NCBI GenBank assembly: GCA_031263565.1
Contig: JAISFR010000118.1
Location: 1 to 25,800 of the forward strand
Length of the DNA stretch: 25,800 bases
Direction of reading: 5' to 3'
Origin: Candidatus Adiutrix sp.
GTDB taxonomy: Bacteria > Desulfobacterota > Desulfarculia > Adiutricales > Adiutricaceae
This document shows positions 1 through 25,800 of the stretch, one piece after another. How positions within the stretch are numbered: the first letter of the stretch is position 1; each line of letters starts with the position of its first letter. The notes under the pieces are model-generated. The model did no database searches. It saw only the letters and a list, made by a program, of their open reading frames with translations, and had not been told where the DNA came from. The translations under genes and the position numbers were made by a program.

Positions 1-1946
1 CCGTCATCAGTCAAGTCACCGACGGCGGCTATAACCCCAATTCTTCTCAGGACATGTTTACCGGCAACACGTTGAACAAAAAGAGCGCGGCCAGTCAGCT
101 TAACGGGACTACCGGTAACGTTGCGGCCGTCAATTTTGAGTATGCTGGGAATGCCAACATCGCCTCTCTCGACACGACTGTCAGAGGGGCGGCGGCATCG
201 CTGGTCCAGTTGAATACAGGGACTTATGACGTCACCTTTGGCGTCGGCAACACCATCACCGGCTCGGGCGGCATTGAAAAACTGGGCGCGGGAATCCTGA
301 CCCTGACCGGCGCGAACAGCTATACCGGCGGCACGACCGTCAGCGCCGGGACCCTGGCGGGCGACACGGACAGTCTGCAAGGCCCGATCACCAACAACGC
401 CGCCGTGCTTTTCGATCAGTCCACCAACGGCACTTACGCGGGCGACATGAGCGGAAGCGGTTCCCTGAGCAAGACCGGCGCGGGAACCCTGACCCTGACC
501 GGCACGAACAGCTATACCGGCATGACCACGGTGGAGAGCGGCACCCTGGCGCTCGGCGCCAATCAGGCTTATTTAAAGGACTTGACCCTGTACGGCGGCG
601 CGACCTTCGATAGAAGCGTCTACAATCATTCACTGGACAACGGTTCCCTGACCGTGCGGGGAGAAGGCGCGACCTATGCCGGCGATTTGAGCGCGGTCGG
701 CGCGACTCTGAACTTCATCGCGCCCGTGACCGTCTCCCAGGCCCTGCTCACGGTGAGCGGCAATGCCGACATCAGCAGCAGTTCCGTCAACGTGGGCCTG
801 ACCGGCGGCACGGCTCTGCCTCTCGGCACGCAACTAACGCTGATTGACGCCAGCGGCAGCCTCACGGCGAACAACCTCAGCGAGGGCGGCGGCATCATGG
901 AATCCGGCGTGACCACGATTTACGGCCTGGCCCTGAGCCCTGACCCGATGACGGGCACCCTGACCGGAACCGTCATCTCCCGCATCGCGAGCGGCCGGAG
1001 CAAGGCTCTTTCCGAAGGCTTTGTTTCCGGCCTGGGCCTGGTCAGCCAGGGCGCGGACCTCATCGCCGGGCAGGGCCTGAGGGAGGCCGTGCGGGCCAGC
1101 CGGGAAACCGGCTACGGCCTCGCCGCCTTCGGCGGTCTTGCCGGCGGCTCCCTGCGCTACAACAGCGGCTCCCATGTGGACCTGGGCAGCCTTTCCTTCC
1201 TGGCCGGGCTGTCTTACGGCGTGGACCTCGCGTCCGCCAGCCTGACCCTGGGCGCGTTTTTTGAATACGGCAACGGTTCCTACGACACCTACAATTCCTT
1301 CAGCAACGCCGCCTCGGTCCACGGGGACGGCGACCTCAGCCACGTCGGCGGCGGCCTTTTGGGGCGCCTGGACTTCCCCGGCGCCGGGCCGGGCCTTTTC
1401 TATGTCGAGGCCTCGGGCCGGGCGGGCGGCGTGCGCAACGATTACGGCAGCTCCGATCTGCGCGATCCCCAGGGCCGCCGGGCGGAATACGACTCCTCTT
1501 CGGCCTACTACGGCTTCCATTTCGGAACCGGCTATGTCTGGAACCTTACGGAGACCGCTTCTCTCGACCTCTACGGCAAATACTTCTGGACGCGGCAGGA
1601 GGGGGATTCCGTCATCCTGAGCACCGGCGACCGGGTGGCCTTTGCGGACGCCGATTCCAGCCGTCTGCGCCTTGGCGGGCGTCTGGCCTGGGCCCTGAAC
1701 GAATACGTCAGCCCCTACTTCGGGGCCGCCTATGAGCATGAGTTCGACGGGCGGGCCAGGGCCACGGCCAACGGTCTCGTCGCCATAGAGGCGCCCTCCC
1801 TGGGCGGCAACACCGGCATCGGGGAACTCGGCCTGACCCTCAAGCCGTCTCAAAGCCGCCCTCTGTCCCTGGACCTGGGCCTGCAGGGCTATACGGGCCG
1901 GAAGGAAGGCCTGACGGGCAGTTTGCAGTTGAGAATTGAGTTCTAA
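1..1946 (+). CDS. Autotransporter (5'-partial; the frame is open to the window edge). Passenger region has PATR-type repeats; C-terminal part is an outer-membrane beta-barrel translocator.
   Basis: Frame 3 is open from nt 3 with no stop before the ATG at 54, so the gene very probably begins upstream of the window. Repeated GTLTLTG(A/T)NSYTG motifs, encoded by ~50-bp direct DNA repeats at about 288-343 and 483-536. Gly/Ser/Thr-rich passenger. C-terminal ~280 aa show alternating aromatic and hydrophobic beta-strand pattern and end in ...LQLRIEF (terminal Phe, an OMP beta-barrel signature). Confidence 0.7.
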   Translation, partial: VISQVTDGGYNPNSSQDMFTGNTLNKKSAASQLNGTTGNVAAVNFEYAGNANIASLDTTVRGAAASLVQLNTGTYDVTFGVGNTITGSGGIEKLGAGILTLTGANSYTGGTTVSAGTLAGDTDSLQGPITNNAAVLFDQSTNGTYAGDMSGSGSLSKTGAGTLTLTGTNSYTGMTTVESGTLALGANQAYLKDLTLYGGATFDRSVYNHSLDNGSLTVRGEGATYAGDLSAVGATLNFIAPVTVSQALLTVSGNADISSSSVNVGLTGGTALPLGTQLTLIDASGSLTANNLSEGGGIMESGVTTIYGLALSPDPMTGTLTGTVISRIASGRSKALSEGFVSGLGLVSQGADLIAGQGLREAVRASRETGYGLAAFGGLAGGSLRYNSGSHVDLGSLSFLAGLSYGVDLASASLTLGAFFEYGNGSYDTYNSFSNAASVHGDGDLSHVGGGLLGRLDFPGAGPGLFYVEASGRAGGVRNDYGSSDLRDPQGRRAEYDSSSAYYGFHFGTGYVWNLTETASLDLYGKYFWTRQEGDSVILSTGDRVAFADADSSRLRLGGRLAWALNEYVSPYFGAAYEHEFDGRARATANGLVAIEAPSLGGNTGIGELGLTLKPSQSRPLSLDLGLQGYTGRKEGLTGSLQLRIEF

Positions 1947-1964
1947 GATTGGCGGCCTTAAAAT

Positions 1965-2004
1965 AATGTGGCCCGGAGCTTCAGACCTCCGGGCCACATT
2001 TTTA
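1965..2004 (+). terminator. Rho-independent terminator
   Basis: Perfect 14-bp stem aatgtggcccggag / ctccgggccacatt with an 8-nt loop, followed by TTTT at 2001-2004, 19 nt after the autotransporter stop. Confidence 0.7.
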
Positions 2005-2210
2005 TGCCAAAGTTAAATGAATCAGCTCATTTAAACTGAAGTTCCTGACTACCCCCGCTATATCTTTGCATAAAGGGGCAAAAGTAAAGGTACTTCCTTC
2101 GGGCCACTCGTCGCGCCATTGCCTCTGCAATCCCCCCACCTTGATTCAGCCTAACCTGATTCGCCGTAATTGGCAAGGCGCTCTGTCAGGCAAAATTTTG
2201 ATCCAGTCCT

Positions 2211-2238
2211 TTACATGTGAGATATCGTGTGATATAGT
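2211..2238 (+). promoter_or_regulatory. Putative sigma70-type promoter TTACAT-N16-TATAGT, embedded in a TGTG...GATATC...CACA repeat-rich candidate operator.
   Basis: TTACAT at 2211-2216, 16-nt spacer, TATAGT at 2233-2238, about 33 nt upstream of the ATG at 2271. Sits in a 265-bp AT-richer intergenic region. GATATC and TGTGA repeats flank it. Confidence 0.3.
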
Positions 2239-2270
2239 GTATCCACAATTGACGATTGAGGATATCGGCC

Positions 2271-2915
2271 ATGTCCCAAAAAAAGTCGGCCCACTATCAG
2301 CGCCAGTACCGGCAGCGGCTGCGCGACAGGGGCCTGGTCAAGAAGGAAATCTGGATTCTGCCCGAACGGGCGGCTGAACTTCATTATGTGGAGCGGGAGC
2401 TTCGCCGGCCGGGGACCCGGTCCGTCAGCGTCGCCGACGCCGAAAGAGAGGTCGACACCATGAAAGCGGCTCAATTATGGACCACCCAGGAGCTTTACGA
2501 AGCCCTCGCGGCCGCGGACCTGTTCACCGACGGCCGGGCCAGCGTGGAAATTCTTAACGCGGCCGAGCCGTGCCTCCATATCGTCATGCACGATTACGGC
2601 GACCTGCCGCTGTTTTTGACTGTCTCCCGCCAGCACATCCTGGTCGAGGCCCTCTTGTGGCCGACCAGCTCGGTGCGCGACGCGGAGGCCCTCAACCGGG
2701 AGGTGCTGCGGACTCACAAGTTCTTCTCCCTGTCCACCGTGGGGATCGACACCCTGGCCGACGGCCGCGAGCATTACATCATGTTCGGTTCCCTGAGCGC
2801 TTTCTCCGTTTTGTCCGGCATTCTTTTTGAAATTGAAACCCTGGCCGACAACGTAATCCGAGCCACCGAGGCCTATGAGGATTTCCTGGTCGCGGAAAAG
2901 GAGACAGACTTATGA
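2271..2915 (+). CDS. Hypothetical protein. The C-terminal ~140 aa may be a YjfI-like (DUF2170) domain. The N-terminal ~40 aa are basic (possible small DNA-binding extension).
   Basis: ATG at 2271 with a GAGGA Shine-Dalgarno 9 nt upstream (the ORF track's TTG at 2256 is less likely). Its stop overlaps the start of the next gene (ATGA), consistent with the yjfI-yjfJ order seen in E. coli, where YjfI precedes a PspA-family gene. The domain assignment is from memory of that family and is low-certainty. Confidence 0.55.
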   Translation: MSQKKSAHYQRQYRQRLRDRGLVKKEIWILPERAAELHYVERELRRPGTRSVSVADAEREVDTMKAAQLWTTQELYEALAAADLFTDGRASVEILNAAEPCLHIVMHDYGDLPLFLTVSRQHILVEALLWPTSSVRDAEALNREVLRTHKFFSLSTVGIDTLADGREHYIMFGSLSAFSVLSGILFEIETLADNVIRATEAYEDFLVAEKETDL

Positions 2916-3625
2916 ACGTGTGGAGCAAACTGGTAAACGCGGTGCGCGGCGGCGTCAACGATCTCGGCGAGGGGCTGGTCGACAGCCAGGCCCTGCGGAT
3001 ATTGGATCAGGAAATAAGAGACGCTGACGAAGAACTGAAAAAATCCCGGGAAGCCCTGGCTTCCATGATGGCCCGGCAGAAGACGGCCGACGAGGCGGTC
3101 AAAAAGCTGGACGGCAGGATATCCGAATACGAGGGTTACGCCCTGAAAGCTCTGGACCTGGGCAACGAGATTCTGGGGCTGGAGGTGGCTGAAAAGCTGG
3201 CCGGGCTGGAAGTGGAACGCAATGACGAGGCCGACCGGCTGGCCGACACGGCCGAGAGCGTGGCCAGCCTGCGCAGGACCGTGACCCAGGCCGAGAACGG
3301 CATCAAGCGCCTCCGCCAGCAGCTGGACACCATCCGGGCCACCGAGAGCGTGCAGAAGGCCCAGATGACCGTGGCCCGCCGCCAGGGCGGGTCCGACGCC
3401 AAGCTCCAGACCGCTCTGGAATCCTTAGAGCGCATCAAGCAGCGCCAGGAACGGGCGGCGGCCGAAATCGACGCCTACAACGCCCTGTCCGGCGACAGCC
3501 GGGACGAAAGCCTGGAGGCCAAGCTCCGCGCCGCCGGCATCATCGTCAGCGAAGTCAGCGCCGAATCGGTGCTGGCCCGCCTGAAAGAAAAGAAGGCGGC
3601 CACGGAGGGCGAGCAGGAATCATAA
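2912..3625 (+). CDS. PspA/IM30 family protein (YjfJ-like; bacterial ESCRT-III-like membrane-remodelling protein).
   Basis: 237-aa, entirely coiled-coil protein. N-terminal amphipathic helix MNVWSKLVNAVRGGVNDLGEGL, then ...LRILDQEIRDADEELKKSREALA... The layout and several motifs (ATESVQKAQ, LESLERIKQRQERAAAEIDA, VLARLKE) resemble E. coli YjfJ/PspA. AGGAG-type RBS (aaaaggagac) upstream. Translationally coupled to the upstream gene. Confidence 0.85.
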   Translation: MNVWSKLVNAVRGGVNDLGEGLVDSQALRILDQEIRDADEELKKSREALASMMARQKTADEAVKKLDGRISEYEGYALKALDLGNEILGLEVAEKLAGLEVERNDEADRLADTAESVASLRRTVTQAENGIKRLRQQLDTIRATESVQKAQMTVARRQGGSDAKLQTALESLERIKQRQERAAAEIDAYNALSGDSRDESLEAKLRAAGIIVSEVSAESVLARLKEKKAATEGEQES

Positions 3626-3669
3626 GGCCAGGGCGCACCCGGCGCCTTAAAGGCGAAGGTAGGTGGGGC

Positions 3670-4371
3670 ATGATGGAATTTCTGGACAACTGCCTGTCGT
3701 TTCCCGTCAACATCTTCAGCGGGATGATGATCATCGCCGCCATTTACTGGCTGATCGCCTCCTTCGGCCTCTTGGACGTGGACAGCCTGGACCTGGATAT
3801 GGACGTGGGCGGCGACCTCGGCGGGGACGGGCCCGACGTCGGCCTCGGCGACGCGGGGCCGGCGGTGGCCGGCGTCTCCGGCCTGGAGGCCCTGACCAGT
3901 CTCCTGTTCCACCTCGGGCTCTACGGGGTGCCCATGACCCTGATTCTGTCCCTCATCACTCTGACCGGCTGGGTGATTACCTTCTGCGTGTTTGACCTGA
4001 CGCTGGGGCGCTTTCTGGCGCCCGGGCCGCTGCGCTATATCCTGGGCGTCCCGCTCTTCGCGGGGGCCTTCATCGCCGGCGCCCTGCTGACCTCGGTCAT
4101 CATCAGACCGCTGCGGCCGTTTTTTAAAAAAGAACCTTCAGTTACCGCCGCTTCAATCTGCGGGCGCGTGGTGCTGGTCCGTTCCACCCGGGTGACCGAC
4201 AGCTATGGCGAGGCGGTTTACGAAGGCGGCGGGACAAACATGCTCCTGGACGTCCGCCCGGCCCGCGAAGGCGCGGTTTTCAAACGCGGCGACAAAGCGG
4301 TGCTGCTGGATTACGATGCCGCCCGGCGTCTCTATACCATAATCAGTGAAGATGAATTTCGCGGGCGATAG
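3670..4371 (+). CDS. NfeD-like integral membrane protein (YqiJ/YuaF-like partner of flotillin) with a C-terminal OB-fold.
   Basis: Several predicted TM helices (IIAAIYWLIASFGLL; LILSLITLTGWVITFCVF; GVPLFAGAFIAGALLTSVII) with an acidic Gly/Asp-rich loop. C-terminal beta-rich segment GRVVLVRS...GEAVYEGGG...LLDYDAARRLYTI is typical of the NfeD OB-fold. Lies immediately upstream of an SPFH/flotillin gene, as in yqiJK and yuaF-floT. Confidence 0.65.
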   Translation: MMEFLDNCLSFPVNIFSGMMIIAAIYWLIASFGLLDVDSLDLDMDVGGDLGGDGPDVGLGDAGPAVAGVSGLEALTSLLFHLGLYGVPMTLILSLITLTGWVITFCVFDLTLGRFLAPGPLRYILGVPLFAGAFIAGALLTSVIIRPLRPFFKKEPSVTAASICGRVVLVRSTRVTDSYGEAVYEGGGTNMLLDVRPAREGAVFKRGDKAVLLDYDAARRLYTIISEDEFRGR

Positions 4372-4430
4372 GAATTCGTCGAGCGCCTTGACAAAGCCTT
4401 GGAAGGATATTTTAAGCAGGGGGACATCTT

Positions 4431-6338
4431 ATGTTCGGTCTCAGCAGTTCTATTCTGTTTCTGGTTGTGGTGGGCTTTATAGTCCTGACCGCCTTCGGCC
4501 TGGTCGGTCTGATCAAATCATTTTACATCAAGGTGCCCCAGGGGACGGCCCTCATTATCAACAATTTGCAGGCCACCCCCCAGGTCAGCTTCACCGGCGC
4601 CCTGGTTCTGCCGGTGATCCACAAAAAAGAATTCATGAAAATTTCGGTCCTGACCCTGGAAATCGACCGGCGCGGCAAAGACGGCCTCATCTGCAAGGAC
4701 AATCTGCGGGCCGACATTACCGTGGCCTTCTATCTGCGGGTCAATGAAACCGCCGACGACGTGCTGCAGGTGGCTAAAAGCATCGGGGCCGACCGGGCTT
4801 CCGATCCCACCGCCGTGGGCGTGCTGTTCAACGCCAAATTTTCCGAAGCCCTTAAAACAGCGGGCAAGCAGTTTGAACTGCACCGGCTCTTTGAAGAGCG
4901 CCTTCAGTTCCGGGAACGCATTCGCGAGGTCATCGGCAAGGACCTGAACGGTTACAGCCTGGAAGACGTGGCCATCGACTACCTGGAACAGACCTCGGTC
5001 ACCCACCTTGATCCGAACAACATCTTCGACTCGGAAGGCATCCGTAAAATCACCGAAACCACGGCCACCCAGAACGTCATTACCAACGAGGCCGAACGCA
5101 ACAAAGAACTGGCCATTCAGAAAAAGAACGTGGAAACCCGGGAAGCCAGCCTGGCCCTGGAACGTCAGCAGGCCGACGCTGAAGCCCGCCAGAAGCGGGA
5201 AATAGAAACCATCCGGGCCCGCGAGAAGGCGGAAACCCTCAAGGTGCAGGAAGAAGAGCGCTTAAAGGCCGAATACGCCCGCCTGCAGACCGAACAGGAA
5301 ATACAGGTTCGGGAGGAAAACCGGCACCGTGAAGTTGAAGTCGCGCAGCAGAACCGGGTGCGGGCGGTCCAGGTGGAAATGGAGCGGGTCACCCGGGCCA
5401 GGGACCTGGAAGTTGTGGCCCGCGAACGGGAAGTCGAATTGAGCCGCATCGACAAAGAGAAGGCCCTGGAAGAAGAGCGCAAGAACATCGCCAACGTCAT
5501 CCGCGAGCGGGTGGCGGTGGACAAGACCGTGGCCGTCGAGGAAGAGCGGATTAAAGATGTGCGGCTGGTGGCCGAGGCCGAGCGCCAGCGGCAGGTGGTC
5601 ATTATTGACGCCCAGGCCCAGGCCGGGGAAAAGCTGGTCAGCCAGGTGAAAGAGGCCGAGGCGGATAAGGAGCGAGCCCTGTTCAAGGCCGCTGAAATCA
5701 GCACTATGGCCCAGGCCGAACTGGAAGCGGCCACCAGGCAGTCCGAGGCGAAAAAGCGCCTGGCCGAAGGTCTTGAGGCCGAAGAAGCCGCCCTGGGGCT
5801 GGCCGAGGCCAGGGTGCGGCAGGCCAAGGCGGCGGCCGAGGAAAAAGAGGGGCTGGTCCAGGCCAGGGTCCTTGAGGAAAAACTTCTGGCCGAAGCTCGC
5901 GGCCAGGAACAGGTGGGGCTGGTCAAAGCCAGAACCGCCAGGGAATACGGCCTGGCGGAAGCCGACATCATTCGCGAACGCCTCAGAGGCGAGGCCGACG
6001 GGCTCACGGAAAAATTCAAAGCCATCGGCAGCCTGACCGAAGAGGCCCGGGCTCACGAGGAGTTCCGCATCCAATTGGAAAAGCACCTGGAAGCCGCTCT
6101 GGCCTCCATGGAAGCCAACAGGGAAATCGCCCGCGAGCAGGCCGACGTTCTGGCCGCGGCCCTGGCCAAGACCAGCATCGACATCGTCGGCGGCGACGGC
6201 GAGTTCTTCGACACTTTCTCCAAATCGCTCCGGGTGGGCAAGGCCATCAACGGCCTCCTGGGTAAAAGCCCGGCGGCCAACAGCCTGATGGAGGCTATCC
6301 TGTCCCGGGTCGGCCCGTCGGACGGCGACGGCCAATAA
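4431..6338 (+). CDS. Flotillin-like SPFH/band-7 protein (YqiK/FloT family) with a long Glu/Arg/Ala-rich coiled-coil region.
   Basis: N-terminal TM anchor (ILFLVVVGFIVLTAFGLVGLI). SPFH domain (YIKVPQGTALIINN...ISVLTLEIDRRGKDGLICKDNLRADITVAFYLRVN...). Then an ~300-aa EA/ER-rich coiled coil typical of flotillins. RBS agggggac before the ATG at 4431. Confidence 0.85.
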   Translation: MFGLSSSILFLVVVGFIVLTAFGLVGLIKSFYIKVPQGTALIINNLQATPQVSFTGALVLPVIHKKEFMKISVLTLEIDRRGKDGLICKDNLRADITVAFYLRVNETADDVLQVAKSIGADRASDPTAVGVLFNAKFSEALKTAGKQFELHRLFEERLQFRERIREVIGKDLNGYSLEDVAIDYLEQTSVTHLDPNNIFDSEGIRKITETTATQNVITNEAERNKELAIQKKNVETREASLALERQQADAEARQKREIETIRAREKAETLKVQEEERLKAEYARLQTEQEIQVREENRHREVEVAQQNRVRAVQVEMERVTRARDLEVVAREREVELSRIDKEKALEEERKNIANVIRERVAVDKTVAVEEERIKDVRLVAEAERQRQVVIIDAQAQAGEKLVSQVKEAEADKERALFKAAEISTMAQAELEAATRQSEAKKRLAEGLEAEEAALGLAEARVRQAKAAAEEKEGLVQARVLEEKLLAEARGQEQVGLVKARTAREYGLAEADIIRERLRGEADGLTEKFKAIGSLTEEARAHEEFRIQLEKHLEAALASMEANREIAREQADVLAAALAKTSIDIVGGDGEFFDTFSKSLRVGKAINGLLGKSPAANSLMEAILSRVGPSDGDGQ

Positions 6339-6350
6339 CGGGTGACGGCG

Positions 6351-9300
6351 ATGGCGGAAATTAAAGATGAAAAGCTTGAGGCTCTGGACGCGGCGGTAGC
6401 CGAGGGCGGGGCTTATGAAATCCTCCGCCGGCGCCTGTCGGACCTGGGCGGCCAACTGCGGGCGGCCGCCCAGGATCTCAACGAACGCCGGCTGGCCGAA
6501 TTCGGCAAGAGCGAGATGGACCTTGCCGGCCGGGTGCGCATCCGGACCGAGAACAACTGCATGGCCCGCGACATCGTCCAGGTCGGCGGCTTACTCCTGT
6601 TCGGCTACAACGTTTTCATCGGGCTGAAAAAAGAAACCCGGGTGGAAGACGTGTTTTCCCTCTATAAGCTGGAAGACCGGGGCGGCGACTATGAAGCCGT
6701 GCCGATACCCCTGGCCGACACTTTTCTGGCCGACCCGGTCTTCGTCCGCGATTTCACCGAACTCTACACCTATTACAAAGACGCCGGCCTTTTGCAGCTT
6801 TCGGTCTGGGACGGCAAGCTTCTGGCCAGCTTCAGGATAGGCCTCAAGGTTTCCGATGTGCGGGTTTTCCGCTGGTCTGTTTCGGCGGACGGGCGTAACC
6901 TAAGCTATATCGACAATCGCGGCGAGCGCGACATCAAGCTTCCGCCGGCCCATGATTTTGAATGGGTTCGCACCGGGCGGGAAAACGCCGTGGGCGGGCG
7001 GCACCCGCACGTCAATATTCTGGACACGGTTTTCGTCGAAACCGTGGGCGGCGATTTGACCGTCAAGATGGAAAACAATACCGAAAGCGGCCTGGGCATT
7101 TACCGCGAAGACGTGCTGGACAAAACCCAATCCCTTGATGACGGGCAGATCGAATACGCCAGGGTCGGCAGCCTGATTCTCCTGAAAATATTGCCCTACC
7201 GGGAAACCGTGTGGCGCTATCTCGTTTACAACAGCCTGACCCATGACGTCCGCCGCATCGACGCCATCGGCCAGGCCTGCCTCGAACTGCCGGAAGATCA
7301 CGGCATCATCTTTCCCGGCGGCTGTTATCTTCAGAACGGGGAGTGGAAGACTTTTGACCAGCCCATGAACGGCATGCTCTTCCGCCGCCAGCGCAAATCG
7401 CCCAACGGCGAGGATGTGCTTTACGTTTTCTATGATCCTGAAGCCGGCCGTCTGACTCTGTTCAATTACAACCTGATTGAGCGGGCCCTGGCTTCACCCA
7501 TCATGGGCGACGGTTACACTCTTCTGGAGGACGGCCGCATGATTCTCTTTGAGGATCAGGGCGACGAAGCCACCCGGATTCACCCGATGCAGATTTGGCG
7601 AACCCCTTTTTACACCGACGAGTACGCCGCCCTGACCAGGAGCCGCAACACCGTTCTGTCCCGCGTCGGCAACGCCGACCTGGTGCGCGGCATTTCCGAT
7701 TTGTACAATATTGTGAGGGAGGTTGAAGCGCCGAGGGTTTCTTCGGCCCTCTACAACAAGCTCAGCCAGGACGCCCGCCGCCTGTTCGACGCCTATTTCT
7801 GGATGAAGGATGAGGAAAACTTCAAAGTCGCCGCCGTTCTGCGGGAAATAGCCAGGACCGGCGAACTGGTCATCGATGAATATGAGAAGGTGGAAAGCAT
7901 CCGCAAGCAGGCCGAAAAAGCTCTGCGCGAGGCGGCCGCCGCCCAGAAGGAACTGTTCGGCAAACTGACGCCGGACGCCTGGGACAATATCCGCGAATTC
8001 TCCGACGGCCTGGAAAGCGTCCAACTGCAGCGCGGCCGGCTCATATCCCTGCGCGCTCTGCGCTATATTGATCTGGCCGGCATCGATCAATTGGAAGCGG
8101 AACTGAAAACGCGGGAAGATGAAGTCGCCCGCGGGGCGGCCGTTTTCCTGGCCGGGGACAGGGCTCTGGCGCCCTATACGGCCGCGCTTGTTCAGCTCGA
8201 CACGCAGACCGCCAGGGCGCCCAACGTGGCCGCTTTGGCCGCCGCCGGCGCGGAGCTGGAAAAAATAAGCGGCGACCTGGATGCCCTGTCCGCGCTCATG
8301 TCTTCCGTTCCCTTTGAAGACGCGACCTGGCAGACGAGGATTATTGAAGACATTTCCGAGGTCTATGCCCGGACCAATCAGGCCCGGGCCCGGCTGGCCG
8401 CGCGCCGCCGGGAACTCGGCGGGGCCGAGGACCAGGCCCGGTTCGGGGCCCGGTTCAAGCTTTTCAGCCAGACTATGGCCTCGGCCGTGACCCTGGCCAC
8501 CGACCCCGAGCGATGCGACGAAGAGCTGGCCCGGCTTCTTTTGCAGCTTGAGGAAATGGAAAGCCAGTTCGGGGACTATGAGGAATTTTCAGCCGATATC
8601 CTGCAAAAACGGGAAGAGTTGCTGGAAACTTTCGAATCGCGCAAGCAAACTCTTCTGGACGCCCGTCAGCGCCGGGCCCAGGGCCTGGCCGGCAGTGCCC
8701 GGCGCATCTTGGAAACCCTGCCGCGCCGCACCGCCCGTCTGGCCGCCATTGAGGAGATTAATGCCTTTTTCGCGGCCGACCCCATGGTGCTCAAGCTCCG
8801 GGACCTGACCGACAGCCTGCGCGCCCTGAAAGACAGCGTCAGGGCCGAGGACCTGGAAGCCCGGTTCAAGGCGGCCCGGGACCAGGCCCTGCGCGGTCTG
8901 CGCGACAAGACCGAACTTTACGAGGACGGCGGGGCCACCATCCGCCTCGGGCCGCGCCACCGCTTCAGCGTCAATACCCAGGAGCTTGACCTGACCGTTC
9001 TGCCCCAGGAAGGCGAACTGCGGCTTTCGTTAACCGGCACCGATTTTCAGGAGCCGGTGCGGGATGCCGGCCTGGAGGATATGCGTCAATTTTGGGGAAT
9101 GGTCATTGAATCGGAATCGGCGGACGTCAGTCGGGCCGAGTTCCTGGCTTATGAAATTCTGCAAGCCGCGCGCTCCGGGCGGGACGGCTTTGACTATGAA
9201 GAGATGCGGGCCATGTTGAGCCGGCCGGAAGAACTGGAGGCCAAGGTCAGAGCCTTTGCCGCGCCCCGCTATCGCGAGGGTTATGAAAAGGGCCTGCACG

Positions 9301-11612
9301 ACCGGGATGCTTTTTTGATTCTGCAGAATATTCTGCCCCTGATCGACAGCGCCGGCCTGCTCCGCTTTCCGCCGGCGGCCCGGGCGCTGGCCATGCTGTT
9401 CTGGCAAAGGGTCCGTCACGAGCCCGGGCCCTCGACCTGGATTGAGAGCGCCCGCGCCAGCCAGGCTGTCGGCCTTTTGTACCATCACGACGGCGGGCTT
9501 GAAACCCTGCGGGCGGAAATAGAAAAGAGCCTGATCTCCTTTCTGGGCGACAGCGGTTTCGAGCTCCAGCCCGACTGCCTGGCCCAGGCCTCGGAGTTTC
9601 TTTCCCTGACCCTGGCCCGGCAGCCGGAAGAATTCGTTTGCGGTAAATACGCGCGAACCCTGTATCGGCAACTGCGGGCCCAGTTGGAGGCCCGCCACCT
9701 CTGGAGCGGTTACGCCAATGTGCAGCGGGAACATCCTGAACGCCTGGCCTGGCGCTGGAAGATGATGACCGGCTGGCTGCGGGGCCTGGCCGCCCAGCCC
9801 GAATATGAGCCTCTGGCCGCTTATGTTGAGGAGGCCGCCGCCCTGGCCATTGCCGACAACAGCGGAGAGATGAATGTTCAGTTCAGCGAAACCGATTTGG
9901 CGGTGACCGTCGAAGGCCTGATGAGTTCTCATCCGCGGATAAAAGAGGGCCGCCTGACCCTGGCCATTGACGATTTTTTCAGCCGGCTGCGGCGCCACAA
10001 GCGTCAGATGCAGCCTGGTTATCACAGTTATCAGCAGCGGCGTCACGCCTTTCTGGAAAAAGAGCGCGACCGGCTGCGTCTGGACGACTTTAAGCCCCAG
10101 CCGCTGACCTCCTTTGTTCGCAACCGTTTGATCGACGAGGTTTATCTGCCGATCATCGGCGACAATCTGGCCAGGCAGATGGGGGCTTCGGGGGAGGCCC
10201 GCCGCAGCGACCTGATGGGTCTCCTGATGCTCATCTCCCCGCCGGGTTACGGCAAGACCACCCTCATGGAATATGTGGCCCACGCTTTGGGGTTGATCTT
10301 CATGAAGATCAACGGACCTTCCCTCGGCCGCGCGGTGCTGTCCCTGGATCCCGCCCAGGCCCCGGACGGGACGTCCGGACAGGAGTTGCGTAAACTTAAT
10401 CTGGCCCTGGAGATGGGCAACAACGTCATGCTTTATGTGGACGACATTCAGCACACCAACCCCGAGTTTCTGCAGAAATTTATTTCTCTGTGCGATGCGA
10501 CCCGCCGCATTGAAGGCGTCTGGAACGGGCGCGGCAAAACTTACGACCTGCGCGGCAAGAAGTTCTGCGTGGTCATGGCCGGCAACCCTTACACCGAGTC
10601 GGGCGAAGTTTTCAAAATTCCGGACATGCTGGCCAACCGGGCCGACGTCTATAATCTCGGCGAGGTGCTCGGCGGCCTGGAGGAGGCCTTTGCCCGGAGC
10701 TACATCGAAAACAGCCTGACCTCCAACCCGGTTCTGGCGCCTCTGGCCCAGCGGGATATGAAAGACCTCCATCACTTCCTGGAGCGGGCCCAGGGCAAGG
10801 CTTTCAGCGCCGGAGAACTGAGGTGCGACTACAGTGAAGCCGAGCAGACCGAGATCCCCGCGGTCTTAAGCCGCCTCCTGACTCTGCGGGATACGGTGAT
10901 GAAGGTCAACCGCCATTACATCGCCAGCGCCGCCCAGTCCGACAAATACCGCTCCGAGCCGCCCTTCAGGCTCCAGGGCAGTTACCGCAACATGAACAAG
11001 CTGGCCGGACAGGTTTCGGCGGTGATGAACGAGCGGGAACTGGAAGGCCTGCTGGACGACATGTACGCCGGCGAGGCCCAGCTCCTGACCGGTTTCGCCG
11101 AGGAGAACCTGTTGAAGCTGGCCGAGATAAGGGGCCGCCAGTCGCCGGAGCAGGCCGCCAGGTGGGCCGAGATCAAAAGGCAGTTCAATCGGGACAAGAC
11201 TTTCGGCGGGGACGGCGCCGAAGCCGGCGACCGGCTGGTGGCCCAGTTGGCCGATCTGGCCCACTATGTCAAAATTCTGGGTGAACGGAGCGGCGGCGGC
11301 TCAGACAAGCTGTCGGGGCAGCTGGCCAACCTGGTGGCGGCCGTGGCGGCCGTCAGCGGCGGCCGGAAAGTGGTCAAGATGTCGGACCTTATGGAGCAGG
11401 TCAACAGCGCCCGCAATAAATCAACCGTTATTCCCCATATTCAGCCGCTTCAAGTCCAGCCCGCTGTTTCAAAGCCGGCCGCTCCGCCTCAGGGAGGGCC
11501 GGCTGCGGCGGCCCGGGCCCGCACCGGGCCCGGCCAGGGGCATCAAGCGCCGCCGAACCCCCACGCGCCTCAGCCGCCTCGCCGACCGGCGCCGCCCAAA
11601 CCCAAGTCCTGA
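6351..11612 (+). CDS. Giant multidomain protein (~1753-1756 aa). Large N-terminal region of unknown function with mixed alpha/beta and coiled-coil segments. C-terminal AAA+ ATPase module of MoxR/AAA_5-like type. Pro-rich basic disordered C-terminal tail.
   Basis: Start is ATG at 6351 (or GTG at 6342), 4-13 nt after the flotillin stop, so translationally coupled. Walker A ISPPGYGKTTLMEY at about nt 10240-10265. Walker B-like MLYVDDIQHTNPEFLQKF, resembling MoxR DEINRAPPEVQ, at about 10430-10470. Followed by sensor-like VVMAGNPYTESGE and ANRADVYNLG. Tail ...PPQGGPAAAARARTGPGQGHQAPPNPHAPQPPRRPAPPKPKS. I recognise no match to a named family for the first ~1280 aa. Confidence 0.8.
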   Translation: MAEIKDEKLEALDAAVAEGGAYEILRRRLSDLGGQLRAAAQDLNERRLAEFGKSEMDLAGRVRIRTENNCMARDIVQVGGLLLFGYNVFIGLKKETRVEDVFSLYKLEDRGGDYEAVPIPLADTFLADPVFVRDFTELYTYYKDAGLLQLSVWDGKLLASFRIGLKVSDVRVFRWSVSADGRNLSYIDNRGERDIKLPPAHDFEWVRTGRENAVGGRHPHVNILDTVFVETVGGDLTVKMENNTESGLGIYREDVLDKTQSLDDGQIEYARVGSLILLKILPYRETVWRYLVYNSLTHDVRRIDAIGQACLELPEDHGIIFPGGCYLQNGEWKTFDQPMNGMLFRRQRKSPNGEDVLYVFYDPEAGRLTLFNYNLIERALASPIMGDGYTLLEDGRMILFEDQGDEATRIHPMQIWRTPFYTDEYAALTRSRNTVLSRVGNADLVRGISDLYNIVREVEAPRVSSALYNKLSQDARRLFDAYFWMKDEENFKVAAVLREIARTGELVIDEYEKVESIRKQAEKALREAAAAQKELFGKLTPDAWDNIREFSDGLESVQLQRGRLISLRALRYIDLAGIDQLEAELKTREDEVARGAAVFLAGDRALAPYTAALVQLDTQTARAPNVAALAAAGAELEKISGDLDALSALMSSVPFEDATWQTRIIEDISEVYARTNQARARLAARRRELGGAEDQARFGARFKLFSQTMASAVTLATDPERCDEELARLLLQLEEMESQFGDYEEFSADILQKREELLETFESRKQTLLDARQRRAQGLAGSARRILETLPRRTARLAAIEEINAFFAADPMVLKLRDLTDSLRALKDSVRAEDLEARFKAARDQALRGLRDKTELYEDGGATIRLGPRHRFSVNTQELDLTVLPQEGELRLSLTGTDFQEPVRDAGLEDMRQFWGMVIESESADVSRAEFLAYEILQAARSGRDGFDYEEMRAMLSRPEELEAKVRAFAAPRYREGYEKGLHDRDAFLILQNILPLIDSAGLLRFPPAARALAMLFWQRVRHEPGPSTWIESARASQAVGLLYHHDGGLETLRAEIEKSLISFLGDSGFELQPDCLAQASEFLSLTLARQPEEFVCGKYARTLYRQLRAQLEARHLWSGYANVQREHPERLAWRWKMMTGWLRGLAAQPEYEPLAAYVEEAAALAIADNSGEMNVQFSETDLAVTVEGLMSSHPRIKEGRLTLAIDDFFSRLRRHKRQMQPGYHSYQQRRHAFLEKERDRLRLDDFKPQPLTSFVRNRLIDEVYLPIIGDNLARQMGASGEARRSDLMGLLMLISPPGYGKTTLMEYVAHALGLIFMKINGPSLGRAVLSLDPAQAPDGTSGQELRKLNLALEMGNNVMLYVDDIQHTNPEFLQKFISLCDATRRIEGVWNGRGKTYDLRGKKFCVVMAGNPYTESGEVFKIPDMLANRADVYNLGEVLGGLEEAFARSYIENSLTSNPVLAPLAQRDMKDLHHFLERAQGKAFSAGELRCDYSEAEQTEIPAVLSRLLTLRDTVMKVNRHYIASAAQSDKYRSEPPFRLQGSYRNMNKLAGQVSAVMNERELEGLLDDMYAGEAQLLTGFAEENLLKLAEIRGRQSPEQAARWAEIKRQFNRDKTFGGDGAEAGDRLVAQLADLAHYVKILGERSGGGSDKLSGQLANLVAAVAAVSGGRKVVKMSDLMEQVNSARNKSTVIPHIQPLQVQPAVSKPAAPPQGGPAAAARARTGPGQGHQAPPNPHAPQPPRRPAPPKPKS

Positions 11613-11614
11613 TG

Positions 11615-11650
11615 TTGACAAAGCCCCCGGCGTTGACAAAACCCCCGGCG
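11615..11650 (+). repeat. Tandem 18-bp direct repeat TTGACAAAGCCCCCGGCG / TTGACAAAACCCCCGGCG, immediately after the giant gene's stop.
   Basis: Seen directly: 17 of 18 positions identical, head-to-tail, each copy starting with a -35-like TTGACA. The same TTGACAAAGCC 11-mer also occurs at 4388-4398, between the NfeD and flotillin genes. Confidence 0.5.
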
Positions 11651-11654
11651 GCTC

Positions 11655-11683
11655 TTGGCGGGCGGGCTTTTCTGTGCTATAAT
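11655..11683 (+). promoter_or_regulatory. Putative sigma70 promoter with extended -10 (TTGGCG-N17-TGcTATAAT) for the downstream cell-wall cluster.
   Basis: Perfect TATAAT at 11678-11683, preceded by TGc (extended -10). TTGGCG lies 17 nt upstream. About 60 nt upstream of the lipoprotein ATG at 11744. Confidence 0.45.
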
Positions 11684-11743
11684 GGGCAGATGTTTACGGC
11701 AAGGCTGGACTTCAGGATCTCAAGACCTCCGGGAGAGCGTTTG

Positions 11744-12358
11744 ATGCCGCCCTTCAGAAAAATGCTGCTGCTCGGCCTGGCGGCCGCTCTGGCGCTGGGC
11801 CTGGGCGCCTGCGGGCGCGGCCCTTTCTCTCCGGAGGCCCGGCGTCAGTCCCGGGAACTGGATCAATACCTCAAAGCGCTTCAGGCTGATCTGCTCACTG
11901 ACGACACTTTTGAATGGAATACTCTTTCTTCGGCCCTGACCGTCAAAGCCCTGGCCTATTCCGGCCCGGTGCGCCAGGCCGCCGAACAGCGCTTCAGGGG
12001 CGACCCCGCGTTTCAGGAAGAAAGCTCCCGCTGGGCTCAGGCCCCCGGCCGCCGTCATCCGCCGCTGGTCATCCTGATGGGGCTCTTCGCCCCGGACCTT
12101 CAGGAGCAAGACGTCGCCCCGGCCGGGCGTTTCCGCCCCCGCCTCCGGACCGCCGACGGACGGAGCCTCAAGCCTCTGGAGATTAAGAGCTATGGCCGCG
12201 GCTCGGTTTTTGTCCGTGACCATTTCCCGGTTTTCAACCCCTGGGAGGCGGTTTATCTGCTGCGCTTCCCCTCACCCGGGGCCGGCCCTGAGGGGCGGCT
12301 CGATTTCCTCCTGGAATGGCCGGGCGGCGTTCAGACCATGGCTATCAATGACCGCTGA
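11744..12358 (+). CDS. Putative lipoprotein of unknown function
   Basis: ATG at 11744 with a GGGAGAG RBS 7 nt upstream. Signal peptide MPPFRKMLLLGLAAALALGLGAC with lipobox LGAC. The longer ORF-track start at 11612 merely reads through the tandem DNA repeat (LTKPPALTKPPA) and is rejected. Confidence 0.6.
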   Translation: MPPFRKMLLLGLAAALALGLGACGRGPFSPEARRQSRELDQYLKALQADLLTDDTFEWNTLSSALTVKALAYSGPVRQAAEQRFRGDPAFQEESSRWAQAPGRRHPPLVILMGLFAPDLQEQDVAPAGRFRPRLRTADGRSLKPLEIKSYGRGSVFVRDHFPVFNPWEAVYLLRFPSPGAGPEGRLDFLLEWPGGVQTMAINDR

Positions 12359-12434
12359 TTTCTTTCCAGGCCCGCCGGACATCGCGCCTTTTAAACGGAC
12401 CGCCGCTGCCGCGGCCGACCCGGGGGCTTATTAA

Positions 12435-14216
12435 GTGATCCGGCGGATTCAAATCGCCGTTCTGGCGCTGATCTGCCTGACGGCCGGCCGGGCCCCGGCC
12501 GCCCCGGGCGACATGCTGCCCGACGCCATCCTCTATCCCGGCGACCGGCCCGGCCATATCCTGGTGGCGGACAAGGCTGAGCAGATGCTCTACCTCTACA
12601 GCCATGACGGCCAGGGCCGGGTGCGCCTGGAACGGATCATGCCCTGTTCCACCGGCGAAATAAAAGGCGACAAAATGATTCAGGGGGACAGAAAGACCCC
12701 CAACGGTTTCTATATTTTCAATGAAAAGCTGCTGCCCCGCGAGCTTTCGCCGATTTACGGCGCTTTGGCCTATCCCACCGACTACCCCAATTTCTGGGAC
12801 AGGAAAATGGGGCGCGGCGGATACGGCATCTGGATCCACGGCATCAACAAACCCCTGGCGGATTACGATTCCAACGGCTGCATCGAACTGGAAAATGCCG
12901 ACATCGCCCGGATGGAGGAATTGATCCGGCTCTACGACACCCCGCTGATCACCTACGAGACGATGACCCAGGCTCCGGTGGAGCAGTTGGAAGCCGAGGG
13001 GCGTCTTCTGCGGGACTTTCTGGAAACCTGGCGCCGCGCCTGGGCCGGGAAGGACCACGCCGCCTATCGCCGCCTTTATGACCCTGAATTCGTCAATTCC
13101 GACGGCCGCTCCTTTTCCGGCTGGATGACCCACAAGGAGAACGTGGCCCGGAATTATCAGACCATCACCGTGGAAATCAAGGATTTGAAGATCTACCGCC
13201 ACCGGGACGTGCTGCTGGCCGTCTTCGAGCAGGACTATCGGGGCGATCAGCGATTCACCTCCATAGGCCTTAAGCGCCTGTATCTGAAGAAAGAGGACGG
13301 CGCCTATAAAATCATCGGCGAAGAATTTCGCCCGCTGCCCGAACCGGAAACCCGCAAATGGCTGACTGCCGCCGAAAAGCGCCGCGCTTTGGAGACCCCG
13401 CCGCTGACCGTGGCCAAAGCCCAGACTCCGGCGGCCGGATCCGAGGTCCCCGGAACTTCGGAGCAAGCCCGGGCTGTGGCCGATCAGGCCGGGGCGGCCG
13501 CCGGGCTCCAGGCCGAAGCCGCCCGGGCGGAAGCCGAAGCCCGGGCCGCCCAAGCCCGGGCGGCCGCCGAGGTCCAGGCCCAAGCCGCCCAAGTTCAGGC
13601 GGCCGCCGAGGCCCAGGCCCAAGCCCGGGCGGAAGCGGAAGCCCAAGCCGCCCAAGTTCAGGCGGCAGCCGAGGCCCAGGCCCAAGCCCAGGCGGAAGCG
13701 GAAGCCGAAGCCCAAGCCGCCCAAGCCCGGGCGGAAGCCGAAGCCGAAGCCCAGGCCCGGGCGGCAGCCGAAGCGGCCGGCCGGGACCAGGCCCGGCTCG
13801 AGGCCGAAACCAGAGCCCTGGAGGCCGCCCGAATTCGAGCCGAAGCCCGGGCCGCCGAGGAAGCCCGGATAAAACAGGAACTGACCACCCTGGTCAGAAA
13901 CTGGGCCGCGGCCTGGAGCCGCCGGGACGCCGGGGCCTACCTGGCTTTTTATCATCCTGATTTCTATTTTGACGACAAAGACCTGGACCTGGCCGGCTTC
14001 ATCAACTACCGCCGGCCTCTGATCGAAGAGGCCTCGGTCATTGAAGTCAAGGTCTCCAATTTCGACGTCCGGCTGGACGGCGAAACGGTCCGGGTCATTT
14101 TCCGTCAGGACTACCGCTCTGACCATTACCGTGACCGGGGGCGCAAGACCCTGACCTTGAAAAGGGACGCGGGCCTCTGGAAAATCGTGGCCGAGACCTG
14201 GAAGGCCCTGAGATGA
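12435..14216 (+). CDS. Secreted L,D-transpeptidase-fold (YkuD) protein with an Ala/Glu/Gln-rich repeat linker and two NTF2-like (SnoaL/DUF4440-like) domains. Csd6/Pgp2-like candidate L,D-carboxypeptidase or L,D-transpeptidase.
   Basis: GTG start with signal peptide MIRRIQIAVLALICLTAGRAPAAP. YkuD catalytic region ...GYGIWIHGINKPLADYDSNGCIELENADI (conserved His and Cys). Two copies of an NTF2-like module (LRDFLETWRRAWAGKDHAAYRRLYDPEF... and LTTLVRNWAAAWSRRDAGAYLAFYHPDF...), separated by an (EAQA)n low-complexity linker. Confidence 0.75.
   Translation: MIRRIQIAVLALICLTAGRAPAAPGDMLPDAILYPGDRPGHILVADKAEQMLYLYSHDGQGRVRLERIMPCSTGEIKGDKMIQGDRKTPNGFYIFNEKLLPRELSPIYGALAYPTDYPNFWDRKMGRGGYGIWIHGINKPLADYDSNGCIELENADIARMEELIRLYDTPLITYETMTQAPVEQLEAEGRLLRDFLETWRRAWAGKDHAAYRRLYDPEFVNSDGRSFSGWMTHKENVARNYQTITVEIKDLKIYRHRDVLLAVFEQDYRGDQRFTSIGLKRLYLKKEDGAYKIIGEEFRPLPEPETRKWLTAAEKRRALETPPLTVAKAQTPAAGSEVPGTSEQARAVADQAGAAAGLQAEAARAEAEARAAQARAAAEVQAQAAQVQAAAEAQAQARAEAEAQAAQVQAAAEAQAQAQAEAEAEAQAAQARAEAEAEAQARAAAEAAGRDQARLEAETRALEAARIRAEARAAEEARIKQELTTLVRNWAAAWSRRDAGAYLAFYHPDFYFDDKDLDLAGFINYRRPLIEEASVIEVKVSNFDVRLDGETVRVIFRQDYRSDHYRDRGRKTLTLKRDAGLWKIVAETWKALR
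13490..13800 (+). repeat. In-frame tandem GCC-GAA/GCC-CAA-type repeats, with a period of about 61 bp plus shorter 6-bp units, encoding an (E/Q)A-repeat linker.
   Basis: Seen directly: the near-identical block gcccaagccgcccaagttcaggcggc(c/a)gccgaggcccaggcccaagccc occurs at ~13580-13627 and ~13641-13688. Surrounding sequence is gccgaagcc/gcccaggcc repeats encoding AEAQAQAEAEA. Confidence 0.6.
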
Positions 14217-14305
14217 ACCCCAACGGCTGAATGATGAGCCCCTCGCGCGGAAAAGCGCCCGCCAAGGGACGCTGGAATATCTTGATCATCCGCCCCAGGG
14301 GCGAG

Positions 14306-15079
14306 ATGATTGATTTTTCCGTCTCGCCGGTGGCCTTGCTGGCCTTCTGGCTCTTCGTCCTGATCCTGGCGGCCGTCTCGGTCGTGACGGTCGGCCGTTA
14401 TTTCAGCCTCTACCTGGAACACCGGGATCTGGAAGGCGTTCATCGGGAAGCCGCCCTGGAGTTGAGCCGCCTGCGCCGTCAATTTGAATATCAGTCGGCG
14501 GTGGCTGACGATTATCTGGAGATCATGAACGCCCTGGGCCGCATCGAGGCCCAGGACGGGCCGGAGACGGCCGAAGCGTCGGAAGCCGCCCCGGAGAATG
14601 GCGAGTTTATAGCTTCCGGAGCGCTGGAGGCTCTGGCCGCCCAGGTCGGCTCTGAAGGCGGACGGCCGCCGGCGGAGCCCGCCGACGGCCGCCTGGCCGC
14701 CTGGGCGGATTTCTTTCCCGGGCCGGCCTTTCCGCCGGAGCAGGAACTGGAGATTGAGAATCTCAGGATCAACGGCGGGCACTTCCGGTTTCAACTGCTC
14801 AACGAAGGCGCCGGCCGGCAGGCGCAGGGGCGGCTGCTTTTGCTTTTCGCGGTGGAGGAGGCCGATGGCCAGATCAGCCTGAGGCCCTACCCGGATTTTG
14901 ACCCCCAAAGCCCCCGGCCGGATTTTGAGGCCGGGCCGGCTTACAATATCCGTTCATCCAAGCCGGTTTCCGGTCAGTTGGAACTGAACGGGGGCGACCG
15001 GGTGCTGGAGATGATGGTCATCGCCCGGTCCCGCGCCGGCAACGTGGTCCTGAAAAAGAAGATCAGCCCCGATTCCTGA
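14306..15079 (+). CDS. Membrane-anchored hypothetical protein: one N-terminal TM helix, a coiled-coil segment, and a C-terminal beta-rich domain.
   Basis: ATG at 14306 preceded by an AGGGG RBS. The alternative ATG at 14231 lacks an RBS. TM VSPVALLAFWLFVLILAAVSVVTV. Located between the LDT-fold and M14-like genes. Confidence 0.5.
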   Translation: MIDFSVSPVALLAFWLFVLILAAVSVVTVGRYFSLYLEHRDLEGVHREAALELSRLRRQFEYQSAVADDYLEIMNALGRIEAQDGPETAEASEAAPENGEFIASGALEALAAQVGSEGGRPPAEPADGRLAAWADFFPGPAFPPEQELEIENLRINGGHFRFQLLNEGAGRQAQGRLLLLFAVEEADGQISLRPYPDFDPQSPRPDFEAGPAYNIRSSKPVSGQLELNGGDRVLEMMVIARSRAGNVVLKKKISPDS

Positions 15080-15124
15080 GCCGCCCCCCGGGTCGGCGGC
15101 CTCCCCTGGAAAGGTTCGATTTTA

Positions 15125-17050
15125 ATGTTCGTCAAAAAAATATATATCGGGGCCGTCGCGGCCTTTTTGCTTCTGGCCGGGGCCGGCCCGGCCGCCGCCC
15201 AGGGTCCGGAGCGGGGCCCTGACCGGCAGCATCTGGTTTACGGGGCCGGTACGCCCCAGGAACTTCAGGTCTATAAAATTTTCGGCCGCCAGCCCGGGCC
15301 CACGGTCCTGATCATCGGCGGCATTCAGGGCGATGAGGCCGGCGGCTTTATGAGCGCCGACCTCTATGTCGATCTGGCTTTGAAAAAAGGCAATCTGATC
15401 GTCGTGCCCCGGGCCAATTTCAAAAGCATCATCCAGTACCACCGGGGGCCGGACGGGGACATGAACCGGAAATTCCGGGGCGACCTCGACCGCGACCCGG
15501 AGCGCCCCATAGTGGAGGCGCTCAAGGCCCTGATGGCCGAAAGCGATCTGGTGCTGAACCTCCATGACGGCTCCGGTTATTATCGGCACATCTGGGAAAG
15601 CGACCTGGCCAACCCCAACCGCTACGGCCAATGCATCATCGCCGACGCCGACGTCTATACCCATAAGCCCAGCGGGCGCATCATCCCCCTGAAAGACTAC
15701 GCCGAAGACGTGGTGGAGAGGATCAACCGGCAGATCGACGATCCCCAGCAGAAGTTCCGCTTCTCCAACCACAACACCGAGGCCCCGGACAGCCGGCATA
15801 AGGAGCAGAAGGGCAGCGTCTCTTATTACGCCCTGACCGAATTGGGCATCCCGGCCTTCGGGGTGGAGACCTCCAAGCAGTTGCCCAGCCTGGAACTGAA
15901 GATTTATCAGCACAACCTGGCGGTCAACGCCTTTCTGGAAGTCTTCGGGCTGGAACTGGAACAGCCCCGGATACGTCTGGAAGCGCCTTATCTGGCCTAT
16001 CTTTTGATAGCGGTCAATAACGGAACGCCTCTGGCCGTGGCCGACGGCCAGACTCTGATGGTGGCCCCGGGCGCGGCCGTGGAAGTCCTGGACGTGGTCT
16101 CCAATTTTGACCGGGGGCTGTCGGCGGACGTCAAAGGGCTGGGCGGCTTCAATGATCTGGGCGTTCCGCTGCGGATCGAGCAGCCCACCAGCATTGAAGT
16201 GCAGAAAGACCAGCGGCGCATCGGGCGGATCAGCCTGGCTCTTCTGCCCGCGGGTCAGGAGGATCAGAGCCCGCGCCTGACCGGCGAAAACCGTCTCCGA
16301 CTGCCCCGGGCCGAGGCGGTGGCGGCGGCCGGGCCGGAAGCCGCCGGCCGCTTGGCGGTTCTGGATTCGCCGCGCAATGAAATAAGGCAGGCCATCGAGC
16401 TGACCCCCGGCCCCCGGCCCCCGGCCGGCGCGCCCCCGGCCCCGGCCCGGGTGACCGGTTTTCTGATCGAGGTCGACGGGTGGCCGGTGGAACTGGCTCC
16501 GGGTCAGAAGCTGGAGGTCATGAGCGGCAGCCTGATCAAAATGGTGGATTTAAAAAGCGACGGTCCCTTGCCCGAAAAAACGGTCATGAATCTCAAAGGC
16601 TTCATGCCCAAGAGCAAGCTTTATAAAAACGACGGCGAAGATCGGGGCTTCACCGCCGATACCGGCCGGGACCTGATGCCGGCCTTTTCGGTCGGGCAGA
16701 GGGGCCGCGACTATGAGATCAACGCCGAGGTCGGGCCGGAGGTCAGGGCTTCCTGTTCCATACGCCTGACGCCGCCCAAACTGGTCTCGGCGACCATTGA
16801 GATCGACGGGCGGAGGCAGACCCTTACGCCTGGCGGGCGCTTCGGCATTCCGCCCGGCGCCGAGGTGACCGTGCTGGCCGTGGAACTGGCCGACGGCCGG
16901 GAGCTCGGCAACCCCCGCTTCACCCTGGGCGGCAAGCCTTTCCCCGCGGAACTGCCCCAGACCTTGAAAATGCCGGGCTTCGGGGTCAACCTGGCCGTTT
17001 TCAACGGCGAAGTCCTGGCCGGCAAAGTTTTGTGGGCCTTAAAGCCCTAG
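15125..17050 (+). CDS. Secreted M14-like zinc carboxypeptidase (AstE/AspA superfamily fold; candidate Csd4/Pgp1-type peptidoglycan peptide carboxypeptidase) with three C-terminal beta-rich internal repeats.
   Basis: Signal peptide MFVKKIYIGAVAAFLLLAGAGPAAAQ. Catalytic-domain motif VLIIGGIQGDEAGG, with Q-x-x-E in place of the usual H-x-x-E zinc ligands as reported for Helicobacter Csd4, and a downstream His in VLNLHDGSGYY. C-terminal half has three ~35-aa repeats (YLLIAVNNGTPLAVADGQTLMVAPGAAVEVLDV / GFLIEVDGWPVELAPGQKLEVMSGSLIKMVDL / SATIEIDGRRQTLTPGGRFGIPPGAEVTVLAVEL). Confidence 0.65.
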   Translation: MFVKKIYIGAVAAFLLLAGAGPAAAQGPERGPDRQHLVYGAGTPQELQVYKIFGRQPGPTVLIIGGIQGDEAGGFMSADLYVDLALKKGNLIVVPRANFKSIIQYHRGPDGDMNRKFRGDLDRDPERPIVEALKALMAESDLVLNLHDGSGYYRHIWESDLANPNRYGQCIIADADVYTHKPSGRIIPLKDYAEDVVERINRQIDDPQQKFRFSNHNTEAPDSRHKEQKGSVSYYALTELGIPAFGVETSKQLPSLELKIYQHNLAVNAFLEVFGLELEQPRIRLEAPYLAYLLIAVNNGTPLAVADGQTLMVAPGAAVEVLDVVSNFDRGLSADVKGLGGFNDLGVPLRIEQPTSIEVQKDQRRIGRISLALLPAGQEDQSPRLTGENRLRLPRAEAVAAAGPEAAGRLAVLDSPRNEIRQAIELTPGPRPPAGAPPAPARVTGFLIEVDGWPVELAPGQKLEVMSGSLIKMVDLKSDGPLPEKTVMNLKGFMPKSKLYKNDGEDRGFTADTGRDLMPAFSVGQRGRDYEINAEVGPEVRASCSIRLTPPKLVSATIEIDGRRQTLTPGGRFGIPPGAEVTVLAVELADGRELGNPRFTLGGKPFPAELPQTLKMPGFGVNLAVFNGEVLAGKVLWALKP

Positions 17051-17057
17051 CAGACAG

Positions 17058-17100
17058 TCAAGGATTTGAAATGTGGCCAAGCCACATTTCAAATCCTTGA
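17058..17100. repeat. Perfect 20-bp-stem inverted repeat (hairpin with a 3-nt loop) directly after the carboxypeptidase stop. It has no U-tract and may be an RNA stability element or a protein-binding palindrome.
   Basis: tcaaggatttgaaatgtggc-caa-gccacatttcaaatccttga, perfectly complementary. Shares the core AATGTGGCC...GGCCACATT with the terminator at 1965-2000. Confidence 0.7.
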
Positions 17101-17154
17101 GGTCTACGCTTTGGTTGATTGCTTCGCAATCAGCCTTTCAATTGAGGTTCCCCG

Positions 17155-18486
17155 ATGGCCAAAGCCGCGGTTCTGACCTTGGGCTGCAAGGTCAATCAAT
17201 TTGAATCTTCCGCCGTGACCGAGAGTCTGCGCGCGGCGGGCTTTGAGATTCTGGACCAGGCCGTGGGGGCCGATCTGGTGGTCCTGAACACCTGCACCGT
17301 GACCCGGAAGGCCGACCAGGAGGCCCTGGCCCTCTTAAGGCGCGTCAAACGTCTGAACCCGGCGGCCAAAGTGGTGGCCACCGGCTGCCTGGCCCAGTCC
17401 AACCCGGACCTGCTGGCCGACAGCGGGCTGGTGACCCTGGTCCTGGGCCAGGGGGAAAAGGCCGGGCTCCTGGATCATCTGAGCGACCTGGACAGGCCCG
17501 GGCGGAAGATCCGGGTGGCCCCGCTGACCGGGCCGGCCGCCGATTTCGGCACGCCCGGGCCGGCGCGGACCCGGGCCTTCTACAAAATACAGGACGGCTG
17601 CTCGGCCTTCTGCGCCTATTGCGCCGTCCCCCGGTCCCGGGGTCCCTCCCGGAGCCTGGATCTGGACCGGGTGCTGGAGGGGCTGCGCAGCTATCTAGGC
17701 CGGGGGCTCGGCGAAGTGGTGCTCTGCGGCATTCATCTGGGCCATTGGGGCCGGGATCTGAAGCCGGCCCTGTCCCTGGCCGAACTTCTGCACAGCATAG
17801 ATTCGGAAATATCCCCGGACCCGGAGCTCTTCCGTCTGCGGCTCAGTTCCGTCGAACCTCCGGAACTGGACGGGGAAGTCCTGACGGCCTATGAAATGTA
17901 TCCCTGGCTGGCCCCCCATTTTCATCTGCCTCTCCAGAGCGGCAGTGACCGGGTGCTGGAGATGATGGGCCGGCCCTACCGGACCGCCCAGTTCCGGGAC
18001 CTGGTTCTGCGCCTGAAAGAGAGCTGGCCTTTGGCCGGCCTGGGGCTGGACGTCATGGCCGGCTTTCCCGGCGAAAGCGAGCGGGACTTTCAAAGCGGGC
18101 TGGAATTCCTGAAAGACCTGCCGGTCACCTATTTCCATGTTTTTCCCTATTCCAGGCGGCCGGGCACCAGGGCGGCCGAGAGCCCCCACCAGGTGCCCGA
18201 GCATCTCAAGCGGGCCCGGACCCTGGAATTGAAGGCCCTCAATCTGGCCAAGCGGCGGGCCTTTGCCGAGCTCAATTGCGGGCGCCGGCAACAGGCCCTG
18301 GTGGAAAATACCCCCCACCCGGCCAGCGGGCGCCTCAAAGCGCTGACCGGCAATTATTTGCCGGCCCTTCTGCCGGCCGGCCTGGATTCAGCCCTCACCG
18401 GGGTCCTGTTGCCGGTGCGCCTGGAAGCCCCGGCCAACCCCTGGGGTTTTCTGGAAGCCAGGCCCTTAGGGGCGGGCGAGATTTGA
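17155..18486 (+). CDS. mtaB: Radical-SAM methylthiotransferase, MiaB-like, MtaB (YqeV) subfamily (tRNA ms2t6A37).
   Basis: N-terminal MTTase domain AAVLTLGCKVNQFES...NTCTV...ATGCLAQ. Radical-SAM CSAFCAYCAVP (CxxxCxxC). C-terminal TRAM-like segment. GAGG RBS. Subfamily assignment is by N-terminal motif similarity only. Confidence 0.7.
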   Translation: MAKAAVLTLGCKVNQFESSAVTESLRAAGFEILDQAVGADLVVLNTCTVTRKADQEALALLRRVKRLNPAAKVVATGCLAQSNPDLLADSGLVTLVLGQGEKAGLLDHLSDLDRPGRKIRVAPLTGPAADFGTPGPARTRAFYKIQDGCSAFCAYCAVPRSRGPSRSLDLDRVLEGLRSYLGRGLGEVVLCGIHLGHWGRDLKPALSLAELLHSIDSEISPDPELFRLRLSSVEPPELDGEVLTAYEMYPWLAPHFHLPLQSGSDRVLEMMGRPYRTAQFRDLVLRLKESWPLAGLGLDVMAGFPGESERDFQSGLEFLKDLPVTYFHVFPYSRRPGTRAAESPHQVPEHLKRARTLELKALNLAKRRAFAELNCGRRQQALVENTPHPASGRLKALTGNYLPALLPAGLDSALTGVLLPVRLEAPANPWGFLEARPLGAGEI

Positions 18487-18523
18487 AAGGCGGCCGGGCC
18501 TCCGAAGAAGGAAAGCTGTATCT

Positions 18524-19448
18524 ATGTCGGGTTTATCAAAAATTATTATTTTGTCCCTGGCCGTGATTATCGCCTCGGCCGCTTATCTCGGCCTTGGCCG
18601 CGGCGGCCTGACCCCGACCGGCGAGGCGGTCGATGAGGAAATGATTTCCGTAATCCCGGCGGCCGGGCCAGCCCTGGTGGAAGAATCCGCCGCCTGGTTA
18701 CGGTTCGTGCATGGCGGCAAAATGGGCTTCACCAATACTCAGAGTGAGGTGGTGATCCCGGCCGCATTCGATTACGCCCTGGATTTTTCCGCCAAGGGCC
18801 TGGCGGCGGTGAAGGTTAACGGCCAATGGGGATACATCAACAGCAAAGGGGAGATGGCTGTCCCGGCCCGGTTTGATTTCGTCTGGCGCTTTGCCGACAA
18901 CGGCCTGGCCGCCGTCAAAGTGGGCGGCCGATGGGGTTTCATCAATCAATCGGCTCGGCGAATTGACGGTCAAGGCCGACTATGACGATGCGCTTAGTTT
19001 TGACGGCAACGGCCTGGCCCCGGTGGCGCTTGACGGCCGATGGGGTTTCATCAACGCCTGGGGGGACTTGGTTATTCCGGCTGAGTTTGACGAGGTGTGG
19101 AATTTTAACGATAACGGTCTGGCCAAAATCAAACTTAATGGCCAATATGGTTTTATCAACCTTCGAGGCGAGTTGGCCATTCCCGCCCGCTTTTATGAAG
19201 CCAGCGATTTCGCCGCCAATGGTTTGGCCGCGGTTATGGTTGAAAAAGGCGTAAAAGGAGGAGCCTGGGATGAAAGAGACGCGAAGTGGGGATATATTGA
19301 CAGCCAAGGGAAAATGGTCATCAAGGGCAAATATATTTCGGCCACCGGCTTTGGCGATGACGGTTTGGCGGTCGTTTGTTTTTGGGGACCATGGGATGAA
19401 GATTACCGCTACATTAACAGCCAAGGTAAACTTTTTTATATAAATTAG
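18524..19448 (+). pseudogene. WG-repeat (WG_beta_rep) secreted or membrane-anchored protein, interrupted by a +4 frameshift near 18950-18957. Pseudogene or sequencing error.
   Basis: Two overlapping ORFs (18524-18985 in frame 2, 18873-19448 in frame 0) both carry the same ~38-aa repeats (GLAAVKVNGQWGYINSKGEMAVPARFD...). Removing the 4 nt gctc from caatcg[gctc]ggcgaattgacg restores ...RWGFINQSGELTVKADYDD..., which fits the repeat consensus WGfIN..GelaiPa.fD. N-terminal signal/anchor MSGLSKIIILSLAVIIASAAYL. Confidence 0.55.
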
Positions 19449-19595
19449 GAAAAGAATATCTTGAAACGGCGCTCCTGCACACAAAACTAAAGAGGCATAG
19501 TGTTTATGGCTTCAAGTTCGGGGTCAGCGCCCGAAAGCGATGAACGTGACGGCCGAATTAAATTATCCTTGCAATAATCCTCAAAGACGGGCAGA

Positions 19596-20324
19596 ATGAA
19601 AGTTTCAGGGAACCCGTCCGCAAAAGCTCTTCCGCCCCTCAGGCCGGCCCTGAAGGAGACCTTGGTTTTGGACCTGGCTTTCATCAGCAAGTACGCCCAG
19701 CTCTACGCCCAGGCGGCCAAACTGACCGTGATTCTGGCCGCGGCCGGGATAGCCCTGTCCCTCGTCATCGGCCTGGTCTGCTCCCTGATCCGCTATTACC
19801 GGCTGCCCCTGCTCAAGAGCCTGGCCCGCGCCTATATTGAGATGTCCCGCAACACGCCTCTGATGATCCAGCTTTTTTTCCTCTACTACGGCCTGCCCCG
19901 GGCGGGCCTCAGGCTGGAAAGCGTCACCTGCGCCATAATCGGCCTGGCTTTCCTGGGCGGCGGCTATATGGCCGAAGCTTTTCGCGGCGGCCTGGAAGCC
20001 GTCAGCCGGGTGCAGGTCGAGGCCGGCTTGAGCGTCGGGCTCAGCCGCCCGCAGCTGGTGCGCTACGTCATCCTGCCCCAGGCCTTTGCCGTGGCCGTGC
20101 CGGCCATCACCGCCAACACCATTTTTCTGATGAAGGAAACCTCGGTCTTCAGCATTATCGCCCTGGCCGACCTGGTCTACGTCTTCAAGGATCTGGTCCG
20201 GGAAGGCCACAGCAATGAAAACAACCTCCTTTTGGTGCTCTTCTACCTGATCATCATCCTCCCGGTTTCCCTCTTTTTCGCCTACCTGGAAAGGAGGGTG
20301 CGCCGTGCTGGATTCGGCGCTTAA
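19596..20324 (+). CDS. Polar amino-acid ABC transporter permease (His/Gln/Glu/Arg family)
   Basis: EAA-like region and SRNTPLMIQLFFLYYGLP motif. The true start may instead be TTG at 19662/19668, directly after an AAGGAG RBS at 19653-19658. The ATG at 19596 has no good RBS. Confidence 0.75.
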   Translation: MKVSGNPSAKALPPLRPALKETLVLDLAFISKYAQLYAQAAKLTVILAAAGIALSLVIGLVCSLIRYYRLPLLKSLARAYIEMSRNTPLMIQLFFLYYGLPRAGLRLESVTCAIIGLAFLGGGYMAEAFRGGLEAVSRVQVEAGLSVGLSRPQLVRYVILPQAFAVAVPAITANTIFLMKETSVFSIIALADLVYVFKDLVREGHSNENNLLLVLFYLIIILPVSLFFAYLERRVRRAGFGA

Positions 20325-20982
20325 CGTCTTTCGCCAGGGGCGCAATCTGGCCCGCCTGATGGAAGGCCTCTGGGTCACCCTGGAAATCAGCGCGGTTTCG
20401 GTGCTCCTGTCGATGCTCCTGGGGATTGTGGTCGGCCTCCTGATGACCACCAGAAAGCCCCTGTGGCGGGCCGCCGCCCGGCTTTACCTGGAACTGGTCC
20501 GCTTCGTCCCCATTCTGGTTTTGCTCTATATCTTTTACTACACCCTCAGCCGCAACTGGGGCATCAACCTGGAGGCCAAAATAGTGGCCGTTCTGGTTTT
20601 CACCCTCTGGGGCACGGCCGAAATGGCCGACCTGGTGCGCGGGGCGGCGACCAGCCTCCCGGCGCACCAGCGGGAGAGCGGGCGGGCCATCGGCCTGACC
20701 GAAAGCCAGATCAACCGCTACGTCATCATTCCCCAGGCCGTGCGACGGCTCATCCCGGGAGTCATCAACCTGACCACCCGCATGATCAAGACCACGCCCT
20801 TCGTCTTTTTCATCAACGTGCCGGAACTGACCAAGGTGGGGCAGCAGATCGTGGAAGTGGCCGGCATGAAGAACTATATGGCCAGTTTCTGGGTCTACGC
20901 CTTTATTTTTTTCATTTATTTCGCCGTCTGCTATCCCATTTCCCGCTTTTCCGGTTTTCTGGAAAAGAAGTGGGAAAATTAA
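20305..20982 (+). CDS. Polar amino-acid ABC transporter permease (second subunit)
   Basis: GTG start 7 nt after an AAGGAGG RBS, overlapping the end of the previous permease. Multiple TM segments. Typical amino-acid permease conserved loop ...TESQINRYVIIPQAVRRLIPGVINL... Confidence 0.8.
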   Translation: MLDSALNVFRQGRNLARLMEGLWVTLEISAVSVLLSMLLGIVVGLLMTTRKPLWRAAARLYLELVRFVPILVLLYIFYYTLSRNWGINLEAKIVAVLVFTLWGTAEMADLVRGAATSLPAHQRESGRAIGLTESQINRYVIIPQAVRRLIPGVINLTTRMIKTTPFVFFINVPELTKVGQQIVEVAGMKNYMASFWVYAFIFFIYFAVCYPISRFSGFLEKKWEN

Positions 20983-21033
20983 AACGCCGGCGAGGCGCGA
21001 TAAAAAGCGGTCCGCAAGACCAGGAGCCTGACC

Positions 21034-21816
21034 ATGTCCACCGCCCAGCCGGTGCTCAGAATACGAGATCTTCATAAAAAATATGACCGGCTGGAAGTGC
21101 TCCACGGCATTTCCCTGGATGTGCCCCGCGGCCGGGTGCTGGTGGTCATCGGCCCCTCGGGCTGCGGCAAGAGCACCCTTTTGCGCTGCATCAACGGCCT
21201 GGAGGCCATCGAGAGCGGCGACATCGAACTCAACGGGGAATCCATCAGTTCCGGCAAGACCCGCTGGAATCTGGTGCGGCAGAAGATCGGCATGGTCTTC
21301 CAGAGCTATGACCTCTTCCCCCACATGACGGTCATGGGCAATATCCTCCTGGGGCCGCTGAAGGCCCAGGGCCGCGACCGCCGGGAAGTGACCCGCGAGG
21401 CCGAGCAGCTTCTGGACCGGGTCGGGCTCCTGGACCGCAAGGATTCCTATCCCCGGCAGCTTTCCGGCGGGCAGAAACAGCGGGTGGCCATTGTCCGGGC
21501 CCTGTGCATGAACCCGGAGATAATGCTCTTTGACGAGGTCACCGCCTCGCTGGACCCGGAAATGGTCCGGGAGGTGCTGGACGTCATGCTGGGCCTGGCC
21601 GAGCGCGGCATGACCATGCTCATCGTCACCCACGAAATGGCTTTCGCCAGGGCCGTGGCCGACAAGATAATTTTCATGGACCAGGGGGTGATCGTGGAAA
21701 GCGCGCCGCCGAACGTCTTTTTCGAAAACCCGGTCAGCGACCGGGCCCGACGTTTTCTCAACATATTCCAGTTTGATGGAGTAAAAAAGGAGGAACAGCC
21801 TCATGTTGAAAGCTAA
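21034..21816 (+). CDS. Polar amino-acid ABC transporter ATP-binding protein (GlnQ/HisP-like)
   Basis: Walker [20 protein letters not shown] signature [15 protein letters not shown], Walker [14 protein letters not shown]-loop IVTHEM. AGGAG RBS. Confidence 0.9.
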
Positions 21817-22636
21817 GATTTTTCGCGTTCTGGTTCCGGCTCTGGCCCTGATGTTTCTGGCCGCCCCGGCTTTGGCCGCGGGTGAACTGGCCAAAATCAA
21901 GGAAGCCGGCAAAATCCGCATCGGGGTCTTCAGCGACAAGCCGCCTTTCGGCTATGTCGATGAAAACGGCGACCATCGGGGCTATGACGTCTATCTGGCC
22001 CGGCGCCTCGCCCAGGACCTCCTGGGCGACGAGAACAAGATTGAATTCGTGCTGGTGGAGGCCGCCAGCCGGATGGAAGTGCTGGAATCCAACAAGGTCG
22101 ACCTGATTCTGGCCAACTTCACCGTCACCCCCGAAAGGGCCCAGCGGGTGGATTTCGCCAAGCCCTATATGAAGGTGGCCCTGGGCGTGGTCTCGCCGGC
22201 CAACGCCCCGGTCACCGACGTGGCCCAGCTCAGGGGCCAGAAGCTGATCGTCAACAAGGGCACCACGGCCGACATTTATTTCGCCGAAAAACACCCCGAA
22301 GTGAACCTGCTCAAATACGACCAGAACACCGAGGCCTTCAACGCCCTGCGCGACGGCCGGGGCGCGGCCCTGGCCCACGACAATACCCTGATCTTCGCCT
22401 GGATCAACGAAAATCCCGGCTTTGTGTCCGGCATTTCCTTCCTGGGCAATCTGGACAGCATCGCCCCGGCGGTGAAGAAGGGCAATACCGAGCTTCTGGA
22501 CTGGCTCAATGAGGAAATAGTCAGGCTCGGCCAGGAAAATTTTTTCCATAAAAACTACGACGCCACCCTCAAGCCCATTTACGGCGATACCGTGGACCCC
22601 GAGACGGTGGTGGTTGAAGGCGGGGTTCTGGAGTAA
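21803..22636 (+). CDS. Periplasmic amino-acid-binding protein (solute-binding protein family 3)
   Basis: Signal peptide [30 protein letters not shown]_bac_3-like sequence ([34 protein letters not shown]...[22 protein letters not shown]). AAGGAGG RBS. Overlaps the ATPase gene's stop, so operonic. Confidence 0.85.
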
Positions 22637-22662
22637 AAAGAGCGCCCGGGAGGCCGTTGAAC

Positions 22663-22696
22663 AAAAAAGGGGGGGGAGCCTGAACAGGCTCCCCCC
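22663..22696 (-). terminator. Intrinsic terminator for minus-strand rlpA, and possibly a bidirectional terminator for the ABC operon.
   Basis: 10-bp GC stem ggggggagcc / ggctcccccc with loop tgaaca. On the minus strand the hairpin is followed by UUUUUU (complement of AAAAAA at 22663-22668). On the plus strand it is followed by a weaker T-tract at ...gtaatttt. Confidence 0.65.
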
Positions 22697-22822
22697 GGTC
22701 GTAATTTTAAGCGCTCTGAAACCCCAGAGCCCTCCCCGGCCCCGATTTCGAGGCGTCAGCTCCGCCGCTCCACCTTCAGCCTCTTGACCGGCCTGACTTT
22801 GCGTATTACAATAATAAAGTGA

Positions 22823-23398
22823 TCATTTGCCGGCTGAAGCCGCGGTCGCGGTTTCCTGCTTTTGGGCGTCGGCCAGTTGCCGGGCTCTGGGGCCGGTGAT
22901 GGCCCTGACCGTCACTTTGGCCACCCCGGATTTGAGCAGGCCCATTTCCGCGGCGGCGGCCCGGGACAGGTCGATGATCCGGCCTTTGACGAAGGGGCCC
23001 CGGTCGTTGATGCGCAGGGCCAGAACCTTGTTGGTTTCCAGGTTCCTGACTTCCACCCAGGTGTGGAGGGGCAGGGTCTTGTGGGCCGCCGTGACGCGGT
23101 TCATGTCGTAAATTTCGCCGCTGGCGGTTTGGCGGCCGTGGAAGGGCTCCCCGTACCAGGAGGCCAGACCTTTTTCCCGGAAGCCTTCGGCCGAGGCCAG
23201 GATATGATAGCGCTGGCCGTTGATGACGTAAGATTTGCCGCTGCGGTTCGTCCCGAAGAAGCCGCAGCCGCCGGTCAGCAGAACCAGCCCCAGAATGAGC
23301 AATATTTTGGCATAGAAAATGCTTTCAGATAAGTCGATTTTTAGCGAGAGAACTTGGGAGGTTTTTTCGGCGTTATGATTCGCGGGTTCGTTCAGCAT
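22823..23398 (-). CDS. rlpA: Septal ring lytic transglycosylase RlpA family lipoprotein (DPBB domain)
   Basis: Minus-strand ATG at 23398 with an AGGAG RBS 6 nt upstream. Hydrophobic segment plus lipobox-like ILLILGLVLLTGGCG. Conserved RlpA DPBB block ASWYGEPFHGRQTASGEIYDMNRVTAAHKTLPLHTWVEVRNLETNKVLALRINDRGPFVKGRIIDLSRAAAAEMG. The ORF-track extension up to 23662 is rejected because it is the antisense of the dacB signal-peptide repeat. Confidence 0.75.
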   Translation of the reverse strand: MLNEPANHNAEKTSQVLSLKIDLSESIFYAKILLILGLVLLTGGCGFFGTNRSGKSYVINGQRYHILASAEGFREKGLASWYGEPFHGRQTASGEIYDMNRVTAAHKTLPLHTWVEVRNLETNKVLALRINDRGPFVKGRIIDLSRAAAAEMGLLKSGVAKVTVRAITGPRARQLADAQKQETATAASAGK

Positions 23399-24745
23399 AT
23401 TAAACTCCTGTACCTGGCCGCCCTGGCCCTGGCCCTGGCCCTGGCCCTGGCCTGGCCGCCCGATCTGGCCGCCGCGCCTCAGAACTCGGCGCGGGCCAAG
23501 ACCTCGACGAAATCGAAAAAGAAAGGCTCCCAAAAGCAGCCCGCCCAACAGGCGGCTCCGCTGCCCTGGCCCCAGAACCTTTTGGCCCTTTTGGGCGACG
23601 GCGCGGTTCTGGTGGTCGACCACCACGATCCGGAGAAGCCGGGCAAGGCCCTTTACGCCCATAACGCGGAGAAACCTTATGTCCCGGCTTCCATATTAAA
23701 GATCGTCACTTCCGGGGCCGCGCTTGAATTTTTGGGGCCCGAATATCGCTTTAAAACCGACTTTCTTCTGACCCGTGACAAGGATTTGTGGGTGGTCGGC
23801 TACGGCGACCCCTATCTGGTGTCGGAAGAATTGACCACCGTTGTGGAAGCCTTGCAAAAACGGGGCCTCAAAGAGGTTCGCGACCTCTATCTGGACAATT
23901 CTTTCTTTGAGAAAGACCTGATCCTGGACGGCAACACCCGGACCGACTCGCCCTTTGACGCCTACAACCTGGCCTTCGGGGTCAATTTCAACACGGTCTG
24001 CTTTCAGAAGACCAAAAAGGGGCAGGTGAGCAAGGCTTCGGCCCATATCCCGCTGACCCCTCTGGCCCTGGAACTGGCCCCCAAATTCAAGAAAGCCGGC
24101 GTCTATCGGCTGAACGTCAGCGAAAGCCCCGGCCGGGCCGAACTGCACGCCGGGCAGACTTTTCAGGCCCATCTGGAGGGGGCCGGCATCAAGGTCACCG
24201 GAGAAATAGTCCTGGGCCGCAGCGCCCCTTTGCAGCGCAAGGTCTTCTACCGGCACTTATCCAGCAGGACCTTGGCGGCGGTCGTCCAGGATCTGATGAA
24301 ATATTCCAACAATTTCATGACCAATCAGATCTTCCTGGCCCTGGGGGCCGAACTCTACGGCGCTCCGGCCACCCTGGAAAAATCCCAAAAAGCCATGGAC
24401 GCCTATTTTCAAAAATATAACCTGGCGCCCATTGTCATGGGCGACGGCAGCGGCCTGAGCCGCCAGACCACTTTGACCGCCAGCCAGATGGCCGATGTCC
24501 TGGCGGTGGTGGAGGCCGACCGGCGCCTCCTGGTCAGCCGGGACGACGGCCAGGTTTTTTACAAAACCGGCACCATGAGCGACATCAAGACCCTGGCCGG
24601 CTATATCGAGCGCCCCGGCGAACCGGAGCGGCCGCTGGCCTTCGTCATCCTCTTGAACGGCCATAATTTTGCGGCCGGGGCCCGGGACAAGATCCTGGGC
24701 CTGATCAAAAGCGAATTCGCCTCCGCGCCCAGCGCCGGCCGGTAG
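23375..24745 (+). CDS. dacB: D-alanyl-D-alanine carboxypeptidase/endopeptidase, PBP4 family (peptidase S13)
   Basis: Signal peptide MIRGFVQHIKLLYLAALALALALALAWPPDLAAAP. SxxK motif (ASILKIVTSGAAL), SxN motif (YSNNFMTNQIF), KTG motif (FYKTGTMSDIKTLAGY). Start ATG at 23375 (or TTG at 23354), which overlaps the divergent rlpA start by about 24 nt. Confidence 0.8.
   Translation: MIRGFVQHIKLLYLAALALALALALAWPPDLAAAPQNSARAKTSTKSKKKGSQKQPAQQAAPLPWPQNLLALLGDGAVLVVDHHDPEKPGKALYAHNAEKPYVPASILKIVTSGAALEFLGPEYRFKTDFLLTRDKDLWVVGYGDPYLVSEELTTVVEALQKRGLKEVRDLYLDNSFFEKDLILDGNTRTDSPFDAYNLAFGVNFNTVCFQKTKKGQVSKASAHIPLTPLALELAPKFKKAGVYRLNVSESPGRAELHAGQTFQAHLEGAGIKVTGEIVLGRSAPLQRKVFYRHLSSRTLAAVVQDLMKYSNNFMTNQIFLALGAELYGAPATLEKSQKAMDAYFQKYNLAPIVMGDGSGLSRQTTLTASQMADVLAVVEADRRLLVSRDDGQVFYKTGTMSDIKTLAGYIERPGEPERPLAFVILLNGHNFAAGARDKILGLIKSEFASAPSAGR
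23414..23458 (+). repeat. Hexanucleotide microsatellite (CCCTGG/CTGGCC)x5-7 inside the dacB signal-peptide coding region.
   Basis: Seen directly: ctggccgccctggccctggccctggccctggccctggcctggcc, encoding (AL)n. Unit length is 6, so copy-number changes would stay in frame and alter signal-peptide length. Confidence 0.6.
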
Positions 24746-24791
24746 CGCCCCGGCCGCTGTTCCCGCCTCAGGAGAAACCTGGTTTTTTTTG

Positions 24792-24820
24792 TTGACTTTG
24801 CCGGAAAGAACTAGTATAAA
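24792..24820 (+). promoter_or_regulatory. Sigma70 promoter TTGACT-N17-TATAAA for tRNA-Asp, with an upstream T9 tract (UP-like).
   Basis: TTGACT at 24792-24797, 17-nt spacer, TATAAA at 24815-24820, about 33 nt upstream of the tRNA 5' end. T-run at 24783-24791. Confidence 0.5.
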
Positions 24821-24852
24821 AGCACGGTTGGGAGATACACCATAAATATTAC

Positions 24853-24929
24853 GGGGACGTAGTGAAGTGGTTTAACACGCCTGCCTGTCACGCAGGAGAT
24901 CGCGGGTTCAAGTCCCGTCGTCCCCGCCA
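24853..24929 (+). tRNA. tRNA-Asp (anticodon GTC)
   Basis: Cloverleaf read by hand: acceptor GGGGACG/CGTCCCC. Anticodon stem-loop CCTGC-CTGTCAC-GCAGG, identical to the E. coli tRNA-Asp anticodon arm. T-arm GCGGGTTCAAGTCCCGT. Encoded CCA. Confidence 0.9.
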
Positions 24930-24935
24930 TTTTTC

Positions 24936-24964
24936 GGGCGGCCCTCTTTGGGGGGCCGCTTTTT
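24936..24964 (+). terminator. Rho-independent terminator after tRNA-Asp
   Basis: GC stem gcggccc / gggccgc with loop tctttgg, followed by TTTTTT at 24959-24964. Confidence 0.6.
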
Positions 24965-25080
24965 TGTCAGGCGGCTCCGCACGCCGGCCGGCCGCGAAAC
25001 CGCCGTTGAAAATGTCCGGCCGGCCTTGATTCAAGCGCTTTTGCCGGGGCCCGGCCTGAAAAAGGCCGCCTAAAAAAGGC

Positions 25081-25109
25081 TTGACTTTTGCAGTGGGCCG
25101 ATGTATATT
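25081..25109 (+). promoter_or_regulatory. Sigma70 promoter TTGACT-N17-TATATT for the tRNA-Tyr/Gly/Thr-tuf transcription unit.
   Basis: TTGACTTTG at 25081-25089 (same 9-mer as the tRNA-Asp promoter), 17-nt spacer, TATATT at 25104-25109. GC-rich discriminator-like region follows, as in stable-RNA promoters. Confidence 0.55.
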
Positions 25110-25163
25110 TCTCTGGTTCTTGTGCGCCGCCGTCCTTAAAGAGCGTTGAAAGCGGCCATTTGT

Positions 25164-25249
25164 GGAGGGGTTCCCGAGCGGTCAAAGGGAGCAGACTGTA
25201 AATCTGCCGTCAAATGGCTTCGGAGGTTCGAATCCTCCCCCCTCCACCA
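25164..25249 (+). tRNA. tRNA-Tyr (anticodon GTA), with long variable arm
   Basis: Near-identical to E. coli tRNA-Tyr: GGAGGGGTTCCCGAGCGGTCAAAGGGAGCAGACTGTAAATCTGC...GGAGGTTCGAATCCTCCCCCCTCCACCA. Acceptor GGAGGGG/CCCCTCC. CCA encoded. Confidence 0.9.
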
Positions 25250-25283
25250 TAAGACTGATTTATCGGCCCTTCGGGGGTTTCGG

Positions 25284-25360
25284 GCGGGAGTAGCTCAGTT
25301 GGCTAGAGCGTCAGCCTTCCAAGCTGAGGGTCGCGGGTTCGAGCCCCGTTTCCCGCTCCA
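25284..25360 (+). tRNA. tRNA-Gly (anticodon TCC)
   Basis: GCGGGAGTAGCTCAGTTGGCTAGAGCG-TCAGC-CTTCCAA-GCTGA-...-GCGGGTTCGAGCCCCGT-TTCCCGCTCCA. The anticodon arm is identical to E. coli glyT. Confidence 0.9.
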
Positions 25361-25396
25361 GTTTTTCACCGGCCCTGGCCTGGCGGGACTTGAAAC

Positions 25397-25472
25397 GCCC
25401 ACATAGCTCAGCAGGTAGAGCACATCCTTGGTAAGGATGAGGTCATCGGTTCAAGTCCGATTGTGGGCTCCA
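25397..25472 (+). tRNA. tRNA-Thr (anticodon GGT)
   Basis: GCCCACATAGCTCAGCAGGTAGAGCACATCCTTGGTAAGGATGAGGTCATCGGTTCAAGTCCGATTGTGGGCTCCA. Anticodon loop CTTGGTAA. Acceptor GCCCACA/TGTGGGC. Confidence 0.9.
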
Positions 25473-25691
25473 TTTTAATTAAGGGGTTAAAATGGGGCGG
25501 GCGCCGCCCTTCAGGCGCTTGACAGCCGGTTTGCCGTCCACGTTCAAGGTGATGCCCGGCCGTTCGTATAATTCCAATTCCAATTTTTGACCAAAAGGCT
25601 TTTATTCAGGTTGAAATTGGAATAAAATTACCTTCCAGTTCTGTTCGTTCGGATATATTTTTTAAAATAGAATTGGAATCAGGAGGCGAAA

Positions 25692-25800
25692 ATGGCCAAA
25701 AAGAAATTTGACCGCACCAAGACCCACGTCAACGTGGGGACCATCGGGCACATCGACCATGGCAAAACCACCGCCACCGCGGCCATTACGCTGGTGCTGT
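25692..25800 (+). CDS. tuf: Elongation factor Tu (3'-partial; runs off the window)
   Basis: [36 protein letters not shown], the canonical EF-Tu N-terminus with the G1 motif [18 protein letters not shown] 5 nt upstream. The tRNA-Tyr/Gly/Thr then tuf order matches the E. coli thrU-tyrU-glyT-thrT-tufB arrangement. Confidence 0.9.

Follow-up and report, generated by a model that had tools for sequence, protein, structure and literature searches.

We consider it probable that the five genes described here form an intact operon, the Candidatus Adiutrix copy of the already described bac membrane-stress operon, which brings together PspA, a flotillin and a giant AAA+ protein. In the terms of Ravi et al., the locus is a CesT/Tir-PspA + YqiJ + flotillin + giant AAA+ operon. 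The original prediction had presented the system as undescribed, but its architecture was reported by Ravi et al. (mSystems 2024; bioRxiv 2020; PMC11237479) as CesT/Tir-PspA with band-7/flotillin, YqiJ/YuaF and a novel AAA+ protein with beta-propeller and coiled coil, and all five components are also present here. The experimental example is the bacABCDEF operon of Pseudomonas aeruginosa (PA3732-PA3727; PA14_16140-16200; Mace 2008, Wallart 2024, Garcia-Maldonado 2026), studied for its biofilm, rhamnolipid and virulence phenotypes (PMC2587700, PMC10948618, PMC13086221).

The window, that is, the whole 25.8-kb stretch of DNA analysed, contains five tightly packed ORFs on the plus strand, spanning positions 2271-11612, with the tiny or overlapping junctions previously noted (Table 1). 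The host is an uncultured Desulfobacterota-type symbiont from the termite gut. The first ORF likely starts at the ATG in 2271, with a GAGGA Shine-Dalgarno sequence 7 nt upstream. The 5' boundary of the unit is a hairpin terminator belonging to the upstream gene (positions 54-1946), which encodes an autotransporter according to its Pfam matches; the terminator scan also reported the stem of this hairpin on the opposite strand. The promoter predicted upstream of the operon was found after this terminator, and a repeat and a separate promoter, also anticipated, follow the last gene. No significant terminator fold was found 3' of ORF5. Next comes a lipoprotein-like ORF (probably from ATG 11744 to 12358) that falls outside the conserved system and has no homologue across the 79 loci surveyed below.

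Table 1. Features of the bac-like locus and its flanks, in positions of the window.
Feature	Position	Strand	Description
Upstream terminator	1970-1996	+	Hairpin GGCCCGGAG-N8-CTCCGGGCC, then T-run
Sigma70-like promoter	2210-2238	+	TTTACA, 17-nt spacer, TATAGT, extended -10 TG; 10/12 match
Palindrome	2211-2220	.	Perfect 10-bp TTACATGTGA (consensus TYACATGTRA), overlaps -35 hexamer
Degenerate second palindrome copy	2223-2232	.	TATCGTGTGA, 7/10; 12 nt after first copy, in promoter spacer
ORF1	2256 (TTG)-2915	+	219 aa if from TTG 2256; likely true start ATG 2271
bacA-like gene (ORF1)	2271-2915	+	214 aa; DUF2170, NCBIfam BacA and PDB matches
bacB-like gene (ORF2)	2912-3625	+	237 aa; PspA/IM30 (bacterial ESCRT-III-like), YjfJ subfamily; 4-nt ATGA overlap with ORF1
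bacC-like gene (ORF3)	3670-4371	+	233 aa; membrane protein, probably YqiJ/YuaF (NfeD-type) like; 44-nt gap before
bacD-like gene (ORF4)	4431-6338	+	635 aa; YqiK-type flotillin/SPFH; 59-nt gap before
bacE-like gene (ORF5)	6342 (GTG)-11612	+	Single uninterrupted 1756-aa frame; 3-nt gap before (12-nt gap from NCBI start ATG 6351)
DUF3686	6456-7799	+	Residues 39-486 of ORF5; Pfam PF12458, 655 bits
AAA+ core	10197-10661	+	About residues 1286-1440 of ORF5
3' boundary	11614-11683	+	Tandem repeat and promoter-like site for next gene
18-nt tandem repeat	11614-11649	+	2 x GTTGACAAARCCCCCGGC, TTGACA in each unit, after ORF5 stop
Promoter-like site	11655-11683	+	TTGGCG-17-TATAAT

The product of ORF1 comprises a conserved basic N-terminal domain of about 45 aa, a variable linker and a C-terminal DUF2170 domain with a CesT/Tir-like chaperone fold. 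It matches Pfam DUF2170 (157 bits), positions 1-204 of the 206 in the NCBIfam BacA model NF050185 (296 bits, cut-off 300) and the BacA structure PDB 8q8o (E 7e-39, residues 72-213 of the 219-aa ORF from TTG 2256). ORF2 covers positions 1-218 of the 220 in Pfam PspA_IM30 (154 bits) and is 34% identical to E. coli YjfJ (E 6e-26). Its assignment as a PspA equivalog was rejected, with 21 bits for TIGR02977 against a cut-off of 243.

In ORF3, hydrophobic segments at the N terminus are combined with an acidic loop rich in Gly and Asp and a soluble, beta-rich domain at the C terminus. The protein is probably YqiJ-like, since an hhalign comparison of 14 homologues with E. coli YqiJ gave 84% probability (E 7e-6, 138 columns), and in the loci surveyed its gene invariably comes immediately before the flotillin gene. 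ORF4 combines an N-terminal TM helix and a divergent SPFH domain with a very long coiled coil of E/A-rich repeats, with fewer units than in homologues of 700-750 aa, and a C-terminal flotillin-like region. It aligns with E. coli YqiK over 450 aa (BLASTP 1e-48, 28% identity; hhalign 99.9%), which is itself Band_7 + Flot in Pfam. Neither ORF3 nor ORF4 matched Pfam directly (Band_7, Flot and YqiJ included), because both are too divergent. The AF2 model of the flotillin was poor (pLDDT 56), so the assignment of an SPFH fold to ORF4 rests on its homology to YqiK.

These matches bear out the PspA/IM30, NfeD-type and flotillin identities proposed originally, as well as the joining of a yjfIJ-like and a yqiJK-like pair in one unit. 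In E. coli, by contrast, yjfIJ (DUF2170 and PspA-family) and yqiJK (YqiJ and the flotillin YqiK) are separate loci, neither with an AAA+ gene. The C-terminal domain of ORF1 is 37% identical to YjfI, although YjfI, at 133 aa, has no counterpart of the basic domain at the N terminus.

ORF5, or BacE, is not a pseudogene, as the alignments to its homologues extend over 93-100% of its length at 57-86% identity, including 62% with the P. aeruginosa orthologue. Similar proteins form 725 clusters at 50% identity (1.84 billion representatives). The C-terminal MoxR/AAA_5-like ATPase predicted at the outset was recovered by Pfam, with an AAA_5 score above cut-off, and by comparison with other AAA+ proteins. 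Yet it is not the only recognisable module, as had been stated, because Pfam also matches DUF3686 and DUF7902. These two precede a long helical middle, the single MoxR-like AAA+ module, a helical C-terminal domain and a Pro/Ala-rich tail. According to Ravi et al. (PMC11237479), the DUF3686 region consists of beta-propeller repeats; we found no PDB sequence relative of this domain. Walker A (GYGKTT, 1302-1307), a DD Walker B (1367-1368), sensor-1 N1415 and R1433 are invariant. The AF2 model, of medium quality (pLDDT 76, with the P-loop strand and residues 1418-1434 below 50), contains a pre-sensor-1 beta-hairpin at about 1389-1402. In fold, the AAA+ module most resembles midasin and the MoxR ATPases CbbQ and NorQ. 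MoxR proteins have about 300 aa and are normally paired with a VWA/MIDAS partner. BacE differs from midasin and the MoxR family (CbbQ-CbbO, NorQ-NorD, RavA-ViaA) in fusing one AAA+ module behind about 1280 residues (DUF3686, DUF7902 and the helical region), and in its DD Walker B. No VWA protein is encoded near the operon, which counts against a MoxR-type role.

To examine gene order, we compared 79 genome loci from other species, of which 65, with at least 4.6 kb upstream, were scorable. The YqiJ-like and flotillin genes were upstream of the giant ATPase gene and on the same strand in 65/65, and bacA and pspA were also present in 53/65. The conserved order spans Gamma-, Beta- and Zetaproteobacteria, Gemmatimonadota and Desulfobacterota. 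This recurrence of the five-gene order indicates that the linkage, whose conservation had been proposed as a check, is not due to chance. The remaining 12 loci keep YqiJ, flotillin and ATPase without the bacA-pspA pair: in 11 of these no PspA homologue occurs within 10 kb, and one (L070) retains a PspA-like gene while missing bacA. They correspond to the abbreviated operons without CesT-PspA reported by Ravi et al. (PMC11237479). The tie of the ATPase to flotillin is thus at least as strong as that to PspA, suggesting that the flotillin/YqiJ pair is its primary partner and PspA an add-on module.

These counts weigh against the idea, raised in the original prediction, that BacE is the missing bacterial Vps4 analogue, a ring disassembling or recycling PspA/IM30 polymers for which flotillin and NfeD would merely be a platform. 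In its favour, an ESCRT-III-like PspA shares the operon with the ATPase in the 53 loci, and ATP-dependent remodelling was also suggested for PspA-AAA+ associations by Ravi et al. (PMC11237479). However, the likeness to Vps4/CdvC with ESCRT-III in archaea and eukaryotes is by analogy only, an AAA+ ATPase gene beside that of an ESCRT-III-superfamily polymer, and the ATPase persists in the 12 loci without the pair. Vps4/CdvC belongs to another AAA+ clade: classical-clade AAA such as Vps4 lack the pre-sensor-1 hairpin that is modelled in BacE. BacE also has a DD instead of a DE Walker B, no MIT domain by Pfam and no aromatic pore-loop motif in the conserved residues that follow beta2 (1322-1344). 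The hairpin and the missing pore loop indicate that BacE is not Vps4-like in the strict sense, and we regard this role as unlikely.

The Adiutrix unit shares the bacA-E order with P. aeruginosa, and its BacA, BacB, BacC and BacD are, respectively, 51, 62, 41 and 66% identical to those of the sister species P. paraeruginosa. P. paraeruginosa has a PLD/HKD gene after the ATPase; the window lacks bacF and, unlike Pseudomonas, continues with the unrelated lipoprotein-like gene and its own promoter. Many genomes carry an accessory PLD (HKD) or rhomboid gene after the ATPase. Ravi et al. noted the PLD variant 'in some Proteobacteria' (PMC11237479), to which we add a frequent rhomboid variant (21 loci).

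Such accessory genes could suggest an anti-phage defence or abortive-infection module that senses membrane perturbation by phages, with the ATPase (and PLD or rhomboid elsewhere) as effector, since PLD nucleases/lipases and big ATPases are common among defence systems. The distribution is also patchy and HGT-like, the Adiutrix proteins being 60-66% identical to those of insect-associated Enterobacterales, and two papers on P. aeruginosa-phage interactions mention PA3728. Nevertheless, this alternative, also advanced initially, seems very improbable. PADLOC gave no meaningful match, only PspA coiled-coil noise and the ATPase P-loop (E 0.004); the surrounding genes encode an autotransporter and peptidoglycan enzymes rather than forming a defence island; and the system is core in P. 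aeruginosa, its cluster holding 3222 member sequences. The phenotypes reported are instead osmotic induction, biofilm and virulence: osmotic shock induces PA3731, and mutation of this gene impairs both biofilm and virulence (PMC2587700). Finally, ORF5 is 100% identical to an NCBI 'DNA repair ATPase [Candidatus Adiutrix sp.]', Pfam describes DUF3686 as 'ATPase involved in DNA repair' and there are weak RuvB matches, but that it is a repair enzyme with incidental membrane-gene neighbours is scarcely credible. The RuvB similarity is confined to some 45 residues at the P-loop (E about 0.01), the searches revealed no nuclease, helicase or DNA-binding domain, the ORF5 gene directly follows the YqiJ-like and flotillin genes in all scorable loci, and the literature searched does not mention DUF3686.

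The region upstream of bacA suggests how this bac-type operon may be controlled. The authors working on P. aeruginosa proposed a sigma54 promoter; we found no sigma54 consensus upstream of the operon in the window, nor a sigma54 site in 49/54 loci. The TTTACATGTGA...TGTGATATA layout of the sigma70-like promoter is also present in a sister Adiutrix MAG (L001). In the window, a leader of 32 nt carries a Shine-Dalgarno sequence; in Pseudomonas loci, by contrast, a -10-like box lies a few nt from the ATG. The palindrome overlapping the -35 hexamer, our candidate BacA operator, is the single match to the consensus in the window at up to one mismatch. The same palindromic sites occur upstream of bacA in Pseudomonas, and among the 53 bacA-containing loci (1.29 Mb) 86/90 exact palindromes were within 150 nt upstream of bacA, with none upstream of operons lacking this gene. 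Typically, two copies spaced 21-25 bp from each other flank a TTGAC -35 box. A point against the operator reading is that the window contains one perfect palindrome and a second copy of 7/10, although the latter may be a second operator: the sister MAG carries TTAGATGTGA (9/10) in the corresponding place, again with 12-nt spacing.

The N-terminal domain is the most conserved part of BacA in the alignment. It is missing from the BacA crystal structure, and we found no PDB relative, but 26/39 members showed weak MazE-like/DUF3018 (PF11455) matches, below the gathering score (best E 7.6e-4). Judging from its sequence, this domain may bind DNA and, since it co-occurs with the palindrome, BacA could be the autorepressor of the operon. 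Neither the palindrome nor this domain was described by Ravi et al.; both are new here. RT-PCR showed co-transcription of bacA-F in P. aeruginosa, where loss of bacA leads the other Bac proteins to accumulate to excess (PMC10948618). Deletion of the P. aeruginosa flotillin PaFlo3 (PA14_16180), on the other hand, lowered biofilm by only about 20% and caused no other phenotype (PMC13086221), a point against our reading of the operon. AlphaFold predicted a BacA-BacB interaction with a probability of 0.981 (PMC13092808). The classical psp system (pspF-pspABCDE) likewise has an effector of the PspA family, is induced by stress and is subject to negative feedback through a PspA-binding protein, PspF there and putatively BacA here. 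It differs in that PspB, PspC, PspF and a sigma54 promoter are absent from the window operon, and in that the regulator is an AAA+ enhancer-binding activator, as opposed to the small repressor proposed for bac.

In our working model, BacA would be a two-domain autorepressor, its basic domain sitting on TYACATGTRA palindromes that overlap the sigma70 promoter and its CesT-like domain binding the PspA-like BacB. Recruitment of BacB to damaged membrane would alter the hold of BacA on the operator, with a partner-switch logic like that of PspA-PspF. BacC (YqiJ-like, NfeD-type) and the flotillin BacD would assemble into an SPFH scaffold or cage at the inner membrane, a platform at which the ESCRT-III-like polymer of BacB may seal or remodel the stressed bilayer. 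BacE would be a MoxR-type AAA+ remodeller, docked through its beta-propeller and coiled-coil arm, that could assemble, reshape or recycle the flotillin scaffold, with ATP serving as a slow switch or puller, and that, where BacB is present, may also act on its polymer.

The five plus-strand ORFs occupy 2256/2271-11612 of the 25.8-kb window, which is the whole contig, in the order DUF2170 (CesT-like), PspA, YqiJ-like, flotillin and DUF3686/AAA+, all on one strand and closely spaced. The tight junctions of the original prediction were found at the places where it had put them: an ATGA overlap, intergenic gaps of 44 nt and 59 nt, and a last gap, claimed as 4-13 nt, of 3 nt if the giant gene starts at GTG 6342, or of 12 nt from ATG 6351, the NCBI start. 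These overlaps and short gaps suggest that the five genes are co-transcribed. The autotransporter gene upstream ends in a hairpin and a T-run, and the promoter proposed in front of the unit is present as a sigma70-like sequence with an extended -10. ORF1 most likely starts at ATG 2271: GAGGA is found 7 nt in front of this codon, and in the TTG-started ORF the match to the NCBIfam BacA model sets in at residue 6; the resulting bacA leader, with its GAGGA, would be 32 nt long. ORF5 is intact and not a pseudogene, its 1756 aa being colinear with homologues.

Downstream of the last gene, the repeat and promoter that had been described there are an 18-nt tandem repeat, with one TTGACA in each unit, and then TTGGCG-17-TATAAT; a fold test for a terminator after the giant gene was unremarkable (z 0.84) and gave no convincing terminator fold. 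The repeat and the near-consensus TATAAT promoter precede an ORF for a lipoprotein-like product (signal LGLGAC), with no Pfam match and no homologue in the 79 homologous loci from other genomes. We rejected this ORF as a sixth operon member because related loci contain no counterpart. The system in the window ends at ORF5.

Coordinates of features in the window and in homologous loci of other genomes (L002 to L076; L007 is from P. paraeruginosa)
Feature	Locus	Coordinates	Strand
Hairpin and T-run ending the autotransporter gene	window	1970-1996	
sigma70-like promoter, extended -10	window	2210-2238	
Palindrome match	window	2211-2220	
Five-ORF operon (alternative starts of ORF1)	window	2256/2271-11612	+
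BacA N-terminal domain	window	2271-2435	
BacA N-terminal domain	L007	5683-5847	
ATGA overlap	window	2912-2915	
Flotillin gene (ORF4)	window	4431-6338	+
18-nt tandem repeat	window	11614-11649	
TTGGCG-17-TATAAT	window	11655-11683	
Lipoprotein-like ORF	window	11744-12358	
Regions rich in peptidoglycan-remodelling genes	window	12435-17050, 22823-24745	
ORFs with WG_beta_rep repeats	window	18524-18985, 18873-19448	+
Rhomboid gene after ATPase gene	L002	14955-15527	
Rhomboid gene after ATPase gene	L008	15220-15786	
PLD gene after ATPase gene	L006	15176-15865	
PLD gene after ATPase gene	L007	15204-15911	
Unrelated ORFs between flotillin and ATPase genes	L033	6500-9960	
Unrelated ORFs between flotillin and ATPase genes	L076	7997-9897	
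Unrelated ORFs between flotillin and ATPase genes	L052	7640-9492	
Unrelated ORFs between flotillin and ATPase genes	L027	6605-8751	

ORF1 is a DUF2170 protein (Pfam, 157 bits) that matches the BacA crystal structure 8q8o (E 7e-39) and nearly reaches the cut-off of the NCBI equivalog 'biofilm formation regulator BacA' (296 bits, cut-off 300). The product of ORF2 is a full-length PspA_IM30 protein (154 bits, cut-off 33.9; profile match over 1-218 of 220) and of YjfJ type, E. coli YjfJ being the closest among the E. coli proteins tested (34% identity); with 21 bits in TIGR02977 (cut-off 243), it does not qualify as an orthologue of E. coli PspA proper. Direct sequence searches of Pfam, NCBIfam and PDB returned nothing for ORF3, with the YqiJ_N, YqiJ_OB and NfeD profiles unmatched, or for ORF4, which, like its P. 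paraeruginosa orthologue, did not match the Band_7 and Flot profiles even at E <= 10. Both were assigned through comparisons with YqiJ and YqiK of E. coli. ORF3 resembles YqiJ at the profile level only (hhalign 84%, E 7e-6, 138 columns), and a YqiJ-like gene lies directly in front of the flotillin gene in 65/65 loci. Residues 7-448 of ORF4 align to E. coli YqiK (BLASTP 1e-48, hhalign 99.9%), in which Pfam places Band_7 at 39-192 and Flot at 406-530; judged by alignment, ORF4 is clearly homologous to this flotillin-family protein across the SPFH domain. Its AF2 model, built from a 13-sequence alignment, had a pLDDT of 56, falling below 50 across residues 31-206, and was left out of the fold search. 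ORF4 is also short, with 635 aa versus 672-750 aa in close homologues; one to three of the E/A-rich coiled-coil repeat units are missing, as is the short C-terminal tail (alignment A2, columns 469-555), which looks like repeat-number variation and not frameshift truncation.

The operon had been predicted to be undescribed, but the same architecture appears in Ravi et al. (mSystems 2024; bioRxiv 2020; PMC11237479). Their operon class has four elements, among them the CesT/Tir-PspA dyad and a YqiJ/YuaF-type 3TM protein, with a PLD hydrolase in some versions, and they report that shorter versions without the dyad are more widespread (PMC11237479). In P. aeruginosa, a six-gene bacABCDEF operon was established by RT-PCR, in strain PA14 only (PMC10948618). 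Osmotic shock induces the PA3731 protein (BacB), and mutation of its gene impairs biofilm, swarming, rhamnolipid production and virulence (PMC2587700); deletion of the flotillin gene PA14_16180 (PaFlo3) causes only a mild phenotype (PMC13086221). The giant protein of the window is 62% identical to its P. aeruginosa orthologue. In P. paraeruginosa, a sister species, the giant-protein gene directly follows the flotillin gene and BacA contains the 8q8o stretch ARVWNARSLAEAL, indicating that bacE is the giant ATPase gene and that 'undescribed' is untenable. The two operons differ in that a sigma54 promoter was proposed for P. aeruginosa, whereas that of the window is sigma70-like, and in that bacF (PLD/HKD hydrolase) follows the ATPase gene in P. 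aeruginosa, whereas the window has neither bacF nor a rhomboid gene at this position. The original prediction was right that the operon exists and, in outline, about its annotation. We are highly confident that the window operon is a fresh example of the published class, which it extends to a Desulfobacterota-type insect-gut symbiont; since the architecture has been published, it adds little as a discovery.

To our survey, restricted to one genome per species and biased toward close relatives (best loci), Pseudomonadales, Enterobacterales (Budviciaceae, Morganellaceae), Orbales, Lysobacterales, Cellvibrionales, Alteromonadales, Burkholderiales, Zetaproteobacteria, Longimicrobium (Gemmatimonadota) and a second Adiutrix MAG contributed 79 loci, 65 of them scorable in having at least 4.6 kb upstream. 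In all 65, the ATPase gene is preceded on its own strand by YqiJ-like and flotillin genes. The five-gene linkage is conserved across genomes, with bacA and pspA also present, in the same order, in 53/65 loci. Chance juxtaposition of the five genes is excluded by this synteny. The bacA-pspA pair is missing from 12/65 loci, 11 of which have no PspA homologue within 10 kb, and the genetic tie of the ATPase to flotillin/YqiJ is no weaker than its tie to PspA. Across phyla, identity is unusually high for the flotillin (51-67%) and the ATPase (49-62%), and lower for the YqiJ-like protein (26-44%).

What follows the ATPase gene varies: 21 loci have a rhomboid protease gene there, often overlapping start to stop by 4 nt, 12 loci, Pseudomonas among them, have a PLD/HKD gene, and the rest have assorted others. 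The PLD gene is an optional member of the operon family; the rhomboid variant is unmentioned in Ravi et al. Flotillin and ATPase genes are adjacent in most loci, and eight have 0.7-3.5 kb extra between them. A few genomes have unrelated ORFs inserted here; in the Zetaproteobacteria locus L076, the insert holds two near-identical tandem copies of a ~306-311-aa gene. Insertions at this point of the operon are evidently tolerated.

The flotillin and ATPase of Adiutrix share 60-66% identity with their counterparts in Xenorhabdus, Proteus, Pragia and Gilliamella (insect-associated Enterobacterales/Orbales) and in Pseudomonas. Because such identity is very high for cross-phylum proteins, it suggests horizontal transfer of the whole operon; the GC content of the operon region (57-65%) is not distinct from that of the rest of the contig. 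Elsewhere, the contig is rich in peptidoglycan-remodelling genes, among them those for a YkuD L,D-transpeptidase (two Cds6_C/NTF2-like domains, long A/E/Q-rich repeat), an M99 (Csd4-like) carboxypeptidase, an RlpA-like DPBB protein and an S13 D-Ala-D-Ala carboxypeptidase; in other genomes, the operon does not have them as conserved neighbours. WG_beta_rep repeats occur in two overlapping ORFs in different frames; a frameshift or an assembly error may have split a single gene here.

The AAA+ domain had been taken for the only recognisable module of ORF5, to which Pfam adds DUF3686 (655 bits) and DUF7902. DUF3686, which Ravi et al. read as a beta-propeller, is a family of modest size: 1.84 billion representatives contain 725 clusters at 50% identity, and its full-length members have ~1600-2000 aa. 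A literature search for its name returned zero papers. The single AAA+ module is MoxR/AAA_5-like, as predicted (AAA_5, 27.8 bits against a cut-off of 22), and has as invariant motifs Walker A (GYGKTT), a Walker B with DD at 1367-1368 instead of the canonical DE, sensor-1 N1415 and R1433. Its nearest structures are MoxR or midasin, and its model shows a beta-hairpin between alpha3 and beta4, that is, the pre-sensor-1 insert, which classical-clade AAA proteins such as Vps4 do not have. The strongly conserved loop after beta2 contains no aromatic pore-loop residue, and no VWA domain, as a VWA/MIDAS partner, was found among the window ORFs scanned. The ORF5 AAA+ is of MoxR type, not Vps4 type, and we infer that BacE would act as a MoxR-like remodeller of the switch or puller type, not as an unfoldase that threads its substrate.

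The original prediction had put the giant ATPase forward as a candidate Vps4-like ATPase acting on PspA polymers. The ATPase itself and its linkage to pspA in most loci stand, but the AAA+ clade and the 12 loci without the bacA-pspA pair both weaken the proposed role, and ORF5 has no MIT domain, no classical-clade fold devoid of the pre-sensor-1 insert and no aromatic pore loop; we now consider a Vps4-like PspA disassemblase improbable. Far less credible still is the phage-defence module once offered as an alternative, since a PADLOC scan of the components yielded coiled-coil and P-loop noise and no significant defence-system match. The database name 'DNA repair ATPase' has as its sole backing a 45-residue P-loop similarity to RuvB (a PDB profile search with the giant protein returned only P-loop matches, to RuvB and NVL), and we give a DNA-repair function practically no credence.

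The most conserved part of BacA is its basic N-terminal domain of ~45 aa (KSSAHYQRxYRQRLREQGLVKKEVWILPE...LRQP), unmentioned in the literature on BacA. Neither E. coli YjfI nor the 146-residue BacA of the crystal structure (8q8o), whose sequence starts at an internal Met, contains it. The short annotation of BacA in P. aeruginosa may be N-terminally truncated; the full-length protein would have about 205 aa there, starting MERKSSAHYQR, and 214 aa in Adiutrix. Weak hits of the domain to PF11455, a family of MazE-like antitoxins, recur in 26/39 members (best E 7.6e-4), and a PDB profile search with it found no relative.

An alignment of the bacA upstream regions from all loci brought out a 10-bp palindrome, TYACATGTRA, usually in two copies that are 21-25 bp apart and bracket a TTGAC-type -35 box. 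Exact occurrences in 1.29 Mb number 90, of which 86 fall in the 150 nt upstream of bacA; at least one copy is present in 47 of the 53 bacA loci, and two or more in 36. The 25 loci without detected bacA, 14 of them too short upstream for bacA to be scored, contain the palindrome once, far from the operon. The sole match in the 25.8 kb of the window, allowing up to one mismatch, is TTACATGTGA, which overlaps the -35 hexamer and is followed 12 nt later by a degenerate second copy ending at 2232 (7/10 in the window, 9/10 in the sister MAG). A search for sigma54 sites (TGGCAC-N5-TTGC, up to 2 mismatches) found none between 1950 and 2270 in the window; a near-consensus site occurs in only 5/54 loci, and the site proposed in P. 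aeruginosa is not conserved. Many Pseudomonas-type loci (L006-L064) have a -10-like box, TAGTCT/TAGGCT, ~7-10 nt before the bacA ATG and no Shine-Dalgarno, which hints at a leaderless or very-short-leader bacA mRNA.

TYACATGTRA co-occurs with the BacA N-terminal domain and, from its distribution, is likely the BacA operator; BacA probably contains a DNA-binding domain that has so far been overlooked, and its palindromic target is sharply defined. Because other Bac proteins over-accumulate in a P. aeruginosa bacA mutant (PMC10948618), AlphaFold predicts a BacA-BacB interaction (PMC13092808) and the palindrome tracks bacA, the simplest model would make BacA an autorepressor, with the PspA-like BacB tuning its activity. 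If BacA does have this DNA-binding domain, the regulatory part may be missing both from the published structure of 146 aa and from the sigma54 promoter model.

Overall, we somewhat favour a bac-type envelope-stress operon with scaffold, polymer, ATPase and autorepressor as the best model, and hold its mechanistic detail with slightly less than even confidence. Flotillin/YqiJ would form the scaffold, BacB a PspA-like polymer, and the MoxR-type ATPase BacE would remodel the flotillin/YqiJ scaffold. BacA would be the autorepressor. The boldest version is a tentative proposal that we regard as rather unlikely. In it, BacE-type giants would be the first known case of ATP-driven remodelling of bacterial flotillin/SPFH cages and, in second place, of PspA/ESCRT-III-like polymers. 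The MoxR-type motor, on a beta-propeller and a coiled-coil arm, would open, close or recycle the membrane scaffold during envelope stress, and the whole unit would be switched by a so far unrecognised BacA repressor domain that reads TYACATGTRA and senses free BacB.

Beyond the published class, the additions made here, namely the flotillin-first linkage, the MoxR type of the ATPase and the putative BacA operator and N-terminal domain, are small but testable. To our knowledge, no ATP-driven factor has been shown for bacterial flotillin cages or PspA/IM30 polymers. This operon class, whose P. aeruginosa version has been tied to biofilm formation and virulence, gives the most direct hint from genetics that such a factor exists.

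Follow-up and report, generated by a model that had tools for sequence, protein, structure and literature searches.

Related operons

HflK/C-FtsH and other SPFH-NfeD-AAA+ sets combine an SPFH scaffold, an NfeD-like membrane partner and an AAA+ enzyme that share a locus or work together. [quoted passage not shown] The P. aeruginosa orthologue of this ATPase was found by proteomics and named BacE in 2024; its gene shares a transcript with bacA-D, and in a bacA mutant the protein was up 8.9-fold (PMC10948618). Literature searches on DUF3686, BacE and PA3728 returned no functional study of the BacE protein. A 2025 review notes that a Vps4-like ATPase appears to be absent from bacteria (PMC7619361).

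The window analysed is a 25,800-nt stretch of DNA from Candidatus Adiutrix sp. It carries genes for BacA (DUF2170), BacB (PspA), BacC (YqiJ-like), BacD (flotillin-like) and BacE (Table 1), so that the four genes 5′ of bacE are those of the P. aeruginosa 'biofilm-associated cluster' bacABCDEF, in the same order. Operon type and ATPase domain description are also those of Ravi et al. (PMC11237479). The earlier note had taken a giant ATPase coupled to SPFH and IM30 genes to be undescribed. The coupling was borne out by the window and by the loci of relatives; both operon and ATPase were already in Ravi et al., and Adiutrix BacE is a further case of a described ATPase family, not a new kind of system.

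Table 1. Positions of the operon, its flanking features and the parts of BacE in the window (nt; aa numbering of the 1753-aa protein)
Feature	Position	Strand	Remarks
Terminator-like hairpin of the autotransporter gene 5′ of the operon	~1968-2003
Sigma-70-like promoter candidate	2210..2238	+	TTTACA-17-TATAGT with TG extension; consensus scan, 10/12 matches
BacA/YjfI homologue (first operon gene)	2271..2915	+	DUF2170, CesT/Tir-like chaperone or regulator; Pfam E=3.5e-46
BacB homologue	2912..3625	+	PspA/IM30 (bacterial ESCRT-III); Pfam PspA_IM30 E=5.6e-45
BacC homologue	3670..4371	+	YqiJ/YuaF-like (NfeD-like) membrane protein; 41% identity to P. aeruginosa BacC, E=1e-46
BacD homologue	4431..6338	+	Flotillin-like SPFH protein, 635 aa; 65% identity to P. 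aeruginosa BacD over 645 aligned columns
Predicted BacE orthologue	6351..11612	+	ATG start, 1753 aa, 197 kDa, predicted cytoplasmic beta-propeller/helical/AAA+ ATPase; alternative GTG start 6342, 1756 aa
Beta-propeller domain	6513..7610	+	aa ~55-420; AlphaFold pLDDT ~90, ~27 strands
Long helical/coiled-coil region	7617..8918	+	aa 423-856; DSSP helices of 20-50 residues; holds DUF7902
Small beta unit, then compact helical bundle	8937..9863	+	aa 863-903 and aa 928-1171; AlphaFold
AAA+ alpha/beta core	10203..10670	+	aa ~1285-1440
Walker A	10239-10262	+	PPGYGKTT, G-K1302-T
Walker B	10428-10445	+	hhhhDD, D1364-D1365; DDIQH begins at nt 10440
Pre-sensor-1 beta-hairpin (modelled)	aa 1386-1399	+
Sensor-1 N1412; candidate Arg finger R1430	within 10203..10670	+
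AAA+ lid and C-terminal helical region	10671..11300	+	aa 1441-1650; pLDDT 75-94 for aa ~1450-1620
Variable C-terminal tail	11301..11609	+	pLDDT <50; no alignment consensus
Promoter-like site 5′ of lipoprotein gene	11655-11683
Lipoprotein gene	11744..12358	+	Signal LLLGLAAALALGLGAC; lipobox in translation

Reading frame and orthology of BacE

Two start codons are available to the BacE frame. The length of 1756 aa given in the earlier note holds if the GTG is used; an identical protein in NCBI ('DNA repair ATPase [Candidatus Adiutrix sp.]') begins at the ATG and has 1753 aa. The gap from the bacD stop is 12 nt to the ATG and 3 nt to the GTG, so the proposed start-stop coupling to the flotillin gene stands as tight spacing but not as overlap. 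All sequence features that had been listed were found in the frame. The gene is real: the frame is intact, its GC3 (0.76) is like that of the neighbouring genes (0.77-0.83), and homologues 62-89% identical to it align colinearly from end to end, which rules out an assembly chimera or a frameshift.

Adiutrix BacE and P. aeruginosa BacE (P0028) are 62% identical across 1635 aa, in an alignment that needs 2 gaps. The P. aeruginosa gene lies between a flotillin-like and a PLD gene, 3′ of DUF2170 and PspA genes, and its product has the same Pfam architecture (DUF3686, DUF7902, AAA). From this similarity the frame is almost certainly the Candidatus Adiutrix orthologue of BacE (PA3728/PA14_16190). 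Pfam DUF3686 (PF12458) matched aa 36-483 (nt 6456-7799) at 654.7 bits (cut-off 25; E=7e-197), spanning profile positions 2-448 of 448, and DUF7902 (PF25472) matched aa 605-688 (nt 8163-8414) at 78.3 bits (cut-off 26; E=5.2e-22). The family defined by DUF3686 and DUF7902 has more than 6,000 homologues (clusters at 90% identity) in at least six phyla, with 1,327 representatives at 50% identity. The protein is therefore not the orphan for which it had been taken, nor is its N-terminal region unrecognised.

The motifs SPPGYGKTT, DDIQH, GNPYTESG, NRAD and QGSYRNM are all present in Adiutrix BacE and varied little or not at all in alignments of 17, 18, 46 and 83 sequences. Of 600 metagenome matches obtained with two of the family motifs as search patterns, 546 yielded relatives; a search of genome contigs with the single protein returned two Adiutrix loci only.

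Other genes of the operon

BacA was matched end to end by NCBIfam NF050185 ('biofilm formation regulator BacA') at 296.2 bits, with the cut-off at 300, and the BacA homologue matched PDB 8q8o (E=7e-39). The bacA and bacB genes share 4 nt at the bacA stop, and BacB is 61% identical to the P. aeruginosa locus (tblastn). Pfam gave no match for BacC, in which a hydropathy scan found three TM-like segments. BacD has one TM-like segment (aa 1-35) and a long Glu/Ala/Arg-rich coiled coil. Pfam and PDB sequence searches of the 635-aa window protein gave no match, Band_7 included; an actinobacterial homologue that is 50% identical does match Band_7. The identification of the gene 5′ of bacE as a flotillin gene, made in the earlier note, consequently rests on homologues, among them P. 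aeruginosa BacD, and on the literature.

A search for sigma-54 −24/−12 elements found no site 5′ of the operon, the matches being fewer than expected by chance. With its sigma-70-like candidate the window operon is in this respect unlike P. aeruginosa bac.

Gene neighbourhood

Linkage counts were taken from 87 loci. The 80 metagenome loci among them were the best-scoring, at 46-62% identity, and the statistics are probably biased taxonomically, since named relatives in this range are mainly Proteobacteria. In 67 of 70 testable loci the gene directly 5′ of bacE, on the same strand, was flotillin-like; one locus (L002) has such a gene there too with a larger gap, and at two (L023 and L073) it is missing. 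A YqiJ-like gene was present at 60 of 64 loci, PspA at 29 of 56 (52%) and DUF2170 at 26 of 56. The same core occurs in distant members from Bacteroidota, Bacillota, Actinomycetota and one further lineage. Over the whole set of 87 the ATPase is associated far more closely with the flotillin/YqiJ pair (>93%) than with PspA (52%), and its linkage to flotillin-like and YqiJ-like genes is near-obligate. To the question raised earlier, whether orthologues always neighbour flotillin or PspA genes, the answer is yes for flotillin, two loci apart, and no for PspA. With about half of the loci lacking it, PspA cannot be a universal substrate of BacE.

Next after bacE comes a PLDc_2 gene in 14 of 67 loci and a TerB-like gene in one Bacteroidota locus. 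P. aeruginosa has BacF (PLD) in this position, whereas the window has an unrelated lipoprotein gene there. This ORF was considered as BacF and rejected: it has no similarity to P. aeruginosa BacF and no family matches, and it is probably a separate transcription unit. The PLD gene being optional, its absence does not exclude the window from the bac operon type.

N-terminal and central domains of BacE

The domain order of BacE is an N-terminal helix, a beta-propeller, long helices, a helical bundle, one AAA+ module and a variable tail, and a hydropathy scan found no TM segment in the protein. The AlphaFold model of the propeller and helical N-terminal part had a mean pLDDT of 82.6, and its beta-propeller followed by long helices and a bundle confirms the beta-rich N-terminus and helical or coiled-coil stretches that had been read from the sequence. 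Foldseek matched the propeller to Ski8, PON1, CyRPA, a prolyl-oligopeptidase propeller and the clathrin terminal domain in the PDB. Best PDB matches of the N-terminal model included the propeller-plus-solenoid coat proteins IFT-A, clathrin heavy chain and nucleoporins, at very low TM-scores. The models bear out the propeller and helices of the description by Ravi et al. (PMC11237479).

The long helical region had a pLDDT of 60-85, lowest at aa ~620-750. Values were ~62-83 for the small beta unit and 81-95 for the helical bundle; these two gave no family match, and their region holds the conserved motifs GPRHRFSVNTQ, TGTDF and EGYEKGxHDxDA.

The AAA+ module

Both ATPase motifs of the earlier note, Walker A and DDIQH, were found in the C-terminal module (Table 1). 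An invariant QGSYRNM motif in the lid region contains R1546, a candidate sensor 2. K1302, D1364, D1365, N1412, R1430 and R1546 did not vary among 18 aligned, diverse representatives and were conserved to at least 90% among 83 sequences from four phyla. Walker B is DD, not DE, throughout the family, which could mean slow, switch-like hydrolysis, to judge by these residues. The beta2-alpha2 loop has no aromatic residue and follows the consensus GH.V.SLDP..AP in the 83-sequence alignment. BacE was also searched for the N-terminal MIT domain and aromatic pore loop 1 of Vps4 and classical AAA proteins, and this combination was not found. The AAA+ model was moderately confident (pLDDT 64.7) and poor at sensor 1 and the Arg finger.

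Pfam AAA_5 (25-31 bits, cut-off 22) and classical AAA (28-34 bits, cut-off 21.2) both passed on BacE, while the MoxR-specific AAA_3 reached only 12.4-13.6 bits, under its cut-off of 27. PDB sequence searches with the BacE protein and with a 46-sequence profile returned a P-loop match only. In structural comparison of the module, ClpA, Hsp101 and ClpB scored like MoxR proteins. Together with the model these results indicate that the module is a divergent AAA+ domain. The earlier assignment to a MoxR/AAA_5-type ATPase holds as far as a single AAA+ module that passes AAA_5; its MoxR label is unproven, because MoxR and Hsp100 proteins score equally.

Proposed role and alternatives

On balance we favour a reading of BacE as a large soluble ATPase of a bac/Psp-like envelope-stress operon that remodels a flotillin/PspA scaffold. 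How it would do so can be sketched tentatively, with chances somewhat short of even, as docking, oligomerisation and ATP-driven remodelling of the flotillin assembly, and of PspA where present. The propeller and helical part would dock from the cytoplasm on the membrane scaffold made by BacD and BacC, and the AAA+ modules would oligomerise. ATP binding and hydrolysis would then lead to the flotillin assembly being assembled, remodelled or recycled under membrane stress, and a PspA polymer, where one exists, would be handled likewise. A MoxR/dynein-like remodelling stroke would be likelier than threading of the Vps4 or ClpB style, against which the loop without an aromatic residue argues.

By analogy, such a job would be comparable to that of Vps4 on ESCRT-III or of FtsH inside HflK/C cages. 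The likeness to Vps4/CdvC lies in an AAA+ gene beside a gene of the ESCRT-III superfamily (PspA) and in plausible polymer remodelling. That BacE-type proteins are the missing bacterial counterpart of Vps4, a coat-like ATPase on flotillin cages that turns over flotillin and PspA in membrane repair, is a more doubtful proposal; BacE is an obvious candidate for a Vps4-like role and is genetically tractable in P. aeruginosa. An ATPase of ~200 kDa that occurs in at least six phyla, nearly always beside a bacterial flotillin, represents a real gap in knowledge.

BacE might instead be a MoxR-like maturation chaperone that inserts or activates a client held in a flotillin microdomain, and not a polymer remodeller. 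This is unlikely given the AAA_3 score and the equally high scores of ClpA, Hsp101 and ClpB; moreover, neither the window genes nor five annotated homologous loci include a VWA-domain partner gene, and no candidate client conserved beyond BacC and BacD was found. From the MoxR chaperones NorQ, CbbQ and RavA, BacE differs in these AAA_3 and VWA results, in having DD in place of DE and in its 1,250-aa N-terminal extension. Rather less probable still is a nucleotide-dependent switch or scaffold, a slow hydrolase whose propeller senses membrane damage and which licenses or nucleates the Psp/flotillin response. The invariant DD of Walker B, weak Pfam similarity to AAA_22, AAA_16 and novel STAND NTPase models, and a non-catalytic N-terminal region of a size typical of signalling hubs all speak for such a switch. 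However, the STAND matches are far under their cut-offs, neither the candidate Arg finger nor the sensor residues vary, the modelled pre-sensor-1 hairpin is typical of working AAA+ motors, and the structural neighbours are all AAA+ motors.

Membership of a membrane-associated anti-phage or abortive-infection module, with a PLD-family enzyme in some operons, is very improbable. PA3728-PA3732 were up in all phage-infected P. aeruginosa samples (PMC12041424), and the PLDc_2 and TerB-like genes after bacE point the same way; phage induction is, however, expected of a Psp-type envelope-stress operon. PADLOC gave no significant match for BacE or its partners, its only match being a 29-residue P-loop stretch of IetA (E=0.0037), so that identity with a known defence ATPase such as BrxC, raised as a possible refutation, did not materialise. 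Homologues numbered 0 in 50,697 phage records and were present in 13 of 72,556 plasmid records, mostly megaplasmids or chromids. The P. aeruginosa cluster, with 3,222 members, looks like core genome and not like a variable island, although only one distinct genomic context was seen for it. Least credible of the alternatives is the DNA repair ATPase of the database name, to which almost no weight can be given. All that speaks for it is the Pfam description of DUF3686 ('ATPase involved in DNA repair') with the names propagated from that description, and weak P-loop matches to RuvB over ~45 residues, restricted to the Walker A region. Searches of BacE showed no domain of the DNA-binding, nuclease or helicase kind, the conserved neighbours are membrane proteins and not repair genes, and none of the literature searched mentions DUF3686. 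As a label, "DNA repair ATPase" is probably a holdover and misleading.

C-terminal tail

The Pro-rich basic tail reported for the C-terminus was confirmed: the last 64 aa (nt 11418-11609) are rich in Pro, Ala and Gln and have a pI of 12, compared with 5.3 for the core. A family-level function of the tail was rejected because it is not conserved. Tails in Pseudomonas, P. aeruginosa included, are different, and none is present in the homologues examined from the enterobacteria Pragia and Proteus. Only the closest relatives, from the Adiutrix clade, have a tail like it, and it is, as far as these sequences indicate, a lineage-specific appendage.

The BacE gene and its operon

The large AAA+ ATPase gene of the window, bacE, is real and intact. 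It is a single uninterrupted plus-strand ORF with a start at 6342 (GTG) or 6351 (ATG) and a stop codon at 11610-11612; the ATG start, giving 1753 aa, is used in the NCBI record of the identical protein ("MAG: DNA repair ATPase [Candidatus Adiutrix sp.]"). GC3 is 0.76, against 0.77-0.83 in flanking genes. Long antisense ORFs within the gene, e.g. 9030-10775, were without support and are expected since the DNA is ∼62% GC. The protein was colinear over its full length with its nearest relative (86-89% identity) and across 1635 aa with the P. aeruginosa homologue (62% identity), so an assembly chimera or frameshift was excluded as the origin of the ORF. The earlier note had judged the gene real, and the features it listed (Walker A, DDIQH and a Pro-rich basic tail) were all present. 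The start-stop coupling to the flotillin gene that it described was a 12-nt gap without overlap, as the upstream gene ends at 6338.

The P. aeruginosa homologue (1746 aa; 3,222 member sequences in its cluster) is encoded in the gene order DUF2170, PspA, 213-aa gene, 688-aa gene, bacE, PLDc_2. This locus is the bacABCDEF operon, PA3732 to PA3727 (from gene order) and PA14_16140 to PA14_16200. PA14_16190 was named bacE and its co-transcription with the operon was shown by RT-PCR; BacE levels were raised 8.9-fold when bacA was mutated (PMC10948618). The order of BacA to BacE is common to the window. Giant ATPases coupled to SPFH/IM30 genes had been thought undescribed, which is wrong because Ravi et al., 2024 (PMC11237479) already cover the operon class: CesT/Tir-PspA plus three further genes, with an optional PLD gene and with shorter operons that lack PspA.

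PDB 8q8o matches aa 67-208 of the window BacA homologue. A basic N-terminal stretch of ∼66 aa (MSQKKSAHYQRQYRQRLRDRGLVKKEIWILPE...) lies outside DUF2170 and outside the crystallised fragment, and appears conserved among BacA proteins because the NCBIfam BacA model covers it. Its putative likeness to ribbon-helix-helix DNA-binding modules would be consistent with BacA repressing the bac operon. A sigma-54 element has been proposed for P. aeruginosa bacA, whereas no -24/-12 element was found upstream of the window operon (1940-2270), which has a good sigma-70-like site instead.

Features of the window (nt) and of the BacE protein (aa)
Feature	Position	Description
Autotransporter gene	54-1946	PATR repeats, autotransporter beta-domain; directly upstream of operon
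Terminator-like hairpin	about 1968-2003	Ends autotransporter gene
Sigma-70-like site	2210-2238	TTTACA-17-TATAGT with TG, ahead of operon
BacA homologue, DUF2170	2271-2915	NCBIfam BacA model end to end, 296 bits vs cut-off 300
PspA gene	2912-3625	Pfam
BacC homologue, 3-TM protein	3670-4371	41% identity to BacC
BacD homologue, 1-TM coiled-coil protein	4431-6338	65% identity to BacD
BacE	6351-11612, + strand	Same gene order as P. aeruginosa operon
Walker A, PPGYGKTT	from nt 10239	BacE gene
DDIQH	from nt 10440	BacE gene
Probable lipoprotein ORF	11612-12358	Overlaps BacE stop codon; likely start 11744; lipobox LGLGAC
Promoter-like site	11655-11683	Ahead of putative lipoprotein gene
Peptidoglycan-remodelling genes	12435-17050, 22823-24745	Neighbourhood of bac operon
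WG beta-repeat ORFs	18524-18985, 18873-19448	Different frames, overlap ∼110 nt
N-terminal helix	aa 3-51	Confidence low at aa 1-17, high from about aa 21
DUF3686 (PF12458)	aa 36-483	Pfam, E=7e-197, whole profile length
Beta-rich domain, about 27 strands	aa ∼55-420	pLDDT about 90
Long helices	aa 423-856	pLDDT 60-85, lowest near DUF7902
DUF7902	aa 605-688	Pfam, E=5e-22
Small beta unit	aa 863-903	pLDDT about 62-83
Helical bundle	aa 928-1171	pLDDT 81-95
AAA_5, AAA, AAA_22	aa 1290-1420	Pfam, weak matches

Family and distribution

The window protein is the Adiutrix orthologue of BacE, from a known, functionally uncharacterised family, and its operon is of an already described kind. The description "orphan-looking", with an unrecognised N-terminus, gave way to the DUF3686 and DUF7902 matches and to 6,138 clusters (E<=1e-5) among 8,000 candidates scored in a search of 5.8 billion proteins. 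A filter-free query with aa 1-1200 returned 1,327 representatives at 50% clustering, 435 with E below 1e-30; most top-scoring full-length representatives were about 1,550-1,900 aa. The genus Candidatus Adiutrix belongs to the phylum Thermodesulfobacteriota. Named relatives were from Gammaproteobacteria (Pseudomonas, Proteus, Providencia, Xenorhabdus, Gilliamella, Alteromonadaceae, Vibrio), Bacteroidota (Carboxylicivirga, Flavobacterium, Hymenobacter), Bacillota (Lachnospiraceae), Actinomycetota (Natronoglycomyces, Streptomyces) and Deinococcota (Deinococcus). One 1876-aa homologue (P0399) also matched several ankyrin-repeat Pfam models.

Gene neighbourhood

Neighbour genes were sought in 87 loci (80 metagenome loci from a diverse-alignment scan, 5 encoding-contig look-ups and 2 from a genome scan) with the window's neighbour proteins as queries. 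The metagenome loci were top scorers at 46-62% identity, and the sample is probably skewed to Proteobacteria because these dominate named relatives in that range. A flotillin-like gene was immediately 5' of bacE on the same strand in 67/70 loci with sufficient flank, and one extra locus had it across a larger gap. The YqiJ-like gene was present in 60 of 64 loci; in two of the four loci without it, a ∼210-aa gene occupies that position, one of them with a weak YqiJ_N match. PspA was found in 29/56 loci, DUF2170 in 26/56 and a downstream PLD gene in 14/67. From these counts, YqiJ-like + flotillin-like + BacE form the conserved unit, to which CesT-PspA is often added. The proposed SPFH/IM30 coupling was thus borne out; the idea that orthologues always lie beside flotillin or PspA genes held largely for flotillin but not for PspA, and two loci (L023 and L073) lacked the flotillin gene and the flotillin/YqiJ pair.

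Upstream of bacE, L023 (4494-6295) carries AIM24 and M48 (HtpX-like) peptidase genes and L073 (89-4274) a hybrid histidine kinase gene. Distant members conform to the general pattern: the Carboxylicivirga locus has a complete bac operon; the Lachnospiraceae and Natronoglycomyces loci have the flotillin core without adjacent PspA. In the most divergent locus examined (L007), PspA is 6 kb downstream of bacE and ankyrin-repeat genes lie on both sides (1-4978 and 20532-20866).

Domain organisation of BacE

An AlphaFold model of aa 1-1200 was generated from an alignment of 83 sequences (24-89% identity) with a mean pLDDT of 82.6. Foldseek against the PDB matched beta-propellers (Ski8, PON1, CyRPA, prolyl-oligopeptidase propeller) and, also among the best matches, propeller-plus-solenoid coat proteins (IFT-A, clathrin heavy chain, nucleoporins), at E values of 1e-6 to 1e-3 and TM-scores of at most 0.13. 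On the model, these propeller matches confirm that helices follow a propeller domain. Likeness to coat proteins is a lead only and may reflect generic propeller/helical content.

The model of aa 1151-1753 rests on a shallower alignment and was mediocre (pLDDT 64.7). It does contain a Rossmann-like core in which a beta-hairpin (aa 1386-1399) precedes the sensor-1 strand, a lid and C-terminal region made of helices, and a disordered tail. K1302, D1364, D1365, N1412, R1430 and R1546 were invariant in 18 diverse representatives, down to 30% identity, with conservation of 90% or more across 83 sequences. Conservation is highest in the AAA+ module, so nucleotide chemistry is under selection. Walker B is, unusually, DD rather than DE family-wide, and the loop following beta2 (consensus GH.V.SLDP..AP) unusually carries no aromatic residue, so the "MoxR/AAA_5-type" assignment is possible but unproven. 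The ATPase module and motifs behind that assignment stand; no VWA partner gene was found for BacE in the window or in five annotated homologous loci.

The final 64 residues, rich in Pro, Ala and Gln, have a pI of 12 vs 5.3 for the rest. Alignments of homologues have no consensus past about aa 1650, and tails of the Pro-rich basic type were confined to the nearest Adiutrix-clade relatives. Those of Pseudomonas differ and end in acidic residues; no tail is present in the enterobacterial homologues examined, from Pragia and Proteus (about 1,645 aa). The tail is real but lineage-specific.

Proposed function

The literature search found no paper mentioning DUF3686 and no direct study of PA3728. Hints to function come only from the operon: in P. 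aeruginosa, bacA and bacB mutants have biofilm, rhamnolipid and virulence phenotypes, and PA3728-PA3732 were induced in every sample infected with phage (PMC12041424). These two findings are consistent with an envelope-stress response of the Psp type. A role in a defence system or mobile element is a weak alternative: PADLOC gave no significant defence-system matches for BacE and its partners, no homologues were found among 50,697 phage records, and only 13/72,556 plasmid records carry one. The database name, DNA repair ATPase, has no support beyond how Pfam describes DUF3686 and RuvB matches at the P-loop. The best reading is that soluble BacE would dock onto the BacD/BacC membrane scaffold via its propeller and helical part, and oligomerise via the AAA+ module. 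With ATP it would then build, remodel or recycle assemblies of flotillin and, where present, of PspA. A Vps4-like ATPase appears to be missing from bacteria according to a 2025 review (PMC7619361), which makes the BacE family a sensible candidate.

Among the plasmid records, a 425-kb Pseudomonas fluorescens SBW25 plasmid carries a homologue with 56% identity (NC_009444.1 92431-97329); the remaining matches were megaplasmids, chromids or chromosome-sized records.

Other genes in the window

The putative lipoprotein gene, which has its own promoter-like site, holds the position of P. aeruginosa bacF (PLD) but is unrelated; its product had no family match in Pfam, NCBIfam or PADLOC. The peptidoglycan-remodelling genes encode a YkuD L,D-transpeptidase fused to two Cds6_C NTF2-like domains and DUF4440, an M99 (Csd4/Pgp1-like) carboxypeptidase, an S13 D-Ala-D-Ala carboxypeptidase and, on the minus strand, an RlpA-like DPBB protein. 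The WG-repeat ORFs could represent either a pair of neighbouring genes, the second with a later start, or a single gene split by a frameshift.

Follow-up and report, generated by a model that had tools for sequence, protein, structure and literature searches.

A putative four-gene envelope operon of Candidatus Adiutrix encodes a candidate peptidoglycan peptide-trimming and cell-shape module

The analysis of a 25.8-kb window of Candidatus Adiutrix DNA (the whole stretch under study, 25,800 nucleotides) points to positions 11744-17050 as a membrane-scaffolded module that would trim stem peptides from tetra- to tri- to dipeptides for localised wall remodelling, probably in the context of cell shape. 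We assign this reading a probability of about 0.6. The region holds a lipoprotein gene, a YkuD enzyme gene of the LD-carboxypeptidase (LD-CPase) type, a gene for a bitopic membrane protein, here called X, and a Peptidase_M99 gene (Table 1). A preliminary description of the same DNA had already proposed a cell-shape role on the basis of the two enzymes, and this proposal remains plausible.

Table 1. Features of the putative operon and its flanks, in coordinates of the window
Feature	Position	Strand	Basis or remark
Direct repeat TTGACAAA[G/A]CCCCCGGCG	~11614-11651		just 5' of promoter match
Sigma-70-like promoter match	11655..11683	+	TTGGCG, 17 nt spacer, TATAAT with TG; consensus match only
Predicted lipoprotein, 204 aa, MPPFRKMLLLGLAAALALGLGAC...	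11744..12358	+	ORF and lipobox LGLGAC; first gene of putative operon
Secreted LD-carboxypeptidase-type YkuD enzyme, 593 aa, two NTF2-like domains	12435..14216	+	Pfam and PDB matches
YkuD catalytic domain (aa 42-165)	12558..12929	+	triad H135-G136-C149
NTF2-like domain a (aa 193-297), Bd1075-like	13011..13325	+	Cds6_C match; pocket Tyr kept (FEQDYRGD)
Imperfect tandem DNA repeats encoding Ala/Glu/Gln-rich linker (aa ~305-478)	13488..13774	+	periods 33-102, 66-90% matches
NTF2-like domain b (aa 484-593)	13884..14213	+	second Cds6_C stretch, DUF4440, SnoaL_3; pocket Tyr kept (FRQDYRSD)
Protein X, 282 aa, bitopic inner-membrane protein	14231..15079	+	unannotated family
X cytoplasmic basic strand-turn-strand motif (aa 13-32)	14267-14326	+	
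X TM helix (aa 33-55)	14327-14395	+	
X periplasmic beta-sandwich (aa ~173-278)	14747-15064	+	
Secreted Peptidase_M99 (Csd4/Pgp1-type DL-carboxypeptidase), 641 aa	15125..17050	+	signal peptide, catalytic domain, three related beta domains
M99 catalytic domain (aa 54-279)	15284..15961	+	HMMER alignment to 4q6m, 4wck
Three C-terminal beta domains: D2 aa 283-386, D3 aa 440-551, D4 aa 552-641	15971..17047	+	AlphaFold model
Terminator-like hairpin, T-rich tail	17113..17135	+	between M99 stop and mtaB start; consensus match only

The contig comes from a metagenome-assembled genome of a termite-gut deltaproteobacterium. All four open reading frames were confirmed, co-directional and on the plus strand, and the signal peptides, the lipobox and the single transmembrane (TM) helix read from the sequence would place every product in the envelope. 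Exactly four genes are enclosed by a promoter-like and a terminator-like site, both of them consensus matches, and the region can be described as a putative four-gene envelope operon. The promoter match agrees with the consensus at 10 of 12 positions and lies some 60 nt 5' of the lipoprotein start, in a region that holds three such sites against 1.1 expected, while the hairpin at the other end has a 10-bp stem with five GC pairs. The gene following that for M99, here as in the closest relatives, is mtaB. A PBP4-type DD-carboxypeptidase (Peptidase_S13) is encoded 6 kb downstream.

The identity of the M99 enzyme is firm. Its sequence matches Peptidase_M99 (PF17033) at 147 bits (E 9.7e-43, cut-off 27 bits), as do all 71 aligned homologues at that profile, and in the PDB its sequence comes closest to 4wck and 4q6m, both of them Csd4 (E ~2e-35, to 1.5e-35). 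The AlphaFold model (pLDDT 90) is likewise placed nearest to Csd4 by Foldseek, with E 6e-26 versus 2e-9 for the next fold family; the match covers the whole of Csd4 at 25 Å rmsd because the orientations of the domains differ. As the preliminary description had read from the sequence, the metal site carries Q-x-x-E: the ligands Q68, E71 and H147, in the motifs GIQGDE and LHDGSG, correspond to Csd4 Q46, E49 and H128, and histidine takes the place of this glutamine in 13 of 109 close M99 homologues (~12%). R107, N114 and R115 are the counterparts of Csd4 R86, N93 and R94, and E248 that of the general base E222, with all four residues invariant in 71 sequences (residue roles from PMC4220969). The Q-x-x-E...H site, these equivalents, secretion and the presence of extra C-terminal beta domains are common to the M99 enzyme, Csd4 of Helicobacter pylori and Pgp1 of Campylobacter jejuni.

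The preliminary description had named as the competing assignment a place in the desuccinylase/aspartoacylase family with a canonical H-x-x-E. Such an enzyme would be a succinylglutamate desuccinylase/aspartoacylase-type deacylase, with no link to the cell wall, as the GenBank name (P0001), a match to AstE_AspA_cat (PF24827, 44.5 bits over aa 57-150) and Foldseek matches to AstE and EutE at E ~1e-9 would have it. The M99 profile, however, scores 147 bits to those 44.5 and does so across the whole catalytic domain, and Csd4 is the better match by at least 16 orders of magnitude in fold and by 30 in sequence. The QxxE motif, the mDAP-binding residues, the signal peptide, the Csd4-like extra domains and the LD-CPase gene in the same operon also speak against a deacylase, and some orthologues carry the PGAP name 'M14/M99 family metallopeptidase'. 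The profile and fold comparisons effectively refute the deacylase identity.

The M99 enzyme departs from Csd4 in several respects. It is longer (641 versus ~438 aa), has Asn (N145) at the position of Csd4 H126 and carries three related beta domains, with a disordered linker (aa 406-437) between D2 and D3. Judging from hhalign probabilities (94% for D3-D4, 82% for D2-D3 and just 19.5% for D2-D4), the three appear to be repeats of one module, and D3 weakly resembles the Ig-like C-terminal domain of Csd4. Pfam M99_C gives weak matches in 8 of 71 relatives (aa 439-510 in P0055), and M99_m was detected in none. All three domains had been announced as extra; three are indeed seen in the model, but just one of them is an addition, since Csd4 itself carries two, a central beta-barrel and the Ig-like C-terminal domain.

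From its N-terminus the YkuD enzyme consists of a signal peptide, the catalytic domain and two NTF2 domains, a and b, which are separated by a long linker rich in Ala, Glu and Gln; this bears out the YkuD-NTF2 pairing first noticed in this reading frame. In Pfam, YkuD is matched by aa 42-165 (E 1.5e-15) and the NTF2-like Cds6_C (PF24125, E 1.3e-37) twice, by aa 193-297 and by aa ~484-585. The closest PDB match, over aa 24-307, is 7o21 (E 4e-46), which is Bd1075 (PMC8938487), the enzyme behind the vibrioid curvature of Bdellovibrio bacteriovorus; Pgp2 (6xj6, E 6e-32) and Csd6 (4xzz, E 6e-31) come next. The triad H135/G136/C149 aligns with H160/G161/C176 of Csd6 and H141/A142/C156 of Bd1075, the gaps in the catalytic domain amounting to 1-3 residues against Bd1075 and 1-2 against Csd6, and Y133 and W158, two of the residues essential in Csd6, are present as Y108 and W133 (roles from PMC4599014). 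E110 and H155, also essential in Csd6, are replaced by Q83 and Y130, at positions that vary also in proven Pgp2 or Bd1075. The alignment to Csd6 begins at chain residue 79 and query residue 42, so that about 20 residues remain after the signal peptide; the enzyme lacks the N-terminal dimerisation domain of Csd6, as does monomeric Bd1075.

By these comparisons the YkuD enzyme lies closest to proven LD-carboxypeptidases, and we consider its assignment to their family firm. The alternative is that it is a genuine LD-transpeptidase, or an amidase of the DpaA type that attacks the links to lipoprotein, and that the two enzymes of the operon do not trim sequentially. The fold and the H-G-C triad, which LD-transpeptidases share, the loss of Csd6 E110 and H155 and a weak NCBIfam match to LdtF/DpaA/YafK (E 8e-7, far below the cut-off) can be cited in favour of such an activity. 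Yet the best full-length matches are to three proven LD-carboxypeptidases and include their family-specific NTF2 domain, the equivalents of Y133 and W158 are conserved, and a gene so closely joined in one operon to that of an M99 enzyme specific for tripeptides suits a carboxypeptidase, all of which makes a transpeptidase or amidase highly improbable.

Like Bd1075, the YkuD enzyme is periplasmic, with its YkuD domain followed by an NTF2 domain that retains the pocket Tyr (the Y274 equivalent), a C-terminal extension and an aromatic residue at the position of W303. This last is Phe in NTF2a; Y274 and W303 have a role in the targeting of Bd1075 to the convex face of the cell (PMC8938487). Unlike Bd1075, whose characterisation (PMC8938487) mentions no operon partner, the enzyme shares an operon with X and M99 and possesses a linker of ~170 aa and a second NTF2 domain, a doubling that also distinguishes it from Csd6 and Pgp2. 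NTF2b matches the NTF2 domain of Pgp2 (i-E 4e-6) and is a paralogue of NTF2a (27% identity, E 3e-15). The doubled module had been put forward as an architectural novelty; the doubling is real, but at least 44 of the 57 loci compared from relatives have it too, and it is clade-wide rather than peculiar to this organism. The composition of the linker, which gives a weak TolA-like match, suggests a helical spacer. Its length is specific to the Adiutrix group, for the gap between NTF2a and NTF2b reaches 640-1093 nt only in L005, L007, L008 and L013 and spans 1-340 nt elsewhere.

The preliminary description had also seen novelty in the occurrence of the enzyme pair outside the Epsilonproteobacteria, but this is already known. 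Csd4/Pgp1 homologues were described in Delta- and Epsilonproteobacteria in 2012, mainly from curved or helical species (PMC3310797, PMC3310789), a 2014 paper noted that pgp1 and pgp2 are neighbours in Desulfococcus oleovorans, a deltaproteobacterium (PMC3961634), and Bd1075 was characterised as a curvature LD-carboxypeptidase in 2022 (PMC8938487). What appears to be undescribed so far is the presence of X between the enzymes, the conserved three-gene order and the attachment of bactofilin and M23 genes. The LD-CPase and M99-type genes are clustered here; they are not known to be linked in H. pylori or in C. jejuni, where the members of each pair have separate locus tags.

Among 60 related loci whose sequence extends far enough 5' of M99, 49 keep the order LD-CPase, X, M99; they belong to Desulfobacterota and to a few Gemmatimonadota, Latescibacterota and Acidobacteriota metagenome-assembled genomes, and the complete Smac51 genome has an identical gene order. 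Two loci (L045 and L066) retain X and M99 without the LD-CPase. Of the 74 relatives compared, 30 have a bactofilin gene close to the cassette, most of them 3' of M99 at -37 to +54 nt, and an LmdC-like M23 peptidase gene occurs at two loci, in the order M23, bactofilin, bactofilin, X, M99 at L066 and M99, M23, bactofilin at L041. The complexes of bactofilin with the M23 peptidase LmdC (PMC10945521) and with Csd5 (PMC9507126) are established shape modules, in which docking takes place by a cytoplasmic N-terminal tail beside the TM helix. Bactofilin and M23 genes beside the cassette in relatives thus strengthen the case for a role in cell shape. In the 25.8-kb contig a bactofilin gene was not found by tblastn (best E 0.17), nor was one seen by the cassettes of the closest relatives, and for this reason a shape role in Candidatus Adiutrix itself is one that we infer.

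X belongs to an unannotated family of ~1,080 clusters at 50% identity, in which the residues before the TM helix follow a conserved motif, basic-(W/F)T(I/V)LL(I/V)-G-x-x-G-K-(V/I)-x-S-F-x-(V/I)-S. Between the helix and the beta-sandwich lie a coiled coil and then a disordered linker. The protein had been called Csd5-like, and in topology it is: both X and Csd5, the adaptor between the bactofilin CcmA and the wall in H. pylori, start with a short stretch in the cytoplasm, cross the membrane once and continue through a coiled coil to a globular periplasmic C-terminus. The likeness stops there, as the two proteins lack sequence similarity and the C-terminus of X is an Ig-like beta-sandwich where Csd5 has a peptidoglycan-binding SH3 domain, so that X is an analogue at most. 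Csd5, whose cytoplasmic tail binds bactofilin and for which an interaction with Csd4 has been reported (PMC4220969, PMC9507126), has been described as confined to Helicobacter (PMC9507126). The beta-sandwich is generic and a structure search with it gave no informative neighbour; the predicted model of X does not include the residues of the N-terminal motif. In one member of the family there is also a LysM domain, which binds peptidoglycan.

LmdC of Hyphomonas neptunium and Rhodospirillum rubrum offers a second parallel. It is bitopic, and a conserved beta-hairpin on the cytoplasmic side leads directly into the TM helix, with a coiled coil following in the periplasm, a layout that X appears to share; its gene adjoins that of a bactofilin, as the X cassette does in the relatives mentioned above but not in this window; at L066 and L041, an M23 peptidase and X and/or M99 are arranged around the same bactofilin genes. 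Unlike LmdC, X gave no match to an M23 domain, and the enzymes it would recruit are carboxypeptidases from separate genes. By eye alone, its N-terminal motif resembles the N-termini of the M23 peptidases at L066 and L041; a profile comparison with the L066 peptidase (E 0.99) lends this likeness no statistical support. As a tentative proposal, somewhat less probable than its converse, we suggest that the X family comprises bitopic adaptors that couple cytoplasmic bactofilin to two periplasmic carboxypeptidases through the strand-turn-strand tail, the cassette being a self-contained 'shapesome in one operon'. If so, bactofilins would be connected with hydrolases of the wall by a third independent route, in addition to those of CcmA through Csd5/Csd7 and of BacA through LmdC, and a cassette of LD-CPase(2xNTF2), X and M99, to which bactofilin and M23 may be added, would be widespread in Desulfobacterota and present also in several other phyla.

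In the trimming module that we favour, the YkuD/2xNTF2 enzyme would cut the terminal D-Ala off tetrapeptides, as the LD-carboxypeptidases Bd1075, Csd6 and Pgp2 do. As predicted from its Csd4/Pgp1-type site, the M99 enzyme would then take the monomeric tripeptide and, by DL-carboxypeptidase cleavage at the gamma-D-Glu-mDAP bond, remove meso-Dap, leaving dipeptides that could no longer be cross-linked. Such a supply of tripeptide from one enzyme to the other would parallel Csd6 and Pgp2, the product of Pgp2 being the substrate of Pgp1 (PMC3961634); in an over-complemented Bdellovibrio strain of the Bd1075 study, tripeptides were partly turned into dipeptides (PMC8938487). The two NTF2 domains on their long spacer and the M99 beta domains most likely bind peptidoglycan or partners and set the site of trimming, with X as the proposed scaffold that keeps the enzymes in fixed positions in the periplasm and its cytoplasmic tail as the docking site for a positional cue, which in many relatives would be bactofilin. 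A local loss of cross-linkable peptides would then skew the growth of the wall, giving rise to curvature or to some other local feature of shape.

Trimming could also extend over the whole sacculus, in which case the operon would serve housekeeping maturation or turnover of peptidoglycan and X would just anchor or regulate the enzymes. Possible purposes include a smaller supply of tetrapeptides as donors in LD-transpeptidation or in the attachment of lipoproteins, recycling, and, in a gut symbiont, a lower release of immunostimulatory mDAP-tripeptide. Pgp2-type enzymes are common in non-curved bacteria, the loss of Pgp2 alters Nod1 stimulation, and Pgp1 and Pgp2 expressed alone did not bend a rod (PMC3961634). 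The lack of a bactofilin gene in the window and beside the closest relatives' cassettes fits this alternative, as do the nearby PBP4-type enzyme, which would suit general stem-peptide processing, and the spread of the cassette over many lineages of diverse or unrecorded morphology. Against it, all characterised members of both enzyme families are shape determinants, Csd4/Pgp1 homologues are reported mainly from curved or helical species, bactofilin and LmdC-like M23 genes attach to the cassette in those 30 of 74 relatives, and uniform trimming needs neither a conserved membrane scaffold nor multiple targeting-type domains. On balance we judge a purely housekeeping role unlikely.

The lipoprotein that precedes the enzymes, also noted in the preliminary description and confirmed here by its reading frame and lipobox, gave no match in Pfam, NCBIfam and PDB searches. 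In tblastn comparisons of related loci its homologues lie 5' of the LD-CPase gene only in close relatives (L007, L008, L011 and L013), and the Smac51 genome has a 212-aa gene at its position.

Between 11744 and 17050, four plus-strand ORFs follow one another head to tail with intergenic gaps of 76, 14 and 45 nt, encoding a lipobox protein, a YkuD protein with two NTF2-like domains (LD-CPase), a bitopic membrane protein (X) and a Peptidase_M99 protein (M99). Promoter-like and terminator-like sites, both of them consensus matches only, enclose precisely these four genes, which are flanked upstream by the gene for a 1756-aa DUF3686/AAA protein and downstream by that for MtaB, and the G+C content stays even (about 0.6-0.67) along the 25.8-kb window, with no foreign-island signature. 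ORFs, domains and motifs thus bear out the preliminary description of the set as a YkuD/NTF2 protein, an M14-like protein with a QxxE motif, a lipoprotein and a TM protein. We read it as an operon for two-step peptidoglycan trimming, scaffolded by X, whose localised remodelling would bias cell shape, and we assign this composite reading a probability of about 0.6. The lipoprotein has no family and no PDB match, and its homologues occur in close relatives only. Minus-strand ORFs at 12345-14126, 14126-14908 and 15122-15913 were rejected as shadow ORFs of a region with 63% G+C, because across loci they cluster solely as mirrors of the sense genes.

Coordinates of the four genes, their enclosing consensus sites and examples of bactofilin genes in related genomic loci (L016, L019, L054)
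Feature	Position	Strand	Basis
204-aa lipobox protein (LGLGAC), start 11744	11744-12358	+	ORF and lipobox
593-aa YkuD/2xNTF2 protein (LD-CPase)	12435-14216	+	ORF
282-aa protein X	14231-15079	+	ORF
641-aa M99 protein	15125-17050	+	ORF
sigma-70-like site	11655-11683		consensus match only
terminator-like hairpin	17113-17135		consensus match only
bactofilin gene	L016:11799-12140		PF04519
bactofilin gene	L019:11867-12247		PF04519
bactofilin gene	L054:11809-12207		PF04519

In LD-CPase, a signal peptide is followed by a YkuD domain (aa 42-165) and two Cds6_C NTF2-like stretches (PF24125, E 1.3e-37). The closest solved structure is 7O21 (E 4e-46, aa 24-307), identified as Bd1075 in its source paper (PMC8938487), and Pgp2 and Csd6 rank after it (E about 1e-31). 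The catalytic triad is H135-G136-C149, and the essential Y133 and W158 of Csd6 correspond to Y108 and W133; Csd6 E110 and H155 are replaced by Q83 and Y130, at positions that vary in Pgp2 or Bd1075 too. The protein might instead be a transpeptidase or a DpaA-like amidase, since the fold is common to both activities, but this seems highly improbable: its best full-length matches are LD-carboxypeptidases, NTF2 domains are present, and the operon partner fits a carboxypeptidase. Moreover, the YkuD domain aligns almost without gaps to Bd1075 (1-3 residues) and Csd6 (1-2 residues), and therefore the long active-site loops said to separate LD-carboxypeptidases from LD-transpeptidases (PMC4599014) are presumably kept. 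As in monomeric Bd1075, and unlike in Csd6, an N-terminal dimerisation domain is missing; the NTF2 C-terminal extension of Bd1075 is shared, with Phe in place of its W303. The doubled NTF2 module, previously put forward as an architectural novelty, is indeed present, and its second copy, found in at least 44 of 57 related loci, is therefore a clade feature. Its two domains are paralogues (27% identity, E 3e-15), set apart by an Ala/Glu/Gln-rich spacer of ~170 residues that is coded by imperfect tandem repeats (13488-13774); among the related loci, only those of the Adiutrix group have so long a linker.

The product of the last gene begins with a signal peptide; its catalytic domain is of the Peptidase_M99 type, scoring 147 bits vs 44.5 for the AstE/AspA model. 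Csd4 is the top match both by sequence (E 1.5e-35, followed by an aspartoacylase-family protein at 1e-4) and by fold (Foldseek, E 6e-26 vs 2e-9 for the next). With these values and a Q68/E71 pair, the alternative of an AstE/AspA-type deacylase, carrying HxxE and devoid of Csd4 likeness, can be considered effectively refuted, and the GenBank name ('succinylglutamate desuccinylase/aspartoacylase family protein') should be corrected to M99 DL-carboxypeptidase. Following the residue roles of the Csd4 structure paper (PMC4220969), the metal ligands Q46, E49 and H128 of Csd4 map to Q68, E71 and H147, its R86, N93 and R94 to R107, N114 and R115, and the general base E222 to E248; all are invariant across 71 homologues, Q68 nearly so, whereas Csd4 H126 is Asn in the window protein. 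In 13 of 109 close homologues (P0047, P0100, P0113 and P0115 among them) the first metal ligand is His rather than Gln (GIHGDE), at a motif, QxxE, reported to be strictly conserved among Csd4 homologues (PMC4220969). On the strength of both sets of matches, the enzymatic identities of LD-CPase and M99, taken by themselves, are very probably correct.

The predicted model of M99 (pLDDT 90) places three beta domains, D2 (aa 283-386), D3 (aa 440-551) and D4 (aa 552-641), after the catalytic domain, with a disordered linker (aa 406-437) after the first of them. Profile-profile probabilities of 94% for D3-D4, 82% for D2-D3 and only 19.5% for D2-D4 indicate that they are repeats of one module. D3 weakly matches the Ig-like C-terminal domain of Csd4 (Pfam M99_C, aa 439-510 of the homologue P0055, E 1.4e-5), and this Pfam entry gives weak matches in 8 of 71 M99 relatives. 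The three domains had been described as all extra; Csd4 already carries two C-terminal domains (PMC4220969), and therefore just one is truly additional.

The gene order extends well beyond Adiutrix. A scan with one genome per species yielded at least 399 relatives of M99, the best 80 of which were examined; these are mostly Desulfobacterota (Desulfarculia, Desulfobacterales, Syntrophales), including Desulfocarbo indianensis and a Desulfosudis oleivorans MAG, together with a few MAGs labelled Gemmatimonadota, Latescibacterota, Acidobacteriota, Nitrospirae and Glassbacteria. A YkuD/NTF2 gene and an X homologue lie directly upstream of M99 in 49 of the 60 loci having at least 2.7 kb of upstream sequence, the remainder showing X only (2), YkuD/NTF2 only (4) or neither (5). 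Strain Smac51, whose genome is complete, keeps this order: a 212-aa protein, LD-CPase with two Cds6_C, a 307-aa protein, M99 and MtaB. Desulfovibrio-type M99 genes (loci L082, L002 and L012) have neither LD-CPase nor X upstream; in L082:1-9944, from a Desulfovibrio sp. MAG, M99 is preceded by a nucleotidyltransferase gene and ends a flagellar cluster (flhA, flhF, flhG-like, fliA, response regulator, fliL).

Protein X has no sequence match in Pfam, NCBIfam or PDB, but iterated HMM searches join 57 of 59 inter-gene ORFs into a single family, whose profile, run against 1.84 billion representatives, recovers 1,080 clusters with an E-value of at most 1e-3, of which 750 reach 1e-10 or better. In alignments, a conserved cytoplasmic segment of the family consists of basic residues and then (W/F)-T-(I/V)-L-L-(I/V)-G-x-x-G-K-(V/I)-x-S-F-x-(V/I)-S, which in the window protein reads KGRWNILIIRPRGEMIDFSVS, directly before the single TM helix. 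The GenBank start (14306; 257 aa, P0121) deletes half of this motif, while the ORF from 14231, about 15 nt past the LD-CPase stop, retains it in full, as do homologues P0122-P0129; we thus correct the start to 14231, even though the stronger Shine-Dalgarno sequence (AGGGG) stands before 14306. The likeness to Csd5 previously suggested for X holds for topology; the Csd5 SH3 domain and any sequence likeness to Csd5 are absent. Several family members of 470-540 aa seem to have the beta domain twice, and nine of ten long members lack a significant Pfam domain, with two sub-threshold matches (E about 1e-3). A 399-aa member, P0181, bears a LysM peptidoglycan-binding domain (E 5e-11) between its TM/coiled-coil part and its beta-sandwich.

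Of the 74 related loci whose downstream sequence is available, 30 carry a bactofilin gene (PF04519, E about 1e-20) in the vicinity of M99; mostly it comes right behind M99 (-37 to +54 nt), and often it overlaps the M99 stop codon. Two loci add an M23 peptidase gene: L066:7435-11716 runs M23 peptidase, bactofilin, bactofilin, X and M99, with LD-CPase absent, and L041:9983-13084 runs M99, M23 peptidase and bactofilin. Both M23 proteins are LmdC-like (Pfam M23 E 6e-33; N-terminal PIT(V/I)MVIPH motif and TM helix), and their N-termini, (F/S)PIT(V/I)MVIPH...K...(L/I)PS before the helix, resemble the X motif by eye; an HMM of the X N-terminus against the L066 protein gave a non-significant E of 0.99, only two M23 sequences being available. 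Adiutrix and its Desulfarculia relatives have mtaB in the post-M99 position, and tblastn with 32 bactofilins (best E 0.17) found none on the 25.8-kb contig.

Pgp2, Csd6 and Bd1075 cut the terminal D-Ala off tetrapeptides, after which Pgp1 and Csd4, depending in the case of Pgp1 on Pgp2 for substrate, take mDAP off the tripeptide (PMC3961634), and the helical shape of C. jejuni and H. pylori requires both steps (PMC3310797, PMC3310789, PMC3961634). The curvature of Bdellovibrio requires the first step, carried out by the LD-carboxypeptidase Bd1075, whose NTF2 domain directs it to the convex face; the authors note that no mechanism is known by which a protein reaches one lateral wall (PMC8938487). 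To recruit wall enzymes, bactofilins rely on bitopic partners, whose docking element is a short cytoplasmic N-terminal tail (PMC10945521, PMC9507126), in LmdC a conserved beta-hairpin (PMC10945521); Csd5, described as unique to Helicobacter, docks through its N-terminal region (PMC9507126), and its interaction with Csd4 was reported in the Csd4 structure paper (PMC4220969). The operon would carry out both trimming steps consecutively, with X as a putative membrane scaffold positioning the two enzymes, its cytoplasmic tail taking a positional cue that would be bactofilin in relatives encoding it next door, and the doubled NTF2 and three beta repeats binding wall or partners. Where cross-linkable tetrapeptides are locally turned into dipeptides, wall growth, and hence shape, would be biased. 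Uniform housekeeping trimming with no role in shape would fit the lack of a bactofilin in the window, the wide distribution of Pgp2-like enzymes (PMC3961634) and a PBP4-type DD-carboxypeptidase gene nearby; the bactofilin and M23 linkage in relatives and the dedicated scaffold argue against it, and we consider it unlikely. Localised trimming remains our preferred reading, within which the further proposal that X is a new, widespread bactofilin-to-carboxypeptidase adaptor, making this a one-operon shape module, is put forward tentatively.

As members of known families the enzymes are unremarkable; what is new is the way the operon is organised, and X as its proposed adaptor. The preliminary description was right about the enzyme families, but their occurrence outside the Epsilonproteobacteria is not new: Csd4 and Pgp1 were each reported in 2012 to be conserved among certain Delta/Epsilonproteobacteria of curved or helical shape (Sycuro et al., PMC3310797; Frirdich et al., PMC3310789), pgp2 was found in 2014 by co-occurrence and neighbourhood with pgp1, including in the deltaproteobacterium Desulfococcus oleovorans (Frirdich et al., PMC3961634), which bears the same cassette as locus L054, and with Bd1075 (2022) a member from outside the epsilon group has been characterised (PMC8938487). 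In the searched literature we found no description of the X family, of bactofilin, with or without M23, being attached to the cassette, of the clade-wide double NTF2 or of the triple beta-repeat tail, an absence that is not proof of novelty. In Helicobacter, Campylobacter and Bdellovibrio, what brings periplasmic trimming enzymes to one side of the cell is an open question. In these genera LD-CPase, DL-CPase and the bactofilin system lie, as far as known, at separate loci. Here both enzymes and a conserved membrane protein, often with bactofilin and in two loci with an LmdC-like M23, share one co-directional cassette over hundreds of genomes, and X is therefore a concrete candidate link from the cytoskeleton to the trimming enzymes. 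Cultivable carriers of the cassette exist, namely Desulfosudis/Desulfococcus oleovorans Hxd3 (L054, where bactofilin accompanies it), Desulfocarbo indianensis (L071) and strain Smac51 (L081), and bacteria of the Adiutrix group are predicted to have dipeptide-rich peptidoglycan.

Several features of the surroundings deserve mention. A direct repeat, TTGACAAA[G/A]CCCCCGGCG, occupies 11614-11651, within the final codons of the gene preceding the operon and just 5' of the promoter-like site; each of its two copies contains a TTGACA hexamer, and it may serve to bind a regulator or as an alternative -35 element. The co-directional run at 2256-11612 (+), which stops exactly at the beginning of the lipoprotein region, encodes DUF2170, PspA/IM30, two family-less proteins and the 1756-aa DUF3686 + DUF7902 + AAA ATPase, and may be a membrane-stress module. 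Outside the operon, 6 kb downstream, lies a Peptidase_S13 gene (PBP4/DacB-type D-Ala-D-Ala carboxypeptidase/endopeptidase; 23354-24745 (+), E 4.5e-47), the predicted product of which would supply tetrapeptide substrate to LD-CPase. The overlapping ORFs 18524-18985 and 18873-19448 (+), in different frames, are both made up of WG-containing beta-propeller repeats (PF14903) and may be one frameshifted gene or an assembly error. The contig starts with an autotransporter (54-1946 (+)) composed of PATR repeats and an autotransporter beta-domain.
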